Positions 1-64,000 of a stretch of DNA of 64,000 bases are shown piece after piece (the first letter of the stretch is position 1; each line of letters opens with the position of its first letter). The notes beneath the pieces were generated by a model. That model made no database searches and had not been told where the DNA came from. It saw nothing but the letters and a program-made list of their open reading frames with translations. The DNA is from Acidiferrobacteraceae bacterium (GTDB taxonomy: Bacteria > Pseudomonadota > Gammaproteobacteria > Acidiferrobacterales > JAJDNE01): assembly GCA_037388825.1 (NCBI GenBank), contig JARRJV010000001.1:1024-65023 (forward strand), in the 5' to 3' direction. Made by a program: the position numbers and the translations under genes.

Positions 1-1
1 G

Positions 2-1141
2 ATCGTCGTTGCCGAATTGCTCGGCACCTCGCTCTGGTTCAGTGCCAATGCCGTCGCTGACAAGCTGTATGCCCTTTGGGGTCTGACGCCGGTCGAACTG
101 GGCTATCTGACCAGCGCGGTGAACCTCGGCTTCATCAGCGGGACATTGATTGTCAGTCTTACCGGCGTCGCTGACCGCTTTTCCGCCAGCCGCATCTTCG
201 CCGCCAGCGCGGCACTCGGCGCCACGGCCAATGCCCTGTTCGCCGTAGCCGGCGGCCTCAGTGGCGCCCTGTTATTTCGCTTCGGTACCGGTCTCGCCCT
301 GGCCGGTATCTATCCGATAGGCATGAAACTGGTGGTGAGCTGGGCGCCGCACAAGGCCGGCGCCGTACTCGGTTGGCTGGTGGGTATGCTGGTGGTCGGC
401 AGCGGTGTGCCCCATTTCGTCCGCGGTATGGATGTCTCGACAAGCTGGCAGGGTGTGATCTACACGTCGTCGGTGTTGGCCCTGGTTGCCGGAACCCTGG
501 TGTGGTGGCTGGGGGACGGTCCACACCACGGTTCCACCCGCCGTCTGCAATGGGGCGCGGTCTTGCAGTCGTACCGGAATCGGGCGTTTCGCGCCGCGTC
601 ATTTGGATACTTTGGCCACATGTGGGAGCTCTATGCGTTCTACGCCGTGGTACCGCTGTTGGTCGCACGGCTGGAGTTCGGTCGCGACACCCATCTCATC
701 TACCTGGTCGCCGCCGCCGTATTTCTTGCCGGCGGCATTGGTTGCATCGCCGGTGGCTCGATCAGTCACCGCTGGGGCAGCGCCAGGGTCGCCATCGCGG
801 CCCTGGCCGGTTCGGCGGCATGTTGTCTCCTGTATCCCTGGTTTGCCGGTGCATCGGAACTTGTCCTGGTCCTGGTGCTGATCGCGTGGGGATTCCTTGT
901 GGTCGCCGATTCGCCGCAATTTTCCGCCCTCGCCTCCGGCGCCTGCCCGCCGGAACGGGTCGGCAGCGCGCTGGCATTCATGAACGCTATCGGTTTCGGA
1001 ATCAGTGTTGTTTCGATCGAGGTGGTGACCATGTTGTGGGGGACCCTGGCCGAGCGCGTTGCCTGGATCCTGTTGCCCGGTCCATTGCTGGGCCTTTTTT
1101 CCATGCGGCCGCTGTGGCGCCGTGCTGGTACTGCAGCCTGA
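2..1141 (+). CDS. MFS transporter, 5'-truncated by window edge
   Basis: Frame of ORF 17..1141 stays open back to base 2 ([13 protein letters not shown]...). Multiple hydrophobic helices and Gly/Ala-rich MFS-like composition. The N-terminus lies outside the window. Confidence 0.75.
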
Positions 1142-1213
1142 CCGCATCGGCGCCCGGGCACGCTAGAATACGGTCCTGAAGCCACTTGTTCGTTTTCGCA
1201 GTCAGGAGGACTC

Positions 1214-1492
1214 ATGCCATTTCCTTTGGGTACGGTTTTGTCGGCGGCGCCGGGAGTGATCTCCGCCGCGGCAGATGTCATTCGCGCCATCCGCGAGCGC
1301 AAGGGCGGTACGAAGTCGGAGGAAGACAAACTCACCGAACTGGAAAACCTGCTCGAACGGCAGGCGGTGATTATCGAAGACCTGGCACAGAACAACCGCA
1401 ACCTCGCCCTGGCGGTGCGCAACAACCGCATCGTCGCCACCATTGGGGCAGGCCTGGGTATCACGGCCCTGGCGATCGCGATCTGGTATTGA
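1214..1492 (+). CDS. Small tail-anchored coiled-coil protein (92 aa), function unknown
   Basis: Strong SD (AGGAGGA, 4 nt before ATG). Charged heptad-like middle (EEDKLTELENLLERQAVIIEDLAQNNRNL). Single C-terminal hydrophobic helix (IVATIGAGLGITALAIAIWY). Confidence 0.55.
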   Translation: MPFPLGTVLSAAPGVISAAADVIRAIRERKGGTKSEEDKLTELENLLERQAVIIEDLAQNNRNLALAVRNNRIVATIGAGLGITALAIAIWY

Positions 1493-1803
1493 GCACATCA
1501 AGAGATGGCAAGGCGATCGCCACCTGAACGTGCATCGTTTCTTGACCGCCCAGAGTTGCATCGGCACCGCACGGAAGATGTTGCTTTTGTTACGTGTTCG
1601 ATCGATGCCGGTCGTTCCGGTTTGCTTCTGCATCCATACCCCCGAACAAACGGATATTCCCCTTGCAAATCATCCGAACTGGTCTATTTTCTAAATATCA
1701 CTCCCTGCATTCCCCACCCCTCCCCAATGCAGACTTAACAGACAGGTTTAGCTTGTTTGTTTAATCTTTTGTTTGAAGAAAACTTTTCTCTCAATAACTC
1801 AGC

Positions 1804-1817
1804 TTGATCATGATCGG
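1804..1817. promoter_or_regulatory. Degenerate FNR/CRP-family-like site TTGATcatgATCGG (8/10 to TTGAT-N4-ATCAA)
   Basis: Read directly in the AT-rich region ~200 nt upstream of the cytochrome c peroxidase-family gene. The left half-site is perfect; the right half-site matches 3/5. Confidence 0.3.
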
Positions 1818-2007
1818 CAGTTTCGTTTCGTGAAATTCAACGTAGTTCTTTATTGATTCTTAACTTTTCTCGTATCAGAATGACCTTGTCTTCCCGGGGT
1901 GGGGAGACGGACAGCATCGCGCCTGTCCGCGAAAAAGAGTCCAGAAATTCAGTAGTCCGTAGCTGACCCGCGGCATACGGGGGCCGTGTCGGATTTTCGT
2001 TTGAATT

Positions 2008-3810
2008 ATGGAAAATTCATGGGGGTGTATTGTGCTCAAACAAAAAAGGCTCAAGTTTTTCTTTCTCTCTCTCGCCGCGTTGCCGCTCTATCTGCTATTA
2101 CTGGGTAGCGCACAGGCGGTGCTGAATACAACTGAACCGGACTACACGCTCAAGCTGTTGGGCAAGTACGTGTTCTTCGACAAGATCTCCAGTCCGGAGA
2201 ATATGGCGTGCGTTAGTTGCCATGATCCCGAGACGGGCGGTACCGGAAGCGTTTCCGGCGTGAACCTGCACCAGGTCGCCATCACCGGCGCCAATCCGCA
2301 CACGATCGGCAACCTCAAGCCGCCGACCAATGCCTATGCAAGTTTTCTCGTGCCGTTCCAGCCCTGTAGCCACGGCGGTATTTTTGGCGGTGCCGGCAAC
2401 TATTGCGGCGGCAACTTCTGGGACGGCCGCGCCGAAGGCAACACGATCGGACTGTTCCCGGGATCCACACGGCATATCGGCAATGAGGTATTCCAGGGGA
2501 CGCCCGCGCTTCTGACGGCAAGCTATGCCAGTTACTTTGGGCCGACCTCCGACCAGGCCTTGAATCCGATGCCCAACCCGGTTGAGCAGAACATCGAGAG
2601 AAAGGCCGTTTGTGAGCATGTCGCCGCGGCCAAGTATGCCGCCTTGTACAAGGACGCATGGGGTGTCGATATTAGTTGCAGCGACGATCCCGTTGCAGTG
2701 AGCGCTCCGGATGTTGTCTCTCCGCCCGAGAAACAGTACGACATCAGCTTCAAGCGGCTCATGCTGGCGGTCGGTGCCTGGCAGAGTTCCAAGGATCTCA
2801 ATTCCTTCAGTTCCAGGCGCGATATTGCGTTAAAGCGGGAGCTTGATGGAATCGATGTGGACAGTACGCCCGGGAAGTTCCCGCTGGTGGGCCTGACGGA
2901 TCAGGAGAACTACGGTCATGATCTGTTCTACGCCACCCGCTTCTCCCCGATCACGGTACAGACGGCGGATGGCCCGGTACAAAAGTTCTCCAACTGCGCG
3001 TTCTGTCATGCCGACAATCCCGTTCTTCCGGGCCCGGGCCCCAAGGACGACGGGTCGGAACTGCACCAGTTGTATACGGCGCAGGATTACCACAACATCG
3101 GCACGCCGGAGAACCCGGAGATTTCCGTGCGAGGCGCCTCGTCGCCAACGGCACCGCCTGCGGCTACCGGTATCGCGGACCATACCGGCGCACATCCGGC
3201 CGGGTTCTTCAAGACGCCGACGCTGCGCAACGTGGACAAGCGCAAGGGTAAGGGATTCATCAAGGCCTACGCGCACAATGGCTGGTTCAAGAGCATGGAG
3301 AGCATCGTTCATTTCTACAACACCGCATTCGTTGGCGGGGCCACCGCGGCATCTTTCGGTATCGTGCGGTGCACTGAAGACGTGGTCGGCCATGCAGGTC
3401 CCTATACAGAGAAGGAGGCGCTGGCAAACAACTGCTGGCCGGAGCCGGAGTTCGGGGGCGGCGATATACCGTTCCTCGTGGGGGATCTGCACCTGACCTC
3501 GAGTGACGAAGCCGCACTCGTTGCCTATCTGAAGACCCGGCCGGCCACCGAGACGGCGCAGGCTCCCAAGCCGAACAAGGCTGGCAAGAAACCGTTCTAT
3601 TACCCGGTAGTCTTGACCCCGCTTCGGCGGGGTTTTTCTTTGCGGGAAGAGAATGCCCGTGTCAAACCAGCTATGAAAAAACGCCTGCCCCATAGGCGGC
3701 AGGCGTATGTCCACTGGAAGGGAGAAAGCAGGCTCTCGAGCGCCTGGCCGCATATTTGCTGTGGGCCGCGTGATTTCCTGGTATCCCGGGGACTTTCGAG
3801 CCGGCAGTGA
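2008..3810 (+). CDS. Di-haem cytochrome c peroxidase/MauG-family protein (periplasmic); 3' end doubtful
   Basis: Two CxxCH motifs (ACVSCHDP, CAFCHADNP) and the family motif FKTPTLRNV. Signal peptide after the likely true start GTG at 2032 (LKQKRLKFFFLSLAALPLYLLLLGSAQA). The ORF runs through an intrinsic terminator at 3616-3641, so the last ~65-90 codons are probably not real. Confidence 0.8.
   Translation: MENSWGCIVLKQKRLKFFFLSLAALPLYLLLLGSAQAVLNTTEPDYTLKLLGKYVFFDKISSPENMACVSCHDPETGGTGSVSGVNLHQVAITGANPHTIGNLKPPTNAYASFLVPFQPCSHGGIFGGAGNYCGGNFWDGRAEGNTIGLFPGSTRHIGNEVFQGTPALLTASYASYFGPTSDQALNPMPNPVEQNIERKAVCEHVAAAKYAALYKDAWGVDISCSDDPVAVSAPDVVSPPEKQYDISFKRLMLAVGAWQSSKDLNSFSSRRDIALKRELDGIDVDSTPGKFPLVGLTDQENYGHDLFYATRFSPITVQTADGPVQKFSNCAFCHADNPVLPGPGPKDDGSELHQLYTAQDYHNIGTPENPEISVRGASSPTAPPAATGIADHTGAHPAGFFKTPTLRNVDKRKGKGFIKAYAHNGWFKSMESIVHFYNTAFVGGATAASFGIVRCTEDVVGHAGPYTEKEALANNCWPEPEFGGGDIPFLVGDLHLTSSDEAALVAYLKTRPATETAQAPKPNKAGKKPFYYPVVLTPLRRGFSLREENARVKPAMKKRLPHRRQAYVHWKGESRLSSAWPHICCGPRDFLVSRGLSSRQ
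3616..3641 (+). terminator. Rho-independent terminator (ACCCCGC-ttcg-GCGGGGT + TTTTTCTTT)
   Basis: Perfect 7-bp GC stem, tetraloop and T-run read directly, at the expected end of the peroxidase-family gene. Confidence 0.75.
3676..3706 (-). terminator. Rho-independent terminator on minus strand (ACGCCTGCC-gcctatgg-GGCAGGCGT + TTTTTT)
   Basis: 9-bp perfect stem, 8-nt loop and T6 when read on the minus strand. It faces the plus-strand terminator at 3616-3641. Confidence 0.7.
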
Positions 3811-3840
3811 GTCCGAAAATTGGCGCCGCGACCGGATTGT
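3676..3840 (-). ncRNA. Candidate small RNA (~165 nt), unknown function
   Basis: Minus-strand promoter-like element: -35 ATCACA, 18-bp spacer, -10 TACAAT at 3852-3847. It is followed ~165 nt later by a strong minus-strand intrinsic terminator (3706-3676). There is no credible ORF; the only minus ORF, 3600..3848, starts upstream of the putative TSS and reads through both terminators. Confidence 0.3.
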
Positions 3841-3871
3841 GCGTACATTGTAAGATGTATGTAACATTAAT

Positions 3872-3893
3872 GTGATCCGGTCCTGAGGATCAC
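3872..3893 (+). promoter_or_regulatory. Inverted repeat GTGATCC-N8-GGATCAC immediately upstream of the M48 peptidase SD
   Basis: 7-bp perfect arms read directly. It ends 2 nt before GGAGG (3896-3900) and 14 nt before the ATG at 3908. It could be an operator or a 5'-UTR hairpin. Confidence 0.3.
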
Positions 3894-3907
3894 CCGGAGG
3901 CGGAAGT

Positions 3908-4708
3908 ATGGTTCGCTCTCTGCTGGTGGTATTTCTCCTTGGCGCAGGCACCGCCTACGCGGACGTTCCGGTTACCGGACGCACGCAGCACTTCACCTTT
4001 TCCCGCGAACAGGTCCAGGACGTGGCCGCCCAGGCCTATCGGGTCAAATTGGCCCGCCTGCGGGAACGCGGAGAGCTGGATGCCGATCGCAAGACACTGA
4101 TTCGGGTCCGGCGCATTGCCGCCCACCTGATCGCCCAGGCCATCGAACTCAAGCCGAACTCCGCCGGCTGGCGCTGGGATGTCCATGTCGCTTCCTCGCC
4201 GGACGTCGCCGCTTTCAGCATGGCCGGCGGCAAACTGCTCATCGGAAGTCAGTTCATCCGCTCCAATCACCTCACGGACCAGGAGCTGTCCATGGCCATT
4301 GCCCATGAAATCGGCCACGTCATCGCCGAGCACGTTCGGGAACAGCTGTCCATGGCTGCCGAGTTCGATCCGGCACCACCGGGACGAACTCTTGGCGTTC
4401 GGGATGTTGTGAACTCGATGGACTCGGATATTGCCGTCTATCTCCGTCTGCAGCCCTTGTCCCGACTGCAGGAACTTGAAGCAGACGATATCGGGGTGCA
4501 GCTTGCGGCACGCAGCGGCGTATCACCGGCAGCGATCAAGAGTTTCTACGGAAAGATTACGCGCAAGGGTGTGGGCCAGACACTGTTCGATACCCACGGT
4601 CCCGTGGGCCAGCGCAGGGAATTCGCCATGAGCATGGCGGATTTTGCGGAATCGGCCTATGAGAAGAGTCAGGAACAGTCGCTCCCCACTTACGCCTTTC
4701 GCCAGTAG
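3908..4708 (+). CDS. M48-family zinc metallopeptidase (secreted/periplasmic)
   Basis: HEIGHVIAEH (HExxH) plus downstream LELEADDIG. N-terminal signal peptide MVRSLLVVFLLGAGTAYA. Confidence 0.85.
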   Translation: MVRSLLVVFLLGAGTAYADVPVTGRTQHFTFSREQVQDVAAQAYRVKLARLRERGELDADRKTLIRVRRIAAHLIAQAIELKPNSAGWRWDVHVASSPDVAAFSMAGGKLLIGSQFIRSNHLTDQELSMAIAHEIGHVIAEHVREQLSMAAEFDPAPPGRTLGVRDVVNSMDSDIAVYLRLQPLSRLQELEADDIGVQLAARSGVSPAAIKSFYGKITRKGVGQTLFDTHGPVGQRREFAMSMADFAESAYEKSQEQSLPTYAFRQ

Positions 4709-4714
4709 CCCGAG

Positions 4715-6067
4715 CTAGACCGCCCCGGCCCCGGGCAACTGCACCGTGAAGGTCGAACCCTCCCCCGGAATGCTTTCAACGGTTATGGTGCCACCCATCA
4801 GTTGCACCAGTTGACGGGTGATCGCCAGCCCGAGCCCGGTGCCGCCAAATTCCCGGGTAATGCTGCTGCTCGCCTGCATATACTCGGTGAACAGGCCTGC
4901 AACCTGGTCGCTGTCCATGCCGATGCCGGTATCGCGAACCGCCATGGCGATGAAGTTCCCGTCACCGGCGATGGCGAGCGAGATCGAACCCCTGCGGGTG
5001 AATTTGGTCGCATTGCTCAGCAGGTTTATCAACACCTGTTCCAGTCGCATACTGTCCCCGCGCAACCTCTTCGGCGCATTTGTGGCTTCGACCGTGAAAC
5101 GGTTCTGATTGCGGGTGGCGAGAGGAGCTATCGTTGCCTCAATCCGGCCGATCAGGTCCGCAACCTCAATGTCCTCTTCATCAAGCTCGATCTTGCCAGC
5201 CTCAATCTTCGCCAGATCCAACGCATTGTTGATCAATCGTAACAGGTGGCGACCGGCGGTTTCGATCTTTCCAAGGTCCGTAACCGCCTCGGTGTTCCCG
5301 GCGTCGTCCGCCTCTTCATGCAACATTTCGCTGTAGCCGATGATCGCGTTCAGCGGGGTCCGCAGTTCGTGCGACATATTGGCAAAAAAGCGCGACTTCG
5401 CCGCATTGGCCGAGTCCGCCTTCTCCCGCAGTCGGCCGAGAACCATAGCATTCAGAAAACCCTGTCGCCGCTGATATTCAATAATGTATCCGGCGGTAGC
5501 CACGACAACGGTATTCCCGATCAGGAGAAAATTGTTGTTGATCACGAGATAGAGAGGAACATCCTTGAAGACGAGAATGACGATGTTGTACGCCAGCAGC
5601 ACCGTGAGGTTGGCGATAAAGGCATTGATAAATCGGAGACCGATCACTACGTAGAGGAAGATGAATGCCATGATCACCGCGGCGTAGTACAGATACCCCG
5701 GCGCTTCCGGCACCGCGAAAATCAATGCGACCACGCCCAGACTGCCAATCAGGGCCAGGACCATCTGTATTGCCTGGCTGCGTTTTTCGAAATCGGCGGA
5801 GAACGTGATGAGAAATCCGAACGTCAGCAGGAAGACGATTGCGGCGCGAATGCCCCAGACCGTCGTAACAAGGTCGGCAGGAACAATCCAAAGGTCCAGC
5901 ACGCCGAATGCGATATACATGCTGATCGCGAGCAAAAGGCCAACCCGGGCGAATACCGTGTCCGAACGGAACATGCTTGCGGCGAACTGCCGCTCGAGAT
6001 CCGCGGATTCGAATCGCAGGGTGAAGCGATGGCGTGGCGCCGAAAGCAGGGAATTGTCTTTATCCAC
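4715..6067 (-). CDS. Membrane sensor histidine kinase (orphan, no adjacent response regulator)
   Basis: H-box FFANMSHELRTPLNAIIGYSEML. HATPase G-boxes DTGIGM and [18 protein letters not shown]. About 6 N-terminal TM helices. Confidence 0.9.
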   Translation of the reverse strand: MDKDNSLLSAPRHRFTLRFESADLERQFAASMFRSDTVFARVGLLLAISMYIAFGVLDLWIVPADLVTTVWGIRAAIVFLLTFGFLITFSADFEKRSQAIQMVLALIGSLGVVALIFAVPEAPGYLYYAAVIMAFIFLYVVIGLRFINAFIANLTVLLAYNIVILVFKDVPLYLVINNNFLLIGNTVVVATAGYIIEYQRRQGFLNAMVLGRLREKADSANAAKSRFFANMSHELRTPLNAIIGYSEMLHEEADDAGNTEAVTDLGKIETAGRHLLRLINNALDLAKIEAGKIELDEEDIEVADLIGRIEATIAPLATRNQNRFTVEATNAPKRLRGDSMRLEQVLINLLSNATKFTRRGSISLAIAGDGNFIAMAVRDTGIGMDSDQVAGLFTEYMQASSSITREFGGTGLGLAITRQLVQLMGGTITVESIPGEGSTFTVQLPGAGAV

Positions 6068-6216
6068 GGAAACAGTACTTGTCTGTAAGAGGAAAACTCC
6101 CGGAAAGCATGGCGGTTTTGCCCACTCCGGTATCGTCCGGGGATACCCTGTAAATAGTTCACCGGGAGGGGCCCGTCAACGATTCCCGGACCCCAGCCCG
6201 TCTATCGACCCGGAAC

Positions 6217-6232
6217 TGGCACAATCTGGCGG
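6217..6232 (+). promoter_or_regulatory. Motif TGGCACaatCTGGCGG (copy 1 of a motif repeated at 59891-59906)
   Basis: Read directly in the divergent region between the histidine kinase and the Tat-subunit/GMC genes. It shares 13 of 16 positions with the second copy. Confidence 0.25.
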
Positions 6233-6374
6233 GACAATAGGGGTCGCCGAGAACGCCGCGGAATGCTGAGGCGGCTTGTCCCGCGTGAAGATTCAGTTGC
6301 GGCAGGCCCACGGGCGCTGCCTCCGGAAGCGCGGTACTATTATTAGGTACAACGAGCCACCATTGGACTCCAGC

Positions 6375-6926
6375 GTGCCTACCCACCCACCACGAGAGCA
6401 CAGTCCGGCCCGGCGCCGTTTCCTCCAAACCTCGTTCGCCGGGGTGCTTGTGCTCGCCGGCTCGAGCCTTGTCGTCAGAAGATCGCTCGCAGATACAGCG
6501 GCGGCCGCCAATCCCTATGCCTGGCTGGAAGACCAGGATGCTCTGATCGTGCGTCGGGTGGCACCGGTGTTGTTGTCCGGTGCCCTGCCGGATGGCAAGG
6601 CGCGTGGGGAGGTCCTGGACGAGATCGTTTACGGTTTCGATCTGGCAGTTAGCTATTTCCCGCCATCGGTTCGCGGCGAGATCCGGCAGCTGTTCGACTT
6701 GCTGCGCAACAGCATCACCCGTGCCCTGCTCGCGGGGATGTTTTCGTCCTGGGAGAAGGCCACGCCGGCCCAGATCGAACACCTGCTGAAACGGTGGGAG
6801 CACAGCCGTTTTCGCCTGCTGCGTAGCGCATACGCAGCGCTCCATGATCTTGTTGCCGGCGCATGGTATGGCAATCCACGCTCCTGGCCCCGCATCGGAT
6901 ACCCTGGACCACCGGTTCTCAAGTGA
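6375..6926 (+). CDS. Tat-signal small subunit of a GMC-type dehydrogenase (gluconate 2-dehydrogenase subunit 3-like)
   Basis: Twin-arginine motif ARRRFLQTSFAGVLVLAG. The stop overlaps the start of the GMC gene (TGATG). The start is uncertain: GTG 6375 or TTG 6363; the maximal ORF begins at 6276. Confidence 0.65.
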   Translation: MPTHPPREHSPARRRFLQTSFAGVLVLAGSSLVVRRSLADTAAAANPYAWLEDQDALIVRRVAPVLLSGALPDGKARGEVLDEIVYGFDLAVSYFPPSVRGEIRQLFDLLRNSITRALLAGMFSSWEKATPAQIEHLLKRWEHSRFRLLRSAYAALHDLVAGAWYGNPRSWPRIGYPGPPVLK

Positions 6927-8500
6927 TGAGCGCGTCTATTGAAAGCTTCGCCGGTCGTGTCGTGCGCTGTGAGCGACTGCGGGAGGACCGCGAGGTACAG
7001 GGCGATGTGGTAATCGTTGGCACCGGCGCCGGTGGTGGCGTGGCGGCCGAGATTCTGGCCCGTGCCGGACTGAAGGTGATACTGGTGGAGGCCGGGGATT
7101 TCAAGACCCGCGCGGACTTCCATATGCAGGAGGCGGAAGCGTATCCGGAGTTGTACCAGGAAGTCGCAAGCCGCAAGACCATGGACAAGGCCATCACCAT
7201 ACTCCAGGGTCGCGCCCTCGGCGGCTCCACGACAGTCAACTGGACCATCTGTTTTTATATTCCGGAGCCGACCCTCAAGCATTGGGCCGGACGCTACGGA
7301 CTGGGCATGTTCGACGAACAGGAACTGTCTCCGTGGTATGAGGAGATGGAGAAACGTCTGCGCGTACAACTCTGGACCCGGCACAACCCGAGCAACCTCG
7401 CCCTGCAACGTGGCGCGAAGAAGCTCAACTGGAAACACGAGATTGCGCACCGCAATGTCCACAACTGCCGTTCCCTGGGTTACTGCGGTACCGGCTGTCC
7501 GGTGGACGCAAAGCAGTCCATGCTCATCACCACCATTCCCGGAGCCCTGCAAAAAGGGGCGATGCTGCTGACGCGGTGCCGCGCCGACCGATTGAAGTGG
7601 AAGGACGGACGGGTCGAAATGCTGGAATGCTCGGCCCTGGACAGCAAGGGATCAGACACGACCGGTGTGCGGATTCGCGTTCGGGCTCGTCATTTTGTCG
7701 TTGCCGGCGGTGGAATCGAAAGTCCGGCCCTGCTTATGCGCTCGCAGGTGCCGGACCCTTCGGCACTCCTGGGTCGGCGGACCTTTCTACACCTGACGGC
7801 CGGAAGCGCTGCCATGATGTCGGAACGTATCGATCCCTACTATGGTGCACCGCAGTCGGTCTATTCCAACGAATTCCTGTGGCGTGATGGTGTCGACGGC
7901 GAGGTCGGCTACAAGATGGAAACAGCACCCTTGCACCCGGTGCTGGCGGCGACGGCCTTCAAGGCCTGGGGACAGGCTCACGCCGGCTTCATGCACCAGA
8001 TTCCCCATATCCAGCCCCTCATCGCGCTGCTGCGCGACGGGTTCCACGAGGACAGCCCGGGCGGCCGTGTGCATCTGCGCGATGACGGGACCGCAGTACT
8101 GGACTATCCGATTACGGATTATTTGTGGCGCGGTGCCCGCGCGGCCTTTGCCAGCATGGCGGAGCTTCAGTTCGCTGCCGGGGCCAACAAGGTATTGCCT
8201 CTGCATAGCGACGCCAGGCTGTACGGAAACTGGAAACAGGCGCGCAAGGCCATCGCCGATCTGCCGATGCAACCACTGCACGCACAACTGTTTTCCGCTC
8301 ACGTAATGGGTGGATGCATGATGGGACCGGACCCGGAAAGATCCGTGGTCGACACCGACGGCAATCACCATCAGATCGAAAACCTGTCTGTGATCGATGG
8401 TTCGCTTTTTCCAACCAGTATCGGCGCCAACCCCTCGATGCCCATCTACGCGCTCGCCGCGCGCCAGGCAAGCCGGCTGGCGAAGCGAATCAGGAGTTGA
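6926..8500 (+). CDS. GMC-family FAD-dependent oxidoreductase
   Basis: Rossmann FAD motif DVVIVGTGAGGGVAAEILARAG. C-terminal GMC-like region (HVMGGCMMG, DGSLFPTSIGANP). The ATG at 6926 overlaps the upstream stop. Confidence 0.88.
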   Translation: MSASIESFAGRVVRCERLREDREVQGDVVIVGTGAGGGVAAEILARAGLKVILVEAGDFKTRADFHMQEAEAYPELYQEVASRKTMDKAITILQGRALGGSTTVNWTICFYIPEPTLKHWAGRYGLGMFDEQELSPWYEEMEKRLRVQLWTRHNPSNLALQRGAKKLNWKHEIAHRNVHNCRSLGYCGTGCPVDAKQSMLITTIPGALQKGAMLLTRCRADRLKWKDGRVEMLECSALDSKGSDTTGVRIRVRARHFVVAGGGIESPALLMRSQVPDPSALLGRRTFLHLTAGSAAMMSERIDPYYGAPQSVYSNEFLWRDGVDGEVGYKMETAPLHPVLAATAFKAWGQAHAGFMHQIPHIQPLIALLRDGFHEDSPGGRVHLRDDGTAVLDYPITDYLWRGARAAFASMAELQFAAGANKVLPLHSDARLYGNWKQARKAIADLPMQPLHAQLFSAHVMGGCMMGPDPERSVVDTDGNHHQIENLSVIDGSLFPTSIGANPSMPIYALAARQASRLAKRIRS

Positions 8501-8591
8501 GCTCTTCCTGGAAGTCCGGCGTGATCATTGTTCCGGCCTTCCAGTGCTCCTAGAATAGTCTGCCCCGGAACCGTAGTCGTGGAGGTGGGCA

Positions 8592-9134
8592 ATGGCCGGA
8601 ATACTGGTACTGTATGGCACTTCGACGGGACATACCGCCAAGATTGCCGACCGCCTGGCACGGCGCATGCGGGACAAGGGCAACATGGTGGAGTGCCTTG
8701 ATGTTCATCACATTCCCTCCAGCTTCAGACCGGAAGCCTACGACGGCATTTTGATCGGGGCCCCGATCCGGATGATGCGATTCCCCCGCCCCGTCATACG
8801 ATTCGTCAAGCGTTGGCAACAGGCTCTGGGTTCACGGCCTACGGCGTTCTTCGCTGTCGGTCTCGCGGTAGCGGACAAGCGGCCCGAACAACAGCAACTC
8901 GTGGATCAGTGGGTGCGTTCGTTTTTGAAGGAAACCGGCTGGCAACCGGCGAAGCAGGCCGTGTTCGCCGGGGCCCTGCTCTATACAAAATACGGTTTCG
9001 TCACCCGCTTCATCATGAGAAAGATTGCCACCACTGAGGGGCGAAGTACCGATACTTCGCGGGATCACGAGTATACCGACTGGGACCAGGTGGACCGTTT
9101 TGCCGATGAATACCTTGCGGCTCTGAGGCACTGA
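8592..9134 (+). CDS. hemG: Flavodoxin-like protoporphyrinogen IX dehydrogenase (HemG type)
   Basis: 180 aa. ILVLYGTSTGHT flavodoxin start. By memory it is collinear with E. coli HemG, including AGALLYTKYGF...RFIMRKI...YTDWDQV. Confidence 0.7.
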   Translation: MAGILVLYGTSTGHTAKIADRLARRMRDKGNMVECLDVHHIPSSFRPEAYDGILIGAPIRMMRFPRPVIRFVKRWQQALGSRPTAFFAVGLAVADKRPEQQQLVDQWVRSFLKETGWQPAKQAVFAGALLYTKYGFVTRFIMRKIATTEGRSTDTSRDHEYTDWDQVDRFADEYLAALRH

Positions 9135-9164
9135 CTTGGCTGCGAATCGAACCGGGAGATGCAT

Positions 9165-9539
9165 ATGGATCGAATCAAACGCGTTGTTGTTGCCACTGCA
9201 TCGGGAATGCTGTTTGGCGTCGTCTGTGTCGGAATTGCATCAAGTGGCGCCGGCGGATTGGCCTGGCCAGTGGTTGCCCAGATCTTTGTCAGTCGGACGC
9301 TGATCGGCTTTGCAATCGGGATCAGCGGACTGAAAGTGCGCCACTGGTCCCTGCATGGCCTGTTCATGGGATTCGTCTTCAGTCTGCCATTGGCGTTCAG
9401 CGGCTTGATGGCGCCGGACAACCCCGAGTTCAGCAAAGGCAGCATGTTCCTGTGGACCGTCACACTCGGGATGGTCTATGGTGTATTAGTCGAACTGATC
9501 ACGACCGTGTTCTTCAAGGCCGCAAAGCGGTCGCAATAG
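9165..9539 (+). CDS. Small 4-TM membrane protein, unknown function (paralog of 25507-25862)
   Basis: Hydrophobic helices throughout. GGGAG lies 6 nt upstream of the second ATG (9165; alternative start 9159). Similarity to the product of 25507-25862 is visible by eye. Confidence 0.6.
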   Translation: MDRIKRVVVATASGMLFGVVCVGIASSGAGGLAWPVVAQIFVSRTLIGFAIGISGLKVRHWSLHGLFMGFVFSLPLAFSGLMAPDNPEFSKGSMFLWTVTLGMVYGVLVELITTVFFKAAKRSQ

Positions 9540-9580
9540 GCGGGAATCGGGACCCCGCAGCACCAACAACAGGGACAAGA

Positions 9581-10582
9581 ATGAACAGCGCCATTCCGGA
9601 CAGGCTTGAATTGCAGAAGCGCATGTATGCGCGGTCGCGGTCCCAGCGGCGCCTGGGCTGGTTCCTGGGAATCGCCATTGGTGCGTTGACCGTTCTGGTC
9701 GCGGTGATCGTGTATTGGAAATTGTCGGCGGGTTTCCTGCAGGCGATCCAGCCAGGCTGGTCCCTGCGTTGGGATCAGATTCGCTCGGCATCGCTGACGG
9801 TCATGCCCATGCGGGTCGGCCCGCAAGGCCCGGTGCTCGCGCTCAAAGGGCATGGCAAGCAGCGCAAGATCGCTCCTTTGTTGTGGGTAAATCCGGTGCA
9901 ATTCGCAGAAACCTCGCCGTTGCGCGAGTGGCGCCGCCTGATCGGAGCCCGCCCGTACACCATCGATGCAGCCATCGATGAAACCCCGGTGATGCAATAC
10001 ATCGCCAAGGCCGCGCCGGATCTCAGGATCGAACGAGGCGAGAATGTCGCAGGCATGTCCTTTGCGCTGGAGCGCAGCCCGCGGGCCCTTGCGGTCGTTG
10101 TCGCGTTCTTCGTGTTCGCCGCCTATGCCATGATCGATGGCTTGTTCCTGCGCAGCGAGGTCTATGCCAGCGCGCCGTTCTATCTTGTTTATTTTCTGTT
10201 GGCGATCGTGGTCGGCGTAATCGCCGGTCGCTGGTTGCGAAACAATTCGGTGCCGATGCTCGAGAGCACCGTGCTGGCCGTGATGCTGGGCCTGGCGGCA
10301 GGCGCCGCGGCCTATCCCGGTGCGCTGCGCGTCAACGCCCTGACCGATACTGCAGGCTTCCAAACATATGAGTACGTGCGCACGGCCGATGGCAGCTACC
10401 GTCCGCCGCAACCGGACTTGCCACGACTTACATTGTCAGGTTATCCGGAGTATTGGGGCCGGTTTGCGGAGGGTTCGATCTACAGATTCCAGCTGCGCAA
10501 AGGCGGCCTCGGTTTCTACCAGCTGAACATGGGGCCGGTTAGGATCGCTATGCGCCAGTATTATCTCAGACACAGCGGCTAG
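9581..10582 (+). CDS. Membrane protein, unknown function (333 aa)
   Basis: In-frame ATG at 9581 (MNSAIPDRLELQK...). One N-terminal TM, a soluble segment, about 4 further TM helices, and a C-terminal soluble domain. The 5' part of ORF 9452.. overlaps the previous gene and looks non-coding. Confidence 0.6.
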   Translation: MNSAIPDRLELQKRMYARSRSQRRLGWFLGIAIGALTVLVAVIVYWKLSAGFLQAIQPGWSLRWDQIRSASLTVMPMRVGPQGPVLALKGHGKQRKIAPLLWVNPVQFAETSPLREWRRLIGARPYTIDAAIDETPVMQYIAKAAPDLRIERGENVAGMSFALERSPRALAVVVAFFVFAAYAMIDGLFLRSEVYASAPFYLVYFLLAIVVGVIAGRWLRNNSVPMLESTVLAVMLGLAAGAAAYPGALRVNALTDTAGFQTYEYVRTADGSYRPPQPDLPRLTLSGYPEYWGRFAEGSIYRFQLRKGGLGFYQLNMGPVRIAMRQYYLRHSG

Positions 10583-10596
10583 CCCGCTTCATCGCA

Positions 10597-11450
10597 TTAC
10601 GGACTCTGCTGTGAGACGCGTGAACGTCTGCCGATTACCAGGGCAATCCCGCCGAGAATCATCAAGGTGGACAGGGCAAGGCGGAAGGAAATTGTCTCTG
10701 CCACGAATACCACGCCCCGGCTGCGGCAATTACGGGTACCGAGAGTTGGACCACCGCCGTGGAGGTACTGTTGAGGCCGGCAAGCGCGCGGTACCAGATC
10801 GCATAGCCCACACCCGATGCGATCGCGCCGGATGACATGGCCAGACTTACTCCCTCGGTCGTCAGTTGTCTGCGCCAGAGAAGGACGGGAAGAAGCAGGG
10901 CCAGGAAGGGAAGAGTTCGCAGGAAATTGGCCGATGTATCCGAAAGTGGTTTCGTCGAGCCACGCCCAAGCAGGGTATAAGCGCCCCAGGCGATGCCCGC
11001 GACCGTCATAAGGGCAAAGCCCGCTGCAGACGGAGCCGCAATTCCAGGCAACACGAGCCAGACAAATCCGCCGAAGGCGAGCACGACCCCCGTCCACTCC
11101 AGCCAGCCAAGACGGTCACCCCGATGGAGCGAGACCAGAATCATGGTCAGTTGTACCGATCCAAAGAGAACCAGGGCGCCGCTACCTGTCGTGAGCGTGA
11201 GATAAGCAAAGGAAAACGAGGCGGCGTACAGAAACAGCATGAATGCGGCGCGCCAGCTGCCGTGGTGTTCTATTGCAGACGCGGACCCGCGAAAAGCCAG
11301 AATCAGCCCGAGCACGACGACAGCCGAGGTGAGGCGAATGATGGTGAAGCCCGCGGCATCGATGCTCTGTTCGCCTAGGGCAAGACGGCAAAGTACCGCG
11401 TTCGCGGCAAAGGCAATAAGCGCCAGGCTGGTGAATATTATTGTGCGCAT
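10597..11450 (-). pseudogene. DMT/EamA-family transporter with an apparent 1-nt frameshift near the 3' end
   Basis: MRTIIFTSLALIAFAANAVLCRLAL... continues in the frame of ORF 10662..11999 to ...VQLSVPVIAAAG. The conserved EamA C-terminus (VVFVAETISFRLALSTLMILGGIALVIG) is in the frame of ORF 10597..11097. The switch is at the C4/G2 run at 10711-10720, and the span length is 854 nt, not a multiple of 3. Confidence 0.7.
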
Positions 11451-11509
11451 GTTCGTATTTTTCTTCGAAACGGTACACGCGGCACAAACCGCTGTAAATT
11501 GCGGTCGGG

Positions 11510-11546
11510 CACAAGAAAGCCCGATACCGACAGGCGGCATCGGGCT
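11510..11546 (-). terminator. Rho-independent terminator after hupE (AGCCCGAT...ATCGGGCT + TTCTTGTG)
   Basis: 8-bp perfect stem read on the minus strand ~35 nt after the hupE stop, followed by a T-rich tract. Confidence 0.55.
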
Positions 11547-11578
11547 CTTCCGTCTTCGGGTTGCGAAATGAGGAGGTT

Positions 11579-12160
11579 CTACAGGGTCGACAGCAGGCCA
11601 ACTCCAGCCAGGGCGATGCCCGCCCCGGCTGTTTGTAGCGCGATCCGCGGGAACCGGGCGGATAGCGATCCGAGGCCGATGCCGATCGCATGCAGGGCCA
11701 GGGTGCCCACCACCATGCCGCTGCCGAAGTCGGCCAGACTTGCCTGGGCCGGCATCTCCACCGCATGGGCGTAGCCGTGGAAGACGGCGAACGCGCCAAC
11801 GATGGCCATGCCCGCCGCGGTGGGGAGGCGGGAATCGAGGGCGATCAACAGGCCGAATACCATAACCGACCCCAAGATGCCGGGCTGTACCAGAGGTAGC
11901 GGCACTCCGGCGGCACCGGCGATGGCGCCTGCGGCCATCATCAACACGAAGCTCGCCGGGATCAGGAACAGGGACCGACCGCCGCGTTGGGCCGCCCACA
12001 GACCCACGGACGTCATGGCAAGCAGATGATCCATCCCGGTGAAGGGATGCAGCAGGCCGGCGCTAAAGCCGGTCCCGACGAGATGCCCGGGATGTGCCCA
12101 TGCCGCCGGCGAGATGCCGACCAGTACCAGTGCTGCCAGCAGAAATCCGGATCGTCTCAT
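11579..12160 (-). CDS. hupE: HupE/UreJ-family nickel transporter
   Basis: Signal peptide, then HPGH at the mature N-terminus, FTGMDHLLAM and FHGYAH motifs, 6 TM. It lies directly downstream of the hydrogenase large subunit. Confidence 0.88.
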   Translation of the reverse strand: MRRSGFLLAALVLVGISPAAWAHPGHLVGTGFSAGLLHPFTGMDHLLAMTSVGLWAAQRGGRSLFLIPASFVLMMAAGAIAGAAGVPLPLVQPGILGSVMVFGLLIALDSRLPTAAGMAIVGAFAVFHGYAHAVEMPAQASLADFGSGMVVGTLALHAIGIGLGSLSARFPRIALQTAGAGIALAGVGLLSTL

Positions 12161-12209
12161 GTCGTTCTCCTTACTCTGTAATTTCTGTATTGCCGGGGTG
12201 AAGCGACGG

Positions 12210-13976
12210 CTATACGGCCTTGACCTTTACCAGTTCCTCACCCTCGGGATCGGTGACATGCACGGCGCAGGCGATGCATGGATCGAAGCTGTGTATGGTG
12301 CGCAGGATCTCCACCGGCTGCTTCGGATCGTACAGTTTGTGTCCCTTGAGCGCCGCTTCATAGGGTCCACCCTGTCCCTTGGCATCGCGGGGTCCTGCGT
12401 TCCAGGTACTCGGCACCACTGCCTGGTAGTTGTCGATCTTGCCGTCCTTGATGACCACCCAGTGCGCGAGCGCCCCGCGCGGTGCCTCGGTGAATCCCAC
12501 CCCCTTGGCCGTCCCCGGCCAGGTGGAGGGTTCCCACTTCGCTTCATTGAAGGTATCGACATCGCCCGCCTTGATGTTGGCGATCAATTGCTGGTACCAG
12601 CCGTCCATGGCATCGACGAAGATCTTGGTTTCCAGCGTGCGCGCGGCGGTACGTCCCAGGGTCGAAAACAGGGCGCTGGTCGGCAGATCCAGGGTGCGCA
12701 ACGCCATGTTCACCAGCTCGCGCGTCTGCTCATGGCCCTTGGCATAAAGCATGAGCACCCGCGCCAGGGGCCCGACCTCCATGGGCTTTCCCTTCCAGCG
12801 GGGCGACTTGAGCCAGGAGTAGCCCTTGTCCACATCCAGTTGATCGTACGGCGGCGTGGGGCCGGTGAAATCGAACTCGGTCTCGCCCTTGTACGGGTGC
12901 AGGCCCTTGTCCTTGCCACCGCGATACTTGTACCAGGAGTGGGCCACGTATTCCTCGATCTGGTCCGACGCGTTGAGGTCGACATCGTGGATGGTGGTCA
13001 GGTCGCGATTGAGGATTACGCCGCGCGGTACCAGGAAGTGCGCCGGATCCATGGTGGCGGTTTCGGGGAAATCTCCGTAGCACATGAAATTGCCCACGCC
13101 CTCGCCCTGTTTGCTCCAGTCCTTGTAGAAACCGGCGATGGCCAGGGTATCGGGCACATACACCTGGTCGACGAAGGCGCGCATCTTGTCGATGACGTTC
13201 TTGACCATCTCCAGCCCGGTCAGGTCCACCGCCGTCGCACCACCACCACCACCGCGATGACGCGGTCCCTTGCCCCGCCCCTTCTTGGTTTGCACGCTGA
13301 TAGCCGAGGGTGCGCCGCCGACGAGGAAATTCGGATGCGGGTTCTTGCCACCGAAGATGGTGTGGATCTGCACCACGTCACGTTGCCAGGCCAGGGCCTC
13401 GAGATAGTGCGCTACCGCCATCAGGTTGGCTTCCGGCGGTAGCTTGTAGGCCGGGTGGCCCCAGTAGCCATTGGCGAAGATCCCGAGTTGGCCCGACTCG
13501 ACGAAATTTTTCAGCTTCGTCTGCATGTCGGCGAAGTAGGCGGGCGAGGACTTGGGATAGCTGCTGATGGTTTGCGCCAGCGTCGATGTCGCCTTCGGGT
13601 CCGCCTTCAGGGCCGACACCACGTCCACCCAGTCGAGGGCATGAAGATGATAGAAGTGCATGACATGATCGTGCACGAACTGGGCGCCGATCATGAGGTT
13701 GCGGATGAGTTGGGCATTGTCCGGGATGGCGTACGTCAGCGCATTTTCCACCGCGCGCACCGAGGCGATGCCATGCACCAGGGTGCACACGCCGCAGATG
13801 CGCTGGGCGAAGGCCCAGGCATCGCGTGGATCGCGGCCGCGCAGGATAATCTCGATACCACGCACCATGGTGCCGGAGGAGAAGGCCTCGGCAATATGGT
13901 CGCCGTTCATCTGCGCCTCGATGCGCAAATGGCCTTCGATACGGGTGATGGGGTCGACGACGACGCGTTGGCTCAT
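12210..13976 (-). CDS. hynL: [NiFe]-hydrogenase large subunit, membrane-bound uptake type (Isp-type / group 1e by gene context)
   Basis: N-terminal ITRIEGH and RICGVC. C-terminal DPCIACAVH followed by a cleavable extension. 588 aa. Confidence 0.95.
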   Translation of the reverse strand: MSQRVVVDPITRIEGHLRIEAQMNGDHIAEAFSSGTMVRGIEIILRGRDPRDAWAFAQRICGVCTLVHGIASVRAVENALTYAIPDNAQLIRNLMIGAQFVHDHVMHFYHLHALDWVDVVSALKADPKATSTLAQTISSYPKSSPAYFADMQTKLKNFVESGQLGIFANGYWGHPAYKLPPEANLMAVAHYLEALAWQRDVVQIHTIFGGKNPHPNFLVGGAPSAISVQTKKGRGKGPRHRGGGGGATAVDLTGLEMVKNVIDKMRAFVDQVYVPDTLAIAGFYKDWSKQGEGVGNFMCYGDFPETATMDPAHFLVPRGVILNRDLTTIHDVDLNASDQIEEYVAHSWYKYRGGKDKGLHPYKGETEFDFTGPTPPYDQLDVDKGYSWLKSPRWKGKPMEVGPLARVLMLYAKGHEQTRELVNMALRTLDLPTSALFSTLGRTAARTLETKIFVDAMDGWYQQLIANIKAGDVDTFNEAKWEPSTWPGTAKGVGFTEAPRGALAHWVVIKDGKIDNYQAVVPSTWNAGPRDAKGQGGPYEAALKGHKLYDPKQPVEILRTIHSFDPCIACAVHVTDPEGEELVKVKAV

Positions 13977-15271
13977 GATGAGGATTCTCCCGATTCTGCG
14001 GTCTTGGTATCGGAGGGCAGGTGCGCGGCGATGGTTTCGGCCATGCCGAAGATCTTGAAGTTCAGGTTATAGGCGTCAACGGCGTCCTCCATGACGATGC
14101 GGCAATTGGAACAGGAGGTCACCAGTTTGTCGACGCCGCCAACTGCGTCCAGCTGTGCCTTCTTGCGGCTGAACACCTTGATGCGCAACGCGTCCGCCCG
14201 TTCGTTGGCGCTGACCCCGCCACCGCCGCCGCAGCACCAGTTCCACACGCCGGGGTCGGGCATGTCCACGTAGTTGCTCGCCACCATCTTCAACAGGCGC
14301 CGCGGTTGTTCGAGCACGCCTCCCCGTCGCACCAGCTGGCAGGGGTCGTGGAAAGTAACGCGTTCGTCTTCCATGCCCTCGGTGCGCAGCCGGCCCTCTT
14401 CGCGCAGCTGATCGAGGAGCTCGAGGATGTGTATGACCTTGAATTTGTACGGGCGGCCGATGAGGTTCGGCCCTGACCAGCGGATGGCCATGTAGGCATG
14501 CCCGCATTCCGGGCTGATGACGTACTTGACTCCCAGTTTCTCGGCCCCGTCGACGATGCGCTGCACCAGTTCCGCGGCGATATCCGGCGACCCGATCTGG
14601 ATGCCGCTATTGGTGGCCTCGACCGCGTCCGAACACAGGGTCCAGCTAACACCCGCCTGTTTGAAGATGCGGGCAAGGGAGCCGAGATACTCCGGGAAGT
14701 TCACCGTCTCCATGCCCGACATGATCGCCATGTAGTCGGCGCCCTGCTGGTCTACCGGGATCTTCAGGCCGGTGTCTTCCTCGGTGTGCCGGATCTGCGC
14801 CTGTACGGTCTTCCAGGTGGCGCCCATGGGGCTGCCGATCTCCACTGCGCGCACGGTCGCACCCTTGAGACCGGGCGGTGCGTGACCGGCGGCGACCATG
14901 CCTGCACGTTCCTTGCTGATCATGTAGGCGATGTCATTTCCCACCGGGCCTACCATGGGGCAGCGGGCACACAGGGTGCAGCTGTCGTAGACCAGCGGTT
15001 CCCACTCCTTGAGTTCTTCGTCAGTAATCGGCTTGCTCAGCCCCACCATCGCAGCCAGCTTGCCCCAGAACGTGAAGTTGCGTTTCCATACCCGGCGCAT
15101 TGGCTCGAGCTTGTGAATGGGCGTGTACTTGGGATCGCCGGTCTCGGTGTAGAACAGGCAGGCATCGGCGCACATGCCGCAGTGCACGCAGCTGTTGAAG
15201 AACGACGCCACGCGCGAGTCGATCTGTTCGACGAGGGCATTGACGCCGTTCTTGAGGGTTGTATCGCTCAT
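13973..15271 (-). CDS. isp2: Isp2: HdrD/DsrK-like Fe-S protein with CCG domains
   Basis: Start MSDTTLK at 15271 (ATGA overlap with the isp1 stop). CVHCGMCADAC cluster motif. CCG-type motifs (NWCCGGGGG, TSCSNC, DPCQLVRRGG). Located between the small and large hydrogenase subunit genes. Confidence 0.88.
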   Translation of the reverse strand: MSDTTLKNGVNALVEQIDSRVASFFNSCVHCGMCADACLFYTETGDPKYTPIHKLEPMRRVWKRNFTFWGKLAAMVGLSKPITDEELKEWEPLVYDSCTLCARCPMVGPVGNDIAYMISKERAGMVAAGHAPPGLKGATVRAVEIGSPMGATWKTVQAQIRHTEEDTGLKIPVDQQGADYMAIMSGMETVNFPEYLGSLARIFKQAGVSWTLCSDAVEATNSGIQIGSPDIAAELVQRIVDGAEKLGVKYVISPECGHAYMAIRWSGPNLIGRPYKFKVIHILELLDQLREEGRLRTEGMEDERVTFHDPCQLVRRGGVLEQPRRLLKMVASNYVDMPDPGVWNWCCGGGGGVSANERADALRIKVFSRKKAQLDAVGGVDKLVTSCSNCRIVMEDAVDAYNLNFKIFGMAETIAAHLPSDTKTAESGESSS

Positions 15272-15927
15272 GACGCCACTCCTTTGCGTCCCGCCATGGC
15301 GCCGTTGTACCAGCGGGAGAGGAAGATGGTGAAGCTGTGGGTCAATTTGGTGAACGGCAGCACGATCAGCAGCAGTTCGACCGTCAATATATGAACCGTT
15401 AGCATCTGCGTGTACGGCAGTACGGCCTCGTGCGCCACCATGTAGCCAGTGAGCAGTGGCAGGAAGGTGACGGCCCAGGCGAGGTAGTCTCCGCCATTGG
15501 AAAGGAAGCGGCGCACCGGGTGAACGAGGCGGTGGGCCAGGAGGGCGACCAGCGCGGCGATGCTTACAACCGCGACAAGATCGATCACGGATGCCGGCAA
15601 CCCCGGCCAGCGAATTCCCCACACGCCATGGAAAAGCTCGATGTGCGGGGCAAAGAACACCAGGCTGATGAAGAATCCAAGATGAAAGGTGTAGCCACCA
15701 AAAAACACCAGCGGTTCCCGTTGAATCATCCCCGGGGCCGGTAGCGAACGATGGAATACCGTACGCCAACCGGACCAGAAACCACCGCGCCGCGGTTCCG
15801 CCAGGTCGCGGGAGTGCCCCAGCAGCCACATCTCCAGGATACGAAGTATGACCCCGAGAAAGAAGATCGCGAGCGAGAACTGCATCGCCGGACCTCGTAC
15901 CCAGACCAACACATCATGGGCGGTCAT
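15268..15927 (-). CDS. isp1: Isp1: NarI/DsrM-like membrane b-type cytochrome
   Basis: Start MTAHDVL at 15927 with SD GGAGGG and an ATGA overlap with the hynS stop. About 5 TM helices with conserved His residues. The 5' extension of ORF 15268..16257 overlaps hynS and is not coding. Confidence 0.82.
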   Translation of the reverse strand: MTAHDVLVWVRGPAMQFSLAIFFLGVILRILEMWLLGHSRDLAEPRRGGFWSGWRTVFHRSLPAPGMIQREPLVFFGGYTFHLGFFISLVFFAPHIELFHGVWGIRWPGLPASVIDLVAVVSIAALVALLAHRLVHPVRRFLSNGGDYLAWAVTFLPLLTGYMVAHEAVLPYTQMLTVHILTVELLLIVLPFTKLTHSFTIFLSRWYNGAMAGRKGVAS

Positions 15928-17033
15928 GATTGTCCCTCCTTCCCCTTCTTTTTCAATTCCTCTGCCGTGACCACGTGGTGTTCCCGTTTCGCCGCGGCAC
16001 GTTTGCGGCGTCCGGCCGCACCCATGGCGGCACCACCGGCGGCACCGGCCACCGCCGCGGCACCGGCCCACATACCGACCGGCGCCGTGGTCTGGCTCAG
16101 CGCGCGATAGAAACCACCCCCATCCCAGAAGTTGGGTTCGGAGCAACCGAGACAGGGATGGCCCGACTCGATCGGAAAGCTGACGCCGCCATTCCACTTG
16201 GTGGTCGCGCAGGCATTGTGCGTGGTCGGGCCCTTGCACCCGAGCTCGAACAGGCACCAGCCGTTGCGTGCCCCATCGTCATCGAAGCTCTTGGCGAACT
16301 TTCCCTGGTCGTAGAACGGACGCCGGTAGCAACGGTCGTGGATGGACTCGCCATAGAAGGCCGCCGGTCGCCCAAGTCTGTCCAGGGCCGGGATCTCGCC
16401 AAAGGTCAGGTAGTGCGCCAGAACTCCGGTGATGACCACCGGGATAGGAGGGCAGCCCGAGACATTGATGATCGGTTTGTCCTTGATGAGATCGCTCACC
16501 GGAACGGCGCCGGTGGGATTCGGGTTGGCGTAAGGGATGCCGCCGAAGGAGGCACAGGTACCGACGGCCACAACCGCAGCCGCGCCGGCGGCGACCTCTT
16601 TCAGCGTGTCCACGTTGGTGCGACCGGCACTGGTGGAATAGACGCCATTGTCCTTGGTCGGGATGGAGCCGTCGACGATGAGCAGATACTTGCCATAGAA
16701 TTGCTTCATCGCCGTTTCCCGCGCCGCCTCCGCGGCCGTGCCCGATGCCGCCTGAAGGGTGTCCTGGTAGTCCAGCGAAATGGAATTGAAGATCAGGTTT
16801 TCCAGTGTCGGCGCGTGGGAGCGTGTGAGGGACTCGAGACAACCCGTGCATTCCTGGAACGACAGGTAGATCACTGAGGGGCGTGGTGCCTTCTCCAGTG
16901 CCCTTGCCACCCGTGGGATCATGGTCGGTGGCAACGCCATGGCCGAGGTCGTGATCGCACACAGCTTGAGGAATGTACGGCGACTGATACCGCGCTGCCG
17001 CAGCTGGTCTCCTAGGGTCGTCTGCTTCTTCAT
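15924..17033 (-). CDS. hynS: [NiFe]-hydrogenase small subunit with Tat signal
   Basis: Twin-arginine signal GISRRTFLKLCA. FQECTGCLES and further Cys clusters. C-terminal hydrophobic anchor. The SD GGAG favours the ATG at 17033 (alternatives 17036 and 17051). Confidence 0.95.
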   Translation of the reverse strand: MKKQTTLGDQLRQRGISRRTFLKLCAITTSAMALPPTMIPRVARALEKAPRPSVIYLSFQECTGCLESLTRSHAPTLENLIFNSISLDYQDTLQAASGTAAEAARETAMKQFYGKYLLIVDGSIPTKDNGVYSTSAGRTNVDTLKEVAAGAAAVVAVGTCASFGGIPYANPNPTGAVPVSDLIKDKPIINVSGCPPIPVVITGVLAHYLTFGEIPALDRLGRPAAFYGESIHDRCYRRPFYDQGKFAKSFDDDGARNGWCLFELGCKGPTTHNACATTKWNGGVSFPIESGHPCLGCSEPNFWDGGGFYRALSQTTAPVGMWAGAAAVAGAAGGAAMGAAGRRKRAAAKREHHVVTAEELKKKGKEGQS

Positions 17034-17068
17034 CATCACTCCTCGTGGCAAGCGCCGGGTCGGTCGTG

Positions 17069-17500
17069 CTAGTGCCTGAGGGCATTGCGCAGGCGCGTGC
17101 GCAGGACATCCAGGCCATCCCGCATATCCTCATCCTGTGACAACAGGAGTTCGGGGATGCGCGTCACCTCGATAAATTCGGCCGCAATCTCATCGTCGTC
17201 GTTGTAGTGGGTGACCCACCACACCCCGGGAACGGCCGTTTCCGAAACCACCGATGGCCCGTTGCCGCCATCGAACTCTGCCGATACCTCGCCATTGCCG
17301 AGGGCGAGTTCCAGGGCATCGTAGTCGCCGGGAAGCATGGGCAGGCTGCGGATGTCGATCGCGCCTGTTTCGCCAGTCACCAGCAAGGTATCCAGCATGC
17401 CCTCGATCTCGTGCAGGATGGCGCGCACGTTTTCGCGCAGAACACTGGCGTCATCGTCGGGATCGACCGTGGTGACCGAAATGTCGTCAAGAGAGCTCAC
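17069..17500 (-). CDS. Hydrogenase expression/formation protein, single HupH/HyaF-like domain
   Basis: 143 aa. The pattern LELALGNGEVS...ETAVPGVWWV...EFIEVTRIPELL matches my memory of the HupH/HyaF C-terminal domain. The GTG start overlaps the protease stop (GTGA). Confidence 0.6.
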   Translation of the reverse strand: MSSLDDISVTTVDPDDDASVLRENVRAILHEIEGMLDTLLVTGETGAIDIRSLPMLPGDYDALELALGNGEVSAEFDGGNGPSVVSETAVPGVWWVTHYNDDDEIAAEFIEVTRIPELLLSQDEDMRDGLDVLRTRLRNALRH

Positions 17501-18030
17501 GGGTTCGCTCCTGCGGCAACGGGCTCGGGAACGTCGGCCTGGCCATGGTGCCAGCGGCGTGCCAGCGCGATGACCTGTCGGCAGACCTCGGGAATCGCGG
17601 CCCCTACCGACGGTGTCGGCGAATCCGCCCAGTCTATGCTCTCGGGTTCCACGCCAATCAGCGCCCGCCGTCGCGGCAAGTGACCCGCCAGGGTGGCGAC
17701 CGCCAGGAGATCCAGCAGGCTGACCTCGTGCACGCTCGAACGCTTTCCGTTGCCAAGAAAGTTATCCATGGCCGCCCCTTCGAAAACACGAACGGTGCCC
17801 GGGCTTGCGTTGAAGCGGCTGGCGTCGATGACGATGAGATGGGAGTGATCTTCGATAGCGCCCGCGAGGGTGAAACTGAGGGTACCGCCGTCGAGCAACT
17901 CGATACGGTCCAGCAGATCGGGGGCGTCTTTTGCGAGCGTGTTGCGAAGGTGCGCGAGTGCGTGGACACCGACGCCTTCGTCAGCGAGGAGGGTATTGCC
18001 CAGGCCAAGCACGAGAGTCTTGCTGCGCAC
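17497..18030 (-). CDS. [NiFe]-hydrogenase maturation endopeptidase (HupD/HyaD/HynD type)
   Basis: TLVLGLGNTLLADEGVGVHA...LLDGGT...LIVIDA motifs. GTG start preceded by AGGAGG. Confidence 0.9.
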   Translation of the reverse strand: MRSKTLVLGLGNTLLADEGVGVHALAHLRNTLAKDAPDLLDRIELLDGGTLSFTLAGAIEDHSHLIVIDASRFNASPGTVRVFEGAAMDNFLGNGKRSSVHEVSLLDLLAVATLAGHLPRRRALIGVEPESIDWADSPTPSVGAAIPEVCRQVIALARRWHHGQADVPEPVAAGANP

Positions 18031-18105
18031 TTCTCAGCTCCTCCTTTCACAGTCCCGACCAGTGTAGCGCCTTTCCTGTGAACTGCTGGCGCACGGACTG
18101 TAAAT

Positions 18106-18134
18106 ATTCTGTTATCGGCTGGATTATTTGTCAG
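18106..18134 (-). promoter_or_regulatory. Candidate sigma70-type promoter for the protease-hupH-hyn operon (-35 CTGACA, 17 bp, -10 CAGAAT)
   Basis: Hexamers read on the minus strand, ~70 nt upstream of the GTG at 18030. Pattern match only. Confidence 0.25.
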
Positions 18135-18183
18135 CGCTGCTTCCGGTCAGGCGGACAGCTTACGCGCCTGAACGATCATACTA

Positions 18184-18197
18184 TTGATATATATCAA
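18184..18197. promoter_or_regulatory. Perfect FNR/ANR-type box TTGATATATATCAA
   Basis: Exact match to the TTGAT-N4-ATCAA consensus. It sits in the 256-bp divergent region between the hyn operon (GTG at 18030, minus) and hypC (ATG at 18287, plus). Weak -10-like hexamers lie at the class II distance on both sides (TAAGCT on minus, GATTCT on plus). Confidence 0.6.
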
Positions 18198-18286
18198 AAC
18201 CCTGTATCCATGGACGGCCGATTCTACGTCTGACGTGTGCAAGGCGTTGGCGATATACTGATTGTCCATTTCCCGGGATTGCGCAT

Positions 18287-18535
18287 ATGTGTCTGGGCAT
18301 ACCCATGCAAATCGTCTCTATCGACGGGTACAACGCCCGCTGCGAGGCCAAGGGCGTGGCACGCGATGTCAGCCTGTTCATGATGCAGGACGAACCCCTG
18401 AATCCAGGGGACTTCGTTATGGTCCACGTCGGCTATGCGATCCAGAAAATGAGCGAACAGGAGGCCCATTCCGCCTGGGAGCTGTACGATCAAATGTTGG
18501 CGGCCGAAGGCGCGACGGAGCCGGGCGATGCATGA
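18287..18535 (+). CDS. hypC: Hydrogenase maturation chaperone HypC/HupF
   Basis: MCLGIPMQIV N-terminus (essential Cys2), 82 aa. Confidence 0.93.
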   Translation: MCLGIPMQIVSIDGYNARCEAKGVARDVSLFMMQDEPLNPGDFVMVHVGYAIQKMSEQEAHSAWELYDQMLAAEGATEPGDA

Positions 18536-18893
18536 GCTTTCGGTATGCCAGGGCATGCTGCGCCAGGTCGGCGCCATCGCCGCGGACCATGAAGCCCGTG
18601 CCGTGACCGGCATCACCGTACGCATCGGCCCCTTGTCCGGTGTGGAACCGGAGTTGCTGGCGCAGGCCTTTCCCATCGCCAGCGCGGGCACGGTCGCGGA
18701 TGGGGCCGACTTGATTATCGAGACCTTGCCGGTGCGCGTGCATTGCGAAACCTGTGGCGAGGACAGCGACGCTGCTATCAACCGCCTGTTGTGCGGATCC
18801 TGCGGCGACTACCACACCCGTTTGATCAGCGGCGACGAACTCCTGCTGGCAAGTGTAGAGATGGATACCGAGAGAGAACCGGCACGAGCCTGA
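18528..18893 (+). CDS. hypA: Hydrogenase nickel insertion protein HypA
   Basis: MHELS N-terminus and two CxxC pairs (CETCG, CGSCG). 8-nt overlap with hypC. Confidence 0.93.
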   Translation: MHELSVCQGMLRQVGAIAADHEARAVTGITVRIGPLSGVEPELLAQAFPIASAGTVADGADLIIETLPVRVHCETCGEDSDAAINRLLCGSCGDYHTRLISGDELLLASVEMDTEREPARA

Positions 18894-18928
18894 GCCCGCT
18901 ATCGTGCCGGGGAGAAGGAGGAAGTGAT

Positions 18929-19747
18929 ATGTGCGATACCTGCGGTTGCAACATCACGAAAGGCAATCAACATCTGCTGACCGGCGATGGCAAGTTGTCC
19001 CGCGTGCACGAAGGCACTACGGCAGTGAGCGTACTGCGTGGTCTGCTGTCCGAGAACGATCACCAGGCGGCCCACAACCGTGAGCACTTCGATCGCCGCG
19101 GTATCCTTGCGATCAATCTCATGTCCTCGCCCGGTTCAGGCAAGACCGCCTTGCTGGAAGCAAGCATCGATGCCCTGGGGGATCGCTACGGTATCGCGGT
19201 GATCGAGGGCGACCTCGAGACGGAGAATGATGCCGAACGTATCCGTGCCCGTGGTGTACGGGCGGTGCAGATCGCGACCGGCACCGCCTGCCACCTGGAC
19301 GCGCACATGGTCCACGATGCCGTGCACGATCTCGACCTGGACGGGATCGACCTGGTGTTCATCGAGAATGTCGGCAACCTCGTGTGTCCGGCGAGCTTTG
19401 ACCTGGGCCAGCACCGTAACGTAACCCTGCTATCCGTGACCGAGGGGGATGACAAACCGGCGAAGTATCCGGTGATGTTTCGCGCCGCCGATGCGGTGGT
19501 TCTGAGCAAGATCGATCTGCTGCCGGTGATGGACGATTTCGAACCGAGCCGTGCCGAACGTTGCCTGCGGGACCTTGCCAGCCGGGCACCGGTGCTACGG
19601 GTGGCGGCGCGCAAGCAGGCCGACCTCGGTTCGTGGCTGACGTGGCTGGAGAACGAGATTGCCAGCCATCGAAAGCGTCTGGAGGCGGGCCAAACCATAC
19701 GCCCGGCGATCCAGCCCGACGGCATGCGCCTGCACAGCGGTGGCTAG
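18929..19747 (+). CDS. hypB: Hydrogenase nickel-incorporation GTPase HypB
   Basis: MCDTCGC metal-binding N-terminus, P-loop SSPGSGKT, ENVGNLVCP. SD GGAGAAGGAGGAAG upstream of the ATG at 18929. Confidence 0.93.
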   Translation: MCDTCGCNITKGNQHLLTGDGKLSRVHEGTTAVSVLRGLLSENDHQAAHNREHFDRRGILAINLMSSPGSGKTALLEASIDALGDRYGIAVIEGDLETENDAERIRARGVRAVQIATGTACHLDAHMVHDAVHDLDLDGIDLVFIENVGNLVCPASFDLGQHRNVTLLSVTEGDDKPAKYPVMFRAADAVVLSKIDLLPVMDDFEPSRAERCLRDLASRAPVLRVAARKQADLGSWLTWLENEIASHRKRLEAGQTIRPAIQPDGMRLHSGG

Positions 19748-19791
19748 GGCATACCTTAATATATATTGATCACTCACGGGGAGCGTGGCCC

Positions 19792-20907
19792 ATGGCCCTG
19801 ATCGCCCAGGACTGGCTCAAACGGATACGCGATCTCGATCTTCCGCAGCGGGTGAAGATCATGAACGTGTGTGGCGGCCACGAGCGCTCCATCACCATGG
19901 CCGGCCTGCGCGCGGCCTTGCCGGAGAATATCGAGCTTATACCCGGTCCCGGTTGCCCGGTCTGCATCTGCCCGGAAGAGGATGTATTCGAGGCCATCCA
20001 GCTGGCGCTCCATGAAGACATCATCCTCGTGGCATTCGGCGACATGTTGCGGGTGCCGGTCAACGCGCCGAAGAAGGACGCCCGTTCCCTGGAGCAGGCC
20101 AGGGCGCGCGGGGCCGACATCCGTCCCATCGCTTCCCCCACGGAGGCCGTGCGCATCGCGCACGAACAACCGGATCGGGCGGTCGTGTTTTTCGCTGCCG
20201 GTTTCGAGACCACGACCGCGCCGGTGGCGGCCATGCTTGCCGAGGGCGTGCCGGAAAACCTGTTCCTGTTGTTGTCCGGAAGATTGACCTGGCCTGCGGT
20301 GGCCATGCTGCTGGAGACGGGCGAGGCCGGTTTCGATGCCCTCATCGCTCCGGGCCATGTATCCACGGTTATGGGTCCGGAGGAATGGCAGTTCGTGGTC
20401 GACACGCATCGTATGCCGGCGGCCATCGCCGGATTTACACCGGTGAGTCTGCTCGCCGCCATGTATTCGGTGTTGCGCCAGTTGCGGGAGGGTAAGCCCT
20501 TCCTCGACAACTGCTATCCGGAGGTCGTGCGCGCAGGTGGCAATTCTGCAGCGCGACGGCAGATGAAGGAAGTGCTCGATGTAGGCGACGCGAACTGGCG
20601 TGGGATCGGAACCATTCGCGCCTCCGGCTTCGCGCTCAAACCGGCCTTCGCGGCCCTTGATGCGCGGGTGCGGTTCCCGTCGCATGCGGCCGAGGCGCGC
20701 AAGCGCGCCGGCGAGATGCCACCGGGCTGCGACTGCGCACGCGTGGTTCTGGGACGCATCTATCCAAATGAATGCCGGCTCTATGGCCGCGCCTGCACCC
20801 CGCGCAATCCCATCGGTCCCTGCATGGTATCCGATGAGGGGGCATGCCGGATCTGGTGGGCGGGCGGTGTACGCGAGCCGCGCGAGGCGGCCTCGGCCGG
20901 CGCCTGA
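19792..20907 (+). CDS. hypD: Hydrogenase maturation protein HypD
   Basis: CGGHE, GPGCPVC and C-terminal Cys cluster motifs. ATG at 19792 after GGGGAG. Confidence 0.93.
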   Translation: MALIAQDWLKRIRDLDLPQRVKIMNVCGGHERSITMAGLRAALPENIELIPGPGCPVCICPEEDVFEAIQLALHEDIILVAFGDMLRVPVNAPKKDARSLEQARARGADIRPIASPTEAVRIAHEQPDRAVVFFAAGFETTTAPVAAMLAEGVPENLFLLLSGRLTWPAVAMLLETGEAGFDALIAPGHVSTVMGPEEWQFVVDTHRMPAAIAGFTPVSLLAAMYSVLRQLREGKPFLDNCYPEVVRAGGNSAARRQMKEVLDVGDANWRGIGTIRASGFALKPAFAALDARVRFPSHAAEARKRAGEMPPGCDCARVVLGRIYPNECRLYGRACTPRNPIGPCMVSDEGACRIWWAGGVREPREAASAGA

Positions 20908-20940
20908 GCGCGCACCCGCAGGCGCGGGTAGAATCAGAAC

Positions 20941-22161
20941 ATGGAAATCCACAACTTTCTCCTGCAGATCGCGGCGATCCTTCTGACCGCGCGCGTATTC
21001 GCTGAACTGGCGGCGTGGCTCGGAGCGCCGCCAATTGTGGGCGAGCTGTGCGCCGGTATCGTGCTTGGTCCGTCGCTGTTGGGCTGGATCGTGCCCAATA
21101 ACGTGATCAGCCTTCTGGCGGAAATCGGAATCATCCTGCTGTTGTTCGAGGTCGGCCTGGAAACCGATATCGCTCGCCTGGTCCGCTCCGGAGGCAAGGC
21201 GGCGGCGGTCGCGACCACCGGTTTCATCCTTCCCTTCGTGTTCGGGTATGTCCTCAGCCGCCATGTCTTTGCGCTGCCCGTGTTGCCAGCGCTGTTTGTC
21301 GGCGGCACGCTGACCGCCACCAGCATCGGCATCACCGTGCGTATCCTGTCGGACATCAACCGCCACCGCAGCAACGAGGGCCAGATCGTGGTCGGCGCCG
21401 CGGTGCTCGATGACCTGCTCGGCATCTTTCTGCTGGCGGTGCTGTACCAGTTGTCCACTGCCGGGTCGGTAGACGGCATGTCCGTAGCGCGAATCGTTCT
21501 GTTCGTGGGCCTGTTCTTTCTCGCCGCGCCCGTTGTCGCCAAGGTGGTGGCGCCGCTCATCAAGCATTTCCACAATCGCAGCGATATCCCGGGCATGATC
21601 CCGATCCTGCTGGTGTCGCTGGTACTGGTGTTCGCCTCCACTGCCAGATTCGTCGGCGCCCCCGAGCTGCTCGGCGGTTTCGTCGCCGGGGTGGCGCTGT
21701 CGCGCCGTTTCTTCCTGCCCTTCGGCGCGGCCCTGCACATGGATCCCGAGTTCACCCAACATGTGCACAATGAGATGAAACCCATCATCCGCCTGTTCAC
21801 ACCGATCTTTTTCGTCATGGTCGGCCTGTCCCTGGACCTGCGTGCGGTGGACTGGAACTCCTGGTTTATCTGGGCGTTCTCGCTGGCCCTGACCGGGGTT
21901 GCCATCCTGGGCAAGCTTGGCGGTCCGTGGGTGATTCGCGAATCGGTTCCCGCGCGTGTCGCCATCGGCATGGCCATGGTGCCTCGCGGCGAGGTCGGGT
22001 TGGTCTTCGCCGAACTGGGTCGGGCGGGAAATGTATTCAGCCCCGAGGTCTATGCGGGCATGATCCTGGTAATCCTGTACACGACCCTGGCCTCGCCATT
22101 CTGGATCAAGAGTTTCTACCGGGTGTTCGGCCATCGCCTGCCCAACAACGACCCCGGGTAA
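20941..22161 (+). CDS. Cation:proton antiporter (CPA2/Kef-like membrane domain, no KTN domain)
   Basis: 406 aa, about 11-13 TM. N-terminus FLLQIAAILLTARVFAELAAWLGAPPIVGELCAGIVLGPS is typical of Na+/H+ exchanger-family proteins. The stop overlaps the hypF start (TAATG). Confidence 0.8.
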   Translation: MEIHNFLLQIAAILLTARVFAELAAWLGAPPIVGELCAGIVLGPSLLGWIVPNNVISLLAEIGIILLLFEVGLETDIARLVRSGGKAAAVATTGFILPFVFGYVLSRHVFALPVLPALFVGGTLTATSIGITVRILSDINRHRSNEGQIVVGAAVLDDLLGIFLLAVLYQLSTAGSVDGMSVARIVLFVGLFFLAAPVVAKVVAPLIKHFHNRSDIPGMIPILLVSLVLVFASTARFVGAPELLGGFVAGVALSRRFFLPFGAALHMDPEFTQHVHNEMKPIIRLFTPIFFVMVGLSLDLRAVDWNSWFIWAFSLALTGVAILGKLGGPWVIRESVPARVAIGMAMVPRGEVGLVFAELGRAGNVFSPEVYAGMILVILYTTLASPFWIKSFYRVFGHRLPNNDPG

Positions 22162-24449
22162 TGTCGACTCCCGATCCGAAAAAGGAATCGTCGCCGCGCG
22201 ATGGGATCTGCGCCATGCGCCTTCGTATTGGAGGGCGGGTACAGGGTGTTGGTTTCCGCCCCTTCGTCTATCGCACTGCCCGGGCGTGCGATGTGACAGG
22301 TTGGGTGCGAAACGAAGGCGGTGAGGTGGAGGTGCAGGCCGAAGGCACGGAGGCGGATCTCGCGCGCTTCGCCGAAACACTGATCCATTCGGCACCGCCA
22401 TTGGCGCGACCGGAGATGCTGACCCGGCAAGCGGTCACACCGGAAGCCTGTCGCACTTTCTCCATCGTCGAAAGCGGTAGTCGCGCCGATGCGCAGATCC
22501 ACCTGCCGCCGGATTGTTTCCTGTGCGAGGACTGCCGGCAGGAGCTGGAAGACCCGTCGGACCGGCGTTACCGCTATCCCTTCATCAACTGCACCCAGTG
22601 TGGGCCGCGCTATACCTTGATCACAAAGCTCCCGTACGACCGCGTTCATACCACAATGGCCGGTTTCGAAATGTGCGCGGACTGCCGGCGGGAATATGAA
22701 GACCCGCTCAACCGGCGCTTTCATGCCGAACCGGTCGCCTGTCCCGTCTGCGGTCCGAAGCTGCAGTTTCACGCAGGAGGAGGTGGTGTGATTGACGATG
22801 CGCCGGCGGCCCTGGGCGCGGCGGAAGAGGCCTTGCGCCGCGGGCTCGTCGTTGCGGTCAAGGGTGTAGGTGGATATCACCTCCTGTGCGATGCCTCCAA
22901 CAACGAGGCGGTTCGGCGGCTGCGCGTCAACAAGCACAGGCCACACAAGCCCCTGGCAGTCATGTTTCCCATGACCGGTGAGGATGGTCTTGAGGCGCTG
23001 CGGGCGGAAGTGAAGCTCACATCGATCCATGGGCAACTGCTGCGCGATCCCACTCGATCCATCGTACTGGTGCCGCTGCGCGAAGACAGTTCCCTGTCTG
23101 CCGCCCTGGCGCCGGGCCTGGACGAAATCGGTGTCTTTCTTCCCTACAGTCCGCTGCATCATCTCCTGCTTGCCGATCTGGGTCGGCCTTTGGTCGCCAC
23201 TTCCGGCAATGTCAGCGGTGAGCCTGTCATCACCGACAGGATCGAGGCGGAGCAACGCCTCGACAATGTGGTCGACGCCTTTTTGCATCACGACCGGCCG
23301 ATTGAGCGCCCGGCGGACGATCCGGTGTTCCGCGTTGTCGCCGGCCACGGCCGGCCCATGCGCCACGGACGCGGCAGTGCGCCAGTGGAGCTGAGCTTGC
23401 CGTTCCGCCTGGAGAAGCCCCTGCTTGCAGTCGGCGGCCATATGAAGAACAGCGTTGCCCTCGCGTGGGGCGATCGCATCGTGCTGTCGCCCCACATCGG
23501 CGATCTCGATGCACCGCGCAGCCTGGCCGTTTTCGAGCAGGTGGTCGAAGACCTGCAATCCCTTTATGGCGTGCGCGCAAGTGCCCTGGTGTGCGATGCC
23601 CATCCCGGCTACGCGAGTACGCGCTGGGCGCAGCGCCAGGGCCTGCCGGTCCAGTCCGTCTGGCATCACCAGGCCCATGCCTCCGCCATTGCTGGCGAGT
23701 TTGGTGAAGAAGAGGGCTGGCTGGTGTTCGCGTGGGACGGGGTCGGACTGGGTCCCGACGGTACCCTTTGGGGTGGTGATGCCCTCCGGGGCAGGCCCGG
23801 GGAGTGGCAACACGCGGCCCGGCTGCGCCCGTTTCGTTTGCCCGGCGGCGACAAGGCCGCGCGTGAACCCTGGCGCAGCGCCCTGGCGCTTTGTTGGGAG
23901 GCTGGTGGTGAGTGGTCCGGCGCGCCGGCGCAGACGGAGTTGCTGCGCAGCGCGTGGGAGCAAGGCGCGAACACCGCGATCACGAGCGCCGCCGGACGAC
24001 TGTTCGATGCCGCCGCCGCCCTGACCGGCCTGTGCAGCAACGCAAGTTACGAAGGCCAGGGGCCTATGCAACTGGAAGCAGCATGTGAAGATATCGGTGG
24101 TGCAATCGAGTTGCCGCTGGAAAGGAACGACGACGGTGTCTGGCAATCCGACTGGGCGCCGCTGGTGACCATGTTGCGGGATGACACTTCCAGCGTCGCC
24201 GAGCGTGCCGGTCGTTTCCATGCCAGTCTTGCCCGTGCCCTGTGCGACCAGGCCAGGGCGATACGAAACGAGCATGGCGACTTCGCCGTCGGGCTGTCCG
24301 GCGGCGTGTTCCAGAATCGTATCCTTGCCGAGGCCGCCATGGCCATGCTCCAGCAGGCAGGTTTCCGCGCCTATCTGCCGCAGCGCGTGCCGTGCAACGA
24401 CGGCGGCCTGTGTTATGGTCAGATCATCGAGGCGGGAAGAAAATCGTGA
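22161..24449 (+). CDS. hypF: Carbamoyltransferase HypF
   Basis: Acylphosphatase domain (GRVQGVGFRPFV), two zinc-finger pairs (CEDCRQE...CTQCGPRYT; CADCRRE...CPVCGP), YrdC and Kae1-like regions. 762 aa from the ATG at 22161. Confidence 0.95.
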   Translation: MSTPDPKKESSPRDGICAMRLRIGGRVQGVGFRPFVYRTARACDVTGWVRNEGGEVEVQAEGTEADLARFAETLIHSAPPLARPEMLTRQAVTPEACRTFSIVESGSRADAQIHLPPDCFLCEDCRQELEDPSDRRYRYPFINCTQCGPRYTLITKLPYDRVHTTMAGFEMCADCRREYEDPLNRRFHAEPVACPVCGPKLQFHAGGGGVIDDAPAALGAAEEALRRGLVVAVKGVGGYHLLCDASNNEAVRRLRVNKHRPHKPLAVMFPMTGEDGLEALRAEVKLTSIHGQLLRDPTRSIVLVPLREDSSLSAALAPGLDEIGVFLPYSPLHHLLLADLGRPLVATSGNVSGEPVITDRIEAEQRLDNVVDAFLHHDRPIERPADDPVFRVVAGHGRPMRHGRGSAPVELSLPFRLEKPLLAVGGHMKNSVALAWGDRIVLSPHIGDLDAPRSLAVFEQVVEDLQSLYGVRASALVCDAHPGYASTRWAQRQGLPVQSVWHHQAHASAIAGEFGEEEGWLVFAWDGVGLGPDGTLWGGDALRGRPGEWQHAARLRPFRLPGGDKAAREPWRSALALCWEAGGEWSGAPAQTELLRSAWEQGANTAITSAAGRLFDAAAALTGLCSNASYEGQGPMQLEAACEDIGGAIELPLERNDDGVWQSDWAPLVTMLRDDTSSVAERAGRFHASLARALCDQARAIRNEHGDFAVGLSGGVFQNRILAEAAMAMLQQAGFRAYLPQRVPCNDGGLCYGQIIEAGRKS

Positions 24450-24463
24450 GCGGGACCACGCCC

Positions 24464-25468
24464 ATGGAAGACAAATATATCTCCCTTGCCCATGGTAATG
24501 GCGGGCGCTACATGCGCGAACTCATCGCCAAGGTATTCGCGCGCCATCTTGCCAATCCCGTGCTCGATACCGGTGCCGACGCGGTTGCCCTGCCGTTGAT
24601 CGATGGCGATGTCATGGTTACCACCGACGGCTTCACCGTGCAGCCACTGGAGTTTCCCGGCGGCGACATCGGTTCCCTGGCCGTACATGGCACGGTCAAC
24701 GATCTCGCCGTGGCCGGGGCGGCACCGAAATACCTGACCCTCAACGCCTTTATCGAGGAAGGGCTGGAGGTGGCCCTGCTCGAGCGTATCGTCGCCAGTA
24801 TTGCCCGCGCCGCGAGGGCATGCGAGGTGAGCGTCGTCGCCGGCGATACCAAGGTAGTCCGGCGCGGCGAGGGCAGTGGCCTGTATCTTGCGACCACCGG
24901 TGTGGGTATACGCGACGGCTGGGTACGCATTGGCATGGACCGAATCGAAGCCGGCGATCGCGTCCTGGTCAGCGGCCCCGTGGGTGATCATGGCATAGCC
25001 GTCATGCTCGCGCGTGAGCAATTCGGCCTGAAGGGCGATCTGCAATCCGATGCGGCCAGCGTCTATCCGTTGACGAAAGCGCTGCTTGAACTGCCGGGAC
25101 TGCATTTCATGCGTGATCCCACCCGCGGTGGCATCGCATCGGTGGCTCATGAAATCCGCCAGGCAACGGGCATGGGCCTGCGCCTGCAGCAGGCGTCGGT
25201 TCCGGTGCAGGAAGCCGTGCGATCCGTGTGTGAGATGCTGGGATACGATCCGTTCTATCTCGCGTGCGAGGGGCGCGTGGTCGCCGTGGTGTCGCCGGAC
25301 GATGCCGACGCCGCGCTGGACCGGTGGCACCGGCTGCCGCACGGAAAGGAAGCCGCCATCATCGGCAGTGTCGATGCGGGAACGCAACATGTCGTTCTCG
25401 AAACCGAGCTTGGCGGCGAGCGTATTCTCGAGGAACTGGAAGATGATCCATTGCCGCGAATCTGTTGA
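24464..25468 (+). CDS. hypE: Hydrogenase maturation protein HypE
   Basis: ISLAHGNGG near the N-terminus, AIR-synthase-like fold, C-terminal PRIC. Alternative start GTG at 24446 overlaps the hypF stop. Confidence 0.93.
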   Translation: MEDKYISLAHGNGGRYMRELIAKVFARHLANPVLDTGADAVALPLIDGDVMVTTDGFTVQPLEFPGGDIGSLAVHGTVNDLAVAGAAPKYLTLNAFIEEGLEVALLERIVASIARAARACEVSVVAGDTKVVRRGEGSGLYLATTGVGIRDGWVRIGMDRIEAGDRVLVSGPVGDHGIAVMLAREQFGLKGDLQSDAASVYPLTKALLELPGLHFMRDPTRGGIASVAHEIRQATGMGLRLQQASVPVQEAVRSVCEMLGYDPFYLACEGRVVAVVSPDDADAALDRWHRLPHGKEAAIIGSVDAGTQHVVLETELGGERILEELEDDPLPRIC

Positions 25469-25506
25469 TTCGGGGTGGGCAAGACCTGTAGCCGGGAGGA
25501 CATGGC

Positions 25507-25862
25507 ATGCACCAGAAAAGGCTCGTGGTTTGTTTGGTCGGAGGCTTGATTGCGGGAGCGCGGCCTGTCTTATCGGCGGACATGTGCTGTTCGGTTTTCA
25601 GGGAGTCAGGCCGACGGAAATCGCGGGGACATTCGGCAATCGCCTGCTTCTGGGATTCGTGATTGCGTCAAGCGGCTGGCGCATTCACTATCTTCTCCAA
25701 GGCGCGATACTTGGTCTGATCGTTTCGCTTTCGGTTGCCGTTGGTTTCCTGCCCGATCGAGCCCCGGACTTCGTGGCGTATGTCGGTGCTGGAATCGCTT
25801 ACGGATTGTTCATCGAATGGCTTTCGACGAAGGCATTCGCCGCACCGATGCGAGAGGTGTGA
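25507..25862 (+). pseudogene. Paralog of the 9165-9539 small membrane protein, apparently frameshifted near codon 18
   Basis: The ATG at 25507 gives MHQKRLVVCLVGGLIAGA, which aligns to IKRVVVATASGMLFGVV of the paralog, then hits a stop. The remainder (AACLIGGHVLFGF...GNRLLLGFVIASSGWRIHYLLQGAILGLIVSLSVAVG...) is in the frame of ORF 25086..25862. The junction is at ~25558-25563 in a GCGCGG run. An intact shorter gene starting at TTG 25530 or GTG 25584 cannot be excluded. Confidence 0.5.
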
Positions 25863-25910
25863 GAATTCGCTGACGTCGAACAGAATTGGATACATCGGGA
25901 GGCGCACATC

Positions 25911-26624
25911 ATGAAAAGACGTACCGTGTTGGGTGGCTTGGCGCTGGCCATTGCGTCAGTAGGTGGCGGGATGGCTGTTGTCCTGAACCGTTTTGCAAAG
26001 GCGGCGCCGTCCGGGAGCCCGGCGAAATATCCCGTGACTACGGCTGCCATGCAGGAACGCTACGTGGATGAAGTGCGGGCATTCCACAAATATTCCGCAT
26101 ACTCGCACCAGGCCATCGAGGAGGGCTACCCCAACATCGCCTACCTGTTTACTTCCTTGGCGGTTTCCGAATCGGTTCATGCCCGAAACTTCAAGGACCT
26201 CCTCCATGGCTTTGGCGTTCAGCCAGGACCTGTTACCGATATGGGCATGAGGGTGTCCAAGACAAAGAACAACCTGAAAGAGGCGACCACCGTCGAGGCG
26301 GATGAAATCAATCACAAGTATCCCGCGATCGTGAAGGAGATCAGCGCGGAAAACAATCAAAAGGCCATAGAGGTTACGACCTGGGCATGGAAGGCGGAGG
26401 AACAGCATCGCAAACTCATCGTGCAGATGCAGGAGAACGTGGTGAAGTGGTGGGGCATTGTCTCCTCGCGTATCGAGGAGAAACCGGTGAACTATTACGT
26501 ATGCCAGGTATGTGGATCCACGCTGATCAAGGTTCCGAAGGACAAGTGCCCGATCTGCGACAGCCCGGCGTCGTCATACAAGGAAATCCCGCCACCCCCG
26601 GGCTATACCACGGAGAAGAAATAG
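25911..26624 (+). CDS. Rubrerythrin-family di-iron protein with N-terminal Tat-like signal and C-terminal rubredoxin-like CxxC...CxxC
   Basis: Two ExxH motifs (SESVH, AEEQH) in a ferritin-like four-helix layout. CQVCGS...CPICDS at the C-terminus. N-terminus MKRRTVLGGLALAIASVGGGMAVVLNRFAKA-AP. SD GGGAGG. Confidence 0.85.
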   Translation: MKRRTVLGGLALAIASVGGGMAVVLNRFAKAAPSGSPAKYPVTTAAMQERYVDEVRAFHKYSAYSHQAIEEGYPNIAYLFTSLAVSESVHARNFKDLLHGFGVQPGPVTDMGMRVSKTKNNLKEATTVEADEINHKYPAIVKEISAENNQKAIEVTTWAWKAEEQHRKLIVQMQENVVKWWGIVSSRIEEKPVNYYVCQVCGSTLIKVPKDKCPICDSPASSYKEIPPPPGYTTEKK

Positions 26625-26821
26625 GGCGTCGCCGGCCCTGTGCCGGCAGCCCGGCATCCGGTCCGGTTGTCTGGGGCGCCCGGAGGCGGGCAATCCATCC
26701 GCATTTTGAAAAACCTCGATTACCGGGCAATATCTGGCAGGAGCCATTGCGGTGGTGTGCTGCAGGGCTTTTCGCGATTTCGGCGAAGACCGGTTCTTTT
26801 TGAACAAAACAACGGGTATTT

Positions 26822-27784
26822 ATGCAAACACAACCTGAATTTCTGACCCTGCGTCGGCATCTGGAACAGCGCATCGTCGGCCAGTCGCGTCTGCTGGACC
26901 GGCTCATGGTCGCGCTGCTCAGCGGGGGTCATATCCTGCTCGAGGGTCCGCCGGGCCTGGCCAAGACGACGGCGGTGAAGGCGCTGGCCGGCGGGGTGCA
27001 CGCGCGCTTCCAGCGCATCCAGTTCACGCCTGACCTCATGCCCGCGGACATTACCGGCAGCGATGTGTTCAATCCCAAGACGGGGGACTTTCGATTCGCC
27101 CCCGGACCCCTGTTCAACGAGATTGTTCTGGCCGATGAGATCAACCGTGCCCCGCCCAAGGTCCAGTCGGCCCTGCTCGAGGCCATGGAAGAGCACCAGG
27201 TGACCATCGGTGGTCAGTCCCATGCCTTGCCCGATCTGTTCATCGTCATGGCAACACAGAACCCCCTGGAGCAGTCCGGAACCTACCCCTTGCCCGAGGC
27301 ACAGCTGGATCGTTTCCTTCTTCACGTCGTGATCGATTATCCGGACGAGGAGGAGGAGTTGCGCATTCTCGACCTGGATCGTGGAATGCACTTCGGTGAA
27401 GACAAGACCGATAACAACACCCGCCTGAGTCCGGCGACGGTGCTGAGTGCCCGGCGCGAAGTGGCGGAGATCCATATCGAAGAGACGCTGGAGCGCTATG
27501 CCGTCAGTATCGTGGCCGCAACCCGCGACCCGGGCAAGTGGTTGCCGGACTGGCACGACGCGATTCGCTTCGGTGCCTCGCCGCGCGCGACCCTGGCCAT
27601 GGTGCGCGCCGCCAGCGCCCATGCGTATCTGCGGGGCAGGGAGTACGTCATTCCCGACGACGTAATCGAAGTGGCGGGCGACGTATTGCGCCATCGCATC
27701 ATTCCCAGTTTCGCCGCACGCGCGAAACAGCTCAGCAGCGATGATTTGATCAAGGGTATTCTCAAAGCCATCCCCGTCCCCTGA
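26822..27784 (+). CDS. MoxR-family AAA+ ATPase
   Basis: Walker A LLEGPPGLAKT, Walker B LADEINRA, 320 aa. Confidence 0.92.
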   Translation: MQTQPEFLTLRRHLEQRIVGQSRLLDRLMVALLSGGHILLEGPPGLAKTTAVKALAGGVHARFQRIQFTPDLMPADITGSDVFNPKTGDFRFAPGPLFNEIVLADEINRAPPKVQSALLEAMEEHQVTIGGQSHALPDLFIVMATQNPLEQSGTYPLPEAQLDRFLLHVVIDYPDEEEELRILDLDRGMHFGEDKTDNNTRLSPATVLSARREVAEIHIEETLERYAVSIVAATRDPGKWLPDWHDAIRFGASPRATLAMVRAASAHAYLRGREYVIPDDVIEVAGDVLRHRIIPSFAARAKQLSSDDLIKGILKAIPVP

Positions 27785-27789
27785 GCACC

Positions 27790-28782
27790 ATGTTCCGGTC
27801 TCTCATTCAAAGAGTTTCGCGCCACTACCAGCGTCTGCTTCGGGCAGAATCAGGTGCGACCCGGGCACCGTTGCTCGACGAGGCGGCCCTGCATGAGCTG
27901 GAGCTGTACGCCCGGTCGCTTCCATCGTCCTTGCTGGAATTCCGGCGCCATGCCTCACATCCCCTGATTGGCGAGACACCGTCGCTGTACCGCGGGCGCG
28001 GCCTGGAATTCGAGGAGAACCGTGCCTATCAGGCCGGCGACGAGTCGCGTCTGGTGAACTGGCGACTGTACGCACGCACTGGAGAGCTCTACACCAAAGT
28101 CTTTGCCGAGGAGCGCCGGCCGCAGGTCTTTGTTGTGCTGGACCGGCGCCCCCCCATGCGTTTCGCCACGCGCGGGCAACTGAAAGTGGAACTTGCGGCC
28201 CGGCTTGGCATTTGCCACGCACACCAGGCGCAACAGCAGGCCCTTGCCGTGGGCGGTCTGGTAATGAATCAGGAACCGCAATGGTTCACACCTGCCATCG
28301 GCGAGGTGTCGCTGCAAGGCCTGATCCAGGCCATGGCAGCGCCGTGTCCGCCATTGGCCTTTGAACAGGCACAGCCGGATCTGGCCGAGCAGCTGCAGCA
28401 GGTACTGCATCGCCTGCCGGCCGGTAGTTTCGTGCTTCTGCTCAGCGACTTCGCTGACCTCGATCCGGACTCTGCCACCTCGCTGTTGCATCATCTGGCC
28501 GAGCTGCACACGGTGCGGGCAATCCAGGTCCTGGACCCGGTGGAGACACAGTTTCCGGAGAGTGGAGTCTTCCTGATCGAAGACAGGGCCTCGACCCAGC
28601 CACTTCGTATCGACGGGCATGATGTCGTGCAACAAGACCTGTACACGAAGATCTTTGCGGATCGCCAGGTGGCTCTGGCTGCCTGTTTTCGGGAATCCGG
28701 TATACCGTTCCGCACCTGTATGACGCGGGACGACGTGGAAACCTGCCTGGGAAACGAAGATGGCAATTCCCCCGTCCATTGA
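27790..28782 (+). CDS. DUF58-type protein (VWA-like, MoxR partner)
   Basis: Motif RGRGLEFEENRAYQAGDESRLVNWRLYARTGELYTKVF is typical of DUF58. Position directly after moxR. Confidence 0.85.
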   Translation: MFRSLIQRVSRHYQRLLRAESGATRAPLLDEAALHELELYARSLPSSLLEFRRHASHPLIGETPSLYRGRGLEFEENRAYQAGDESRLVNWRLYARTGELYTKVFAEERRPQVFVVLDRRPPMRFATRGQLKVELAARLGICHAHQAQQQALAVGGLVMNQEPQWFTPAIGEVSLQGLIQAMAAPCPPLAFEQAQPDLAEQLQQVLHRLPAGSFVLLLSDFADLDPDSATSLLHHLAELHTVRAIQVLDPVETQFPESGVFLIEDRASTQPLRIDGHDVVQQDLYTKIFADRQVALAACFRESGIPFRTCMTRDDVETCLGNEDGNSPVH

Positions 28783-29170
28783 AACCAAATGGGTGGACAT
28801 CGTTCCACCGCTTGCACCCGCAAGCCCGGCAGACCCTTATCTGTTTGCCCCGCTTGCCGTCTTATTCGTCGCCTTGATCACCGTAGGGATTTATCTGTAC
28901 CTGCGACCAAGGCAGCGGGCGAGGCGCGCACTTCGTCGCCTGTACCGGGACCTGCGACAGTCACGGGTAGAAGCAAAGGCCGCATGTTTTCAGGTTCGGG
29001 AGTGTCTGCGCTCCCCTGCCTGGACGCATGGCAACGATGCCGGATGGCAGGCCTATCTGGATCGCTTGAGCCAGTACTGTTTTTCGGCCGAAGCGCCTGA
29101 CCCCGCGGAGGCCGATGCCGTCATCGCCCAGGCTCTCGCCTGGCTGGACCAGAAGGTGGCGGCAAGCTGA
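28760..29170 (+). CDS. Small membrane protein of Bat-like operons (DUF4381-like)
   Basis: Single TM (LFAPLAVLFVALITVGIYLYL) followed by an Arg-rich helix. Position between the DUF58 and VWA genes. Stop/start overlap with the next gene (TGATG). Confidence 0.6.
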   Translation: MAIPPSIETKWVDIVPPLAPASPADPYLFAPLAVLFVALITVGIYLYLRPRQRARRALRRLYRDLRQSRVEAKAACFQVRECLRSPAWTHGNDAGWQAYLDRLSQYCFSAEAPDPAEADAVIAQALAWLDQKVAAS

Positions 29171-30237
29171 TGTGGCAGTCAGCAAACGAATTCCTGCGTA
29201 CCATCCATTTCCTCCATCCGGGCTGGCTGTGGGCCCTGCCGTTGTCGTTCGTCGTCTTCGCCTACCTGATGTATCGAAACCAGCTGCGCCCACTCGCACG
29301 TGTACCGCAGTTCACCGCCAGTAATCCCTGGCGCCATCCACGGCTGGGAATCCTGCGCCAATTGCACGCACGCGCGGCGCAACGGCAAATGGCGCGCGGT
29401 GCGTTCTTTCGTTGGGTTGGCTATGGCGTGCTGCTGACGTGTGTCCACCTGGCCCTGGCCCAGCCCTATCGGCTCGGCCGGCAATTGCCGACACCGCCGG
29501 AATACCGCGATACGGTCTTTGTCATCGATACCTCCATCAGCATGGAGTTGCGTGACTACCTGGTCCGGAACGAGCGCGTTGACCGGATGACGATCCTGAA
29601 GAGTGCGCTTACGCACTTCATTGAGCAGCTCAAGGGAAATCGCATTAGCTTGATTGTTTATTCCGAACACCCCTACACGCTGGTGCCCTTTACCGCCGAT
29701 TATGCCTTGCTCAAGACCCAGGTGCGGCGCCTGCGGCCCGCGGTGCTGACCGGTCGAACCACGGACGTAAGCAGGGCCTTGTTGTACACCTTGCAGCAAC
29801 TGCAGCGAACAGGTACCGACCGGCCGGGACCAAAACCGGTAGTGGTGCTGATCACCGATGTCGACCGGACCTACCGCGACACGGATCCGCGCGCCGTCGC
29901 CGCCTATCTGCACCAGCAGGGATACCGCCTGCATACCATCGGCATCGGCGCTTCCAGCTACGCCGCCCGGGAAAAGAATGTCCATGGTCTGATCTACCAG
30001 CCGGCCAATTTCGCGTTGCTGCAGGCCATAGCCAAACGTGGTGGCGGCCGGTTCTATCGGGCGGACAATGCCAGCAGCCTTGCCTCGGCGATCCGTGCCA
30101 TCCAGTCGGCGGAACGCCGGCCGGAAAAGGCCGAACCCCGCTTCGTCACGATCCCCTTGTACGCGTGGCCACTGCTGGCCGGCCTAGTCTGGATCATGGG
30201 CCTGCAACTGGGCGCCACGGTGCGGAGGCGTCCATGA
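29170..30237 (+). CDS. VWA domain membrane protein (BatA-like)
   Basis: N-terminal TM helices, MIDAS-like VFVIDTSISM, C-terminal TM. Confidence 0.85.
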   Translation: MWQSANEFLRTIHFLHPGWLWALPLSFVVFAYLMYRNQLRPLARVPQFTASNPWRHPRLGILRQLHARAAQRQMARGAFFRWVGYGVLLTCVHLALAQPYRLGRQLPTPPEYRDTVFVIDTSISMELRDYLVRNERVDRMTILKSALTHFIEQLKGNRISLIVYSEHPYTLVPFTADYALLKTQVRRLRPAVLTGRTTDVSRALLYTLQQLQRTGTDRPGPKPVVVLITDVDRTYRDTDPRAVAAYLHQQGYRLHTIGIGASSYAAREKNVHGLIYQPANFALLQAIAKRGGGRFYRADNASSLASAIRAIQSAERRPEKAEPRFVTIPLYAWPLLAGLVWIMGLQLGATVRRRP

Positions 30238-32084
30238 CGGACATCCTGTCACATCTCGCATGGCGCGAACCGTACTTCCTGTGGCTGGCGCTCTACCCGT
30301 GGGCCCACTGGGCGGTACGCGCCTTGCTCGATCGGCCTGGTGGAGCCTATGCCGATGCGCAACTGGTACCGTGGGCGCGGGCCCAAGCTCGCGGCCGGCT
30401 GGCGCCGCGGCGCATCTGGCGCCACACGGCATTCGCAATGGCGTGGCTACTGCTCGCCCTGGCTGCCGCAGGACCGAGGGTCGCCCTCACGGACTACGGC
30501 AAGAACCGGGAAAACGACACGCAGCTGATGGTGGTGGTTGATCTTTCGAAGTCGATGACGGCGCGCGACATCGCGCCCAGCCGGCTGGAGCGCGCCCGGG
30601 TGGAACTGGACGACCTGCTGGCACGGGAGGAGCGGCTCCGGATCGGCCTGGTGGTGTATGCCGCGCGGCCGCATCTGATGACGCCGCCGACGGAAGACAG
30701 ACAGGTGTTGCGTCGCGATCTGCAGCTGCTGCGCTATGGCTTGTTGCCGACCGAAGGATCGAACCTGCAGGACGCAATCGAGTTTGCGTCGCGGCAGTTT
30801 GTCCCGGGCCAATCCGCGCGCGCCGTACTGCTGCTGACTGATGGGGAGACACCGGACAACGGCGCCTCCGCCGATGCGCGGCTATACGATTCGGTCACGG
30901 GTCTGGCACAGCAGGGAATCAGGCTGTACGCGCTCGGTGTGGGGACGTCCGAAGGCGCGCCACTCCAGGGGCCGGACGGAGGGTGGCTGCAGTATCGGGG
31001 ACGAGCGGTCGTGTCGACGCTGCACCAAGACCGGTTGCGCAGGATCGCGCAGCTGGGTAACGGGCACTACGCACCCGTGTCGGACACCGATGCCGATTGG
31101 CGGACGCTTTACGATGGCGGTATCCGCTACCTGCACGTCGGCAAACCCGGTCGCCACGGTGAGCAGTCGATCGAATGGCGCGAATACTTTGGCTGGTGTC
31201 TCGTGCCCGGCATCCTGCTCTTGTTGGTAGCCGGGATGGAGCCGCGCCGCGTTTCCCCGGTACTGGCTCTACTCCCATGGCTGGCACTGGCCACTGCGGT
31301 CATGATGTTGCATCCGCTTGCCGCCCAGGCGGCGCCATCGAACTGGCAGCAGCGCGCCTATAAGGCCTACCGGAATCAATCCTGGGATGAGGCGAAACAG
31401 GACTATGCGCGGGTGGCTGGCTACGCGGGCCGCATGGGGGAGGGCAGCAGTGCCTATCACCTTGGCCGGTACGCGGAAGCGGCGGGGCTTTTCACCCAGG
31501 CCATCCTGGATGCGGACAGCGATCGCCAGCGCGCACGAGCGATCTTCAACCTTGCCAACTGCCGCTATCGCCTGGCGGATTTCGCCGCGGCGCTTGCGCT
31601 CTATCGCGAGTCACTGCGCTACCAGCCGGACAATCGCGCGGCGCGGACGAACCTTGGATTTGCCCAGGCCATGGCCAAAAGGCACCGCCACATCGGCAGG
31701 AAGGAAGGTGGCGGAAGGCAGGGCCGGGGTCCGCGTTCGGTAAGGCCGGCACCGGGTGCGGACCTGGGCAACGGCTACGTGGCATTCGAAAAGGGCGAAA
31801 AGCCCAAGTCGCCAGCGATCTCTTCGCCCCCTTCCACTCCGCTACCCGGGTCGGACCTGGTGGAACAGGGGATTTATCATTCCCGGCTCGCGGTCCGGAA
31901 GGTGACCGAGTACAAGGACCCCTTGTGGCGCTACGCCCCCACGACGCCGGAGCGCATCGCGTTGCAGGCCAAGTCGCTCAAGGTCCAAGAGCAGACGTTG
32001 TGGAAACGGATCTTCGAAGCGGAAGAGGGATTTCCCGCGCCGCTTGAAACACCCGAGCCGTTGCCGGACACGCCGCCATGGTAG
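30234..32084 (+). CDS. VWA + TPR protein (BatB/BatC-like fusion)
   Basis: ATG at 30234 overlaps the upstream stop (ATGA). MIDAS VVVDLSKSMTARD. TPR repeats (YKAYRNQSWDEAKQDY..., LANCRYRLADFAAALALYRESLRYQPDN). Confidence 0.85.
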   Translation: MTDILSHLAWREPYFLWLALYPWAHWAVRALLDRPGGAYADAQLVPWARAQARGRLAPRRIWRHTAFAMAWLLLALAAAGPRVALTDYGKNRENDTQLMVVVDLSKSMTARDIAPSRLERARVELDDLLAREERLRIGLVVYAARPHLMTPPTEDRQVLRRDLQLLRYGLLPTEGSNLQDAIEFASRQFVPGQSARAVLLLTDGETPDNGASADARLYDSVTGLAQQGIRLYALGVGTSEGAPLQGPDGGWLQYRGRAVVSTLHQDRLRRIAQLGNGHYAPVSDTDADWRTLYDGGIRYLHVGKPGRHGEQSIEWREYFGWCLVPGILLLLVAGMEPRRVSPVLALLPWLALATAVMMLHPLAAQAAPSNWQQRAYKAYRNQSWDEAKQDYARVAGYAGRMGEGSSAYHLGRYAEAAGLFTQAILDADSDRQRARAIFNLANCRYRLADFAAALALYRESLRYQPDNRAARTNLGFAQAMAKRHRHIGRKEGGGRQGRGPRSVRPAPGADLGNGYVAFEKGEKPKSPAISSPPSTPLPGSDLVEQGIYHSRLAVRKVTEYKDPLWRYAPTTPERIALQAKSLKVQEQTLWKRIFEAEEGFPAPLETPEPLPDTPPW

Positions 32085-33577
32085 GTCGCGCTTCCCTCAT
32101 CCTGGCGCTGTCGGCTGCCTTGTTGGTGCCGGTCGTGGGCACGTGCGCACCGCCGTCGTTCCGGCTCGCGGTCCAGTCCACGGACCTGGAATATGGAAAG
32201 CCGATTCGCGTCGAAGTGACTGCGCGCGATCTGCCTGCCGATCTGGCTTCGCTGGATCTTACGCCGCTGGATTCGGAATTCGTTGTCGAGACGCCGAACG
32301 ACGTAGTGCGAAACGGCCAAAGCAGACTGCAGACCTGGCGCGTCCGACTGTATCCGCGCAAACCTGGCAAATTGCAGATCCCGTCACTGACCTTTCATGG
32401 CAGGAAAACCCGACCACTGACCGTGGAGGTGAAACCGGCCGTCGACCAGGCGGACAAGTCGCCGATGAAGGTAAGTACCCAGCTTGGCGATACGAATGTC
32501 TGGCTCAATCAAGCCGTGCATGTCACCGTTCAGGTCGATAGCGACAGCCGCTATGCCTGGCTCCAAAGCCCGGCCGCTCACCAGGATGATGTCGAGATCG
32601 TGGCCGAACCTCCTGTACGCCATACGGAAACGCACGATGGCCAGGCGCGTACGCAACACCGCATCGGTTGGGTACTGTACCCGCAAACGACGGGTACCAT
32701 CTCCATTCAGTTGCCGCGTATCGAATACTACCGGGAAGGCGTGGTAACCCGCCGGTTTTATCCGCCCAGACTGGTCCTGCATGTTCGCGCCTTGCCGCCC
32801 TTTGTTCCGCCGACCATGCCCATCGGCCGCATGCAGCTCGATGTATCCGTTCCGCATGCCTTGCTTCTGGTGAAAAACAAACTGGATTTTTTCACCCTGC
32901 GGATCCACGGCCAGGGTCCGCCCGGGCAGAGGCCGTCGGGCGTGTTGCGCCAGTTGAAGAGCAGTTCCGACATCACGATCTATCCCGCACGCGACCTGGC
33001 GGGGACAGGCGCCGTGCACGAAGGCAGGGAACAGGAAGTGGCATATCAGGTGCCGTTTGCGCCGCAGTCCATGGGACGGGTCTCCCTGCCCAGGGTGCGC
33101 CTGCAGTATTTCGACCCGGACACGGGAAAGATCGAGACGCAGATCCAGCCCCTGGGGCGGTTCATCGTGCTCGATCAGTGGATGGTGTACGCGGGCGTGA
33201 TTATCCTTGTGCTGCTTGCAGCCTGGTTCGGCGGTTTCGCCTACCGCTATGGCAAACGGCAGCTTCGTTTGTACACCGCATACCGCAAGGCCAAGTGGGC
33301 CTTCGAGCACGCAAGCACGCCCCAGGAAATGCGTTCAGGACTGATGGAAATCGCTCGTGGAGAATGCTGGCCCGGGAACCTCACTCTGGCCGCCTGGCAA
33401 GTTCAATGGTCGAGGTGCTATCCGCAACTTTCGTCTGTTTCCGCCACCATTGAGCGGCTGCAGGCATGGCTGTATGGCCGGGCCGAAACGAATCTTCAGG
33501 ACATTAGGTCTGCCCTGATCGACGTTTGCCAGCGGCGGGTTCCGCTATTGAGGATGCATGCGTTCTCGCAGCGTTGA
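32078..33577 (+). CDS. BatD-like (oxygen tolerance family) protein
   Basis: Signal peptide, long beta-rich region, a late TM helix (WMVYAGVIILVLLAAWFGGFAY), and operon position after the VWA-TPR gene. Confidence 0.7.
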   Translation: MVGRASLILALSAALLVPVVGTCAPPSFRLAVQSTDLEYGKPIRVEVTARDLPADLASLDLTPLDSEFVVETPNDVVRNGQSRLQTWRVRLYPRKPGKLQIPSLTFHGRKTRPLTVEVKPAVDQADKSPMKVSTQLGDTNVWLNQAVHVTVQVDSDSRYAWLQSPAAHQDDVEIVAEPPVRHTETHDGQARTQHRIGWVLYPQTTGTISIQLPRIEYYREGVVTRRFYPPRLVLHVRALPPFVPPTMPIGRMQLDVSVPHALLLVKNKLDFFTLRIHGQGPPGQRPSGVLRQLKSSSDITIYPARDLAGTGAVHEGREQEVAYQVPFAPQSMGRVSLPRVRLQYFDPDTGKIETQIQPLGRFIVLDQWMVYAGVIILVLLAAWFGGFAYRYGKRQLRLYTAYRKAKWAFEHASTPQEMRSGLMEIARGECWPGNLTLAAWQVQWSRCYPQLSSVSATIERLQAWLYGRAETNLQDIRSALIDVCQRRVPLLRMHAFSQR

Positions 33578-33620
33578 TCCGATCGGGAGCCGAACTCCCC
33601 CCGGACTGCGGGGATGTTCA

Positions 33621-34622
33621 CTATCGGATCATTAGCGGCTGTCCGAAGTCCCTGACGGCGAATTCTTGTTCTGCCAGACCGGCGAGTTCCCGTTCCTTCG
33701 CCAGCAACTCAATAGGTTCGTCGATATCTTCCGCGGATTGCTGGAAGGTTCCGAAGTGCATGGCCAGCGACTGACGCGATTGCAGATCGATATGGGCCTG
33801 GACCGCCTGCTTCGGATCGATGTGCACGAAACCCATAAAGCCGCGCGGACTGTAGGCGCCTATGGGAAGTAGCGAAAGATCCATGGGGCCGAAGCGATCG
33901 AAGGTTTGTTTGTAGTGATCCGCATAGCCGCTGTCACCGGCGAAATAGATCTTGCGGCCACCGATTTCGAGCACGAAGCCTCCCCAAAGCGTAGAGAACC
34001 GGTCCGTAAGCGTCCTGCCGGAGAAGTGCTGCACCGGTGTGAATGATACGAAGAAGTGGTTGCCCACCTCGGTGCGTTCCCACCAGTCGAACTCCGTAAC
34101 CTTGTCCATGGAATCCAGTCGCCGGCCCGCGCCCAGACCCAGGCAGATGCGGGGGTCGTCGCGTTGTACAAGCCTGCGGATGGTCGGCAGGTCCAGGTGG
34201 TCGTAGTGATCGTGGCTGACGATTATGGCGTCGATCTTCGGCAGATCGTCGAAGCCGATGCCGGGCTTGCGCACACGCCGGGGGCCGATGCGTGAGAATG
34301 GTCCGGCCCGGTCCGAATAGATGGGGTCCGTGATGATGTTGTAGCCTGCGGTCTGGACGAGAACGGTGGAATGGTTGATGAGGGTTGCCCGTATTTCCCT
34401 TCCCTCAACCCGAGCTGGCGGTGCCGGGCCATGGTCGGTCTCGACCCAGTCCGGCCACAAAGCCCAGGGCGTGTTCCTGCGCATTTTCAGGAACGACCAC
34501 AGATTGGTGGTCATCTTTCTGTCGTTGTGAAACCGGCCATCTCGAAAGTGCGCGGACCGCATCCTTTCGTCTTTGTAGGATGTACGGCGGAGCCCGAAGC
34601 CGGCGAGCAGGGAAGCGAGCAC
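33621..34622 (-). CDS. MBL-fold metallo-hydrolase (NAPE-PLD-like)
   Basis: HxHxDH motif in IIVSHDHYDHLD. 333 aa. Confidence 0.8.
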   Translation of the reverse strand: MLASLLAGFGLRRTSYKDERMRSAHFRDGRFHNDRKMTTNLWSFLKMRRNTPWALWPDWVETDHGPAPPARVEGREIRATLINHSTVLVQTAGYNIITDPIYSDRAGPFSRIGPRRVRKPGIGFDDLPKIDAIIVSHDHYDHLDLPTIRRLVQRDDPRICLGLGAGRRLDSMDKVTEFDWWERTEVGNHFFVSFTPVQHFSGRTLTDRFSTLWGGFVLEIGGRKIYFAGDSGYADHYKQTFDRFGPMDLSLLPIGAYSPRGFMGFVHIDPKQAVQAHIDLQSRQSLAMHFGTFQQSAEDIDEPIELLAKERELAGLAEQEFAVRDFGQPLMIR

Positions 34623-34630
34623 TGTGTGCC

Positions 34631-35128
34631 TCAGACCGGAGTAGACAAGACTGGCTGCCGCTCGAGCATTCCTGACAGCAGCCCCTCGATCCGGTGCACG
34701 AGTCCCGGCAAGGCGGCGCGGATCGTCGGGCTCAGGTCTTCGCCGGCATGACTGGCGTCGATCTCGATTCCGCAGACATAGCAGCGGTCAGGCAGTTCGC
34801 CCAGGGCGCGGGCGAGATCGAGCGCCGCCGCGACACCGAAGCCATGGGACGATGTCGTAGATGAATCGCCGTCGATCCGGTGCGCGGCGATGCAATGCAG
34901 CGAACCCGGTGTTTGTCCCGTCCGCATTGCGTCGATGAGGATCACGGTGTCCGCATTCTGCCAGTGCGACAGGAGTGCCGATCCCGGACGGTCGAGGACA
35001 AGGATTTCAATTTGCCCGGCGGCAGATTGGAGCGCCGGCGCTGCCCGTAGCATTTCCGCTGCAAGCCAGCCGAGACGGTCATCGCCGAAGGGAGAACCAA
35101 TGCCGATGATCCTGATTCGCGCGCCCAC
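34631..35128 (-). CDS. Hydrogenase maturation endopeptidase for the group-3-type enzyme (HoxW/HycI-like)
   Basis: IIGIGSPFGDDRLGW...VILIDA...HGFG motifs. GTG start 3 nt after the large-subunit stop. Confidence 0.85.
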   Translation of the reverse strand: MGARIRIIGIGSPFGDDRLGWLAAEMLRAAPALQSAAGQIEILVLDRPGSALLSHWQNADTVILIDAMRTGQTPGSLHCIAAHRIDGDSSTTSSHGFGVAAALDLARALGELPDRCYVCGIEIDASHAGEDLSPTIRAALPGLVHRIEGLLSGMLERQPVLSTPV

Positions 35129-35131
35129 GGT

Positions 35132-36430
35132 TCACGTTCTCCGTACGCGCAGGTCGAGAAAATGGGTGGCGCAGGAAATACACGGATCGTAGTTGCGTAT
35201 GGCCATCTCGCCCCGTTGGCGCAGGGTATCGTTGTCCCGGTCCAGGCCGAAGGCCTGCAGGCTCAGGCGCAGATCTTCCTCGATGCGGGCCTGGTTCTGG
35301 CTCGTCGGAGGGACGATGCGCGCTGCGGTGACAAGACCCTTGGAGTCGAGGTCGTAACGATGCCAAAGGATGCCCCGCGGTGCCTCGGTGCAGCCGTAGC
35401 CGGTGCCGGCCTTCGTGTGTACCTCCACCGCCGGCGTGGTCGTCTCCTCATACGATTCCAGTATCGCGATCGCCTCGTGCACGGCCAGCAGGATCTCCAC
35501 GGCCCGGGCGACAACGCTGTGGTACATGTTGTGGCTCGGGAACCGGATGCCGGTCTCCTCCAGCACCGTTCGCACCGCATGTGGCAGGCGGTCGAGATTG
35601 AGGTTCAGGCGCGCCAGTGGCCCGACGAGATAGGGTTCGCCTTCGAGCAGACTGTGCAGGGCAGTGGAATGGGGTTCCTGGTGCTCGGCAAAATGGGTTT
35701 CGTATTCGTCAACGGCGATATCGAGGCCGGCACTGGAAACGATGCGTCCCTCGTTCATGGGGTATTCATTTTCGTGGCGCAGGGCCACGGTCGTGAAAAC
35801 CTGTTCTACCTGCGGCAGATCGAATCCCGCGGTCCAGCGCACAAGCTCCCCGGCATCGGAAAGCGCAGCGCGCAGCTTGTTCAACAGTTCCTCGGCTTGT
35901 ACGCGGCCTGGCGCGTGATGGAATCCGCCGACGCACACGCCCACGGGATGGACCGAGCGCGCCCCCAGCAGGTGAATGATGTCATTGCCCAAACCCTGGA
36001 GCCCAAGGCCGCGCCGGACCTCGTCCGGGTATTTGCGCGCCATTTCGGTCACGCTGGCAAAGCCGAGAAAATCCGGCGCCGCCAGCATATGGATGTGCAG
36101 CGCATGGCTCTGCAACCATTCGCCGCAATACAGCAAGCGCCGCATGGTCCGTACCCACGGGCCCGGATCGATACCGAATACGCCCTCGATCGCATGCACC
36201 GCGCTCATCTGGTATGCCACCGGGCAAATGCCGCAGATGCGCGCCACCATGTCCGGCACTTCGGTGTACTCGCGCCCCTCGAGGAATTTTTCGAACATGC
36301 GCGGCGGCTCAAAGATGTGCAACTTGAGGTGCTCGATCCGGCCGTCGCGAATGTCCAGCTCCAGGGAGCCTTCACCCTCGACCCGCGCGAGTACCGGAAG
36401 CTTGATGGGGATGTTGCGCTCTTCGCTCAT
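35132..36430 (-). CDS. [NiFe]-hydrogenase large (alpha) subunit, cytosolic group 3 (3b-like by operon structure)
   Basis: RVEGEG, RICGICPVAY, C-terminal DPCISCATH plus a short extension. 432 aa. Confidence 0.92.
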   Translation of the reverse strand: MSEERNIPIKLPVLARVEGEGSLELDIRDGRIEHLKLHIFEPPRMFEKFLEGREYTEVPDMVARICGICPVAYQMSAVHAIEGVFGIDPGPWVRTMRRLLYCGEWLQSHALHIHMLAAPDFLGFASVTEMARKYPDEVRRGLGLQGLGNDIIHLLGARSVHPVGVCVGGFHHAPGRVQAEELLNKLRAALSDAGELVRWTAGFDLPQVEQVFTTVALRHENEYPMNEGRIVSSAGLDIAVDEYETHFAEHQEPHSTALHSLLEGEPYLVGPLARLNLNLDRLPHAVRTVLEETGIRFPSHNMYHSVVARAVEILLAVHEAIAILESYEETTTPAVEVHTKAGTGYGCTEAPRGILWHRYDLDSKGLVTAARIVPPTSQNQARIEEDLRLSLQAFGLDRDNDTLRQRGEMAIRNYDPCISCATHFLDLRVRRT

Positions 36431-37200
36431 TTGTCCTTGCCCTGGCCTGCCTCGGTGAAAGGCGGCGCTCCGCTGTTGATGAAGTGAAAGCGCCGCGCAA
36501 TGGCATCAGGCATGAGACCGAGACCCTCGAAACGCCGTGACAGGGATTCGGTATTCGCGTTCTCCCCCGGACCGAAGCAGGCATAGCAGTCGCGCCCGAA
36601 ACGCGGACACAGGGCGCCGCACCCGGTGCGGGTAACCGGTCCCAGGCATGGAAGGCCGCGGGTAACCATGACGCACACCGCCTGTTCGCGCTTGCACTCC
36701 AGGCATACCTTGTCCTGTTCAAAAGCGGGTGCGACACCGGATAGCAGATCGCGAATGGCGGCCAGCACCTGGCGCCGGTCCACGGGACATCCCCATAACT
36801 CGAGGTCCACCTTCACATGGGCGGCAATGGGTGTGGAGGTGGACAGGCTACGGATGTAGTCGGGTTTTGCGTAGATGGATGTCACCCATTCGTCGGCATC
36901 GGCGAAGTTGCGTAGGGCCTGCAGACCTCCACTGGTGGCGCAGGCGCCGATGGTGATCAGGTAATGGCTGTGTTCGCGAATCGCGCGTATGCGCTCGAGG
37001 TCGTCGGGTGCCGAGATGCTGCCCTCAACGAAGGCGATGTCCACCTCGGCGTCGGTGGCGACCGGTCCCGCTTCGACGAAATGCACGATATCGACCAGCT
37101 CGCTCAAGGTGAGCAGGTCCTCGCCCATGCCCAGGAAGGCGAGCTGGCAGCCGTCGCAGGAAGCGAACTTGTGTACCGCGATTTTCGGTTTGTCTGCCAT
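36427..37200 (-). CDS. Group-3 hydrogenase small (delta) subunit
   Basis: Start MADKPKIAVHKFASCDGCQ at 37200 (TGATG overlap). Cys clusters GACATSGG and CLECKREQAVC. No Tat signal. Confidence 0.9.
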   Translation of the reverse strand: MADKPKIAVHKFASCDGCQLAFLGMGEDLLTLSELVDIVHFVEAGPVATDAEVDIAFVEGSISAPDDLERIRAIREHSHYLITIGACATSGGLQALRNFADADEWVTSIYAKPDYIRSLSTSTPIAAHVKVDLELWGCPVDRRQVLAAIRDLLSGVAPAFEQDKVCLECKREQAVCVMVTRGLPCLGPVTRTGCGALCPRFGRDCYACFGPGENANTESLSRRFEGLGLMPDAIARRFHFINSGAPPFTEAGQGKDK

Positions 37201-38033
37201 CAGAACCCCCGGACTCCGAACAAGGGTTTGACCTGCGTGTAACTGAACACTGGCCCGTCCTTGCACACGAATTGGCCACCGCGCTGACAGTGGCCGCACA
37301 GGCCCATCGCGCACTTCATGCTGCGTTCCATGCTGAGAAACAGATTGTCCTCTCCCATGCCGCGCGCGTGAAGCTGTTCGATGGCAGCCCTCATCATCCC
37401 CTCGGGTCCGCACATCATGGCCACGGCAGTCGAAAAATCCATCTCTACCCGATCGAAGAGGTCGGTGACGTGGCCCACATGCCAGGGCCACAGGGCGGCG
37501 CCCTCGTCCGCCGCCACCAGCACCTGGGTCTCGGGTAGTCCACTCCAGTGGGTGTACTGGCTGCGCCAGATGAGATCGTCCGAGTGTTTTACCCCCTGCA
37601 TGATGACCAGGCGGCGAAACTGCTCGCGCCGCCGCATGACATAGTTGATTACCGACACCACGGGCGCGCAGCCGAGTCCACCGGTAACGATCATCACGTC
37701 GCGGTCCTCGGCGAGCTCCAGGGGCCAGCCGCGGCCATAGGGTCCACGTATGCCGAGCCGATCTCCGGCCTCCAGTTGTGCCAGTCCCTTGGTCACGCGG
37801 CCGACGGCGCGGATGGTGTGATCAAAAAGGTGTACGTCCTCCGGATCGGAGACGATGGAGATGGGAACCTCGCCCACGCCATACAGGTAGAGCATGTTGA
37901 ACTGGCCCGGGGCGAAACTGTAGGCCGCATGTTGCTCCGGGTCGGTGAAGCGCAGGCGCAGGGTGAAGATGGTGGGCGATTCCTGAATGCGTTCCACGAC
38001 CTCTGCCTCCAGCGGACGGTGCGGGTTGGTCAT
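37200..38033 (-). CDS. Hydrogenase gamma subunit: FAD/NAD(P)-binding ferredoxin-reductase-like with C-terminal [2Fe-2S] Cys motif (AsrB-like)
   Basis: Start MTNPHRPLEAEV at 38033 (ATGA overlap). IVTGGLGCAP nucleotide-binding motif. C-terminal CAMGLCGHCQ. Confidence 0.88.
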   Translation of the reverse strand: MTNPHRPLEAEVVERIQESPTIFTLRLRFTDPEQHAAYSFAPGQFNMLYLYGVGEVPISIVSDPEDVHLFDHTIRAVGRVTKGLAQLEAGDRLGIRGPYGRGWPLELAEDRDVMIVTGGLGCAPVVSVINYVMRRREQFRRLVIMQGVKHSDDLIWRSQYTHWSGLPETQVLVAADEGAALWPWHVGHVTDLFDRVEMDFSTAVAMMCGPEGMMRAAIEQLHARGMGEDNLFLSMERSMKCAMGLCGHCQRGGQFVCKDGPVFSYTQVKPLFGVRGF

Positions 38034-39133
38034 GATCCGTTCTCTCCGCAGATGGCCGCTACCTCTTCGGTGATGTCGATGCCGACGGGACACCAGCTGA
38101 TGCAGCGGCCGCATCCTACACAACCACTGCGGCCGTACTGGTCATGCCAACTGCCGAGCTTGTGCGTCAGCCACTGGCGATAGCGCTTGGGTGTGTCGTC
38201 GCGCAGGGTGATACCGTGGATGTGGCTGTGGCCGGCCGTGAAGCAGGAATCCCACTCGCGCACGTGTTCGCTTTGGGATCCGTCAAGGGAGGCATCGTCC
38301 AGCTCACTGTGACAGAAACAGGTGGGGCAAACCGAGGTGCAGTTGCCGCAGGAAAGGCATCTTTCGGCGACATCGTCCCAACGGGGGTGGGAAAGATTGG
38401 CGAACAGCGCATCGCGAAGCGTGCGTGACGGCAGGGCCCGGGTTTGCTGTTGAGCCGCCTGTTCGATCTCCCGCTCGGCGGCATCCCGTTGCGCATCGCT
38501 CGCCGGCGACAAGGCAAGTTTCGCCGCAATGGCGGCGCCACGTTCACTTCCTTCCTGCAAAAGATAGCCGTCGTCCAGCTCGTTCAGGGCGAGATCGAAT
38601 CCCTGTTCGGCGCGGGGCCCGTCGCCGGTGGAGGCGCAGAAACAGGTATCCGCCGGATGGGAACAATGCACGGCCACAAGGAACAGGTTTTCACGCCGGG
38701 CGCCGTAGTGAGGGTCGGCGAACGGTCCCTCAAGAAAATGCCGGTCCTGTAGTCGCAGGGCAGCAAGATCGCAGGCGCGGACACCGATTACGGCCAGGGG
38801 TGTGGACGATACCGGCGTATCGACGAAGCGGATCGTGTTGTCCGGTTCCCGCTCAGCGCGCCACAGGATTTCCTGCGGCGCGAACAGAAAGGGCTTGAGG
38901 GCCTGGGGCCCGGTGGCCCAGCTGAAATGGCGTGGGCCCGCATCTATTTCGATGCGATAGGAGCCGGGCGCCTGCCGGTCACGCACGCCCTGCGGCAGTT
39001 GCGATGTGTCGCCAAGCTCGTCGTACACGATGGCGTTGTCACGCAGCTGCGGGCCGACGCAACGATAGCCGGCCTCACGCAGCGCATCGAGGAGTGTCTG
39101 CAATCCGGCTCGTGGGAGAAACCCGGTGCCCAT
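38030..39133 (-). CDS. Hydrogenase beta subunit: 4Fe-4S dicluster protein (AsrA-like)
   Basis: Start MGTGFLPRAG at 39133. CLSCGNCTSVCPTCFC and CVGCGRCISWCP motifs. Confidence 0.88.
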   Translation of the reverse strand: MGTGFLPRAGLQTLLDALREAGYRCVGPQLRDNAIVYDELGDTSQLPQGVRDRQAPGSYRIEIDAGPRHFSWATGPQALKPFLFAPQEILWRAEREPDNTIRFVDTPVSSTPLAVIGVRACDLAALRLQDRHFLEGPFADPHYGARRENLFLVAVHCSHPADTCFCASTGDGPRAEQGFDLALNELDDGYLLQEGSERGAAIAAKLALSPASDAQRDAAEREIEQAAQQQTRALPSRTLRDALFANLSHPRWDDVAERCLSCGNCTSVCPTCFCHSELDDASLDGSQSEHVREWDSCFTAGHSHIHGITLRDDTPKRYRQWLTHKLGSWHDQYGRSGCVGCGRCISWCPVGIDITEEVAAICGENGS

Positions 39134-39389
39134 ACTCGCCTCGCCTGGTTCGTGGACAAATTCATTAGAACATATCTCCCCCGGCTGTCGTAGGGACGTC
39201 AGCCCCAAAAAGTCGACGGAGCGCAAATGCCGAATTCCGCGGATGACATTCCGGGAGCGTTGGGTTTTGCCGGACAAACGGGCCACCGCCGTCACGGCGA
39301 CTCGGGTAGATTAGGCCCTGGTGGGGACGACATGGCTTGTCCGCGCCGTGATTGACACTTTCCCGTCACCCGGTGGAGGAACAGGCAGA

Positions 39390-39590
39390 ATGAACAAGAC
39401 ACTTATAATAAAGATCGTGGAGTCGGTGGGGTATTCCCTCGGTCCGGCATTGATTGCGCTGAACATCCTGGATTTCAGGTATGCCCGGCACTCCCACTTC
39501 TACTACTACAAGAGCGGAGCCGAGTGGGGTATCGCGATCGGTGTGTTGCTGATCGGACTGGCCTATATCGCCAAGAGGTGGCGCAACTGA
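39390..39590 (+). CDS. Small 2-TM membrane protein (66 aa), unknown
   Basis: GGAGGA lies 9 nt upstream of the ATG at 39390. Two hydrophobic helices. Confidence 0.45.
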   Translation: MNKTLIIKIVESVGYSLGPALIALNILDFRYARHSHFYYYKSGAEWGIAIGVLLIGLAYIAKRWRN

Positions 39591-39659
39591 AGGATTCGGA
39601 GGTTGTTCGCGGGCGGCCCGGGATGCTAAAAGAGGGTACGCATTCCCGGGAGTAAAAGG

Positions 39660-40511
39660 ATGAGACTCTCCGTCTGGTCTGCCGCGCTGGTTCTGTCGCT
39701 GCTGCTCACCCCCTCGGTCCAAGCCGCGCGGCCGGACGAAATCGTCACCTTCGATGATGGCCTGCAGGCCGCGGCCTTCTATCCACCGGGATACGGCAGG
39801 GACGGCGCAGGCCACAAGTGGCCCACCATTCTGTTTTCCCACGGGTTCGGCGGCAGCGCCCTGTCACAGAACGAATTACTGCGAAAGCTTTCCAGGCTCG
39901 GGGTCCTGGCGCTGGCGGTGGAGCACAACGATCCGGTCACGCTGAAACGGATTCCGCCGAAGAAGCGTGACAGCAACTGGAAATACTTTCAGTTCCTGCG
40001 CCGCCACCCGTTCACTGAAAAGACCTACGGCTACCGACCGCCCGAGTTTGACCATTTTGTCAGGGACGCCGTCGCCCGCTTCCCGGTGGACACACACAAG
40101 GTGATTTTCGCCGGCCACTCCATGGGCGGTTACACCATATTCAATGCCGTGAAATCCTCACCGGTGAAGCCGATAGCATTGATCGCCTATTCCACGGGCG
40201 AGGAGACCTACAAGACGGGTCGCCAGTACTTCACATCCGGACAACTGGCTGCCCTACATATGCCTTTGCTGATCACCTACGGCGAGAAAGAACCGGATGC
40301 CAAGAAAGGACCGTATGCGGACCAGATCCGCCGCTACTATGGTGGATCCAGTGAGGAAATTATGATCAAGGGCGGAGGCCACCTTTGCTATGTCGACGCG
40401 GAACTATGGTGGAAGCAGAAAAAGCGGCACGAACTGATTCAGGCCGTGTTTGCGCGAACCCGGTCCTGGCTCGCGGAAGTTCTCAAGGATCCCGGGATCG
40501 CAACTCGCTAG
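39660..40511 (+). CDS. Secreted alpha/beta hydrolase (dienelactone hydrolase/PAF-acetylhydrolase-like)
   Basis: Signal peptide ...TPSVQA-AR. Nucleophile elbow GHSMGG. Confidence 0.8.
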   Translation: MRLSVWSAALVLSLLLTPSVQAARPDEIVTFDDGLQAAAFYPPGYGRDGAGHKWPTILFSHGFGGSALSQNELLRKLSRLGVLALAVEHNDPVTLKRIPPKKRDSNWKYFQFLRRHPFTEKTYGYRPPEFDHFVRDAVARFPVDTHKVIFAGHSMGGYTIFNAVKSSPVKPIALIAYSTGEETYKTGRQYFTSGQLAALHMPLLITYGEKEPDAKKGPYADQIRRYYGGSSEEIMIKGGGHLCYVDAELWWKQKKRHELIQAVFARTRSWLAEVLKDPGIATR

Positions 40512-40526
40512 CAGGTTCCCCGCTGG

Positions 40527-40991
40527 TCACCGGGCAAAGTGACCTCGCGTCCCTCCTGTCATGAGCTCATTGAATTGGAGCCCACTGAGGTGTACCAGCG
40601 CTTCGTGATCGCCGGCCTCGAAATACACTTCGTCTTCGTCGAGCAGGGAATCGTCGACAATGCTCTCCAGGTCATAGGCCGCGGCCAGCGCCGGCACGGC
40701 GCCGGGTTGGCAGTCGGCAAAAATCGCGTAGACATCGTTCTCGACCGCGAGTCCCACCTGCCGGCCGAGGTCACGGTGGAGTTTTCCGAGATCCACCCGG
40801 CGAGTTGAGGGAACGATTGCGAGCAGATAGCCTTCCTTGTCCTCGAGCAGCACGGATTTTGCCACCTGCCGGCCGGAGACGTGCGCAAGCTCCGCCGCCC
40901 GCGCCGACGACATCGCGCGTGGATGCTCAACCAGATCGAAGGGTATATGGTGCGAAACAAGATACTGCTCAATGGCACGTGCGATGGTCAT
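40527..40991 (-). CDS. YbaK/EbsC/ProX-type aminoacyl-tRNA deacylase domain protein
   Basis: Start MTIARAIEQYL at 40991. The pattern VAKSVLL.D...YLLAIVP...VDLGKL...GAVP resembles the YbaK domain by memory. Confidence 0.65.
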   Translation of the reverse strand: MTIARAIEQYLVSHHIPFDLVEHPRAMSSARAAELAHVSGRQVAKSVLLEDKEGYLLAIVPSTRRVDLGKLHRDLGRQVGLAVENDVYAIFADCQPGAVPALAAAYDLESIVDDSLLDEDEVYFEAGDHEALVHLSGLQFNELMTGGTRGHFAR

Positions 40992-41191
40992 GGCACACCT
41001 CCTGGCGGTATCGGTCGCCGCTCGCGGGTAGTGACGGGCAGGAAATGGTAAGCCCGCAAGCAACGGAAACACAACGATATCCGTATAAACTTTCTGCTTT
41101 CCGCGGGGCCGCAATACACGACGCAGGTCAATCTACATCCCCGGTGCCATCAGGTAGACTAGGGAAATTGCGCAGAGACTGGAGCAAGGCA

Positions 41192-42079
41192 ATGAAGCCG
41201 GTGACAATACCCGCCCATTCCATAAGCCGGATTTTCCTGGCCTTTGCGATTGTGAGCCTGGCGTCTTGCGGAAAGTCCTGGGATAACGGCGATTCCATCT
41301 CCCTTTCCGGAACCGTGGAGGCGCGGGAGGCGGACCTTTCATTTCAGGTTGGTGGACGCATCGCTACTATCGATGCCGACGAAGGGGCCGCCGTAAAGGC
41401 GGGCGATCTCGTTGCCACACTGGATGACACTGACTACAAGTTGGCCTACAAGCGCGCCGGGGCCGAGAATACCGCGGCTGCCGCTGCCGTCACCCAGGCG
41501 AAGGCGCATCTGAAATACACCCGCGCCGATCTGGAGCGCATTACCCAGCTCGCGCAAAAGAATCTGGTTTCACCGGATCAGCTCGACCAGGCGAAACTCC
41601 AGAACGAAAATGCCGCTGCCGATCTGGATCGTGCCGTGGCGCAGGTGGCGGTGGCGCGCGCGGCCCTGGCGACGGCGAAACGGCAACTGGACTACGTGCG
41701 CATGAGCGCACCCAATGCCGGAATGATCAGCGTACGTATGGCCGAAGTTGGAGAAGTGGTACCGGCGGGCAAGACCGTGGTGCGGCTGGCGGAAACCGCC
41801 CGACCCTGGATACGCGCCTATATCAACGAAGCCGATCTCGCGCGAGTTCGAGTGGGACAAAAGGCGAAGGTGAAGGTGGACGGCCTGCCGGGGAAGGTCT
41901 TCACGGGACGCCTGAGTTTTATTTCTCCAAAGGCGGAGTTCACGCCAAAAACGGTGGAGACCCATGCCCTGCGCGTTGATCTCGTCTATCGCATTCGCGT
42001 GGAAGTGGACAATCCGGACGGCGTCCTCAAAATCGGAATGCCGGCGGATATCACGCTGCAGGCGGCGCCGACATCGTGA
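41192..42079 (+). CDS. HlyD-family periplasmic adaptor lipoprotein (YbhG-like)
   Basis: Lipobox LASCG. Biotinyl/lipoyl-like and coiled-coil segments. Followed by ABC ATPase and ABC-2 permease genes. Confidence 0.85.
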   Translation: MKPVTIPAHSISRIFLAFAIVSLASCGKSWDNGDSISLSGTVEAREADLSFQVGGRIATIDADEGAAVKAGDLVATLDDTDYKLAYKRAGAENTAAAAAVTQAKAHLKYTRADLERITQLAQKNLVSPDQLDQAKLQNENAAADLDRAVAQVAVARAALATAKRQLDYVRMSAPNAGMISVRMAEVGEVVPAGKTVVRLAETARPWIRAYINEADLARVRVGQKAKVKVDGLPGKVFTGRLSFISPKAEFTPKTVETHALRVDLVYRIRVEVDNPDGVLKIGMPADITLQAAPTS

Positions 42080-43002
42080 CTACGATGGCCATCGAGGCGC
42101 GTGACCTCGGTTTTCAATACGATGGCCATAGCGCGTTGCGGGATATCGATCTTGAGGTGCGGCCCGGCGAGATCTTCGGCCTGGTCGGTGCCGATGGTGC
42201 CGGCAAGACCACCTTGTTGCGTATCGCCGCCGGCCAGATGGTCCCCGGGTCCGGGACCATCCGCGTATTGGGGCAGGAGCCGGTCAACCCGGAAGTCCGT
42301 GGCCAGCTTGCCTATATGCCCCAGGGTTTCGGTCTCTACCCCGATCTGTCGTGCATCGAAAACCTTTATTTCTTTGCCGATCTTCATGGGCTTGCACGCG
42401 CCGATGCCGATACCCTGATTCGTGATCTCCTGCAACGAACCGGGCTTGCCGGTTTTGAAGAACGGCGGGCCGGCAAGCTCTCGGGGGGCATGATGCAGAA
42501 GTTGGCGCTGGCCTGTGCCCTGGTGAGCCGGCCGCGCCTGATGTTGCTGGATGAACCCACCACCGGTGTCGATCCTCTTTCGCGGCGGGCCTTCTGGAGT
42601 CTGTTGGACACGGTCCGCGCCGAGGGAGTTGCGATACTCTACGCCACGGCGAACATGGATGAGGCGGAGCGATGTGATCGCGTGGGCATGCTGGAACAGG
42701 GACGCATCGCCCATCTCGGCACACCGGTGGAATTGAGCGAGACCGGTGCAAACGCTTTGTTGGCGGTGAGCGGGCCGGCAACGCGTCCCTATCGTCGCAA
42801 GGTCCAGGAACTGGCCGGAGTGCAGTTTGTCTTTCCCATCGGCCGACGCCTCATGGTGTGGCTGCAGGACGGGAAGGGCGCCAGTGCCTTCGACAAGGAA
42901 CTGAAAAAACTCAATCCGGATCTGCGGGCGGAGCCGGTTGTTCCGAGCCTGCATGATATTGCCCTGCGGGAACTTGCCGTGGGCGAGGCTTCCGGACGGT
43001 AA
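42076..43002 (+). CDS. ABC transporter ATP-binding protein
   Basis: Walker A GADGAGKTT, signature LSGGMMQK, Walker B LMLLDEPT. GTGA overlap with the upstream gene. Confidence 0.92.
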   Translation: MTTMAIEARDLGFQYDGHSALRDIDLEVRPGEIFGLVGADGAGKTTLLRIAAGQMVPGSGTIRVLGQEPVNPEVRGQLAYMPQGFGLYPDLSCIENLYFFADLHGLARADADTLIRDLLQRTGLAGFEERRAGKLSGGMMQKLALACALVSRPRLMLLDEPTTGVDPLSRRAFWSLLDTVRAEGVAILYATANMDEAERCDRVGMLEQGRIAHLGTPVELSETGANALLAVSGPATRPYRRKVQELAGVQFVFPIGRRLMVWLQDGKGASAFDKELKKLNPDLRAEPVVPSLHDIALRELAVGEASGR

Positions 43003-43008
43003 TCTCCC

Positions 43009-44001
43009 ATGGCCGACTCCGCAAGCAGCGCGAAACATAACGCCGCGGAGCAGGTGATCGATGCCCGCGGAATCACACGGCGCTTTGGTGATTTCGTCGC
43101 CGTCGACGATATCGACATCAAAGTGTCGGTGGGCGAGGTCTTTGGTTTGCTCGGCGCCAATGGCGCAGGCAAGACGACTTCCATTCGCATGCTCTGTGGC
43201 ATGCTTGCTCCGAATGATGGCACCATATCCGTGGGCGGTGTGGATATGGTGCATCATGCGCGGCACGCCCGGGCTCAAATCGGCTACGTATCCCAGCGCT
43301 TCGCCCTGTACCACGACCTGACTGTGCGGGAAAACCTGAACCTTGCCGCCGGGCTGTATGGTCTCGGTCCCGTGCGAAGGGAAACGCGGGTGGCCTGGGG
43401 GCTGGAGCGCCTGGAACTTGAAAGTCTCGCCGGCACGATGTCAGGGACCCTGCCCTTGGGCTACAAGCAGCGACTGGCACTGGCAGCTGCGCTCCTGCAC
43501 GAGCCCCAGGTCCTGTTTCTGGATGAACCGACGTCCGGCATTGATCCTTTGGCGCGGCAACGATTCTGGGAGCTGATTTACGATCTTGCCGACACCGGCA
43601 TCGGGATCCTGGTGACAACGCACTATATGGACGAAGCGCTGTTCTGCGATCGCCTGAGTCTCATGCACGCGGGAAGAATCGTCGCCGAGGGATCTCCGGA
43701 GGACCTGCTTGCGCGACCGCTGGACACTCCCATCATCGATCTGCGGGCCCCCGACTGCGGACATTGTGCCCGGTTGCTGGAAACCTGGCCCGAGGTGCGC
43801 GAGATCATTCCCCACGCGGGCCATTTGCGCATCCGGCTGAAGGCCGGCGAATCCGCCGAAGCAGCGATGAAGAAGATGTATGCCACTGCCAGCAAGGAGG
43901 GCGTGACCATCGACAAGCTGGAAGTGGTGGCGCCGCAGCTGGAGGATGTGTTCGTTGGTGTACTGGAAGAGGCCGGAGACACCCGGGAGGTGCCGGCATG
44001 A
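43009..44001 (+). CDS. ABC transporter ATP-binding protein (second ATPase)
   Basis: Walker A GANGAGKTT, Walker B VLFLDEPTSG. Confidence 0.92.
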   Translation: MADSASSAKHNAAEQVIDARGITRRFGDFVAVDDIDIKVSVGEVFGLLGANGAGKTTSIRMLCGMLAPNDGTISVGGVDMVHHARHARAQIGYVSQRFALYHDLTVRENLNLAAGLYGLGPVRRETRVAWGLERLELESLAGTMSGTLPLGYKQRLALAAALLHEPQVLFLDEPTSGIDPLARQRFWELIYDLADTGIGILVTTHYMDEALFCDRLSLMHAGRIVAEGSPEDLLARPLDTPIIDLRAPDCGHCARLLETWPEVREIIPHAGHLRIRLKAGESAEAAMKKMYATASKEGVTIDKLEVVAPQLEDVFVGVLEEAGDTREVPA

Positions 44002-45101
44002 ACCTGCAGCACGTGCGGGCCATGGCGCGCAAGGAATGGTGGCATCTGCTGCGCGACCCGCGCAGCCTGGCCCTGATTCTGCTCATGCCCATGATGCTGT
44101 TGTTCCTGTTTGGTTACGCCATCCGTCTGGATATCGAGAACGCACCTATCGGCGTGTTGCAGGAGGCAAACGATGCCGCAAGCAGCGAAATCGCCGGGCG
44201 CTTCGAAGGGACCCATGCATTTCAGGTGACCCGGTACGCGGACCGGGAGGCCATGTTCGCGGCCTTGCAGCACGGCGACATCTGGGGCGGCGTCATCATC
44301 CCGTCGGATTACGCGCGCAAGCTTGCCCGCGGCGACGCACGCATCCAGCTTCTGCTGGACGGGGTTGACGCCAACAGTGCCCGGCTGGTGCGCAATTATG
44401 CGATTGCACTGGTGGATAGCTACGCGCTGGATCTCTATGGCGTGGATCCACCGGTCCGTATCGAGGACCGAACCTGGTTCAATGAAACCAAGGAAAGCAA
44501 GTTTGCGATCATCCCGGGTGTTATCGCCCTGGTCATGGCGGTCATTGGCGCACTAATGACATCGCTTACTGTTGCCCGCGAGATGGAGCAGGGAAACCTG
44601 GTGATGTTGCGCACTACCCATCTCACGCGACTGGAGTTTCTCGTCGGCAAGCTCACGCCCTATTTCGTGATCGGCATGGCGGACCTGGTGGTGGCGGTCC
44701 TGGCATCCCAGTTTATCTTCGATGTGCCCGTCCGGGGTTCGTTGATCGCGTTGGCGGTCATGTCGGCGCTGTTTGTCATCGTGGTGATGTTGCAGGGGGC
44801 GCTGATTTCGGTCAGTGCCGGCAACCAGATGCTTGCAAGTCAAATGTCGCTGATTTCCACGTTCTTGCCGGCGTTCCTGCTGTCCGGCTTCGTGTTCGCC
44901 ATCGAGAATATGCCCTGGGTCTTGCAGGTGATTTCCCATATCGTGCCGGCTCGCTACTACGTGACCCTGAACAAGGCTATTTTCCTCAAGGGCGTGTCGC
45001 CGTTCCTGCTGTGGACCCAGGGCGCGGCCCTGCTCGCTATTCTTCTGTTCTTTGCCGCCGTAACCCTGCGCCGGTCGAAGAAGCTGGGGCTGTTGTCGTG
45101 A
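43998..45101 (+). CDS. ABC-2 type transporter permease
   Basis: The ATG at 43998 overlaps the upstream stop (ATGA). N-terminus MARKEWWHLLRDPRSL, large periplasmic loop, then 5 TM. Confidence 0.88.
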   Translation: MNLQHVRAMARKEWWHLLRDPRSLALILLMPMMLLFLFGYAIRLDIENAPIGVLQEANDAASSEIAGRFEGTHAFQVTRYADREAMFAALQHGDIWGGVIIPSDYARKLARGDARIQLLLDGVDANSARLVRNYAIALVDSYALDLYGVDPPVRIEDRTWFNETKESKFAIIPGVIALVMAVIGALMTSLTVAREMEQGNLVMLRTTHLTRLEFLVGKLTPYFVIGMADLVVAVLASQFIFDVPVRGSLIALAVMSALFVIVVMLQGALISVSAGNQMLASQMSLISTFLPAFLLSGFVFAIENMPWVLQVISHIVPARYYVTLNKAIFLKGVSPFLLWTQGAALLAILLFFAAVTLRRSKKLGLLS

Positions 45102-46183
45102 GCGCCGCTTATCCCGTCTGGCTGATTCGGCTACGTGCCCTTCTGGGCAAGGAGTTTCGCCAGCTGTTGCGCGACCCGCGCATGCGCTTTTTTGTATTCA
45201 TTCCCCCGTTGGTACAGCTCGTGATCTTTGGCTATGCCGCCACGTACGATGTGCGCCTGGCCGATGTCGCGGTGGTTGACAGCGAATTGAGTTCCGCGAC
45301 CCGCGGGATCGTGTCCGACATCTCCGCCAGTGGCCATTTCCGCATCCAGGCCTTCCCCGACATGGCCAGTGCCGCGATTGCGCTCAACCGATCCGACGTA
45401 CGCGCGATCGTGCGCTTCGATCCGGACTATGCACGCTCGCCCGCGATCCAGATTGTTACGGACGGATCCGACTCCAATAGCGCACAGCTCATCTTTGGCC
45501 AGCTGGCACAGACCATACGCGATTCAGTGTTTCGCAGCAGTGGACTGTCACCACCGGTGCAGCTCGAGGAGCGCGCCTGGTACAACCCGAACCTGGAGGA
45601 TCGCGAGTATTTTATTCCTGGCATCATCGCGAACCTGATGCTGATCACTACCATGATCCTTACCGCTATGACCGTCGTGCGCGAGCGGGAGCTGGGGACT
45701 CTGGAGCAGGTGATGGTCTCTCCCTTGTCCAACCTGGAATTCATCATCGGCAAAATGATCCCGGTGGCGACCATCGGCCTGATCGATGTTCTGCTGATTT
45801 CGGTGGTCGCCATACTCTGGTTCCACGTGCCCTTTCGTGGCAGCCCGCTGGCCCTGTTCGCCGCCAGCCTGCTGTTCCTGATGAGTTCCCTGGGGATGGG
45901 GCTACTGATCTCCGCCTATTCGGGGACCCAGCAGCAGGCCATGATCCTGGCATTCTTTTTCGTCATGCCATTCGTCATCCTTTCCGGATTTGCATTTCCC
46001 ATCCGCAACATGCCTGAATGGGTGCAGTGGTTCACCTGGATCGATCCCCTGCGCTATTACATCGTGGTCATTCGGGACCTGTTTCTGAAGGGCGGCGGAA
46101 TCTTCGACCATCTATTCGAATACGGCATGATGAGCCTGTTGGGCGTCGTGTCGATGGGTTTGAGCCTGTTCCATCTGCGCTGA
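45098..46183 (+). CDS. ABC-2 type transporter permease (second)
   Basis: The GTG at 45098 overlaps the upstream stop (GTGA). LGKEFRQLLRDPRMR, with the same topology as the preceding permease. Confidence 0.88.
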   Translation: MSAAYPVWLIRLRALLGKEFRQLLRDPRMRFFVFIPPLVQLVIFGYAATYDVRLADVAVVDSELSSATRGIVSDISASGHFRIQAFPDMASAAIALNRSDVRAIVRFDPDYARSPAIQIVTDGSDSNSAQLIFGQLAQTIRDSVFRSSGLSPPVQLEERAWYNPNLEDREYFIPGIIANLMLITTMILTAMTVVRERELGTLEQVMVSPLSNLEFIIGKMIPVATIGLIDVLLISVVAILWFHVPFRGSPLALFAASLLFLMSSLGMGLLISAYSGTQQQAMILAFFFVMPFVILSGFAFPIRNMPEWVQWFTWIDPLRYYIVVIRDLFLKGGGIFDHLFEYGMMSLLGVVSMGLSLFHLR

Positions 46184-46263
46184 TTCGCGAAAAAACCGTC
46201 CTGATGCCATGGGGCGCTGCAATCCACGGTCATCGGCGTACAATATTGAATTCCGACGGCCAG

Positions 46264-46596
46264 ATGTCCACAGGAGGTACCGTGTCCGCAAACGAATACC
46301 GCAGCGTCGAAGACGTCCTGGCTGCGCTTGCCGATCGGGGGTACGTGGCGAATTTCGAGTACCTGGAGCAAGGGTTTACCCAGGTTGAGACCGGGCGCAC
46401 ATTCACCGCGGATGAGTTGACCATTGTCGAGCATCATCGCTTCGAGGGAGTTAGTGATCCGGACGACGAGTCCATCGTGTACGCAATCGAGAGCGGGGAC
46501 GGAATCCGCGGGGTGCTTGTGGATGCCTTCGGAACCTATGCCAATCCTGACCTGAGTGAATTTCTTCGCAATGTTCGCACGGCATCGCCCGGCTAG
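46264..46596 (+). CDS. Conserved-looking small soluble protein, unknown function
   Basis: Acidic, globular-looking sequence (…TIVEHHRFEGVSDPDDESIVYAIE…). AGGAGG upstream of the alternative GTG start at 46282. Confidence 0.55.
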   Translation: MSTGGTVSANEYRSVEDVLAALADRGYVANFEYLEQGFTQVETGRTFTADELTIVEHHRFEGVSDPDDESIVYAIESGDGIRGVLVDAFGTYANPDLSEFLRNVRTASPG

Positions 46597-46608
46597 GCTC
46601 CGGCCGGT

Positions 46609-47739
46609 CTAGCCCAGAGAGTTTTCGTGGAAGAAGCGCTGGATCTCGTCAATCTCGGTGCGGTTGTGAATCAGCGCTTCGACGCATTCGGAGTCGAGTT
46701 TTTCTCCAGCCATTCTTCGTAGTGCGGCAAAGGCCTCCTCGTTGGACCACGCGTCCTTGTACGGACGCCTGCTGGTGAGCGCATCGAACACATCGGCCAC
46801 GGCGACGATGCGCGCCTCCAGCGGAATGTCCTGCCCCCGCAGCCCGGCCGGGTACCCTTGGCCGTTGATGGCCTCGTGATGGAACTCGGCAATATTCCTC
46901 AGGATGTTCACATGCTGGACGCTGTCCAGCCCGAAATTCTCCAGCACATCATCGATGATTTCCCGTCCCTTGCGAGCGTGGCTTCGCATGATCTCAAGCT
47001 CCTCGTCGTCCAGCGCTCCCGGTTTGAACAGGATACGGTCCGGGATCGCCACCTTGCCAATGTCATGCAGGGGCGAGTACATGAAGACATGTTCGACGAA
47101 GTCGTCATCCAGGTTGTAGAGTGGTGCCAGTGCATCGGCGATCAGGCGTGCATAGCGGGACATGCGATCGATATGACTCCCCGTTTCCGGATCGCGCAAA
47201 TGGGTAAACCGGGCCGTGGTCGCGATGGCGGCCACCAGGGTGCGCATGGCGGAAAGTTCGTTGATGACCATGAGTGCCACCATGTGCCCGAACACATCCA
47301 GCTGATTCAGGGCGGCGTCAGTGAACACGTCGGGCTGTTTCGAGTTGAAGAAGATGAAGCCGAGAAACACGCCATTGGAGAACATGGGCAGGGTGTAGCT
47401 GGCTGCATAGCCGTGGCGCCCGATTCGGCGTGCATGTTCCTTCGGTTCGTCCTCGACCGTGACCATGTTGTTGATCACGCGCGGGCGTCCTTCCTTCAGG
47501 ATTTTCGCCAGCGACGGGGCCTCGTCCAGCTTCGCCTGATAATGCGAGAGCGGGTCATCCTCTTCGCTGCTGTGCAGATAAGTCTTGAGCTTCGCCGTTT
47601 TCGGGTCGTACAGAACCACGGCGATGCGGGCGATGAACGGCAGCTGTTTATGTGCCACGCGGTGAATCTGCACCAGCTTGTCCCGCAAGGGGATGTTGCG
47701 GTTCAGGGATTCCAATGTGTCCTGGTAGGTCTCCATCAC
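46609..47739 (-). CDS. HD-GYP domain c-di-GMP phosphodiesterase with N-terminal GAF-like sensor
   Basis: HDIGK and HHEAINGQGYP motifs. Confidence 0.9.
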   Translation of the reverse strand: MMETYQDTLESLNRNIPLRDKLVQIHRVAHKQLPFIARIAVVLYDPKTAKLKTYLHSSEEDDPLSHYQAKLDEAPSLAKILKEGRPRVINNMVTVEDEPKEHARRIGRHGYAASYTLPMFSNGVFLGFIFFNSKQPDVFTDAALNQLDVFGHMVALMVINELSAMRTLVAAIATTARFTHLRDPETGSHIDRMSRYARLIADALAPLYNLDDDFVEHVFMYSPLHDIGKVAIPDRILFKPGALDDEELEIMRSHARKGREIIDDVLENFGLDSVQHVNILRNIAEFHHEAINGQGYPAGLRGQDIPLEARIVAVADVFDALTSRRPYKDAWSNEEAFAALRRMAGEKLDSECVEALIHNRTEIDEIQRFFHENSLG

Positions 47740-47908
47740 CGGAAACTCTCCGTATAGTTTTTTTGTGTCCGACTCCGTTATTACTATTTAGTATGGTTGA
47801 TCTTTTATCGTGTGCAATGAATTTGTGGTATTCGCACATGTGCCCGGTCTCATTTGCCGCGGAAAAACTGGCGGAATACCGGGATTTCGGGAGGGGAGGC
47901 GCAAGTCC

Positions 47909-48181
47909 TCAGCTGGTTTCCGGTGTGTTTTCAAATGAGGCCATGGGTACCGTCAGCGTCGGATGACGGCGGTCCGATTCCCGGTAGGCGCGGATACGTG
48001 GGCGCTCCTGGAATACCTGGTACAACGCCCACAATCGGTCGAACGACTGCAGAACATCACTTGTCAGTGCGCGTACCATGTCCAGGGAAACATGGCCGAT
48101 ATAGTCGACAAAGGTATTCCCGCTTCCCATCCACTTTCCATGGGCATTGCTGGTTCCTGCTTCCTGTGAATTATTTGTCAT
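47909..48181 (-). CDS. Hypothetical protein (90 aa)
   Basis: The only protein-like translation in this lower-GC stretch (…VDYIGHVSLDMVRALTSDVLQSFDRLWALYQVFQE…). Weak SD (AGGGA). Confidence 0.35.
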   Translation of the reverse strand: MTNNSQEAGTSNAHGKWMGSGNTFVDYIGHVSLDMVRALTSDVLQSFDRLWALYQVFQERPRIRAYRESDRRHPTLTVPMASFENTPETS

Positions 48182-48293
48182 CCTGGCAAATCCCTATCGG
48201 CGATGATGGTATTTGCCGGTAGTGAAGAGGGAAGCGTCTTTGTTTTCAGCTGTTTCGCCGCGTATGATCGACCAGCGACATGGAGGTGCTTGC

Positions 48294-49001
48294 ATGCTGG
48301 CAACAATCATCAGAATGTTTTTTCGTCGGGCGGCCATGCATGCCTTGAACGGCCGTTATCGCAATCGCGATCGACCGGCCGCAGGGCGCCTGGGCAAAGA
48401 GGACGTGCGTGCGATTCTGAAATTGGCCTGGAACCATGCAGATTCCCTGATGCTGCAAGCGGATTTCCCGCAGTACCGGTCACGGGGCAACCGTCTGAAT
48501 GTATACCTGTGCCTGCTGAGCCTCGCCTGCTATCGCGCGCTACGTGAATATGGATTGTCGGCCCCATGGGCGACGGAACTCTTTTCCGACACCGGCTGGC
48601 ACATCTACGAGCGAATGGCGAAACTGGTGATTGCTCCATCGCGCCCGTTTACCCGGGATCCGCAAAAGAGGATCAACTTCATGCTGCGGGCATTGATGAT
48701 TTTTCCATTCAATGAAGATCCGAACGGATATCAGCGCAAGGCGTGGAAGGAAGCGGATCATATGCGCACGGACTGGACCCGGTGCGCGCCCCTCGATTTC
48801 ATTCGCAAGGCCGGAACCCCCGAAGAGCTGGCGTTTTTCCGGGCCACATGGTGCTGGTACGATTACGCCCTGCCGGGACTGGTTGATCCCCGTGGCGACT
48901 ACGAACGCCCGCACACCCTTTCCGATGGAGATTCCGTGTGTGATATGCGCTGGTACGGCATCCGCGTAGTCAGTAAGGACGAGATGCTAGACCGGGAATA
49001 G
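48294..49001 (+). CDS. Hypothetical protein, possibly ATC-hydrolase-like family (Cys-containing C-terminus)
   Basis: GGAGG lies 7 nt before the ATG at 48294. The C-terminal pattern FFRATWCWYDYALPG...HTLSDGDSVCDMRW resembles my recollection of the L-2-amino-thiazoline-4-carboxylate hydrolase domain. Unverified. Confidence 0.5.
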   Translation: MLATIIRMFFRRAAMHALNGRYRNRDRPAAGRLGKEDVRAILKLAWNHADSLMLQADFPQYRSRGNRLNVYLCLLSLACYRALREYGLSAPWATELFSDTGWHIYERMAKLVIAPSRPFTRDPQKRINFMLRALMIFPFNEDPNGYQRKAWKEADHMRTDWTRCAPLDFIRKAGTPEELAFFRATWCWYDYALPGLVDPRGDYERPHTLSDGDSVCDMRWYGIRVVSKDEMLDRE

Positions 49002-49015
49002 TCCGCCAGCAGTAG

Positions 49016-49690
49016 CTATTTCTTCGGAAGCCGGTCGACGTGATAGAGCATGGCGATCAGAACCATGGTGGAAATTACCATCAGCAGCGGACCGAACAGC
49101 CAGAACACCAGTGGTACGGAGAAATAGTAGGCCCGCATGCCGATGCTGTAGTAGTCGCCGGCGCGATTCAGGTGTCGTGCGACGGCGGTGGGATTGATTC
49201 CCCGGCCGCGCAGGTCTGCCGGTACATTGAGCTGGTAGCCCACATGGTTGTAGACCCGAACCGACAGGGCAAAGCTGAAGAAGGCGACGAAGAAGTTGGT
49301 CACGAGGACCAGCAGCTTCGTTACCCAAAGACCGGCATGTCGTGAGCCCACGATATTCAGGCTATGCCAGGTGGACTGAAGCTTGTCCGCCTGTCCGCTC
49401 AGGGTCAGCGTACCCATGATGAGCAGCACGGCAGTGGAGGCGAGACACGTGGCGGCCATGGTGGAGTTGCGCAGGGTTTGTTCGCCCAGCAGGCTTCGCG
49501 CCGGATCGGACATGATGCCCTTGACCCAGGCCTGGCGCGCGGCGTGGTTGACCGCCTGAATCGTATAGGCCGGATCTTTCTGCGTCCGGTAGCGAAGGTA
49601 CAAATGATAGGCAAGCAGCAGCCCGGCGCTCATGAAAAAGCCGCCAATATCCCCGCCATAGTTATGGACCAGGTTGAGGAACGAATGCAT
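49016..49690 (-). CDS. DUF599-like integral membrane protein
   Basis: 224 aa with 4-5 TM. Family assignment is from memory of the sequence style (…QTLRNSTMAATCLASTAVLL…). Confidence 0.6.
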   Translation of the reverse strand: MHSFLNLVHNYGGDIGGFFMSAGLLLAYHLYLRYRTQKDPAYTIQAVNHAARQAWVKGIMSDPARSLLGEQTLRNSTMAATCLASTAVLLIMGTLTLSGQADKLQSTWHSLNIVGSRHAGLWVTKLLVLVTNFFVAFFSFALSVRVYNHVGYQLNVPADLRGRGINPTAVARHLNRAGDYYSIGMRAYYFSVPLVFWLFGPLLMVISTMVLIAMLYHVDRLPKK

Positions 49691-49875
49691 AGGTCGTAAA
49701 GCCTGAGTCTGGGGGCGTGGTCTCGCCCAATCTCGCTGTCAATGAAGGAATTATAGGTCCAGTCCGGGACGGCGAAAAGGGCGTGAACATTCCGTTGGCG
49801 ACACGTTAGTGCGGCCTTTTCCACTGGCGCTGGCTCGTTTCAGCTGTGGTAGGCTTTGCGCATTGTTAAGACTCT

Positions 49876-50307
49876 GTGAGTGAGAAACCGATTTTGCGCA
49901 CAAGCGACATCAATTGGGTGGGATTCCTGCTCCGCTTCCTTGCCGGGTTGGTGTTGGTGCTGGCCAGCTACAATCCCGATGGGTATTCCTACTTTCACTG
50001 GATCAAGAATGATTTTCCTTCCATTGGCGCCGCGCAGGCATTCGTCGGTGTCGCTCTTGTGGTCGGCTGGGCAATCTATGTCCGCGCCGCGCTTCGCTCC
50101 CTTGGCGCCATTGGCCTGCTGCTGGCAACGGCGCTGTTCGGCACCCTGATTTGGCTGATCGTTGATCTGGGCCTGATCCCGGTTCATAGCCTGAAGGCCG
50201 TGGTTTATCTCGTGCTGATACTGCTGGCGCTGGTTCTGAGTACCGGTTTGTCCTGGTCCCACGTGCGCAGGCGCTTGTCCGGCCAGATGGATACGGACGA
50301 CGTCTAG
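49876..50307 (+). CDS. Small integral membrane protein (4 TM), unknown
   Basis: GTG start; hydrophobic helices throughout; 143 aa. Confidence 0.55.
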   Translation: MSEKPILRTSDINWVGFLLRFLAGLVLVLASYNPDGYSYFHWIKNDFPSIGAAQAFVGVALVVGWAIYVRAALRSLGAIGLLLATALFGTLIWLIVDLGLIPVHSLKAVVYLVLILLALVLSTGLSWSHVRRRLSGQMDTDDV

Positions 50308-50329
50308 ACTGCCTGCCCCTTTGCTCCGC

Positions 50330-51361
50330 CTATCTCCGTTTCGCGGCTTCCCGGGCCCGCCGGATTCGTTCCGCCGTCACCGGGTGGGACGAAATAAAAG
50401 AGAATCGCTCCTTTTTCCCGCCCTTGTTTTTTGCCAGCCTTTCCATGAGGTGTGCAAACGCCAGCGGAGATTGTCCGTGTTTCTTCAGAAGCGCAAAGGC
50501 ATAGTCATCGGCCTCGGTCTCAAACTGGCGTGAATAGCGGGTTTGTGCGAGTACGGTCGGAACACCGGCAACGATCGTGCTCAGGGTTGCCGCATCGCCC
50601 GTGATGGCGGTTGCCAGTACCGCCACCGCGGAGTTCTGCATCAGACTGCGCACCGCATGGCGGTGCACCACGTGACCGATTTCGTGGGACAGGACGGCCT
50701 CGACTTCCGCGAGATTCCTGGCGTTGTTGACCATCTGGTCCGTGATGACGATGGTGCCGCCGGGCAGGGCGAAGGCATTGGGACCGATGACCGCGGAATT
50801 GCGAAACTTCAGATGGAGATACCTGCGTATGGGCAGGCCGGCGCTGAGCTGGTCGAAGCCCTTGAGAATGACCGCCCGCTTTTTCCCTGACAATTTGCTC
50901 GGTTCAAACCATCGCTGATCGTCGAGCCAGTTGAGGGAGCTTGCGCCCAGGCGGGCTTCCGTTTCCATGGGAATATGGTCGGCGATCTTCTCCGATGCCC
51001 AGGGCAAACCGTAGAAATAGCCGGTCCCGACCATGCCGAACACCAGGGCGATACCCGTCAGGGCGACCGCGACGCGCGATTCCAGCCAGGCGACAATGCC
51101 TTCGCTCATGCTCTCCTGGGGGAGCGCATCGAGTTCAGGACCATCGGCGCACTGGAGCTGTCCGCCGTCGGGGAACAGAATGAACCGGTCGGCACCGCCG
51201 GTACGCGGGGAGACCTGCAGCCGATCGGTGTTGTAATCCCGGCTATGGCTCGTGGATCGCAGTGTGGCGCCGGTTCGACTGGCCAACAGGGTCGCGGGCA
51301 CACCCACCGGACGTGTTCCGTCGAACCAGATTCCACTCAGACTGATGTCCGGACTGCTCAT
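50330..51361 (-). CDS. M48-family metallopeptidase with N-terminal soluble domain and TM helices
   Basis: HEIGHVVHRH (HExxH). Start MSSPDISL at 51361 overlapping the upstream stop (ATGA). Confidence 0.85.
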   Translation of the reverse strand: MSSPDISLSGIWFDGTRPVGVPATLLASRTGATLRSTSHSRDYNTDRLQVSPRTGGADRFILFPDGGQLQCADGPELDALPQESMSEGIVAWLESRVAVALTGIALVFGMVGTGYFYGLPWASEKIADHIPMETEARLGASSLNWLDDQRWFEPSKLSGKKRAVILKGFDQLSAGLPIRRYLHLKFRNSAVIGPNAFALPGGTIVITDQMVNNARNLAEVEAVLSHEIGHVVHRHAVRSLMQNSAVAVLATAITGDAATLSTIVAGVPTVLAQTRYSRQFETEADDYAFALLKKHGQSPLAFAHLMERLAKNKGGKKERFSFISSHPVTAERIRRAREAAKRR

Positions 51362-52479
51362 AGGGACAGGTCCAGATCGAAGAAGTCTCCCACCTCGGCA
51401 CCGGTGGCCTGCACCGTATCGGTATGGGTACCGGTGAAGTCCTCCAGATTTCCGTGCAGGAACACGCGCATGTGGTCGGCGCGATACTTCATGGTCCGCG
51501 TCACGGCCCACGGAATCAGCAGGCCGGCGGTAGCGAGGATGCCAATGGCATTGCTCACGTACAGGCCCATGAGCCCCCAGGCGCGCAGACTGGATTCAAA
51601 GCGGAGAGGGCCAAGGCGGGTCTGGTTCCATACGAGATTAATTCCCCGGCTACGGGTGAAGGCGTAGGCGAGCACGTAGACGACATAAAAAGGAATCACG
51701 AAAAGCATGACCGCGTGAGGCGACGTGCTTTTGGTGGCAATCATGATGCCAAGCCCGAAACTCGCTACGATAAAACCACCGAAAAGAATCAGGCCTGCCA
51801 GCAGGTACATCTTGAAATATTGTGATCCTTTCAGGGATAGCGAACCGTGCTTGCCGCCATATTCACTGTTGTCCACAATGAAACGGCGAAGGTTGGCAAG
51901 CCACCACGGGAAATAGAGCATACCTGCGATATACGTGAAGCCGATCAGCCACGATTTTCCCCACCAGCCAAAGATCACACACAATACGATCAGCGGCACG
52001 ATGGCGAAGGCGTATAAGACCTTCAGGGCATCGGTTCCGCCACCCTGAAACGCGAATGTCATATTGCGGAAGGCCGAGTAGCGCGCGTTGAATGCGAGCG
52101 AGCGCGCCACGACCCACGGCGCGAGAATCGTCGCCGTCACCAGAACATAGGGAAGCAGGGATGAAAAGTAGTGGGTCCCGGCGTAGTAGAAAAGGAACAG
52201 TATCGTGGCAATGATGCGCCCACGCAGGATGGGTAAGGGTTGTCCCAAGTACTGGAAGGGCGTGCCGTCGAGTACGGTATGGGCGTAGAAGTATCGTTTC
52301 CGGCGAACCTTGGCCCAGGCGGAGAAGATGCCGAGGCTGAGCAGCGTCAGGCAGAGATTGACAGCCCAAACGCGGAAGTAGTCCGCAGCCCGGCCACGAA
52401 ACTCCAGCGGCAGTTCGCGCACGGTTGGGGCCGCAGGCTCAAGGGGCACGGTCGTCGGAGTCGTGGAGTCGGTCTGCAT
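51358..52479 (-). CDS. DUF898 (YjgN-like) multi-pass membrane protein
   Basis: LEFRGRAADYFRVWAVNLCLTLLSLGIFSAWAKVRRKRYFYAHT matches my memory of the YjgN/DUF898 N-terminus. An internal repeat of the same pattern is present. Confidence 0.7.
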   Translation of the reverse strand: MQTDSTTPTTVPLEPAAPTVRELPLEFRGRAADYFRVWAVNLCLTLLSLGIFSAWAKVRRKRYFYAHTVLDGTPFQYLGQPLPILRGRIIATILFLFYYAGTHYFSSLLPYVLVTATILAPWVVARSLAFNARYSAFRNMTFAFQGGGTDALKVLYAFAIVPLIVLCVIFGWWGKSWLIGFTYIAGMLYFPWWLANLRRFIVDNSEYGGKHGSLSLKGSQYFKMYLLAGLILFGGFIVASFGLGIMIATKSTSPHAVMLFVIPFYVVYVLAYAFTRSRGINLVWNQTRLGPLRFESSLRAWGLMGLYVSNAIGILATAGLLIPWAVTRTMKYRADHMRVFLHGNLEDFTGTHTDTVQATGAEVGDFFDLDLSL

Positions 52480-52553
52480 CCCTGGCTCTTGTTGTGTTCT
52501 GACCCTCTTCCAAGCATAGACGATGGTTCGGGTGCCGTCCCCCGGTCGGGACC

Positions 52554-54080
52554 CTACTCGACGGCCGAAGCAGTCTCCTGGGCGGTCATTTCATGACGGG
52601 AATTGCGCATGATGAATACCGCTGGTGCCATGATGGCGAAGGCGACGGTGACGAAGGTGTAGGCATCGAGGAAACCGATCATCTGCGACTGGCGCGCGAG
52701 TTCATGCGCCAGAAGCGGTGCCGCGGATTGAGCGGATTGCGTCGACATGCCGATATGGCCCAGATATCGGCCCAGTTCCGGATTGAAGGCGTCGATGTGA
52801 CTGCCGACATTGTGCCAGGCGATTTGCGTATGGCGCGTCAGTACCGTTGCCACCAGGGAAATGCCGATGCCCGAGCCGATGGTGCGCAGCAGGCTGTACA
52901 TGCCGGCGGCGTCCGGGGCGTAGCGTTCGGGCAGAGTGGAGTAGGCCAGGGTGGAAAGGGGGACGAACACCATGCCCAGACCCATGCCCTGTAGCAACAT
53001 GGGAAAGATCACCCACCAGATTCCCATGACCAGGCTGTACTGCGTGGTCTGGTAGGAACCGATCGAGAAGATCACGATGCCGGCCAGGATCAGCATGCGC
53101 GCGTCCACGCGCGTAATCAGGCGACCGACGATCATCATGCTCAGCATGCTGGCAAAGCCACGCGGTGCCAGAATCAGGCCGGTCATGATGGTCGGGTAGC
53201 CGAGCAGGCCTTCCAGCATCAATGGTTGCAGAAGCATGGAACCGAACAGGCCCAGACCGAGAAACGCCATGAGCCCGCAGGCGGTGGCGAAGTTGCGGTC
53301 GGCAAAGATTTCGGGCGCGAACAAGGCGTGGCCGCGGTAGCTGCGAATGTGCAGGATGAATCCGGCGAATCCAACGAAACTGATCCAGGCGGAGAACTGG
53401 ATCACGGGTGAGGCAAACCAGTCGTCTCCGGTGCCACGATCCAGCAGGAACTGCAGGGCGCCGACCCCCATGGTCATCAGCGCCAGCCCCAACCAGTCCA
53501 TGTCGCGCTTCTGTTTTTCCGTGTCCGGCACGAAGCGTAGAACTAGGAAAGTGGAGAGAATGCCCACGGGAACATTGATGAAGAAGGTCCAACGCCAGGA
53601 CAGGACCTCCGTGAGCCAGCCGCCCAGGGTGGGACCGAGTATGGGGCCGACCATGACGCCCATGCCCCAGATGGCCATGGCCTTGCCCCGTTCCTTTGGC
53701 GGAAAGGTGGAGACCATGACCGACTGCGCCAGTGGCACCAGAGCCGCGCCGGTGATTCCCTGTACCAGGCGAAAGAATACGATCTCTTCCAGGGTGCCGG
53801 ACAGGCCACACATCATGGAGGCAGTGACAAAGCCCACGATGCTGATGGCGAAGAAGCGCTTTTGTCCCCAGCGATGGCTGAAGTAGCCGGTGAGTGGCAT
53901 GAACACACCGGAGGCGACGAGATAGCTGGTCAATACCCAGCTGATCTGATCCGGCGTGGCACTCATCTCGCCCTGCATATGTGGCAGGGCGACGTTGACG
54001 ATGGTCGTGTCCAGCACCTGCATCACCGTCGCGGCCATGACGGCGACGCTGATCCACAACCGGTTTTCCTTCTCGGTCAT
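52554..54080 (-). CDS. emrB: DHA2-family MFS multidrug efflux permease (EmrB/QacA type, 14 TM)
   Basis: MQVLDTTIVNVALPHMQG and 508 aa. Operon with an EmrA-like adaptor and a MarR regulator. Confidence 0.88.
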   Translation of the reverse strand: MTEKENRLWISVAVMAATVMQVLDTTIVNVALPHMQGEMSATPDQISWVLTSYLVASGVFMPLTGYFSHRWGQKRFFAISIVGFVTASMMCGLSGTLEEIVFFRLVQGITGAALVPLAQSVMVSTFPPKERGKAMAIWGMGVMVGPILGPTLGGWLTEVLSWRWTFFINVPVGILSTFLVLRFVPDTEKQKRDMDWLGLALMTMGVGALQFLLDRGTGDDWFASPVIQFSAWISFVGFAGFILHIRSYRGHALFAPEIFADRNFATACGLMAFLGLGLFGSMLLQPLMLEGLLGYPTIMTGLILAPRGFASMLSMMIVGRLITRVDARMLILAGIVIFSIGSYQTTQYSLVMGIWWVIFPMLLQGMGLGMVFVPLSTLAYSTLPERYAPDAAGMYSLLRTIGSGIGISLVATVLTRHTQIAWHNVGSHIDAFNPELGRYLGHIGMSTQSAQSAAPLLAHELARQSQMIGFLDAYTFVTVAFAIMAPAVFIMRNSRHEMTAQETASAVE

Positions 54081-55099
54081 TGCGGGGCCGAGTTGGACGC
54101 GACCTTGCTATCCGAATCAGTCTTCTGCGTATCGATGGTCACCACGGCGCTGGTCCCGACGCGCAGGGGGTAGGAAGGATTCGGGTTGTCGATGCGTACG
54201 CGCACCGGCACGCGCTGGGTCACCTTGACCCAGTTGCCGCTCGCGTTCTGTGGCGGAAGCAGAGAGAAGGCGGAACCGGCGGCGGCACTCACGCTTTCCA
54301 CGACGCCCTTCATGTGAACCCCGGGATACATGTCCACCTTCACGTCCGCGACCTGACCGGGGCGGATGCGTTCCAGATCCGTCTCCTTGAAGTTGGCGTC
54401 CACCCAGTAGCCGGAGTCGCATACCAGCACGAAGGAATCCGTATCCGCCCGGACGACGGTACCGGGGCGCAGACCCAGCTCGCCGATCTGCCCATTGCAC
54501 GCCGCGGTGACCTTTGTATTGTCCAGTGCCCACTGCGCGTGTTCCATTGCAGCACGCGCCTCAACAATCCGATCGTTGTTCTTGCCCGGTGTTCCGAGTT
54601 GTCGCCGTGCCTCGTCAAGCTTGGCCCTGGCAATCCGCAGATCCGCCTGCGCACCCTTGTAGGCAGCCTCGGTGTCCTCGACGCTCTGTTTCGACAGATA
54701 GTTCTTTTTCGCCAGCTGCTGCGCACGCTTTTCCTTGGCTGCCGCGTTTTCCAGCAGCACTTCGCGATGATTGACCTGGGCGCGGGCCGAAGCGACCGCC
54801 GCCTCCATCTGCGCGACCTGGCGATGCGCCTGGTCCAGCCGCGCCTGGGCCTGCTGCAGTTCCAGCCGGAAAGGTTCAGGATCGATCGCGTACAGCGTGT
54901 CGCCCTTCTTGACCTCTTGCTGGTCCACGACATCGATCACCGTCACCCGACCACTTACACGGGGCGCCACGCGAACGACGTTGGCGCCGATGTAGGCATC
55001 CTCCGTGCTTGGGTATCGTTGCGACCAGCTGTGATAGCCCCAGATTGCCAGACCACCGACAACCACGGCCCCCGCAACCATTAAGATCTTCTTTCGCAT
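54077..55099 (-). CDS. emrA: HlyD-family efflux adaptor (EmrA type)
   Basis: Start MRKKILMVAG at 55099. N-terminal TM, STEDAYIGANVV, long coiled coil. Confidence 0.88.
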   Translation of the reverse strand: MRKKILMVAGAVVVGGLAIWGYHSWSQRYPSTEDAYIGANVVRVAPRVSGRVTVIDVVDQQEVKKGDTLYAIDPEPFRLELQQAQARLDQAHRQVAQMEAAVASARAQVNHREVLLENAAAKEKRAQQLAKKNYLSKQSVEDTEAAYKGAQADLRIARAKLDEARRQLGTPGKNNDRIVEARAAMEHAQWALDNTKVTAACNGQIGELGLRPGTVVRADTDSFVLVCDSGYWVDANFKETDLERIRPGQVADVKVDMYPGVHMKGVVESVSAAAGSAFSLLPPQNASGNWVKVTQRVPVRVRIDNPNPSYPLRVGTSAVVTIDTQKTDSDSKVASNSAPQ

Positions 55100-55100
55100 T

Positions 55101-55550
55101 TCAGTCGTCTCCGCCGCCGTGCAGGCGGTCTGCCTTGTCCTTGACGTGTTGCAGGACGCGTAGCGTGGTTTCCAGTTCTTCCGGTGTGGTGCCCGCAAGC
55201 AACTCGGTGCGCAGTGTGGTCGCCACCTTGCGGATTTCCTCAATCACGTTCCGCGCCTTGTCCGTCAGGTGCACCGTCTTGGATCGCCGGTCCTGCTCCG
55301 ACTCCCGACGCTCCAGCCAGCCATCCTCCGTCATGCGGTCCAGCAGCCGTACCAGGGTTGGCCCTTCTATGCCCACGCGTCCGGCGAGAGTCTTCTGCGT
55401 CACGGCGTCGCCATGGCGGGAAAGCTGCAACAGGATGATCCAGCGGGCCTGGCTCAGACCCAGGGGCCGCAGGCGCTCATCGAGCCGGGCGCGCCAAGCT
55501 CGCGCGGCCTCTGCCAGGACTGGCCCCAGTTGTTCCCGCACCGCTTGCAT
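55101..55550 (-). CDS. MarR-family transcriptional regulator (EmrR-like)
   Basis: Start MQAVREQLG at 55550. Winged-helix region QKTLAGRVGIEGPTLVRLLDRMTEDGWLERR. Confidence 0.88.
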   Translation of the reverse strand: MQAVREQLGPVLAEAARAWRARLDERLRPLGLSQARWIILLQLSRHGDAVTQKTLAGRVGIEGPTLVRLLDRMTEDGWLERRESEQDRRSKTVHLTDKARNVIEEIRKVATTLRTELLAGTTPEELETTLRVLQHVKDKADRLHGGGDD

Positions 55551-55565
55551 GGGAATATATCGTAC

Positions 55566-55588
55566 CCTATTAGATAGGAAGCTATCTA
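55566..55588. promoter_or_regulatory. Overlapping palindromes CCTAT-tag-ATAGG and TAGATAG-gaag-CTATCTA (candidate MarR operator)
   Basis: Read directly 16-38 nt upstream of the marR start codon. Confidence 0.4.
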
Positions 55589-55628
55589 TTGTCCGCCAAA
55601 ATGGCGGGCGGGGCAAGTGGAGCCGTGC

Positions 55629-57017
55629 TTAGAGCTCGTATTCCTGTCCCAGGGTGGGCAGTTCGACGTGGGTATCTTTCAGCAGGCCGGCGAAGTGTTC
55701 CATGGTTTCCTCCTCGCCGTGGACCAGGAAGGTCCGGGGCGCCCGGGTGTGGCTGTGCCAGGCAAGGAGTTCCGGCTGGTCCGCATGGGCGGAAAAACCG
55801 TTGACCGTATACACACTCGCGCGAACGGGAATTTCTTCGCCGAAAATGCTGACGTGTTTGGCGCCGTCGATAATGCGGCGTGCCAAAGTGCCGCGGGCAG
55901 CGAAGCCGACAAACACAATGCTGGAGTCTTGGCGCCAGAGGTTGTGTTTCAGGTGGTGTCGAACGCGTCCCCCGGTACACATGCCGGAGCCGGCCATGAT
56001 CACGGCGCCACCGTTGATGCGGTTGATGGCAATGGACTCGGCGGTCTCGCGTGTGAAATGCAGGCCGGGCAGATCGAACGGATCACCCCCGTTTCGGAAC
56101 ATCTCTTCCGTTTCCTTCTCGTAGCAGTCTGGATAGCGGCTGAAGATCTCCGTTGCCGAAATCGCCATTGGCGAATCCAGAAAAGTCTGCATGGAGCCTG
56201 GCAGGCGTCCGGAACCGATCCCCTGGTGCAGGTAGAACAGGATCTCCTGGGCGCGTTCGAGGGCGAAGGTCGGGATTACGACATTGCCGCCGCGGCGAAA
56301 GGTGTCGTCGATCGCCTCGTAGAGCTCATTCACGGTGGGCGCGATTTCCTTGTGCTTGCGATCGCCGTATGTAGTCTCCATGACGACGACATCCACCTCC
56401 GGCGGAATCGCGGGATTGCGCAAAAGCGGTCGCCCGGCATTTCCGAGATCACCCGAGAACAGTACGGTGCGTGTTACCCCGTCTTCTTTGAGTTCAAGCA
56501 GGATGCTTGCGGAGCCAAGAATATGCCCGGCATCGATATAGGTGGCGCGTATTCCGGGGGCCAAGTCCAGCGGAGCCTTGTAGTCGGCGGTTCGACCGAA
56601 GCGGTCCAGTGCGTTGAGGGCATCCAGCTCCGTATACAGCGGCTCGATTTCCGCGTGGTGGTTGCCGCGACGCTTGGCCCGCCGGCTGCGGTAGCGCGCC
56701 TCTTCCTCGTTGAGATGTGCCGCGTCCAGCATCACCAGGCGCGCGAGTTCGCGGGATGCCGCCGTGGTGATGATCTCGCCACCAAATCCGCGTTTTGCCA
56801 GTAGTGGCAATCGACCGCAGTGATCGAGATGGGCGTGGGTCAGGAGAACCATGTCGACCGATGAGGGATCGAAACCAAAGGGTTCCGCGTTTTCCTCGTC
56901 CAGTTCCCGACCGCCCTGGTACAGCCCGCAATCGACAAGGATCCGCTTGCCGGAGCATTCGACCATGTGACAGGACCCGGTTACGCCGCGATCGGCGCCA
57001 TGAAAGGATATTTTCAA
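55629..57017 (-). CDS. MBL-fold beta-CASP family hydrolase (RNA-metabolising type)
   Basis: HAHLDHCG motif, later DAGH and FSAHAD motifs. 462 aa. Confidence 0.85.
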   Translation of the reverse strand: MKISFHGADRGVTGSCHMVECSGKRILVDCGLYQGGRELDEENAEPFGFDPSSVDMVLLTHAHLDHCGRLPLLAKRGFGGEIITTAASRELARLVMLDAAHLNEEEARYRSRRAKRRGNHHAEIEPLYTELDALNALDRFGRTADYKAPLDLAPGIRATYIDAGHILGSASILLELKEDGVTRTVLFSGDLGNAGRPLLRNPAIPPEVDVVVMETTYGDRKHKEIAPTVNELYEAIDDTFRRGGNVVIPTFALERAQEILFYLHQGIGSGRLPGSMQTFLDSPMAISATEIFSRYPDCYEKETEEMFRNGGDPFDLPGLHFTRETAESIAINRINGGAVIMAGSGMCTGGRVRHHLKHNLWRQDSSIVFVGFAARGTLARRIIDGAKHVSIFGEEIPVRASVYTVNGFSAHADQPELLAWHSHTRAPRTFLVHGEEETMEHFAGLLKDTHVELPTLGQEYEL

Positions 57018-57045
57018 GATCGTTGCTCCAGATTTATAGTTTCTT

Positions 57046-58011
57046 TCAGCCTTTTGGAAACAGATCCGAACCGTTGATCCTGTGCCAACGCACGATTCCG
57101 TCCCAGATTTCCTCGGCGGTCTCCGCGAACCAGAACAGTTCCCGGTCCTCGGGGTCGATTACACCCTCGTCCACAAGAAAATCCATGTTGATGGCCCGTT
57201 CCCAGTACTCGCGGCCCACCAGGATCACCGGTACCGGGGCGATCTTGCGCGTCTGGATCAGGGTCAGGGTCTCGAACAGTTCATCGAAGGTGCCATAGCC
57301 TCCGGGGAAGGCCACCAGCGCCCGCGTTCGCAGGAGGAAGTGCATCTTGCGCAGGGCGAAGTAGTGAAAGCGGAAGCACAGCTCCGGGGTAATGTAGGGA
57401 TTGGGGTACTGCTCATGGGGCAGATTGATGTTGAGGCCGATATTCTTGGCGCGAGCATCAAATGCGCCGCGGTTGGCGGCCTCCATCATCCCGGGTCCTC
57501 CCCCGGTCATGACCACCAGCAGCCCGTCCCCGTGGCGGCGGCCGGCATCGCCGGCAAGGTGGCCAAACTCGCGCGCGATATCATAATAATGGCTTTTCGC
57601 CAGGAGCCGCTCGGCCACGGCGAGTTGCCGCTGCAGGTCCGGGTCGTCCGGCTGTTTTTCGAGAGAGTGGCGCAGGGAATTCACATGATGTTGCGCAGCC
57701 GCCGGCTCACGGATGCGTGTACTTCCAAATACCACTACCGTGTGCCTGATATCGTGCTGCTGCAACAGCAGTTCCGTCTTCAGATAGTCCAGCTGCAGGC
57801 GGAGCCCGCGGGTGTCGTAGCGGGTAAGAAATTCGATATCCTCGTCGGCCGGGATGTAGCTGGGACTCTTGAGGATCGCGCGCACGCGGTCAGGCGCATC
57901 GGGGTCTTCGTGGGTCGGCTTGGGGCGGTGCCAGGGAAGGGGTTTCTCCCGCCGTTGCGGGTGCGGCGGTTGCGGTATCTCGGGACCTGAAATGGATTTT
58001 CGCTTCGGCAT
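57046..58011 (-). CDS. LOG-family (TIGR00730-type) nucleotide 5'-monophosphate nucleosidase with N-terminal extension
   Basis: GGGPGMMEA and PGGYGTFDE motifs. Confidence 0.85.
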   Translation of the reverse strand: MPKRKSISGPEIPQPPHPQRREKPLPWHRPKPTHEDPDAPDRVRAILKSPSYIPADEDIEFLTRYDTRGLRLQLDYLKTELLLQQHDIRHTVVVFGSTRIREPAAAQHHVNSLRHSLEKQPDDPDLQRQLAVAERLLAKSHYYDIAREFGHLAGDAGRRHGDGLLVVMTGGGPGMMEAANRGAFDARAKNIGLNINLPHEQYPNPYITPELCFRFHYFALRKMHFLLRTRALVAFPGGYGTFDELFETLTLIQTRKIAPVPVILVGREYWERAINMDFLVDEGVIDPEDRELFWFAETAEEIWDGIVRWHRINGSDLFPKG

Positions 58012-58076
58012 CGGCGCATCAAATCACACGCGAGATTCCGGTTCAATTACCAACGCGCCCCGGCTCGGGGTGAGGG

Positions 58077-59840
58077 TCATGTTGAGGATCCGCCTTCCGC
58101 GGGTGTGTGCTTCTCCAAGGTCACCGCCCGTTCGCAGGCTTCCCCCAGGGTCAGGCAGCACTCGAGCATGCCCGATGTCTGGCGCAGTCCCGCCCGGTAC
58201 AGCTTGCGATAGATCCGTGCATTGAGATTGGCGATGATCACTGCCACCCGGGCGTGGTTGAGCCGTTTGACCAGGGAATCCAGGGCGACGATGCCTGTCA
58301 TATCCACCATGGATACGTCCGCCATGTCGAATATGACCAGCCTGACCTCAGGATTGAGGCGCTGAATGACGCTGGCCGCCTTCTCCGCGGCACCGAAAAA
58401 CAGCGGGCCATTGATGTCATAGATTGCGACCGAGGAAGGAAGTTCCTCGGTATGAGCGTGTTCATCACGCCGCACCAGGGCGACATCGGTCAGACTCATC
58501 ATGCGGCGGACGAAGAGAATGGAGGCGAGCACCACTCCGGCGGCGACAGCGATGACCATATCGAAAACGACTGTAAGAAAAATACAGGTAAGCAACACCG
58601 CAACATCGGACCGTGGCGCTACCCTTACAACATTGACCACGTGTCTTGCCTCGCTCATGTTCCACGCAACAACCATCAGCAGGGCTGCCAGCGCGGCCAT
58701 CGGCAGATAGCCCAGCAAGTCGGCAAACACCACGACGGTCAGCAGCACCACCCCGGCGTGAATCACGGCCGAGATCGGGCCGTGGGCGCCGCTGCGGATC
58801 GAGGTCGCGGTCCGCGCGATGGCGGCAGTCGCGGTGATCCCTCCGAAGAATGGTGCAATCACATTGCCCAGGCCCTGGCCGACCAGTTCGGCATTGGGGT
58901 CGTGTCGTGTTCCGGTAATGCCGTCGGCGACTACGGCGCACAGCAGGGATTCGATGGCTCCCAGCATGGCGACGGTGAATGCCGACGGCAGCAGCTCACG
59001 GATGAGGCCTATGGAGATGCCGATGGGGTTGCCATGCGCATCGGGCAAGTGCCAGGGCCAGTCCGGTATGGGAGGAAACGGAGGTATCCCATTGCCGTTT
59101 GCACCGTCCACCATGTAGTGAAAACGGGACGAGATTGTTGCCACCTCGAATCCGGGCCAGATCCGGTGGGCGAGGTAGGCTGCGAGAGACCCGATCACAA
59201 GTGCCACCAGGTGCCCCGGGATGCGGGTCTTGAGTCGTGGCCACAACACCAGTACCGCAAGGGTGATGGAACCGATCGCAATGTCAGGCCCATGCGCGGA
59301 GGGGACGGCCCGAATGAGTGCGCCCACCTTGTCCAGGTAGTGCTGGGGGTGCCCCGCGAGGGTCAGGCCCAGAAAATCCTTGAGCTGAAGGGTGGCGATG
59401 ACGATCCCGATACCGGCGGTGAATCCCGCGGTCACGGGATAGGGAATGAATTGAATCAGCCGCCCCATCCGCGTGGCGCCCATGGCGACCAGGATCAAGC
59501 CGGCCAAGACCGTAGTGAGGAGCAATCCACCGAGGCCGTGGCTTTGGGTAATGGGCAGGAGGATGACCACGAACGCGGCGGTCGGCCCGGAAATGGAAAA
59601 CCGCGAGCCGCCCGTAAGCGCAATAACGACTCCCGCGATGATCGAGGTATAGAGGCCATATTGGGGCGGGACCCCGCTGGCAATAGCAAGGGCCATGGCC
59701 AGGGGAACGGCGACCACACCCACGGTAATCCCCGCAAGCAGGTCGCCTCGCATGTTGGCGCGGCTGTAACCACCCGCGAATAAGTCGATGATTGCCGTAG
59801 CGATCGGCCAGCGGGCTTGGGAATTATTGGAGCTGTTCAC
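58077..59840 (-). CDS. SulP-family anion permease with C-terminal STAS domain
   Basis: N-terminal RGDLLAGITVGVVAVPLAMA and a STAS-like C-terminus (IYDINGPLFFGAA...). 587 aa. Confidence 0.9.
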   Translation of the reverse strand: MNSSNNSQARWPIATAIIDLFAGGYSRANMRGDLLAGITVGVVAVPLAMALAIASGVPPQYGLYTSIIAGVVIALTGGSRFSISGPTAAFVVILLPITQSHGLGGLLLTTVLAGLILVAMGATRMGRLIQFIPYPVTAGFTAGIGIVIATLQLKDFLGLTLAGHPQHYLDKVGALIRAVPSAHGPDIAIGSITLAVLVLWPRLKTRIPGHLVALVIGSLAAYLAHRIWPGFEVATISSRFHYMVDGANGNGIPPFPPIPDWPWHLPDAHGNPIGISIGLIRELLPSAFTVAMLGAIESLLCAVVADGITGTRHDPNAELVGQGLGNVIAPFFGGITATAAIARTATSIRSGAHGPISAVIHAGVVLLTVVVFADLLGYLPMAALAALLMVVAWNMSEARHVVNVVRVAPRSDVAVLLTCIFLTVVFDMVIAVAAGVVLASILFVRRMMSLTDVALVRRDEHAHTEELPSSVAIYDINGPLFFGAAEKAASVIQRLNPEVRLVIFDMADVSMVDMTGIVALDSLVKRLNHARVAVIIANLNARIYRKLYRAGLRQTSGMLECCLTLGEACERAVTLEKHTPAEGGSST

Positions 59841-59890
59841 GGTCGAATTCCTGCAAAGGCAAGGTCGCCAAACCGGGATGACAGGTAATG

Positions 59891-59906
59891 TGGCACCGAC
59901 TGGCGG
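59891..59906 (+). promoter_or_regulatory. Motif TGGCACcgaCTGGCGG (copy 2 of the motif at 6217-6232)
   Basis: Read directly in the divergent region between the SulP gene and the hydroxylase gene. Confidence 0.25.
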
Positions 59907-60003
59907 TCATCCATTCCCGGTGTGGAACGGATGTTCTACCATACTAAACGTGTTAGGATTTTTCACCAAGGTATCTGGTGGAAATCAAGGATGGGTTGCA
60001 GCA

Positions 60004-60606
60004 ATGCCGCAGAAATCAATCCGCTACTTGTATGATCGGATGGTTGACGGAATCGTCCGTATGTCCCAGACGAGGACGAACTACTGGGCAGAACTGGTAG
60101 TCGACGCCTCCATTGTTGTCGCTTTCGTTTCCTATGCGATCCTCAGCCATGCAGTGGGTCTGTTCGCAAGCCTGTTGATCGTCGTGGGCGGTCTGTTGAT
60201 ATTTTCATTCATTGAGTATTTCTTTCACCGCTGGCTCTTCCATGGGCCGGTGAGGATCCTGGAACGGGGACATAGCGCCCATCATGCAGAGCCCCTTGGC
60301 TACGATTCGCTACCGTTTTTTCTTCCCGCCCTGGTAATGATCCTGTGGGTTGCCGTGTTCGGCCTGGTTCTGCCCCTAGCCTACAATTTGCTGCTCACTG
60401 CCGCTGTCCTTTCTGGTTACATAATCTATGTGCTTGCACACTTTTCCATTCATCATTGGCGGCCGAAAAACCGGTACGTGCGGAAATGGGCGGCCTACCA
60501 TCATATTCATCACCACCATCCGGAATATAATTTCGGTGTGACTACTCCGCTGTGGGATATTGTGCTTGGTACCCGATACCGCTCAAAATACAAGCGCGCC
60601 TTCTAG
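60004..60606 (+). CDS. Fatty acid hydroxylase/sterol desaturase-family membrane protein
   Basis: His boxes HRWLFH, HSAHH, HHIHHHH. 4 TM. ATG at 60004. Confidence 0.8.
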   Translation: MPQKSIRYLYDRMVDGIVRMSQTRTNYWAELVVDASIVVAFVSYAILSHAVGLFASLLIVVGGLLIFSFIEYFFHRWLFHGPVRILERGHSAHHAEPLGYDSLPFFLPALVMILWVAVFGLVLPLAYNLLLTAAVLSGYIIYVLAHFSIHHWRPKNRYVRKWAAYHHIHHHHPEYNFGVTTPLWDIVLGTRYRSKYKRAF

Positions 60607-60684
60607 CAATTGAATCGAATCCCGGCGAGGCTGCTCCATTACCGGGATAGCTGCACCTGACTTTTTCATTCGCAAGGGATTGCC

Positions 60685-61011
60685 ATGAAAGTCTATATCG
60701 TTGCCGGTTCCATCATTTCAGTCGCAGTTCTACTCGTCTCCAGCCATATACAGGCCTGGCGCCTCGGTCGCATGGAAGTGCGGGCGAAGTACGATCATCT
60801 TGTGATCAAGCACCGCGAGCGGGAATCGGAACTGCTCGCCTCACTCCAGGAAGCGCGGGAAGCGCGCAAGGTGGTGTATCGTGAACATATTCGGACAATC
60901 AGGGAAGTCAGTGCACCCTGTCTTGATCATCCTGTGCCTGAGTCTGTTGCCGGTCTCCTGCGGAAACCCGGCGGTAGTTCGACCGGATCCACAGCTGATC
61001 CGGGACTGTAG
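60685..61011 (+). CDS. N-terminally anchored coiled-coil protein, i-spanin (Rz/LysB)-like architecture
   Basis: TM helix VYIVAGSIISVAVLLVSS, charged helical middle (EVRAKYDHLVIKHRERESELLASLQEAREARK), C-terminal ...APCLDHPVPESVAGLL. SD-like AAGGGA. Confidence 0.5.
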   Translation: MKVYIVAGSIISVAVLLVSSHIQAWRLGRMEVRAKYDHLVIKHRERESELLASLQEAREARKVVYREHIRTIREVSAPCLDHPVPESVAGLLRKPGGSSTGSTADPGL

Positions 61012-61144
61012 CTTTCCCGTTCTCGAGGCGGGCCAGACCACCTTTCGGGATGTGGTGGAGCTCGCCGAAAGGCGGGGTGAGGCTTTGACTGAATGCAGCG
61101 GAAGAATGCGCACCATTCGCAAGAGTTTTGGCGCCGATCAGTAG
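60881..61144 (+). CDS. Small putative lipoprotein in the +1 frame overlapping the previous gene, o-spanin (Rz1/LysC)-like architecture
   Basis: GTG at 60881 preceded by AAGGTGG (6-nt spacing). Signal-like MNIFGQSGKSVHPVLIILCLSLLPVS-C with an imperfect lipobox (Pro at -3). Pro-containing mature N-terminus. Overlaps 60685..61011 by 131 nt. Confidence 0.4.
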   Translation: MNIFGQSGKSVHPVLIILCLSLLPVSCGNPAVVRPDPQLIRDCSFPVLEAGQTTFRDVVELAERRGEALTECSGRMRTIRKSFGADQ

Positions 61145-61370
61145 CCCGGCAATGATCTCCATCATCGCACTGGCTTGGTCGACCGGAGCGAGTCATTTCA
61201 GACAGATAGTGGCCTGTTCTTCCAACCGCCCGGGCTGGCGCCGTTCGCTCTATGATGTTTTCCGCCCTGAGTGCCGGGGACGGGGCAGCTTTTCCGCACT
61301 CTACTCTATTATAGATACCGATCCACGTTCAGCGCGTGCAAGATTCCGCTTCCTGCGTGATCCAGGGCCT

Positions 61371-61796
61371 TCAGGAGTCGTCGGAATCCCAGTCGGCGCC
61401 ATCGTCCCCGTCGTCCACGTCATCCGGGATTTCCGAATCATCCGTATCGGGATCGATATCACTGAGCATGGTTTCGGCACTGGTCTTGCGGGGGCGTACG
61501 CGCTCAACTGCGGCCGAGGATTGGGACCCCCGTGGCGAGAAGCCGGAGAGGGCGGCGACGAATGCGGCCTGTAGTTCATCAACGATCACTTCCTCGCCGG
61601 GTTCAAACTCGCGAAGTTTCGGTTCCACCAGATCGCGCCGGTACTCGAGGATGGCGTCGCGCTGAAGGTTGAAGAGATAGACCGTGGCTGTGTTGCCCGT
61701 ATCCAGGTTCGGATCCATGGCGACCGGCGAGCTCTTGGCTCCCGCATCGAGGAAGCCATACCACGCCGAACCTTTTTTCGCTGCCGATCCGCCCAT
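61371..61796 (-). CDS. Hypothetical protein with strongly acidic Asp-rich C-terminal tail
   Basis: Protein-like N-terminal ~90 aa, then DIDPDTDDSEIPDDVDDGDDGADWDSDDS. No motif recognised. Confidence 0.45.
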   Translation of the reverse strand: MGGSAAKKGSAWYGFLDAGAKSSPVAMDPNLDTGNTATVYLFNLQRDAILEYRRDLVEPKLREFEPGEEVIVDELQAAFVAALSGFSPRGSQSSAAVERVRPRKTSAETMLSDIDPDTDDSEIPDDVDDGDDGADWDSDDS

Positions 61797-62044
61797 ATTC
61801 AGGACACTCGCCGTCGAGGGTTGTTGACGTAGCCGAAGTCACCGGCTTTTTTTGCGGAATGATATCCGCGTTTTCCCGCTTGTCCAGTATTTTTTGCGGC
61901 CCGGCCGCCGGATGCCCCGCAGCAGCTTTCTTGCCGCGCGCCGGTTGATTCGGGTCAATGCACTGTCATGCGATGAGCACCACTATGGGTGGCGAAAACC
62001 GGTGCGGGCCAACCGCGTCCAATTGCCCCCGGGGTGCGACTTAC

Positions 62045-63199
62045 GTGTCAAAACCGCGTTACAACGTCCTGGCCATCAACACTGGCAGTTCCTCGGTTCG
62101 CCTGGGGCTCTACCGCTCCGGGCCGACCCTGGAGTGTGTGGCCAGCCGCCATTTGACCGGCGAAATTGATGACGCGGAAAGCCTCCTGGCCCGCTTCGTC
62201 GGCGATGCTGGCCAGGCAAGGCCGGATGTACTTGTGCACCGGGTTGTTCACGGAGGTGAGCGATTGCGCGAAAGCACCCTGATCGACGCGCAGGTGGAGC
62301 AGGAAATAGAGCGCTGTGCCATTCTGGCGCCCCTGCATAATCCGCGCGCCTTGCGCTGGATCCGGGGCAGCCGGTCGCTGCTGGGCGAGCGTACGCCGCA
62401 GGTGGCGGTATTCGATACGGGATTCTTCCGTGACTTGCCCGAATTTGCATGGCGCTATGCCTTGCCCCGCGAGATGGCCGACAAGGAGGGGCTGCGTCGC
62501 TACGGCTTTCACGGCATCGCCCACCGCGCCCTCTGGCAGCGTTGGGCGGAGCTTGTGCCGGAGATGGCCGGCATGGCGCGCGTGATCTCGTTGCAGCTGG
62601 GTTCCGGCTGTTCCGCAAGCGCGATTCGCGCCGGCGTTCCGGTAGACACGTCCATGGGTTTTTCTCCAACGGAGGGACTGATCATGGCCACGCGCAGCGG
62701 GGACGTGGATCCGGGCCTCGTCACCTGGGTGGAGCAAGAAAAACGGATGGATGCAGCTTCGATTGAGAAGCTCCTGAATGAGGAGTCCGGCCTGCTTGGA
62801 GTCTCCGGCATCAGCAGCGATATGAGGGAATTGCTTCAATCCGCGGAACCTGCCGCGGATATCGCCATCGAAATGTTTTGCTACCGCGCGCGCAAATACA
62901 TCGGTGCCTACTCCGCGGTTCTCGGGGGTGTCGATGCCATTCTTTTCGGCGGCGGTATTGGCGAACACGCCCCGCAGGTACGAGAACGCATTCTGCGCGG
63001 GCTCGACTTTCTCGGTGTGTCTCTGGAGCGCCGGCGCAATCTCCAGGCAGTCGAGGGTGAACACGCGCTTCATGACGTTGTCGGCACGGTGCAACTCTGG
63101 ACAATCCCGGTGGACGAGGGGACACAGCTGGTGCGCGAGGCATTGGGCGTGGTGCAGAAACAGGTCGACACAGAATCCGGGCACAGGAGGGCGAAATGA
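62045..63199 (+). CDS. ackA: Acetate kinase
   Basis: NTGSSSVR near the N-terminus and [10 protein letters not shown]. Likely GTG start at 62045, since the upstream part of ORF 61958.. is not Ack-like. The stop overlaps the next start (ATGA). Confidence 0.9.
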
Positions 63200-64000
63200 A
63201 ACAGGAAACAACTGAACGACCGGAATCGGGGATCGCAGGCAGCGAGGGCCCGTTGACGGCGACGGAACTGGATCGCATCCATGCCTATTGGCGTGCTGCC
63301 AACTATCTTTCCGTGGGCCAGATCTACCTGATGGACAACCCGCTGCTGCATGAGCCCCTGGTCCTGGACCACATAAAGCCGCGGCTTTTGGGGCACTGGG
63401 GAACCACCCCGGGGCTGAATTTTCTCTATGCGCATCTCAATCGCATGATCCGCATGCGTGATCTGGATATGATCTATGTGATCGGTCCCGGCCACGGCGG
63501 CCCCGCGATTGTCGCCAATGCATGGCTGGAGGGCACCTACAGCGAGGTCTATCCCAATGTCTCGTTTGACGAGGAAGGGATGCGCCACCTCTTCCGGCAG
63601 TTCTCCTTTCCCGGCGGGATTCCGAGCCATGTTGCGCCCGAGACTCCGGGCTCCATTCACGAGGGCGGCGAACTGGGGTACTCGATTGCCCATGCCTATG
63701 GTGCTGCGCTGGACAATCCCGACCTCATCATCGCCTGTGTGATCGGCGATGGCGAGGCCGAGACCGGTCCCCTTGCGACCGCCTGGCACTCGAACAAGTT
63801 TCTCAATCCTGCCAGCGATGGAGCGGTGCTGCCCATACTTCATCTGAATGGATACAAGATCGCCAATCCGACGGTGCTTGCGCGCATTTCCCATGAGGAG
63901 TTGAAAGATCTGCTGTGTGGCTATGGCTACGAACCGCATTTTGTCGAAGGGGACGATCCGCGCCTGCTGCACCAGCAGATGGCGCGCACCATGGAACAGG
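63196..64000 (+). CDS. xfp: Phosphoketolase (xylulose-5-P/fructose-6-P), 3'-truncated by window edge
   Basis: Not in the ORF track because it has no stop within the window. My own translation from the ATG at 63196 reads [10 protein letters not shown]...[21 protein letters not shown]...[20 protein letters not shown]...EGGELGYS, which are classic XFP N-terminal motifs. SD AGGAGG. Confidence 0.9.

Follow-up and report, generated by a model that had tools for sequence, protein, structure and literature searches.

The window, by which we mean the whole 64,000-nt stretch of DNA analysed here, carries two overlapping genes that we consider, with a probability of roughly 0.75, to be a phage-derived two-component spanin that was captured behind an FA_hydroxylase gene by the ancestor of an uncultured gammaproteobacterial clade and has since been inherited vertically, under selection and unlinked to lysis genes. 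Spanins are the inner- and outer-membrane proteins by which phages break the outer membrane. A first-pass annotation had proposed the architecture of an overlapped spanin pair for this locus and had left its status undecided between a domesticated or relic module, a chance overlap and a single frameshifted gene. The architecture proved to be genuine, given a match of the second ORF to the Pfam family PF23793 (LysC) and purifying selection on both frames, and the domesticated module is the option supported by the intact, conserved frames and by the lack of phage context in the scanned ORFs.

Both ORFs, as well as their overlap of 131 nt with frames offset by +1, were confirmed in the ORF listing. 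The features of the locus, all on the forward strand, are as follows.

60004..60606, + strand: FA_hydroxylase (PF04116), about 200 aa, directly upstream of the pair; context, not demonstrably part of the system
60674..60679, + strand: Shine-Dalgarno-like AAGGGA of ORF1, 5 nt 5' of the ATG (read from the sequence)
60685..61011, + strand: ORF1, i-spanin-like gene, ATG start, 108 aa (ORF listing)
60691..60747, + strand: predicted transmembrane anchor of ORF1, residues about 3-21 (hydrophobic run, helical in the AF2 model)
60868..60874, + strand: Shine-Dalgarno AAGGTGG of ORF2, 6 nt 5' of the GTG (read from the sequence)
60881..61011, + strand: dual-coding overlap, 131 nt, of the 3' end of ORF1 with the 5' end of ORF2
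60881..61144, + strand: ORF2, o-spanin gene, LysC-family, predicted lipoprotein precursor, GTG start, 87 aa, +1 frame
60947..60961, + strand: lipobox region L-P-V-S-C of ORF2, Cys27 at 60959-60961 (consensus rule check)

The ribosome-binding site claimed for ORF2 is present and is embedded in the K-V-V codons of the ORF1 family motif (K/E)VVYR(D/E), the GTG start itself lying within the ORF1 codons TAT-CGT-GAA. This arrangement of the start, TAy-CGT-GAx, is common to 16 of 22 family loci. The AAGGGA preceding ORF1 is kept in the related loci L004 and L005, not in L001 or L011. A scan for promoters and terminators yielded nothing above shuffle expectation, and an alignment of the upstream intergenic region, which is not conserved across the clade, revealed no conserved promoter.

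ORF1 shows the features for which it had been singled out, namely a hydrophobic N-terminus (VYIVAGSIISVAVLLVSS), a charged helical middle and the segment APCLDHPVPESVAGLL at residues 77-92. Its C-terminal motif is CLDxPVPESVAGLLR, and its lone cysteine, C79, is conserved in at least 90% of the 58 members of the ORF1 family. In the AF2 model, residues 2-80 form a single helix, for which block-mean pLDDT exceeds 90 between residues 11 and 70, so that the N-terminal transmembrane segment and helical periplasmic domain of the spanin class are predicted from both sequence and model; by likeness to lambda Rz, the topology is probably type II. A profile search with ORF1 returned 75 cluster representatives, all of 79-150 aa, relative to which ORF1 is full-length; the family consists of proteins of about 95-115 aa. 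ORF1 has no Pfam or NCBIfam match and, when compared by tblastn with 50,697 phage records, gave no match, being placed only via the profile search. Among the PHROG Rz-like spanin families considered (phrog_214, 5151, 1026, 8821, 1152 and others), ORF1 itself matches phrog_214 (E 0.001) and phrog_5151 (E 0.009) weakly, whereas 14 of the 58 family members match the former (best 4.6e-8) and 7 of the 58 the latter (best 2.7e-12). Because the direct matches are weak, membership of ORF1 in the PHROG Rz-like spanins rests on transitive homology. The reading of ORF1 as an i-spanin is nevertheless upheld at the level of the family, which is i-spanin-like and whose phage members adjoin endolysins.

The case for ORF2 as an o-spanin is more direct. 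ORF2 matches PF23793 with 34.4 bits (E 2.1e-8, profile positions 5-64 of 69), the gathering score being 27 bits; its orthologs in L001 (43.4) and L011 (37.9) also exceed this cut-off, as do P2 LysC (64.9) and phage o-spanins. A further match, to phrog_456 (E 2.6e-9), makes it a member of the PHROG Rz-like spanins, so that the profile searches bear out the proposed assignment. Also as described, the signal-like segment ends in LLPVS-C, and the Pro-containing mature part, 61 aa starting at Cys27, has two further cysteines, C43 and C72, both invariant. A survey of two-component spanins found at least one periplasmic Cys, whether in the i-spanin or in the o-spanin, in 507 of 528 systems (Kongari et al. 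2018, PMC6139136); the window pair has one in ORF1 and two besides Cys27 in mature ORF2.

The lipobox of the window copy is atypical because of the Pro at -3. The consensus given by the same survey is [LVI][ASTVI][GAS]C (PMC6139136), which the LVSC of L004, L001 and L011 satisfies and the PVSC of the window, along with L005, does not; LLPVSC is also carried by L006 and L007. The sub-clade of the window, L005, L006 and L007 thus shares Pro at lipobox position -3, and it has no K or R among the first seven residues, K9 being the sole positive charge of the ORF2 N-terminus in the window. As these sequences break the usual lipoprotein rules, lipidation of the window copy is uncertain. Deviant lipoboxes do occur among o-spanins, and the u-spanin motif AWAC has been shown to work (PMC6139136). 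The +2 residue is Gly in the window and G, V or A across orthologs, never Asp, so ORF2 carries no Asp inner-membrane retention signal. A single-sequence structure model of ORF2 is of low confidence (pLDDT 48.6) and predicts a C-terminal helix, which we treat as a hint only. We had considered this helical C-terminus as the displaced end of a longer Rz-like i-spanin and dropped the idea, since the LysC profile covers the helix and the phage relatives keep two ORFs.

In a database of 5.8 billion proteins no homolog of ORF2 scored, which we ascribe to gene predictors skipping the overlapped gene. A scan of GTDB genomes with the ORF2 alignment found no relative, indicating that the clade is without a representative genome there, and a sequence search of the PDB likewise found none.

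The closest sequence relatives of the pair are the spanins of Stenotrophomonas phage c9-N (OR209256) and of the uncultured phages L010, L123, L124 and L125. The annotated o-spanin of c9-N is 38% identical to ORF2 (E 2e-13) and overlaps an unannotated 94-aa i-spanin ORF situated right after the endolysin; ORF1 aligns with the latter via the common ...VP(E/D)xVAxLLRK end. All of these phage i-spanins belong to the size class of ORF1 and carry a C-terminal VPxxVAxLLRK or CLDxPxP motif. The overlap is laid out as in the window, and in the uncultured phages the GTG start likewise lies within the YR(D/E) codons, whereas the c9-N i-spanin is devoid of the YR(D/E) motif. More generally, every family locus with a complete i-spanin gene carries an overlapped lipoprotein ORF in another frame (embedded in L030), LysC-like in nearly all cases and sharing 89-269 nt; the layout seen in the window thus recurs in every relative whose genes are complete. 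What differs is the neighbourhood. The nearest relatives outside the clade lie in phage contigs, where the pair is directly 3' of an endolysin gene (lysozyme R, Peptidase_M15_4, Amidase_3 or DUF5675), whereas the window pair lies 3' of a lipid hydroxylase in a chromosome.

As in P2 LysB/LysC, the prototype of the overlapped spanin, the o-spanin of the window begins in the +1 frame, inside the 3' portion of the i-spanin gene, and continues beyond the end of that gene. P2 LysC and ORF2, both above the PF23793 threshold, have no pairwise BLAST similarity; P2 LysB is 141 aa long compared with 108 aa for ORF1, and hhalign of the 58-member ORF1 family profile against LysB (probability 9%, E 0.0036, 43 columns) gives no demonstrable relation. 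The P2 pair follows holin Y, endolysin K and LysA, whereas the window pair has no lysis neighbours. Lambda Rz/Rz1 resembles the architecture predicted here in combining a type II inner-membrane protein with a small outer-membrane lipoprotein encoded in the +1 frame, and in its periplasmic Cys; it differs in its embedded layout and has no detectable sequence similarity to the window pair, whose o-spanin, with a mature part of the length given above and a C-terminal helix predicted at low confidence, is longer than Rz1. Rz/Rz1 serves as the model for the presumed periplasm-spanning and membrane fusion (PMC6139136; PMC5295617).

The genomic surroundings of the pair are cellular. As the first-pass annotation had it, the flanks are an FA_hydroxylase gene upstream and, downstream, a minus-strand gene for an acidic protein of 141 aa and the gene for acetate kinase; the wider neighbourhood comprises FA_hydroxylase, SulP, LOG, the acidic protein, ackA and xfp. 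Cellular genes also neighbour the pair in L001, L004, L005, L011 and L117. The claimed lack of phage, holin or endolysin genes holds for the 23 large ORFs of the window and for 10 kb either side of the pair in L001; tblastn of five endolysin and holin queries against the 64-kb window found nothing, and a search for tRNA genes and att sites detected no tRNA gene in the window. The window pair therefore lies outside the phage or prophage lysis cassette that houses its phage relatives. Rz/Rz1 genes are likewise retained in the bacterial chromosome within cryptic prophages of E. coli, such as the DLP12 lysis module, but there they are accompanied by holin and endolysin genes in what can still be recognised as a defective prophage. 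The sequence scanned around the window pair shows no such arrangement. Vesicle production has been connected with the DLP12 lysis module (PMC7918800). Type 10 secretion, represented by Serratia ChiWXYZ and the Yersinia entomophaga lysis cassette, employs domesticated phage lysis proteins, a spanin pair among them, to serve the host (PMC13284979; PMC10847048). The core of such systems is a holin and a peptidoglycan hydrolase beside cargo genes, spanins being optional (PMC13284979), whereas here only spanins are present, with holin, hydrolase and cargo not detected in the 23 large ORFs of the window or the surveyed flanks in L001.

In every clade member with upstream sequence (L007 was left out of this synteny check), FA_hydroxylase is immediately 5' of the pair, although the outer flanks differ, and no terminator-like site separates FA_hydroxylase from ORF1. 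This linkage raises the alternative that the pair has been neo-functionalised into a permanent inner-to-outer-membrane tether or lipid-contact device, perhaps coupled to FA_hydroxylase. Such a role would also accommodate the lack of a lysis partner nearby and two clade-specific traits absent from the phage relatives, namely a 2-residue insertion plus C-terminal extension of the o-spanin and a conserved tail of the i-spanin. It would be in keeping, too, with a second, unrelated chromosomal copy of a spanin pair in another lineage (L034/L025, whose members differ by a 4-codon indel and were compared at the protein level); chromosomal spanins seem to comprise at least two independent lineages, the FA_hydroxylase-linked clade and L034/L025. 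Yet the linkage may be plain inherited synteny within one clade: FA_hydroxylase homologs outside it, at about 53% identity, are without the pair, and no FA_hydroxylase gene adjoins the second orphan copy. The overlapping o-spanin frame, in turn, imposes a constraint that can account for the conserved i-spanin tail. We regard neo-functionalisation as unlikely.

Evidence that the captured pair is maintained comes from its sequence evolution. In six related lineages (63-98% identity) both frames are open and free of indels; as had been asked of homologs, both are kept in the same register, with no fused ORF, at every locus covering both ORFs (L007 ends inside ORF2). In the single-coding parts, dN/dS is 0.06-0.31 for ORF1 codons 1-65 and about 0.1 for ORF2 codons 45-87, and these low ratios hold even where dS is saturated. 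The expected suppression at synonymous sites was observed in the overlap, where the ORF1 frame has an apparent dS of 0.09-0.54, while upstream values range from 0.19 to saturation, and variable columns amount to 26% in the overlap compared with 40% and 45% in the single-coding parts. Before the overlap, variable columns are most frequent at third codon positions of ORF1, and beyond it at those of ORF2. When the window is compared with L001, the protein identities of the pair are 68.5% and 65%, whereas those of the flanking proteins are 58.6% (FA_hydroxylase), 66% (ackA) and 56.7% (the acidic protein); the pair diverges no faster than flanking host genes. Judged from these alignments, purifying selection shows that the pair is functional, in whatever role.

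These data bear directly on the possibility that the pair is a neutral relic, the last piece of a decayed prophage lysis cassette that by chance has not yet been deleted or disrupted. Its phage derivation and isolation from other lysis genes would fit, as would a slight GC dip over 59800-60800 and the degenerate lipobox of the window sub-clade. However, synonymous sites are saturated between lineages in which the ORFs are nonetheless intact, equal in length and indel-free. The dN/dS of about 0.1 in each single-coding part, the periodicity that switches frame at the overlap, and conservation at least equal to that of flanking host genes all argue against neutrality, and the synteny with FA_hydroxylase has outlasted rearrangement of everything further upstream. 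We therefore consider a relic, one of the options of the first-pass annotation, quite improbable.

Less probable still, and entirely speculative, is an anti-phage decoy, in which host subunits would pair with those of an incoming phage, poison its spanin complexes and delay or block release. Related phages with homologous spanins do exist in similar metagenomes and, by analogy with lambda, the complex would need heterotypic C-terminal pairing; against this, there is no defence-island context, and PADLOC defence models matched neither the pair nor the genes next to it nor those inserted in L004 and L005. Finally, there is next to no likelihood of one frameshifted gene or of ORFs overlapping by chance, even though GC-rich DNA yields many spurious long ORFs and the window contains many nested ones: all relatives, phage genomes included, have two separate ORFs whose relative frames are unchanged, with no fusion in any, ORF2 alone spans the LysC profile, ORF1 alone is full-length and each frame has its own codon-position signature under purifying selection, which refutes both options.

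How a captured spanin might act can be sketched from the biology of lambda Rz/Rz1 and P2 LysB/LysC, on which all steps beyond the GTG start and Shine-Dalgarno seen in the sequence are modelled. Both proteins would be translated from one mRNA, ORF2 from the internal GTG with its own Shine-Dalgarno. The N-terminal helix of ORF1 would anchor it in the inner membrane, from which a stalk of about 60 helical residues would reach into the periplasm. ORF2, after export, would receive its lipid at Cys27 and be directed to the outer membrane. Binding between the two C-terminal parts would then yield a complex that is stabilised by the conserved Cys residues, threads the peptidoglycan and is presumably inert as long as the wall is intact. 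Local removal of peptidoglycan by a hydrolase encoded elsewhere (a prophage, a tailocin or GTA-type element, or an autolysin) would lead to membrane fusion or disruption. With such a hydrolase as the trigger, the host would keep the pair as a trans-acting module for outer-membrane disruption or fusion. The trigger is hypothetical, because the sequence inspected, 64 kb from this genome and 20 kb from a relative, yielded no hydrolase or holin partner.

A broader idea, which we put forward tentatively and think rather doubtful, is that Gram-negatives have repeatedly captured stand-alone spanins as a membrane-bridging or fusion device of their own (for contact, hemifusion or vesicles), maybe together with lipid modification and independently of holin and endolysin.

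To our knowledge, spanins have been studied as the last step of phage lysis, and the known cases of host reuse (type 10 secretion, tailocins, cryptic prophages) come with a holin and a wall hydrolase. In the searchable literature we found no description of a lone spanin pair under strong purifying selection at a fixed chromosomal site across genus- or family-level divergence. Since gene callers miss the overlapped o-spanin, such modules are invisible to standard annotation. The natural PVSC and LVSC lipobox variants, together with the existing lambda Rz/Rz1 complementation assay, make the question tractable. A pair kept in this way would mean either that a membrane-fusion machine serves the host in trans, alongside hydrolases from elsewhere, or that spanins act beyond lysis.

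The pair consists of an i-spanin-like gene, ORF1, and an o-spanin gene, ORF2, which lie in different frames (offset +1) and overlap by 131 nt, as the first-pass annotation had proposed and the ORF listing bears out. Two translation starts, one Shine-Dalgarno sequence for each, are seen in the sequence, that of ORF2 being the AAGGTGG claimed earlier:

60685..61011, plus strand: ORF1, ATG start, 108 aa (ORF listing)
5 nt 5' of the ORF1 ATG, plus strand: Shine-Dalgarno sequence AAGGGA (read in the sequence)
60868-60874, plus strand: Shine-Dalgarno sequence AAGGTGG, 6 nt 5' of the ORF2 GTG
60881..61144, plus strand: ORF2, GTG start, 87 aa (ORF listing)

The translations also agree with the earlier description: ORF1 runs from a hydrophobic N-terminus through a charged middle to a C-terminal Cys/Pro part, with APCLDHPVPESVAGLLRK close to its end, and ORF2 opens with the signal-like MNIFGQSGKSVHPVLIILCLSLLPVS-C, followed by a Pro-containing stretch and two further cysteines. 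Mature ORF2 comprises 61 aa; four of the first 20 are prolines, C43 and C72 are invariant, and ORF1 C79 is at least 90% conserved within its family. In the AF2 model of ORF1 (six sequences), a single helix spans residues 2-80 (block-mean pLDDT >90 for residues 11-70) and is followed by a short helix (86-92) and a disordered tail (96-108).

Searches of spanin families place ORF2 among LysC proteins: it matches Pfam PF23793 ('Rz1-like lysis system protein LysC') with 34.4 bits (E 2.1e-8, profile positions 5-64 of 69), above the curated cut-off of 27 bits, and phrog_456 ('Rz-like spanin') with E 2.6e-9. P2 LysC itself scores 64.9 bits against PF23793, and the ORF2 orthologs of the related loci L001 and L011 score 43.4 and 37.9 bits, respectively. 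The outcome for ORF1 was divided. ORF1 alone had no match in Pfam or NCBIfam, weak matches in PHROG (phrog_214 at E 1e-3) and no demonstrable relationship to LysB when compared with the P2 protein, but its family members, scanned singly, match many PHROG 'Rz-like spanin' families (phrog_214, n = 14; phrog_5151, n = 7, best 2.7e-12; further, phrog_1026, 8821, 1152 and 9841). To gather this family, 1.84 billion cluster representatives were searched with a profile built from ORF1 plus five close homologs; at E <= 1e-3, 75 proteins were recovered, each of 79-150 aa, that have in common the motif RE-VVYRDRIK-x8-CLDxPxPxxxxxxLR.

The best phage matches to ORF2 (tblastn) come from Stenotrophomonas phages, and the annotated o-spanin of phage c9-N is 38% identical to it (pairwise E 2e-13). 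This o-spanin gene overlaps an unannotated 94-aa ORF, the start of which adjoins or falls inside the end of the 'lysozyme R' endolysin gene. The 94-aa i-spanin ORF (L008:2763-3047, corresponding to OR209256 35697-35981), absent from the deposited annotation in which the o-spanin is present, has an N-terminal TM segment and ends in VVPDDVADLLRKH, which aligns to PVPESVAGLLRK of ORF1. Among the loci compared, one on a viral contig and 26 from metagenomes, an overlapped lipoprotein ORF in another frame, LysC-like in nearly all cases, accompanies the i-spanin gene wherever the latter is complete; the two genes mostly share 89-197 nt (longest open frames up to 269 nt), and locus L030, which carries terminase and portal genes, has its second ORF embedded within the first. 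Outside the window's clade, the nearest relatives all reside in phage genomes, directly 3' of an endolysin gene and a small ORF:

L123: Peptidase_M15_4, then a 61-aa ORF, then the i-spanin; SSB and AAA_24 nearby
L124: Amidase_3, then a 61-aa ORF, then the i-spanin; DNA polymerase A and thymidylate synthase nearby
L125: DUF5675, then an 84-aa ORF, then the i-spanin; Phage_stabilise and YqaJ nearby

Given the family matches and the overlapped lipoprotein ORF at homologous loci, sequence comparison identifies ORF1/ORF2 as homologous to genuine i-spanin/o-spanin pairs of phages, with the 'overlapped' layout. A DUF5675/phrog_1501 protein is also encoded upstream of the pair in the viral contig L010 and locus L027. 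Since it occupies the endolysin position on three separate phage contigs (L010:4360-4773, L027:7289-7792 and L125:7346-7768; in L010 and L125 with a small ORF before the spanin pair), DUF5675/phrog_1501 is a candidate endolysin family.

Both frames are preserved in relatives. The ORF1 homologs in the protein database (n = 5, 69-98% identity) are each exactly 108 aa long; no ORF2 homologs were found there, because gene callers skip the overlapped gene. At the nucleotide level, L001, L004, L005, L006, L007 and L011/L117, all of the window's clade, have the +1 frame open, without indels, from the GTG used in the window, and the ORF2 stop is identical except in L011/L117, where it comes one codon earlier (the L007 contig ends inside ORF2). 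Variable columns favor ORF1 codon position 3 upstream of the overlap (43/65, vs 20 and 16) and ORF2 codon position 3 downstream of it (34/45, vs 15 and 11), and make up 26% of the overlap vs 40% and 45% outside. Nei-Gojobori dN/dS is 0.06-0.31 for ORF1 codons 1-65, where dS between the window and L001 or L011 reaches saturation (1.9-4.6), and about 0.09-0.11 for ORF2 codons 45-87; within the overlap, apparent dS in the ORF1 frame drops to 0.09-0.54, the synonymous-site suppression that the first-pass annotation had proposed to look for. Between the window and L001, protein identity is 68.5% for ORF1 and 65% for ORF2, vs 58.6% for FA_hydroxylase, 66% for acetate kinase and 56.7% for the acidic protein encoded nearby; thus, by sequence identity, the pair co-diverges with the host backbone under at least equal constraint.

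The start of ORF2 is written into ORF1: its Shine-Dalgarno sequence and GTG sit within the ORF1 codons AAG-GTG-GTG-TAT-CGT-GAA (K-V-V-Y-R-E; window:60865-60885). The i-spanin codon pattern behind (K/E)VVYR(D/E) is rAG-GTn-nTn-TAy-CGT-GAx, and the TAy-CGT-GAx arrangement marks the o-spanin start in 16 of the 22 family loci, so that the most conserved i-spanin motif also serves as the o-spanin initiation region. At family loci coding the motif Arg as CGA or AGA, the o-spanin begins elsewhere. The lipobox varies within the clade. It reads LLPVSC in the window, L005, L006 and L007, a sub-clade in which the first seven ORF2 residues hold no Lys or Arg and the Pro at -3 departs from the [LVI][ASTVI][GAS]C consensus; L004, L001 and L011 have the canonical L(L/S)LVSC and an early Arg or Lys in the signal. 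Judging from both protein frames, the Leu-to-Pro change would be synonymous in ORF1 (GCT to GCC). Deviant lipoboxes occur among o-spanins (spanin survey, PMC6139136).

The flanking genes named earlier, a hydroxylase upstream and an acidic protein and ackA downstream, were confirmed by family assignments, and the claimed absence of phage genes near the pair held: family scans, which took in 23 of the window's large ORFs within the 64 kb of genome inspected, showed cellular neighbors and no phage gene, and tblastn of c9-N lysozyme R, a DUF5675 protein, P2 holin Y, P2 endolysin K and P2 LysA yielded no match in the window with E below 0.1. No tRNA gene was found there either.

59788-60606: mechanical ORF of FA_hydroxylase (PF04116), 272 aa; homologs 199-200 aa
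61371-61796, minus strand: acidic protein, 141 aa, C-terminal tail strongly acidic
12210-24449: NiFe hydrogenase large subunit, CCG/4Fe-4S protein and HypF

The length of its homologs indicates that the true FA_hydroxylase start is probably the ATG at 60004. The 20 kb upstream encode ABC-2 permeases, an HD/GAF protein, DUF599, an M48 peptidase, DUF898, MFS, HlyD-type, MBL-fold and LOG-family proteins and a SulP transporter, with the NiFe hydrogenase, HypF and Bat-type proteins farther away; downstream, the acidic protein and ackA are followed by the start of a phosphoketolase gene. GC content over 59800-60800 falls to 51-55% vs 60-65% in the flanks. No promoter or terminator signal above expectation was found near the pair, and the sequence 5' of ORF1 shows no clade-wide conservation. 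The acidic protein, without a match in Pfam, NCBIfam or PADLOC, is conserved; the window, L001, L005 and L011/L117 all show it in synteny with the pair and ackA.

FA_hydroxylase lies directly 5' of the pair in every clade member with upstream sequence (L007 aside), and the genes beyond it differ: SulP in the window, a hydrogenase-4/complex-I-like operon in L001, a PAS sensor in L004 and a diphthamide-synthase-like gene in L011/L117. FA_hydroxylase homologs at ~53% identity (Rhodanobacter and a MAG) have no spanin pair beside them; a convergent YgjP-like gene comes next. We infer that the pair was acquired once, 3' of FA_hydroxylase, in the clade ancestor and has been kept since. Two lineages, L004 and L005, carry insertions that separate the pair from the acidic-protein gene, which makes this a variable spot. 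These insertions (L005:1439-5376, L004:8320-11252) hold two or three genes without a Pfam or PADLOC family (273/292 aa, 785/682+ aa) and, besides, a weakly FecR-like 241-aa gene.

A second pair of this spanin family in a non-phage chromosomal setting is found at L034:7953-8397 (32.5-kb contig) and L025:1588-2035. L034 is surrounded by genes for malate synthase, citrate synthase, GNAT, polysaccharide deacetylase, LigT, a 5'-nucleotidase-like protein, SoxA and an M48 peptidase; L025 has an ORF upstream of the pair that looks CsrA-like from its sequence. Both frames are intact, with 55% identical i-spanins and 63% identical o-spanins. In a rough neighbor-joining tree of the short mature o-spanins, this group stands apart from the window's clade, which, given the shortness of the sequences, weakly suggests a second, independent chromosomal capture.

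The NiFe hydrogenase large subunit, the CCG/4Fe-4S protein and HypF place the host in an uncultured gammaproteobacterial lineage; the large subunit matches best, at no more than 81% identity, its counterparts in Gammaproteobacteria, 'Muproteobacteria' and Gallionella/Sulfuricella-type MAGs, and from the taxa resembled one might guess at a hydrogen- or sulfur-oxidizer. We take it to be diderm, the usual envelope of the group, in which spanins make sense.

ORF1/ORF2 and the overlapped phage spanins of P2 LysC type are homologs and would work alike; unlike the usual spanins, the window's pair is not part of a lysis cassette. To our knowledge, host-retained spanins come with a lytic partner. DLP12-like cryptic-prophage modules retain holin and endolysin genes. 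DLP12 exemplifies a cryptic-prophage lysis module (PMC7918800), and type 10 secretion systems have a holin and hydrolase core with optional spanins (PMC13284979; PMC10847048). Full-text searches of the open-access literature turned up no account of a conserved chromosomal spanin pair standing alone.

Among the three options raised initially, a domesticated or relic envelope-spanning module, a chance overlap and a single frameshifted gene, the domesticated module is the most likely; the LysC match, the homologous phage pairs and selection on both frames support the spanin reading, and we put a genuine spanin pair kept by the host at a probability of about 0.9. Its mode of action can be modeled on lambda Rz/Rz1 and the spanin survey (PMC6139136; PMC5295617). 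ORF1 would be a type II inner-membrane protein. ORF2 would be lipidated at Cys27 and sorted to the outer membrane, since residue +2 of its lipobox Cys is G, V or A, never Asp, and under the E. coli sorting rule, in which a +2 Asp is relevant, such residues fit the outer membrane. The C-terminal regions would then pair, stabilized by disulfides, into a complex that reaches through the wall meshwork to bridge the periplasm and, after wall degradation, fuses both membranes. As no hydrolase or holin is linked to the pair, its trigger would need to come from genes located elsewhere, with a spanin-less prophage, a tailocin or GTA, or an autolysin as candidates; for a specific trans-acting role as lysis helper, the odds appear even. 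Both proteins are new members of known families; what is new is their stand-alone, host-conserved context, and the function is directly testable.
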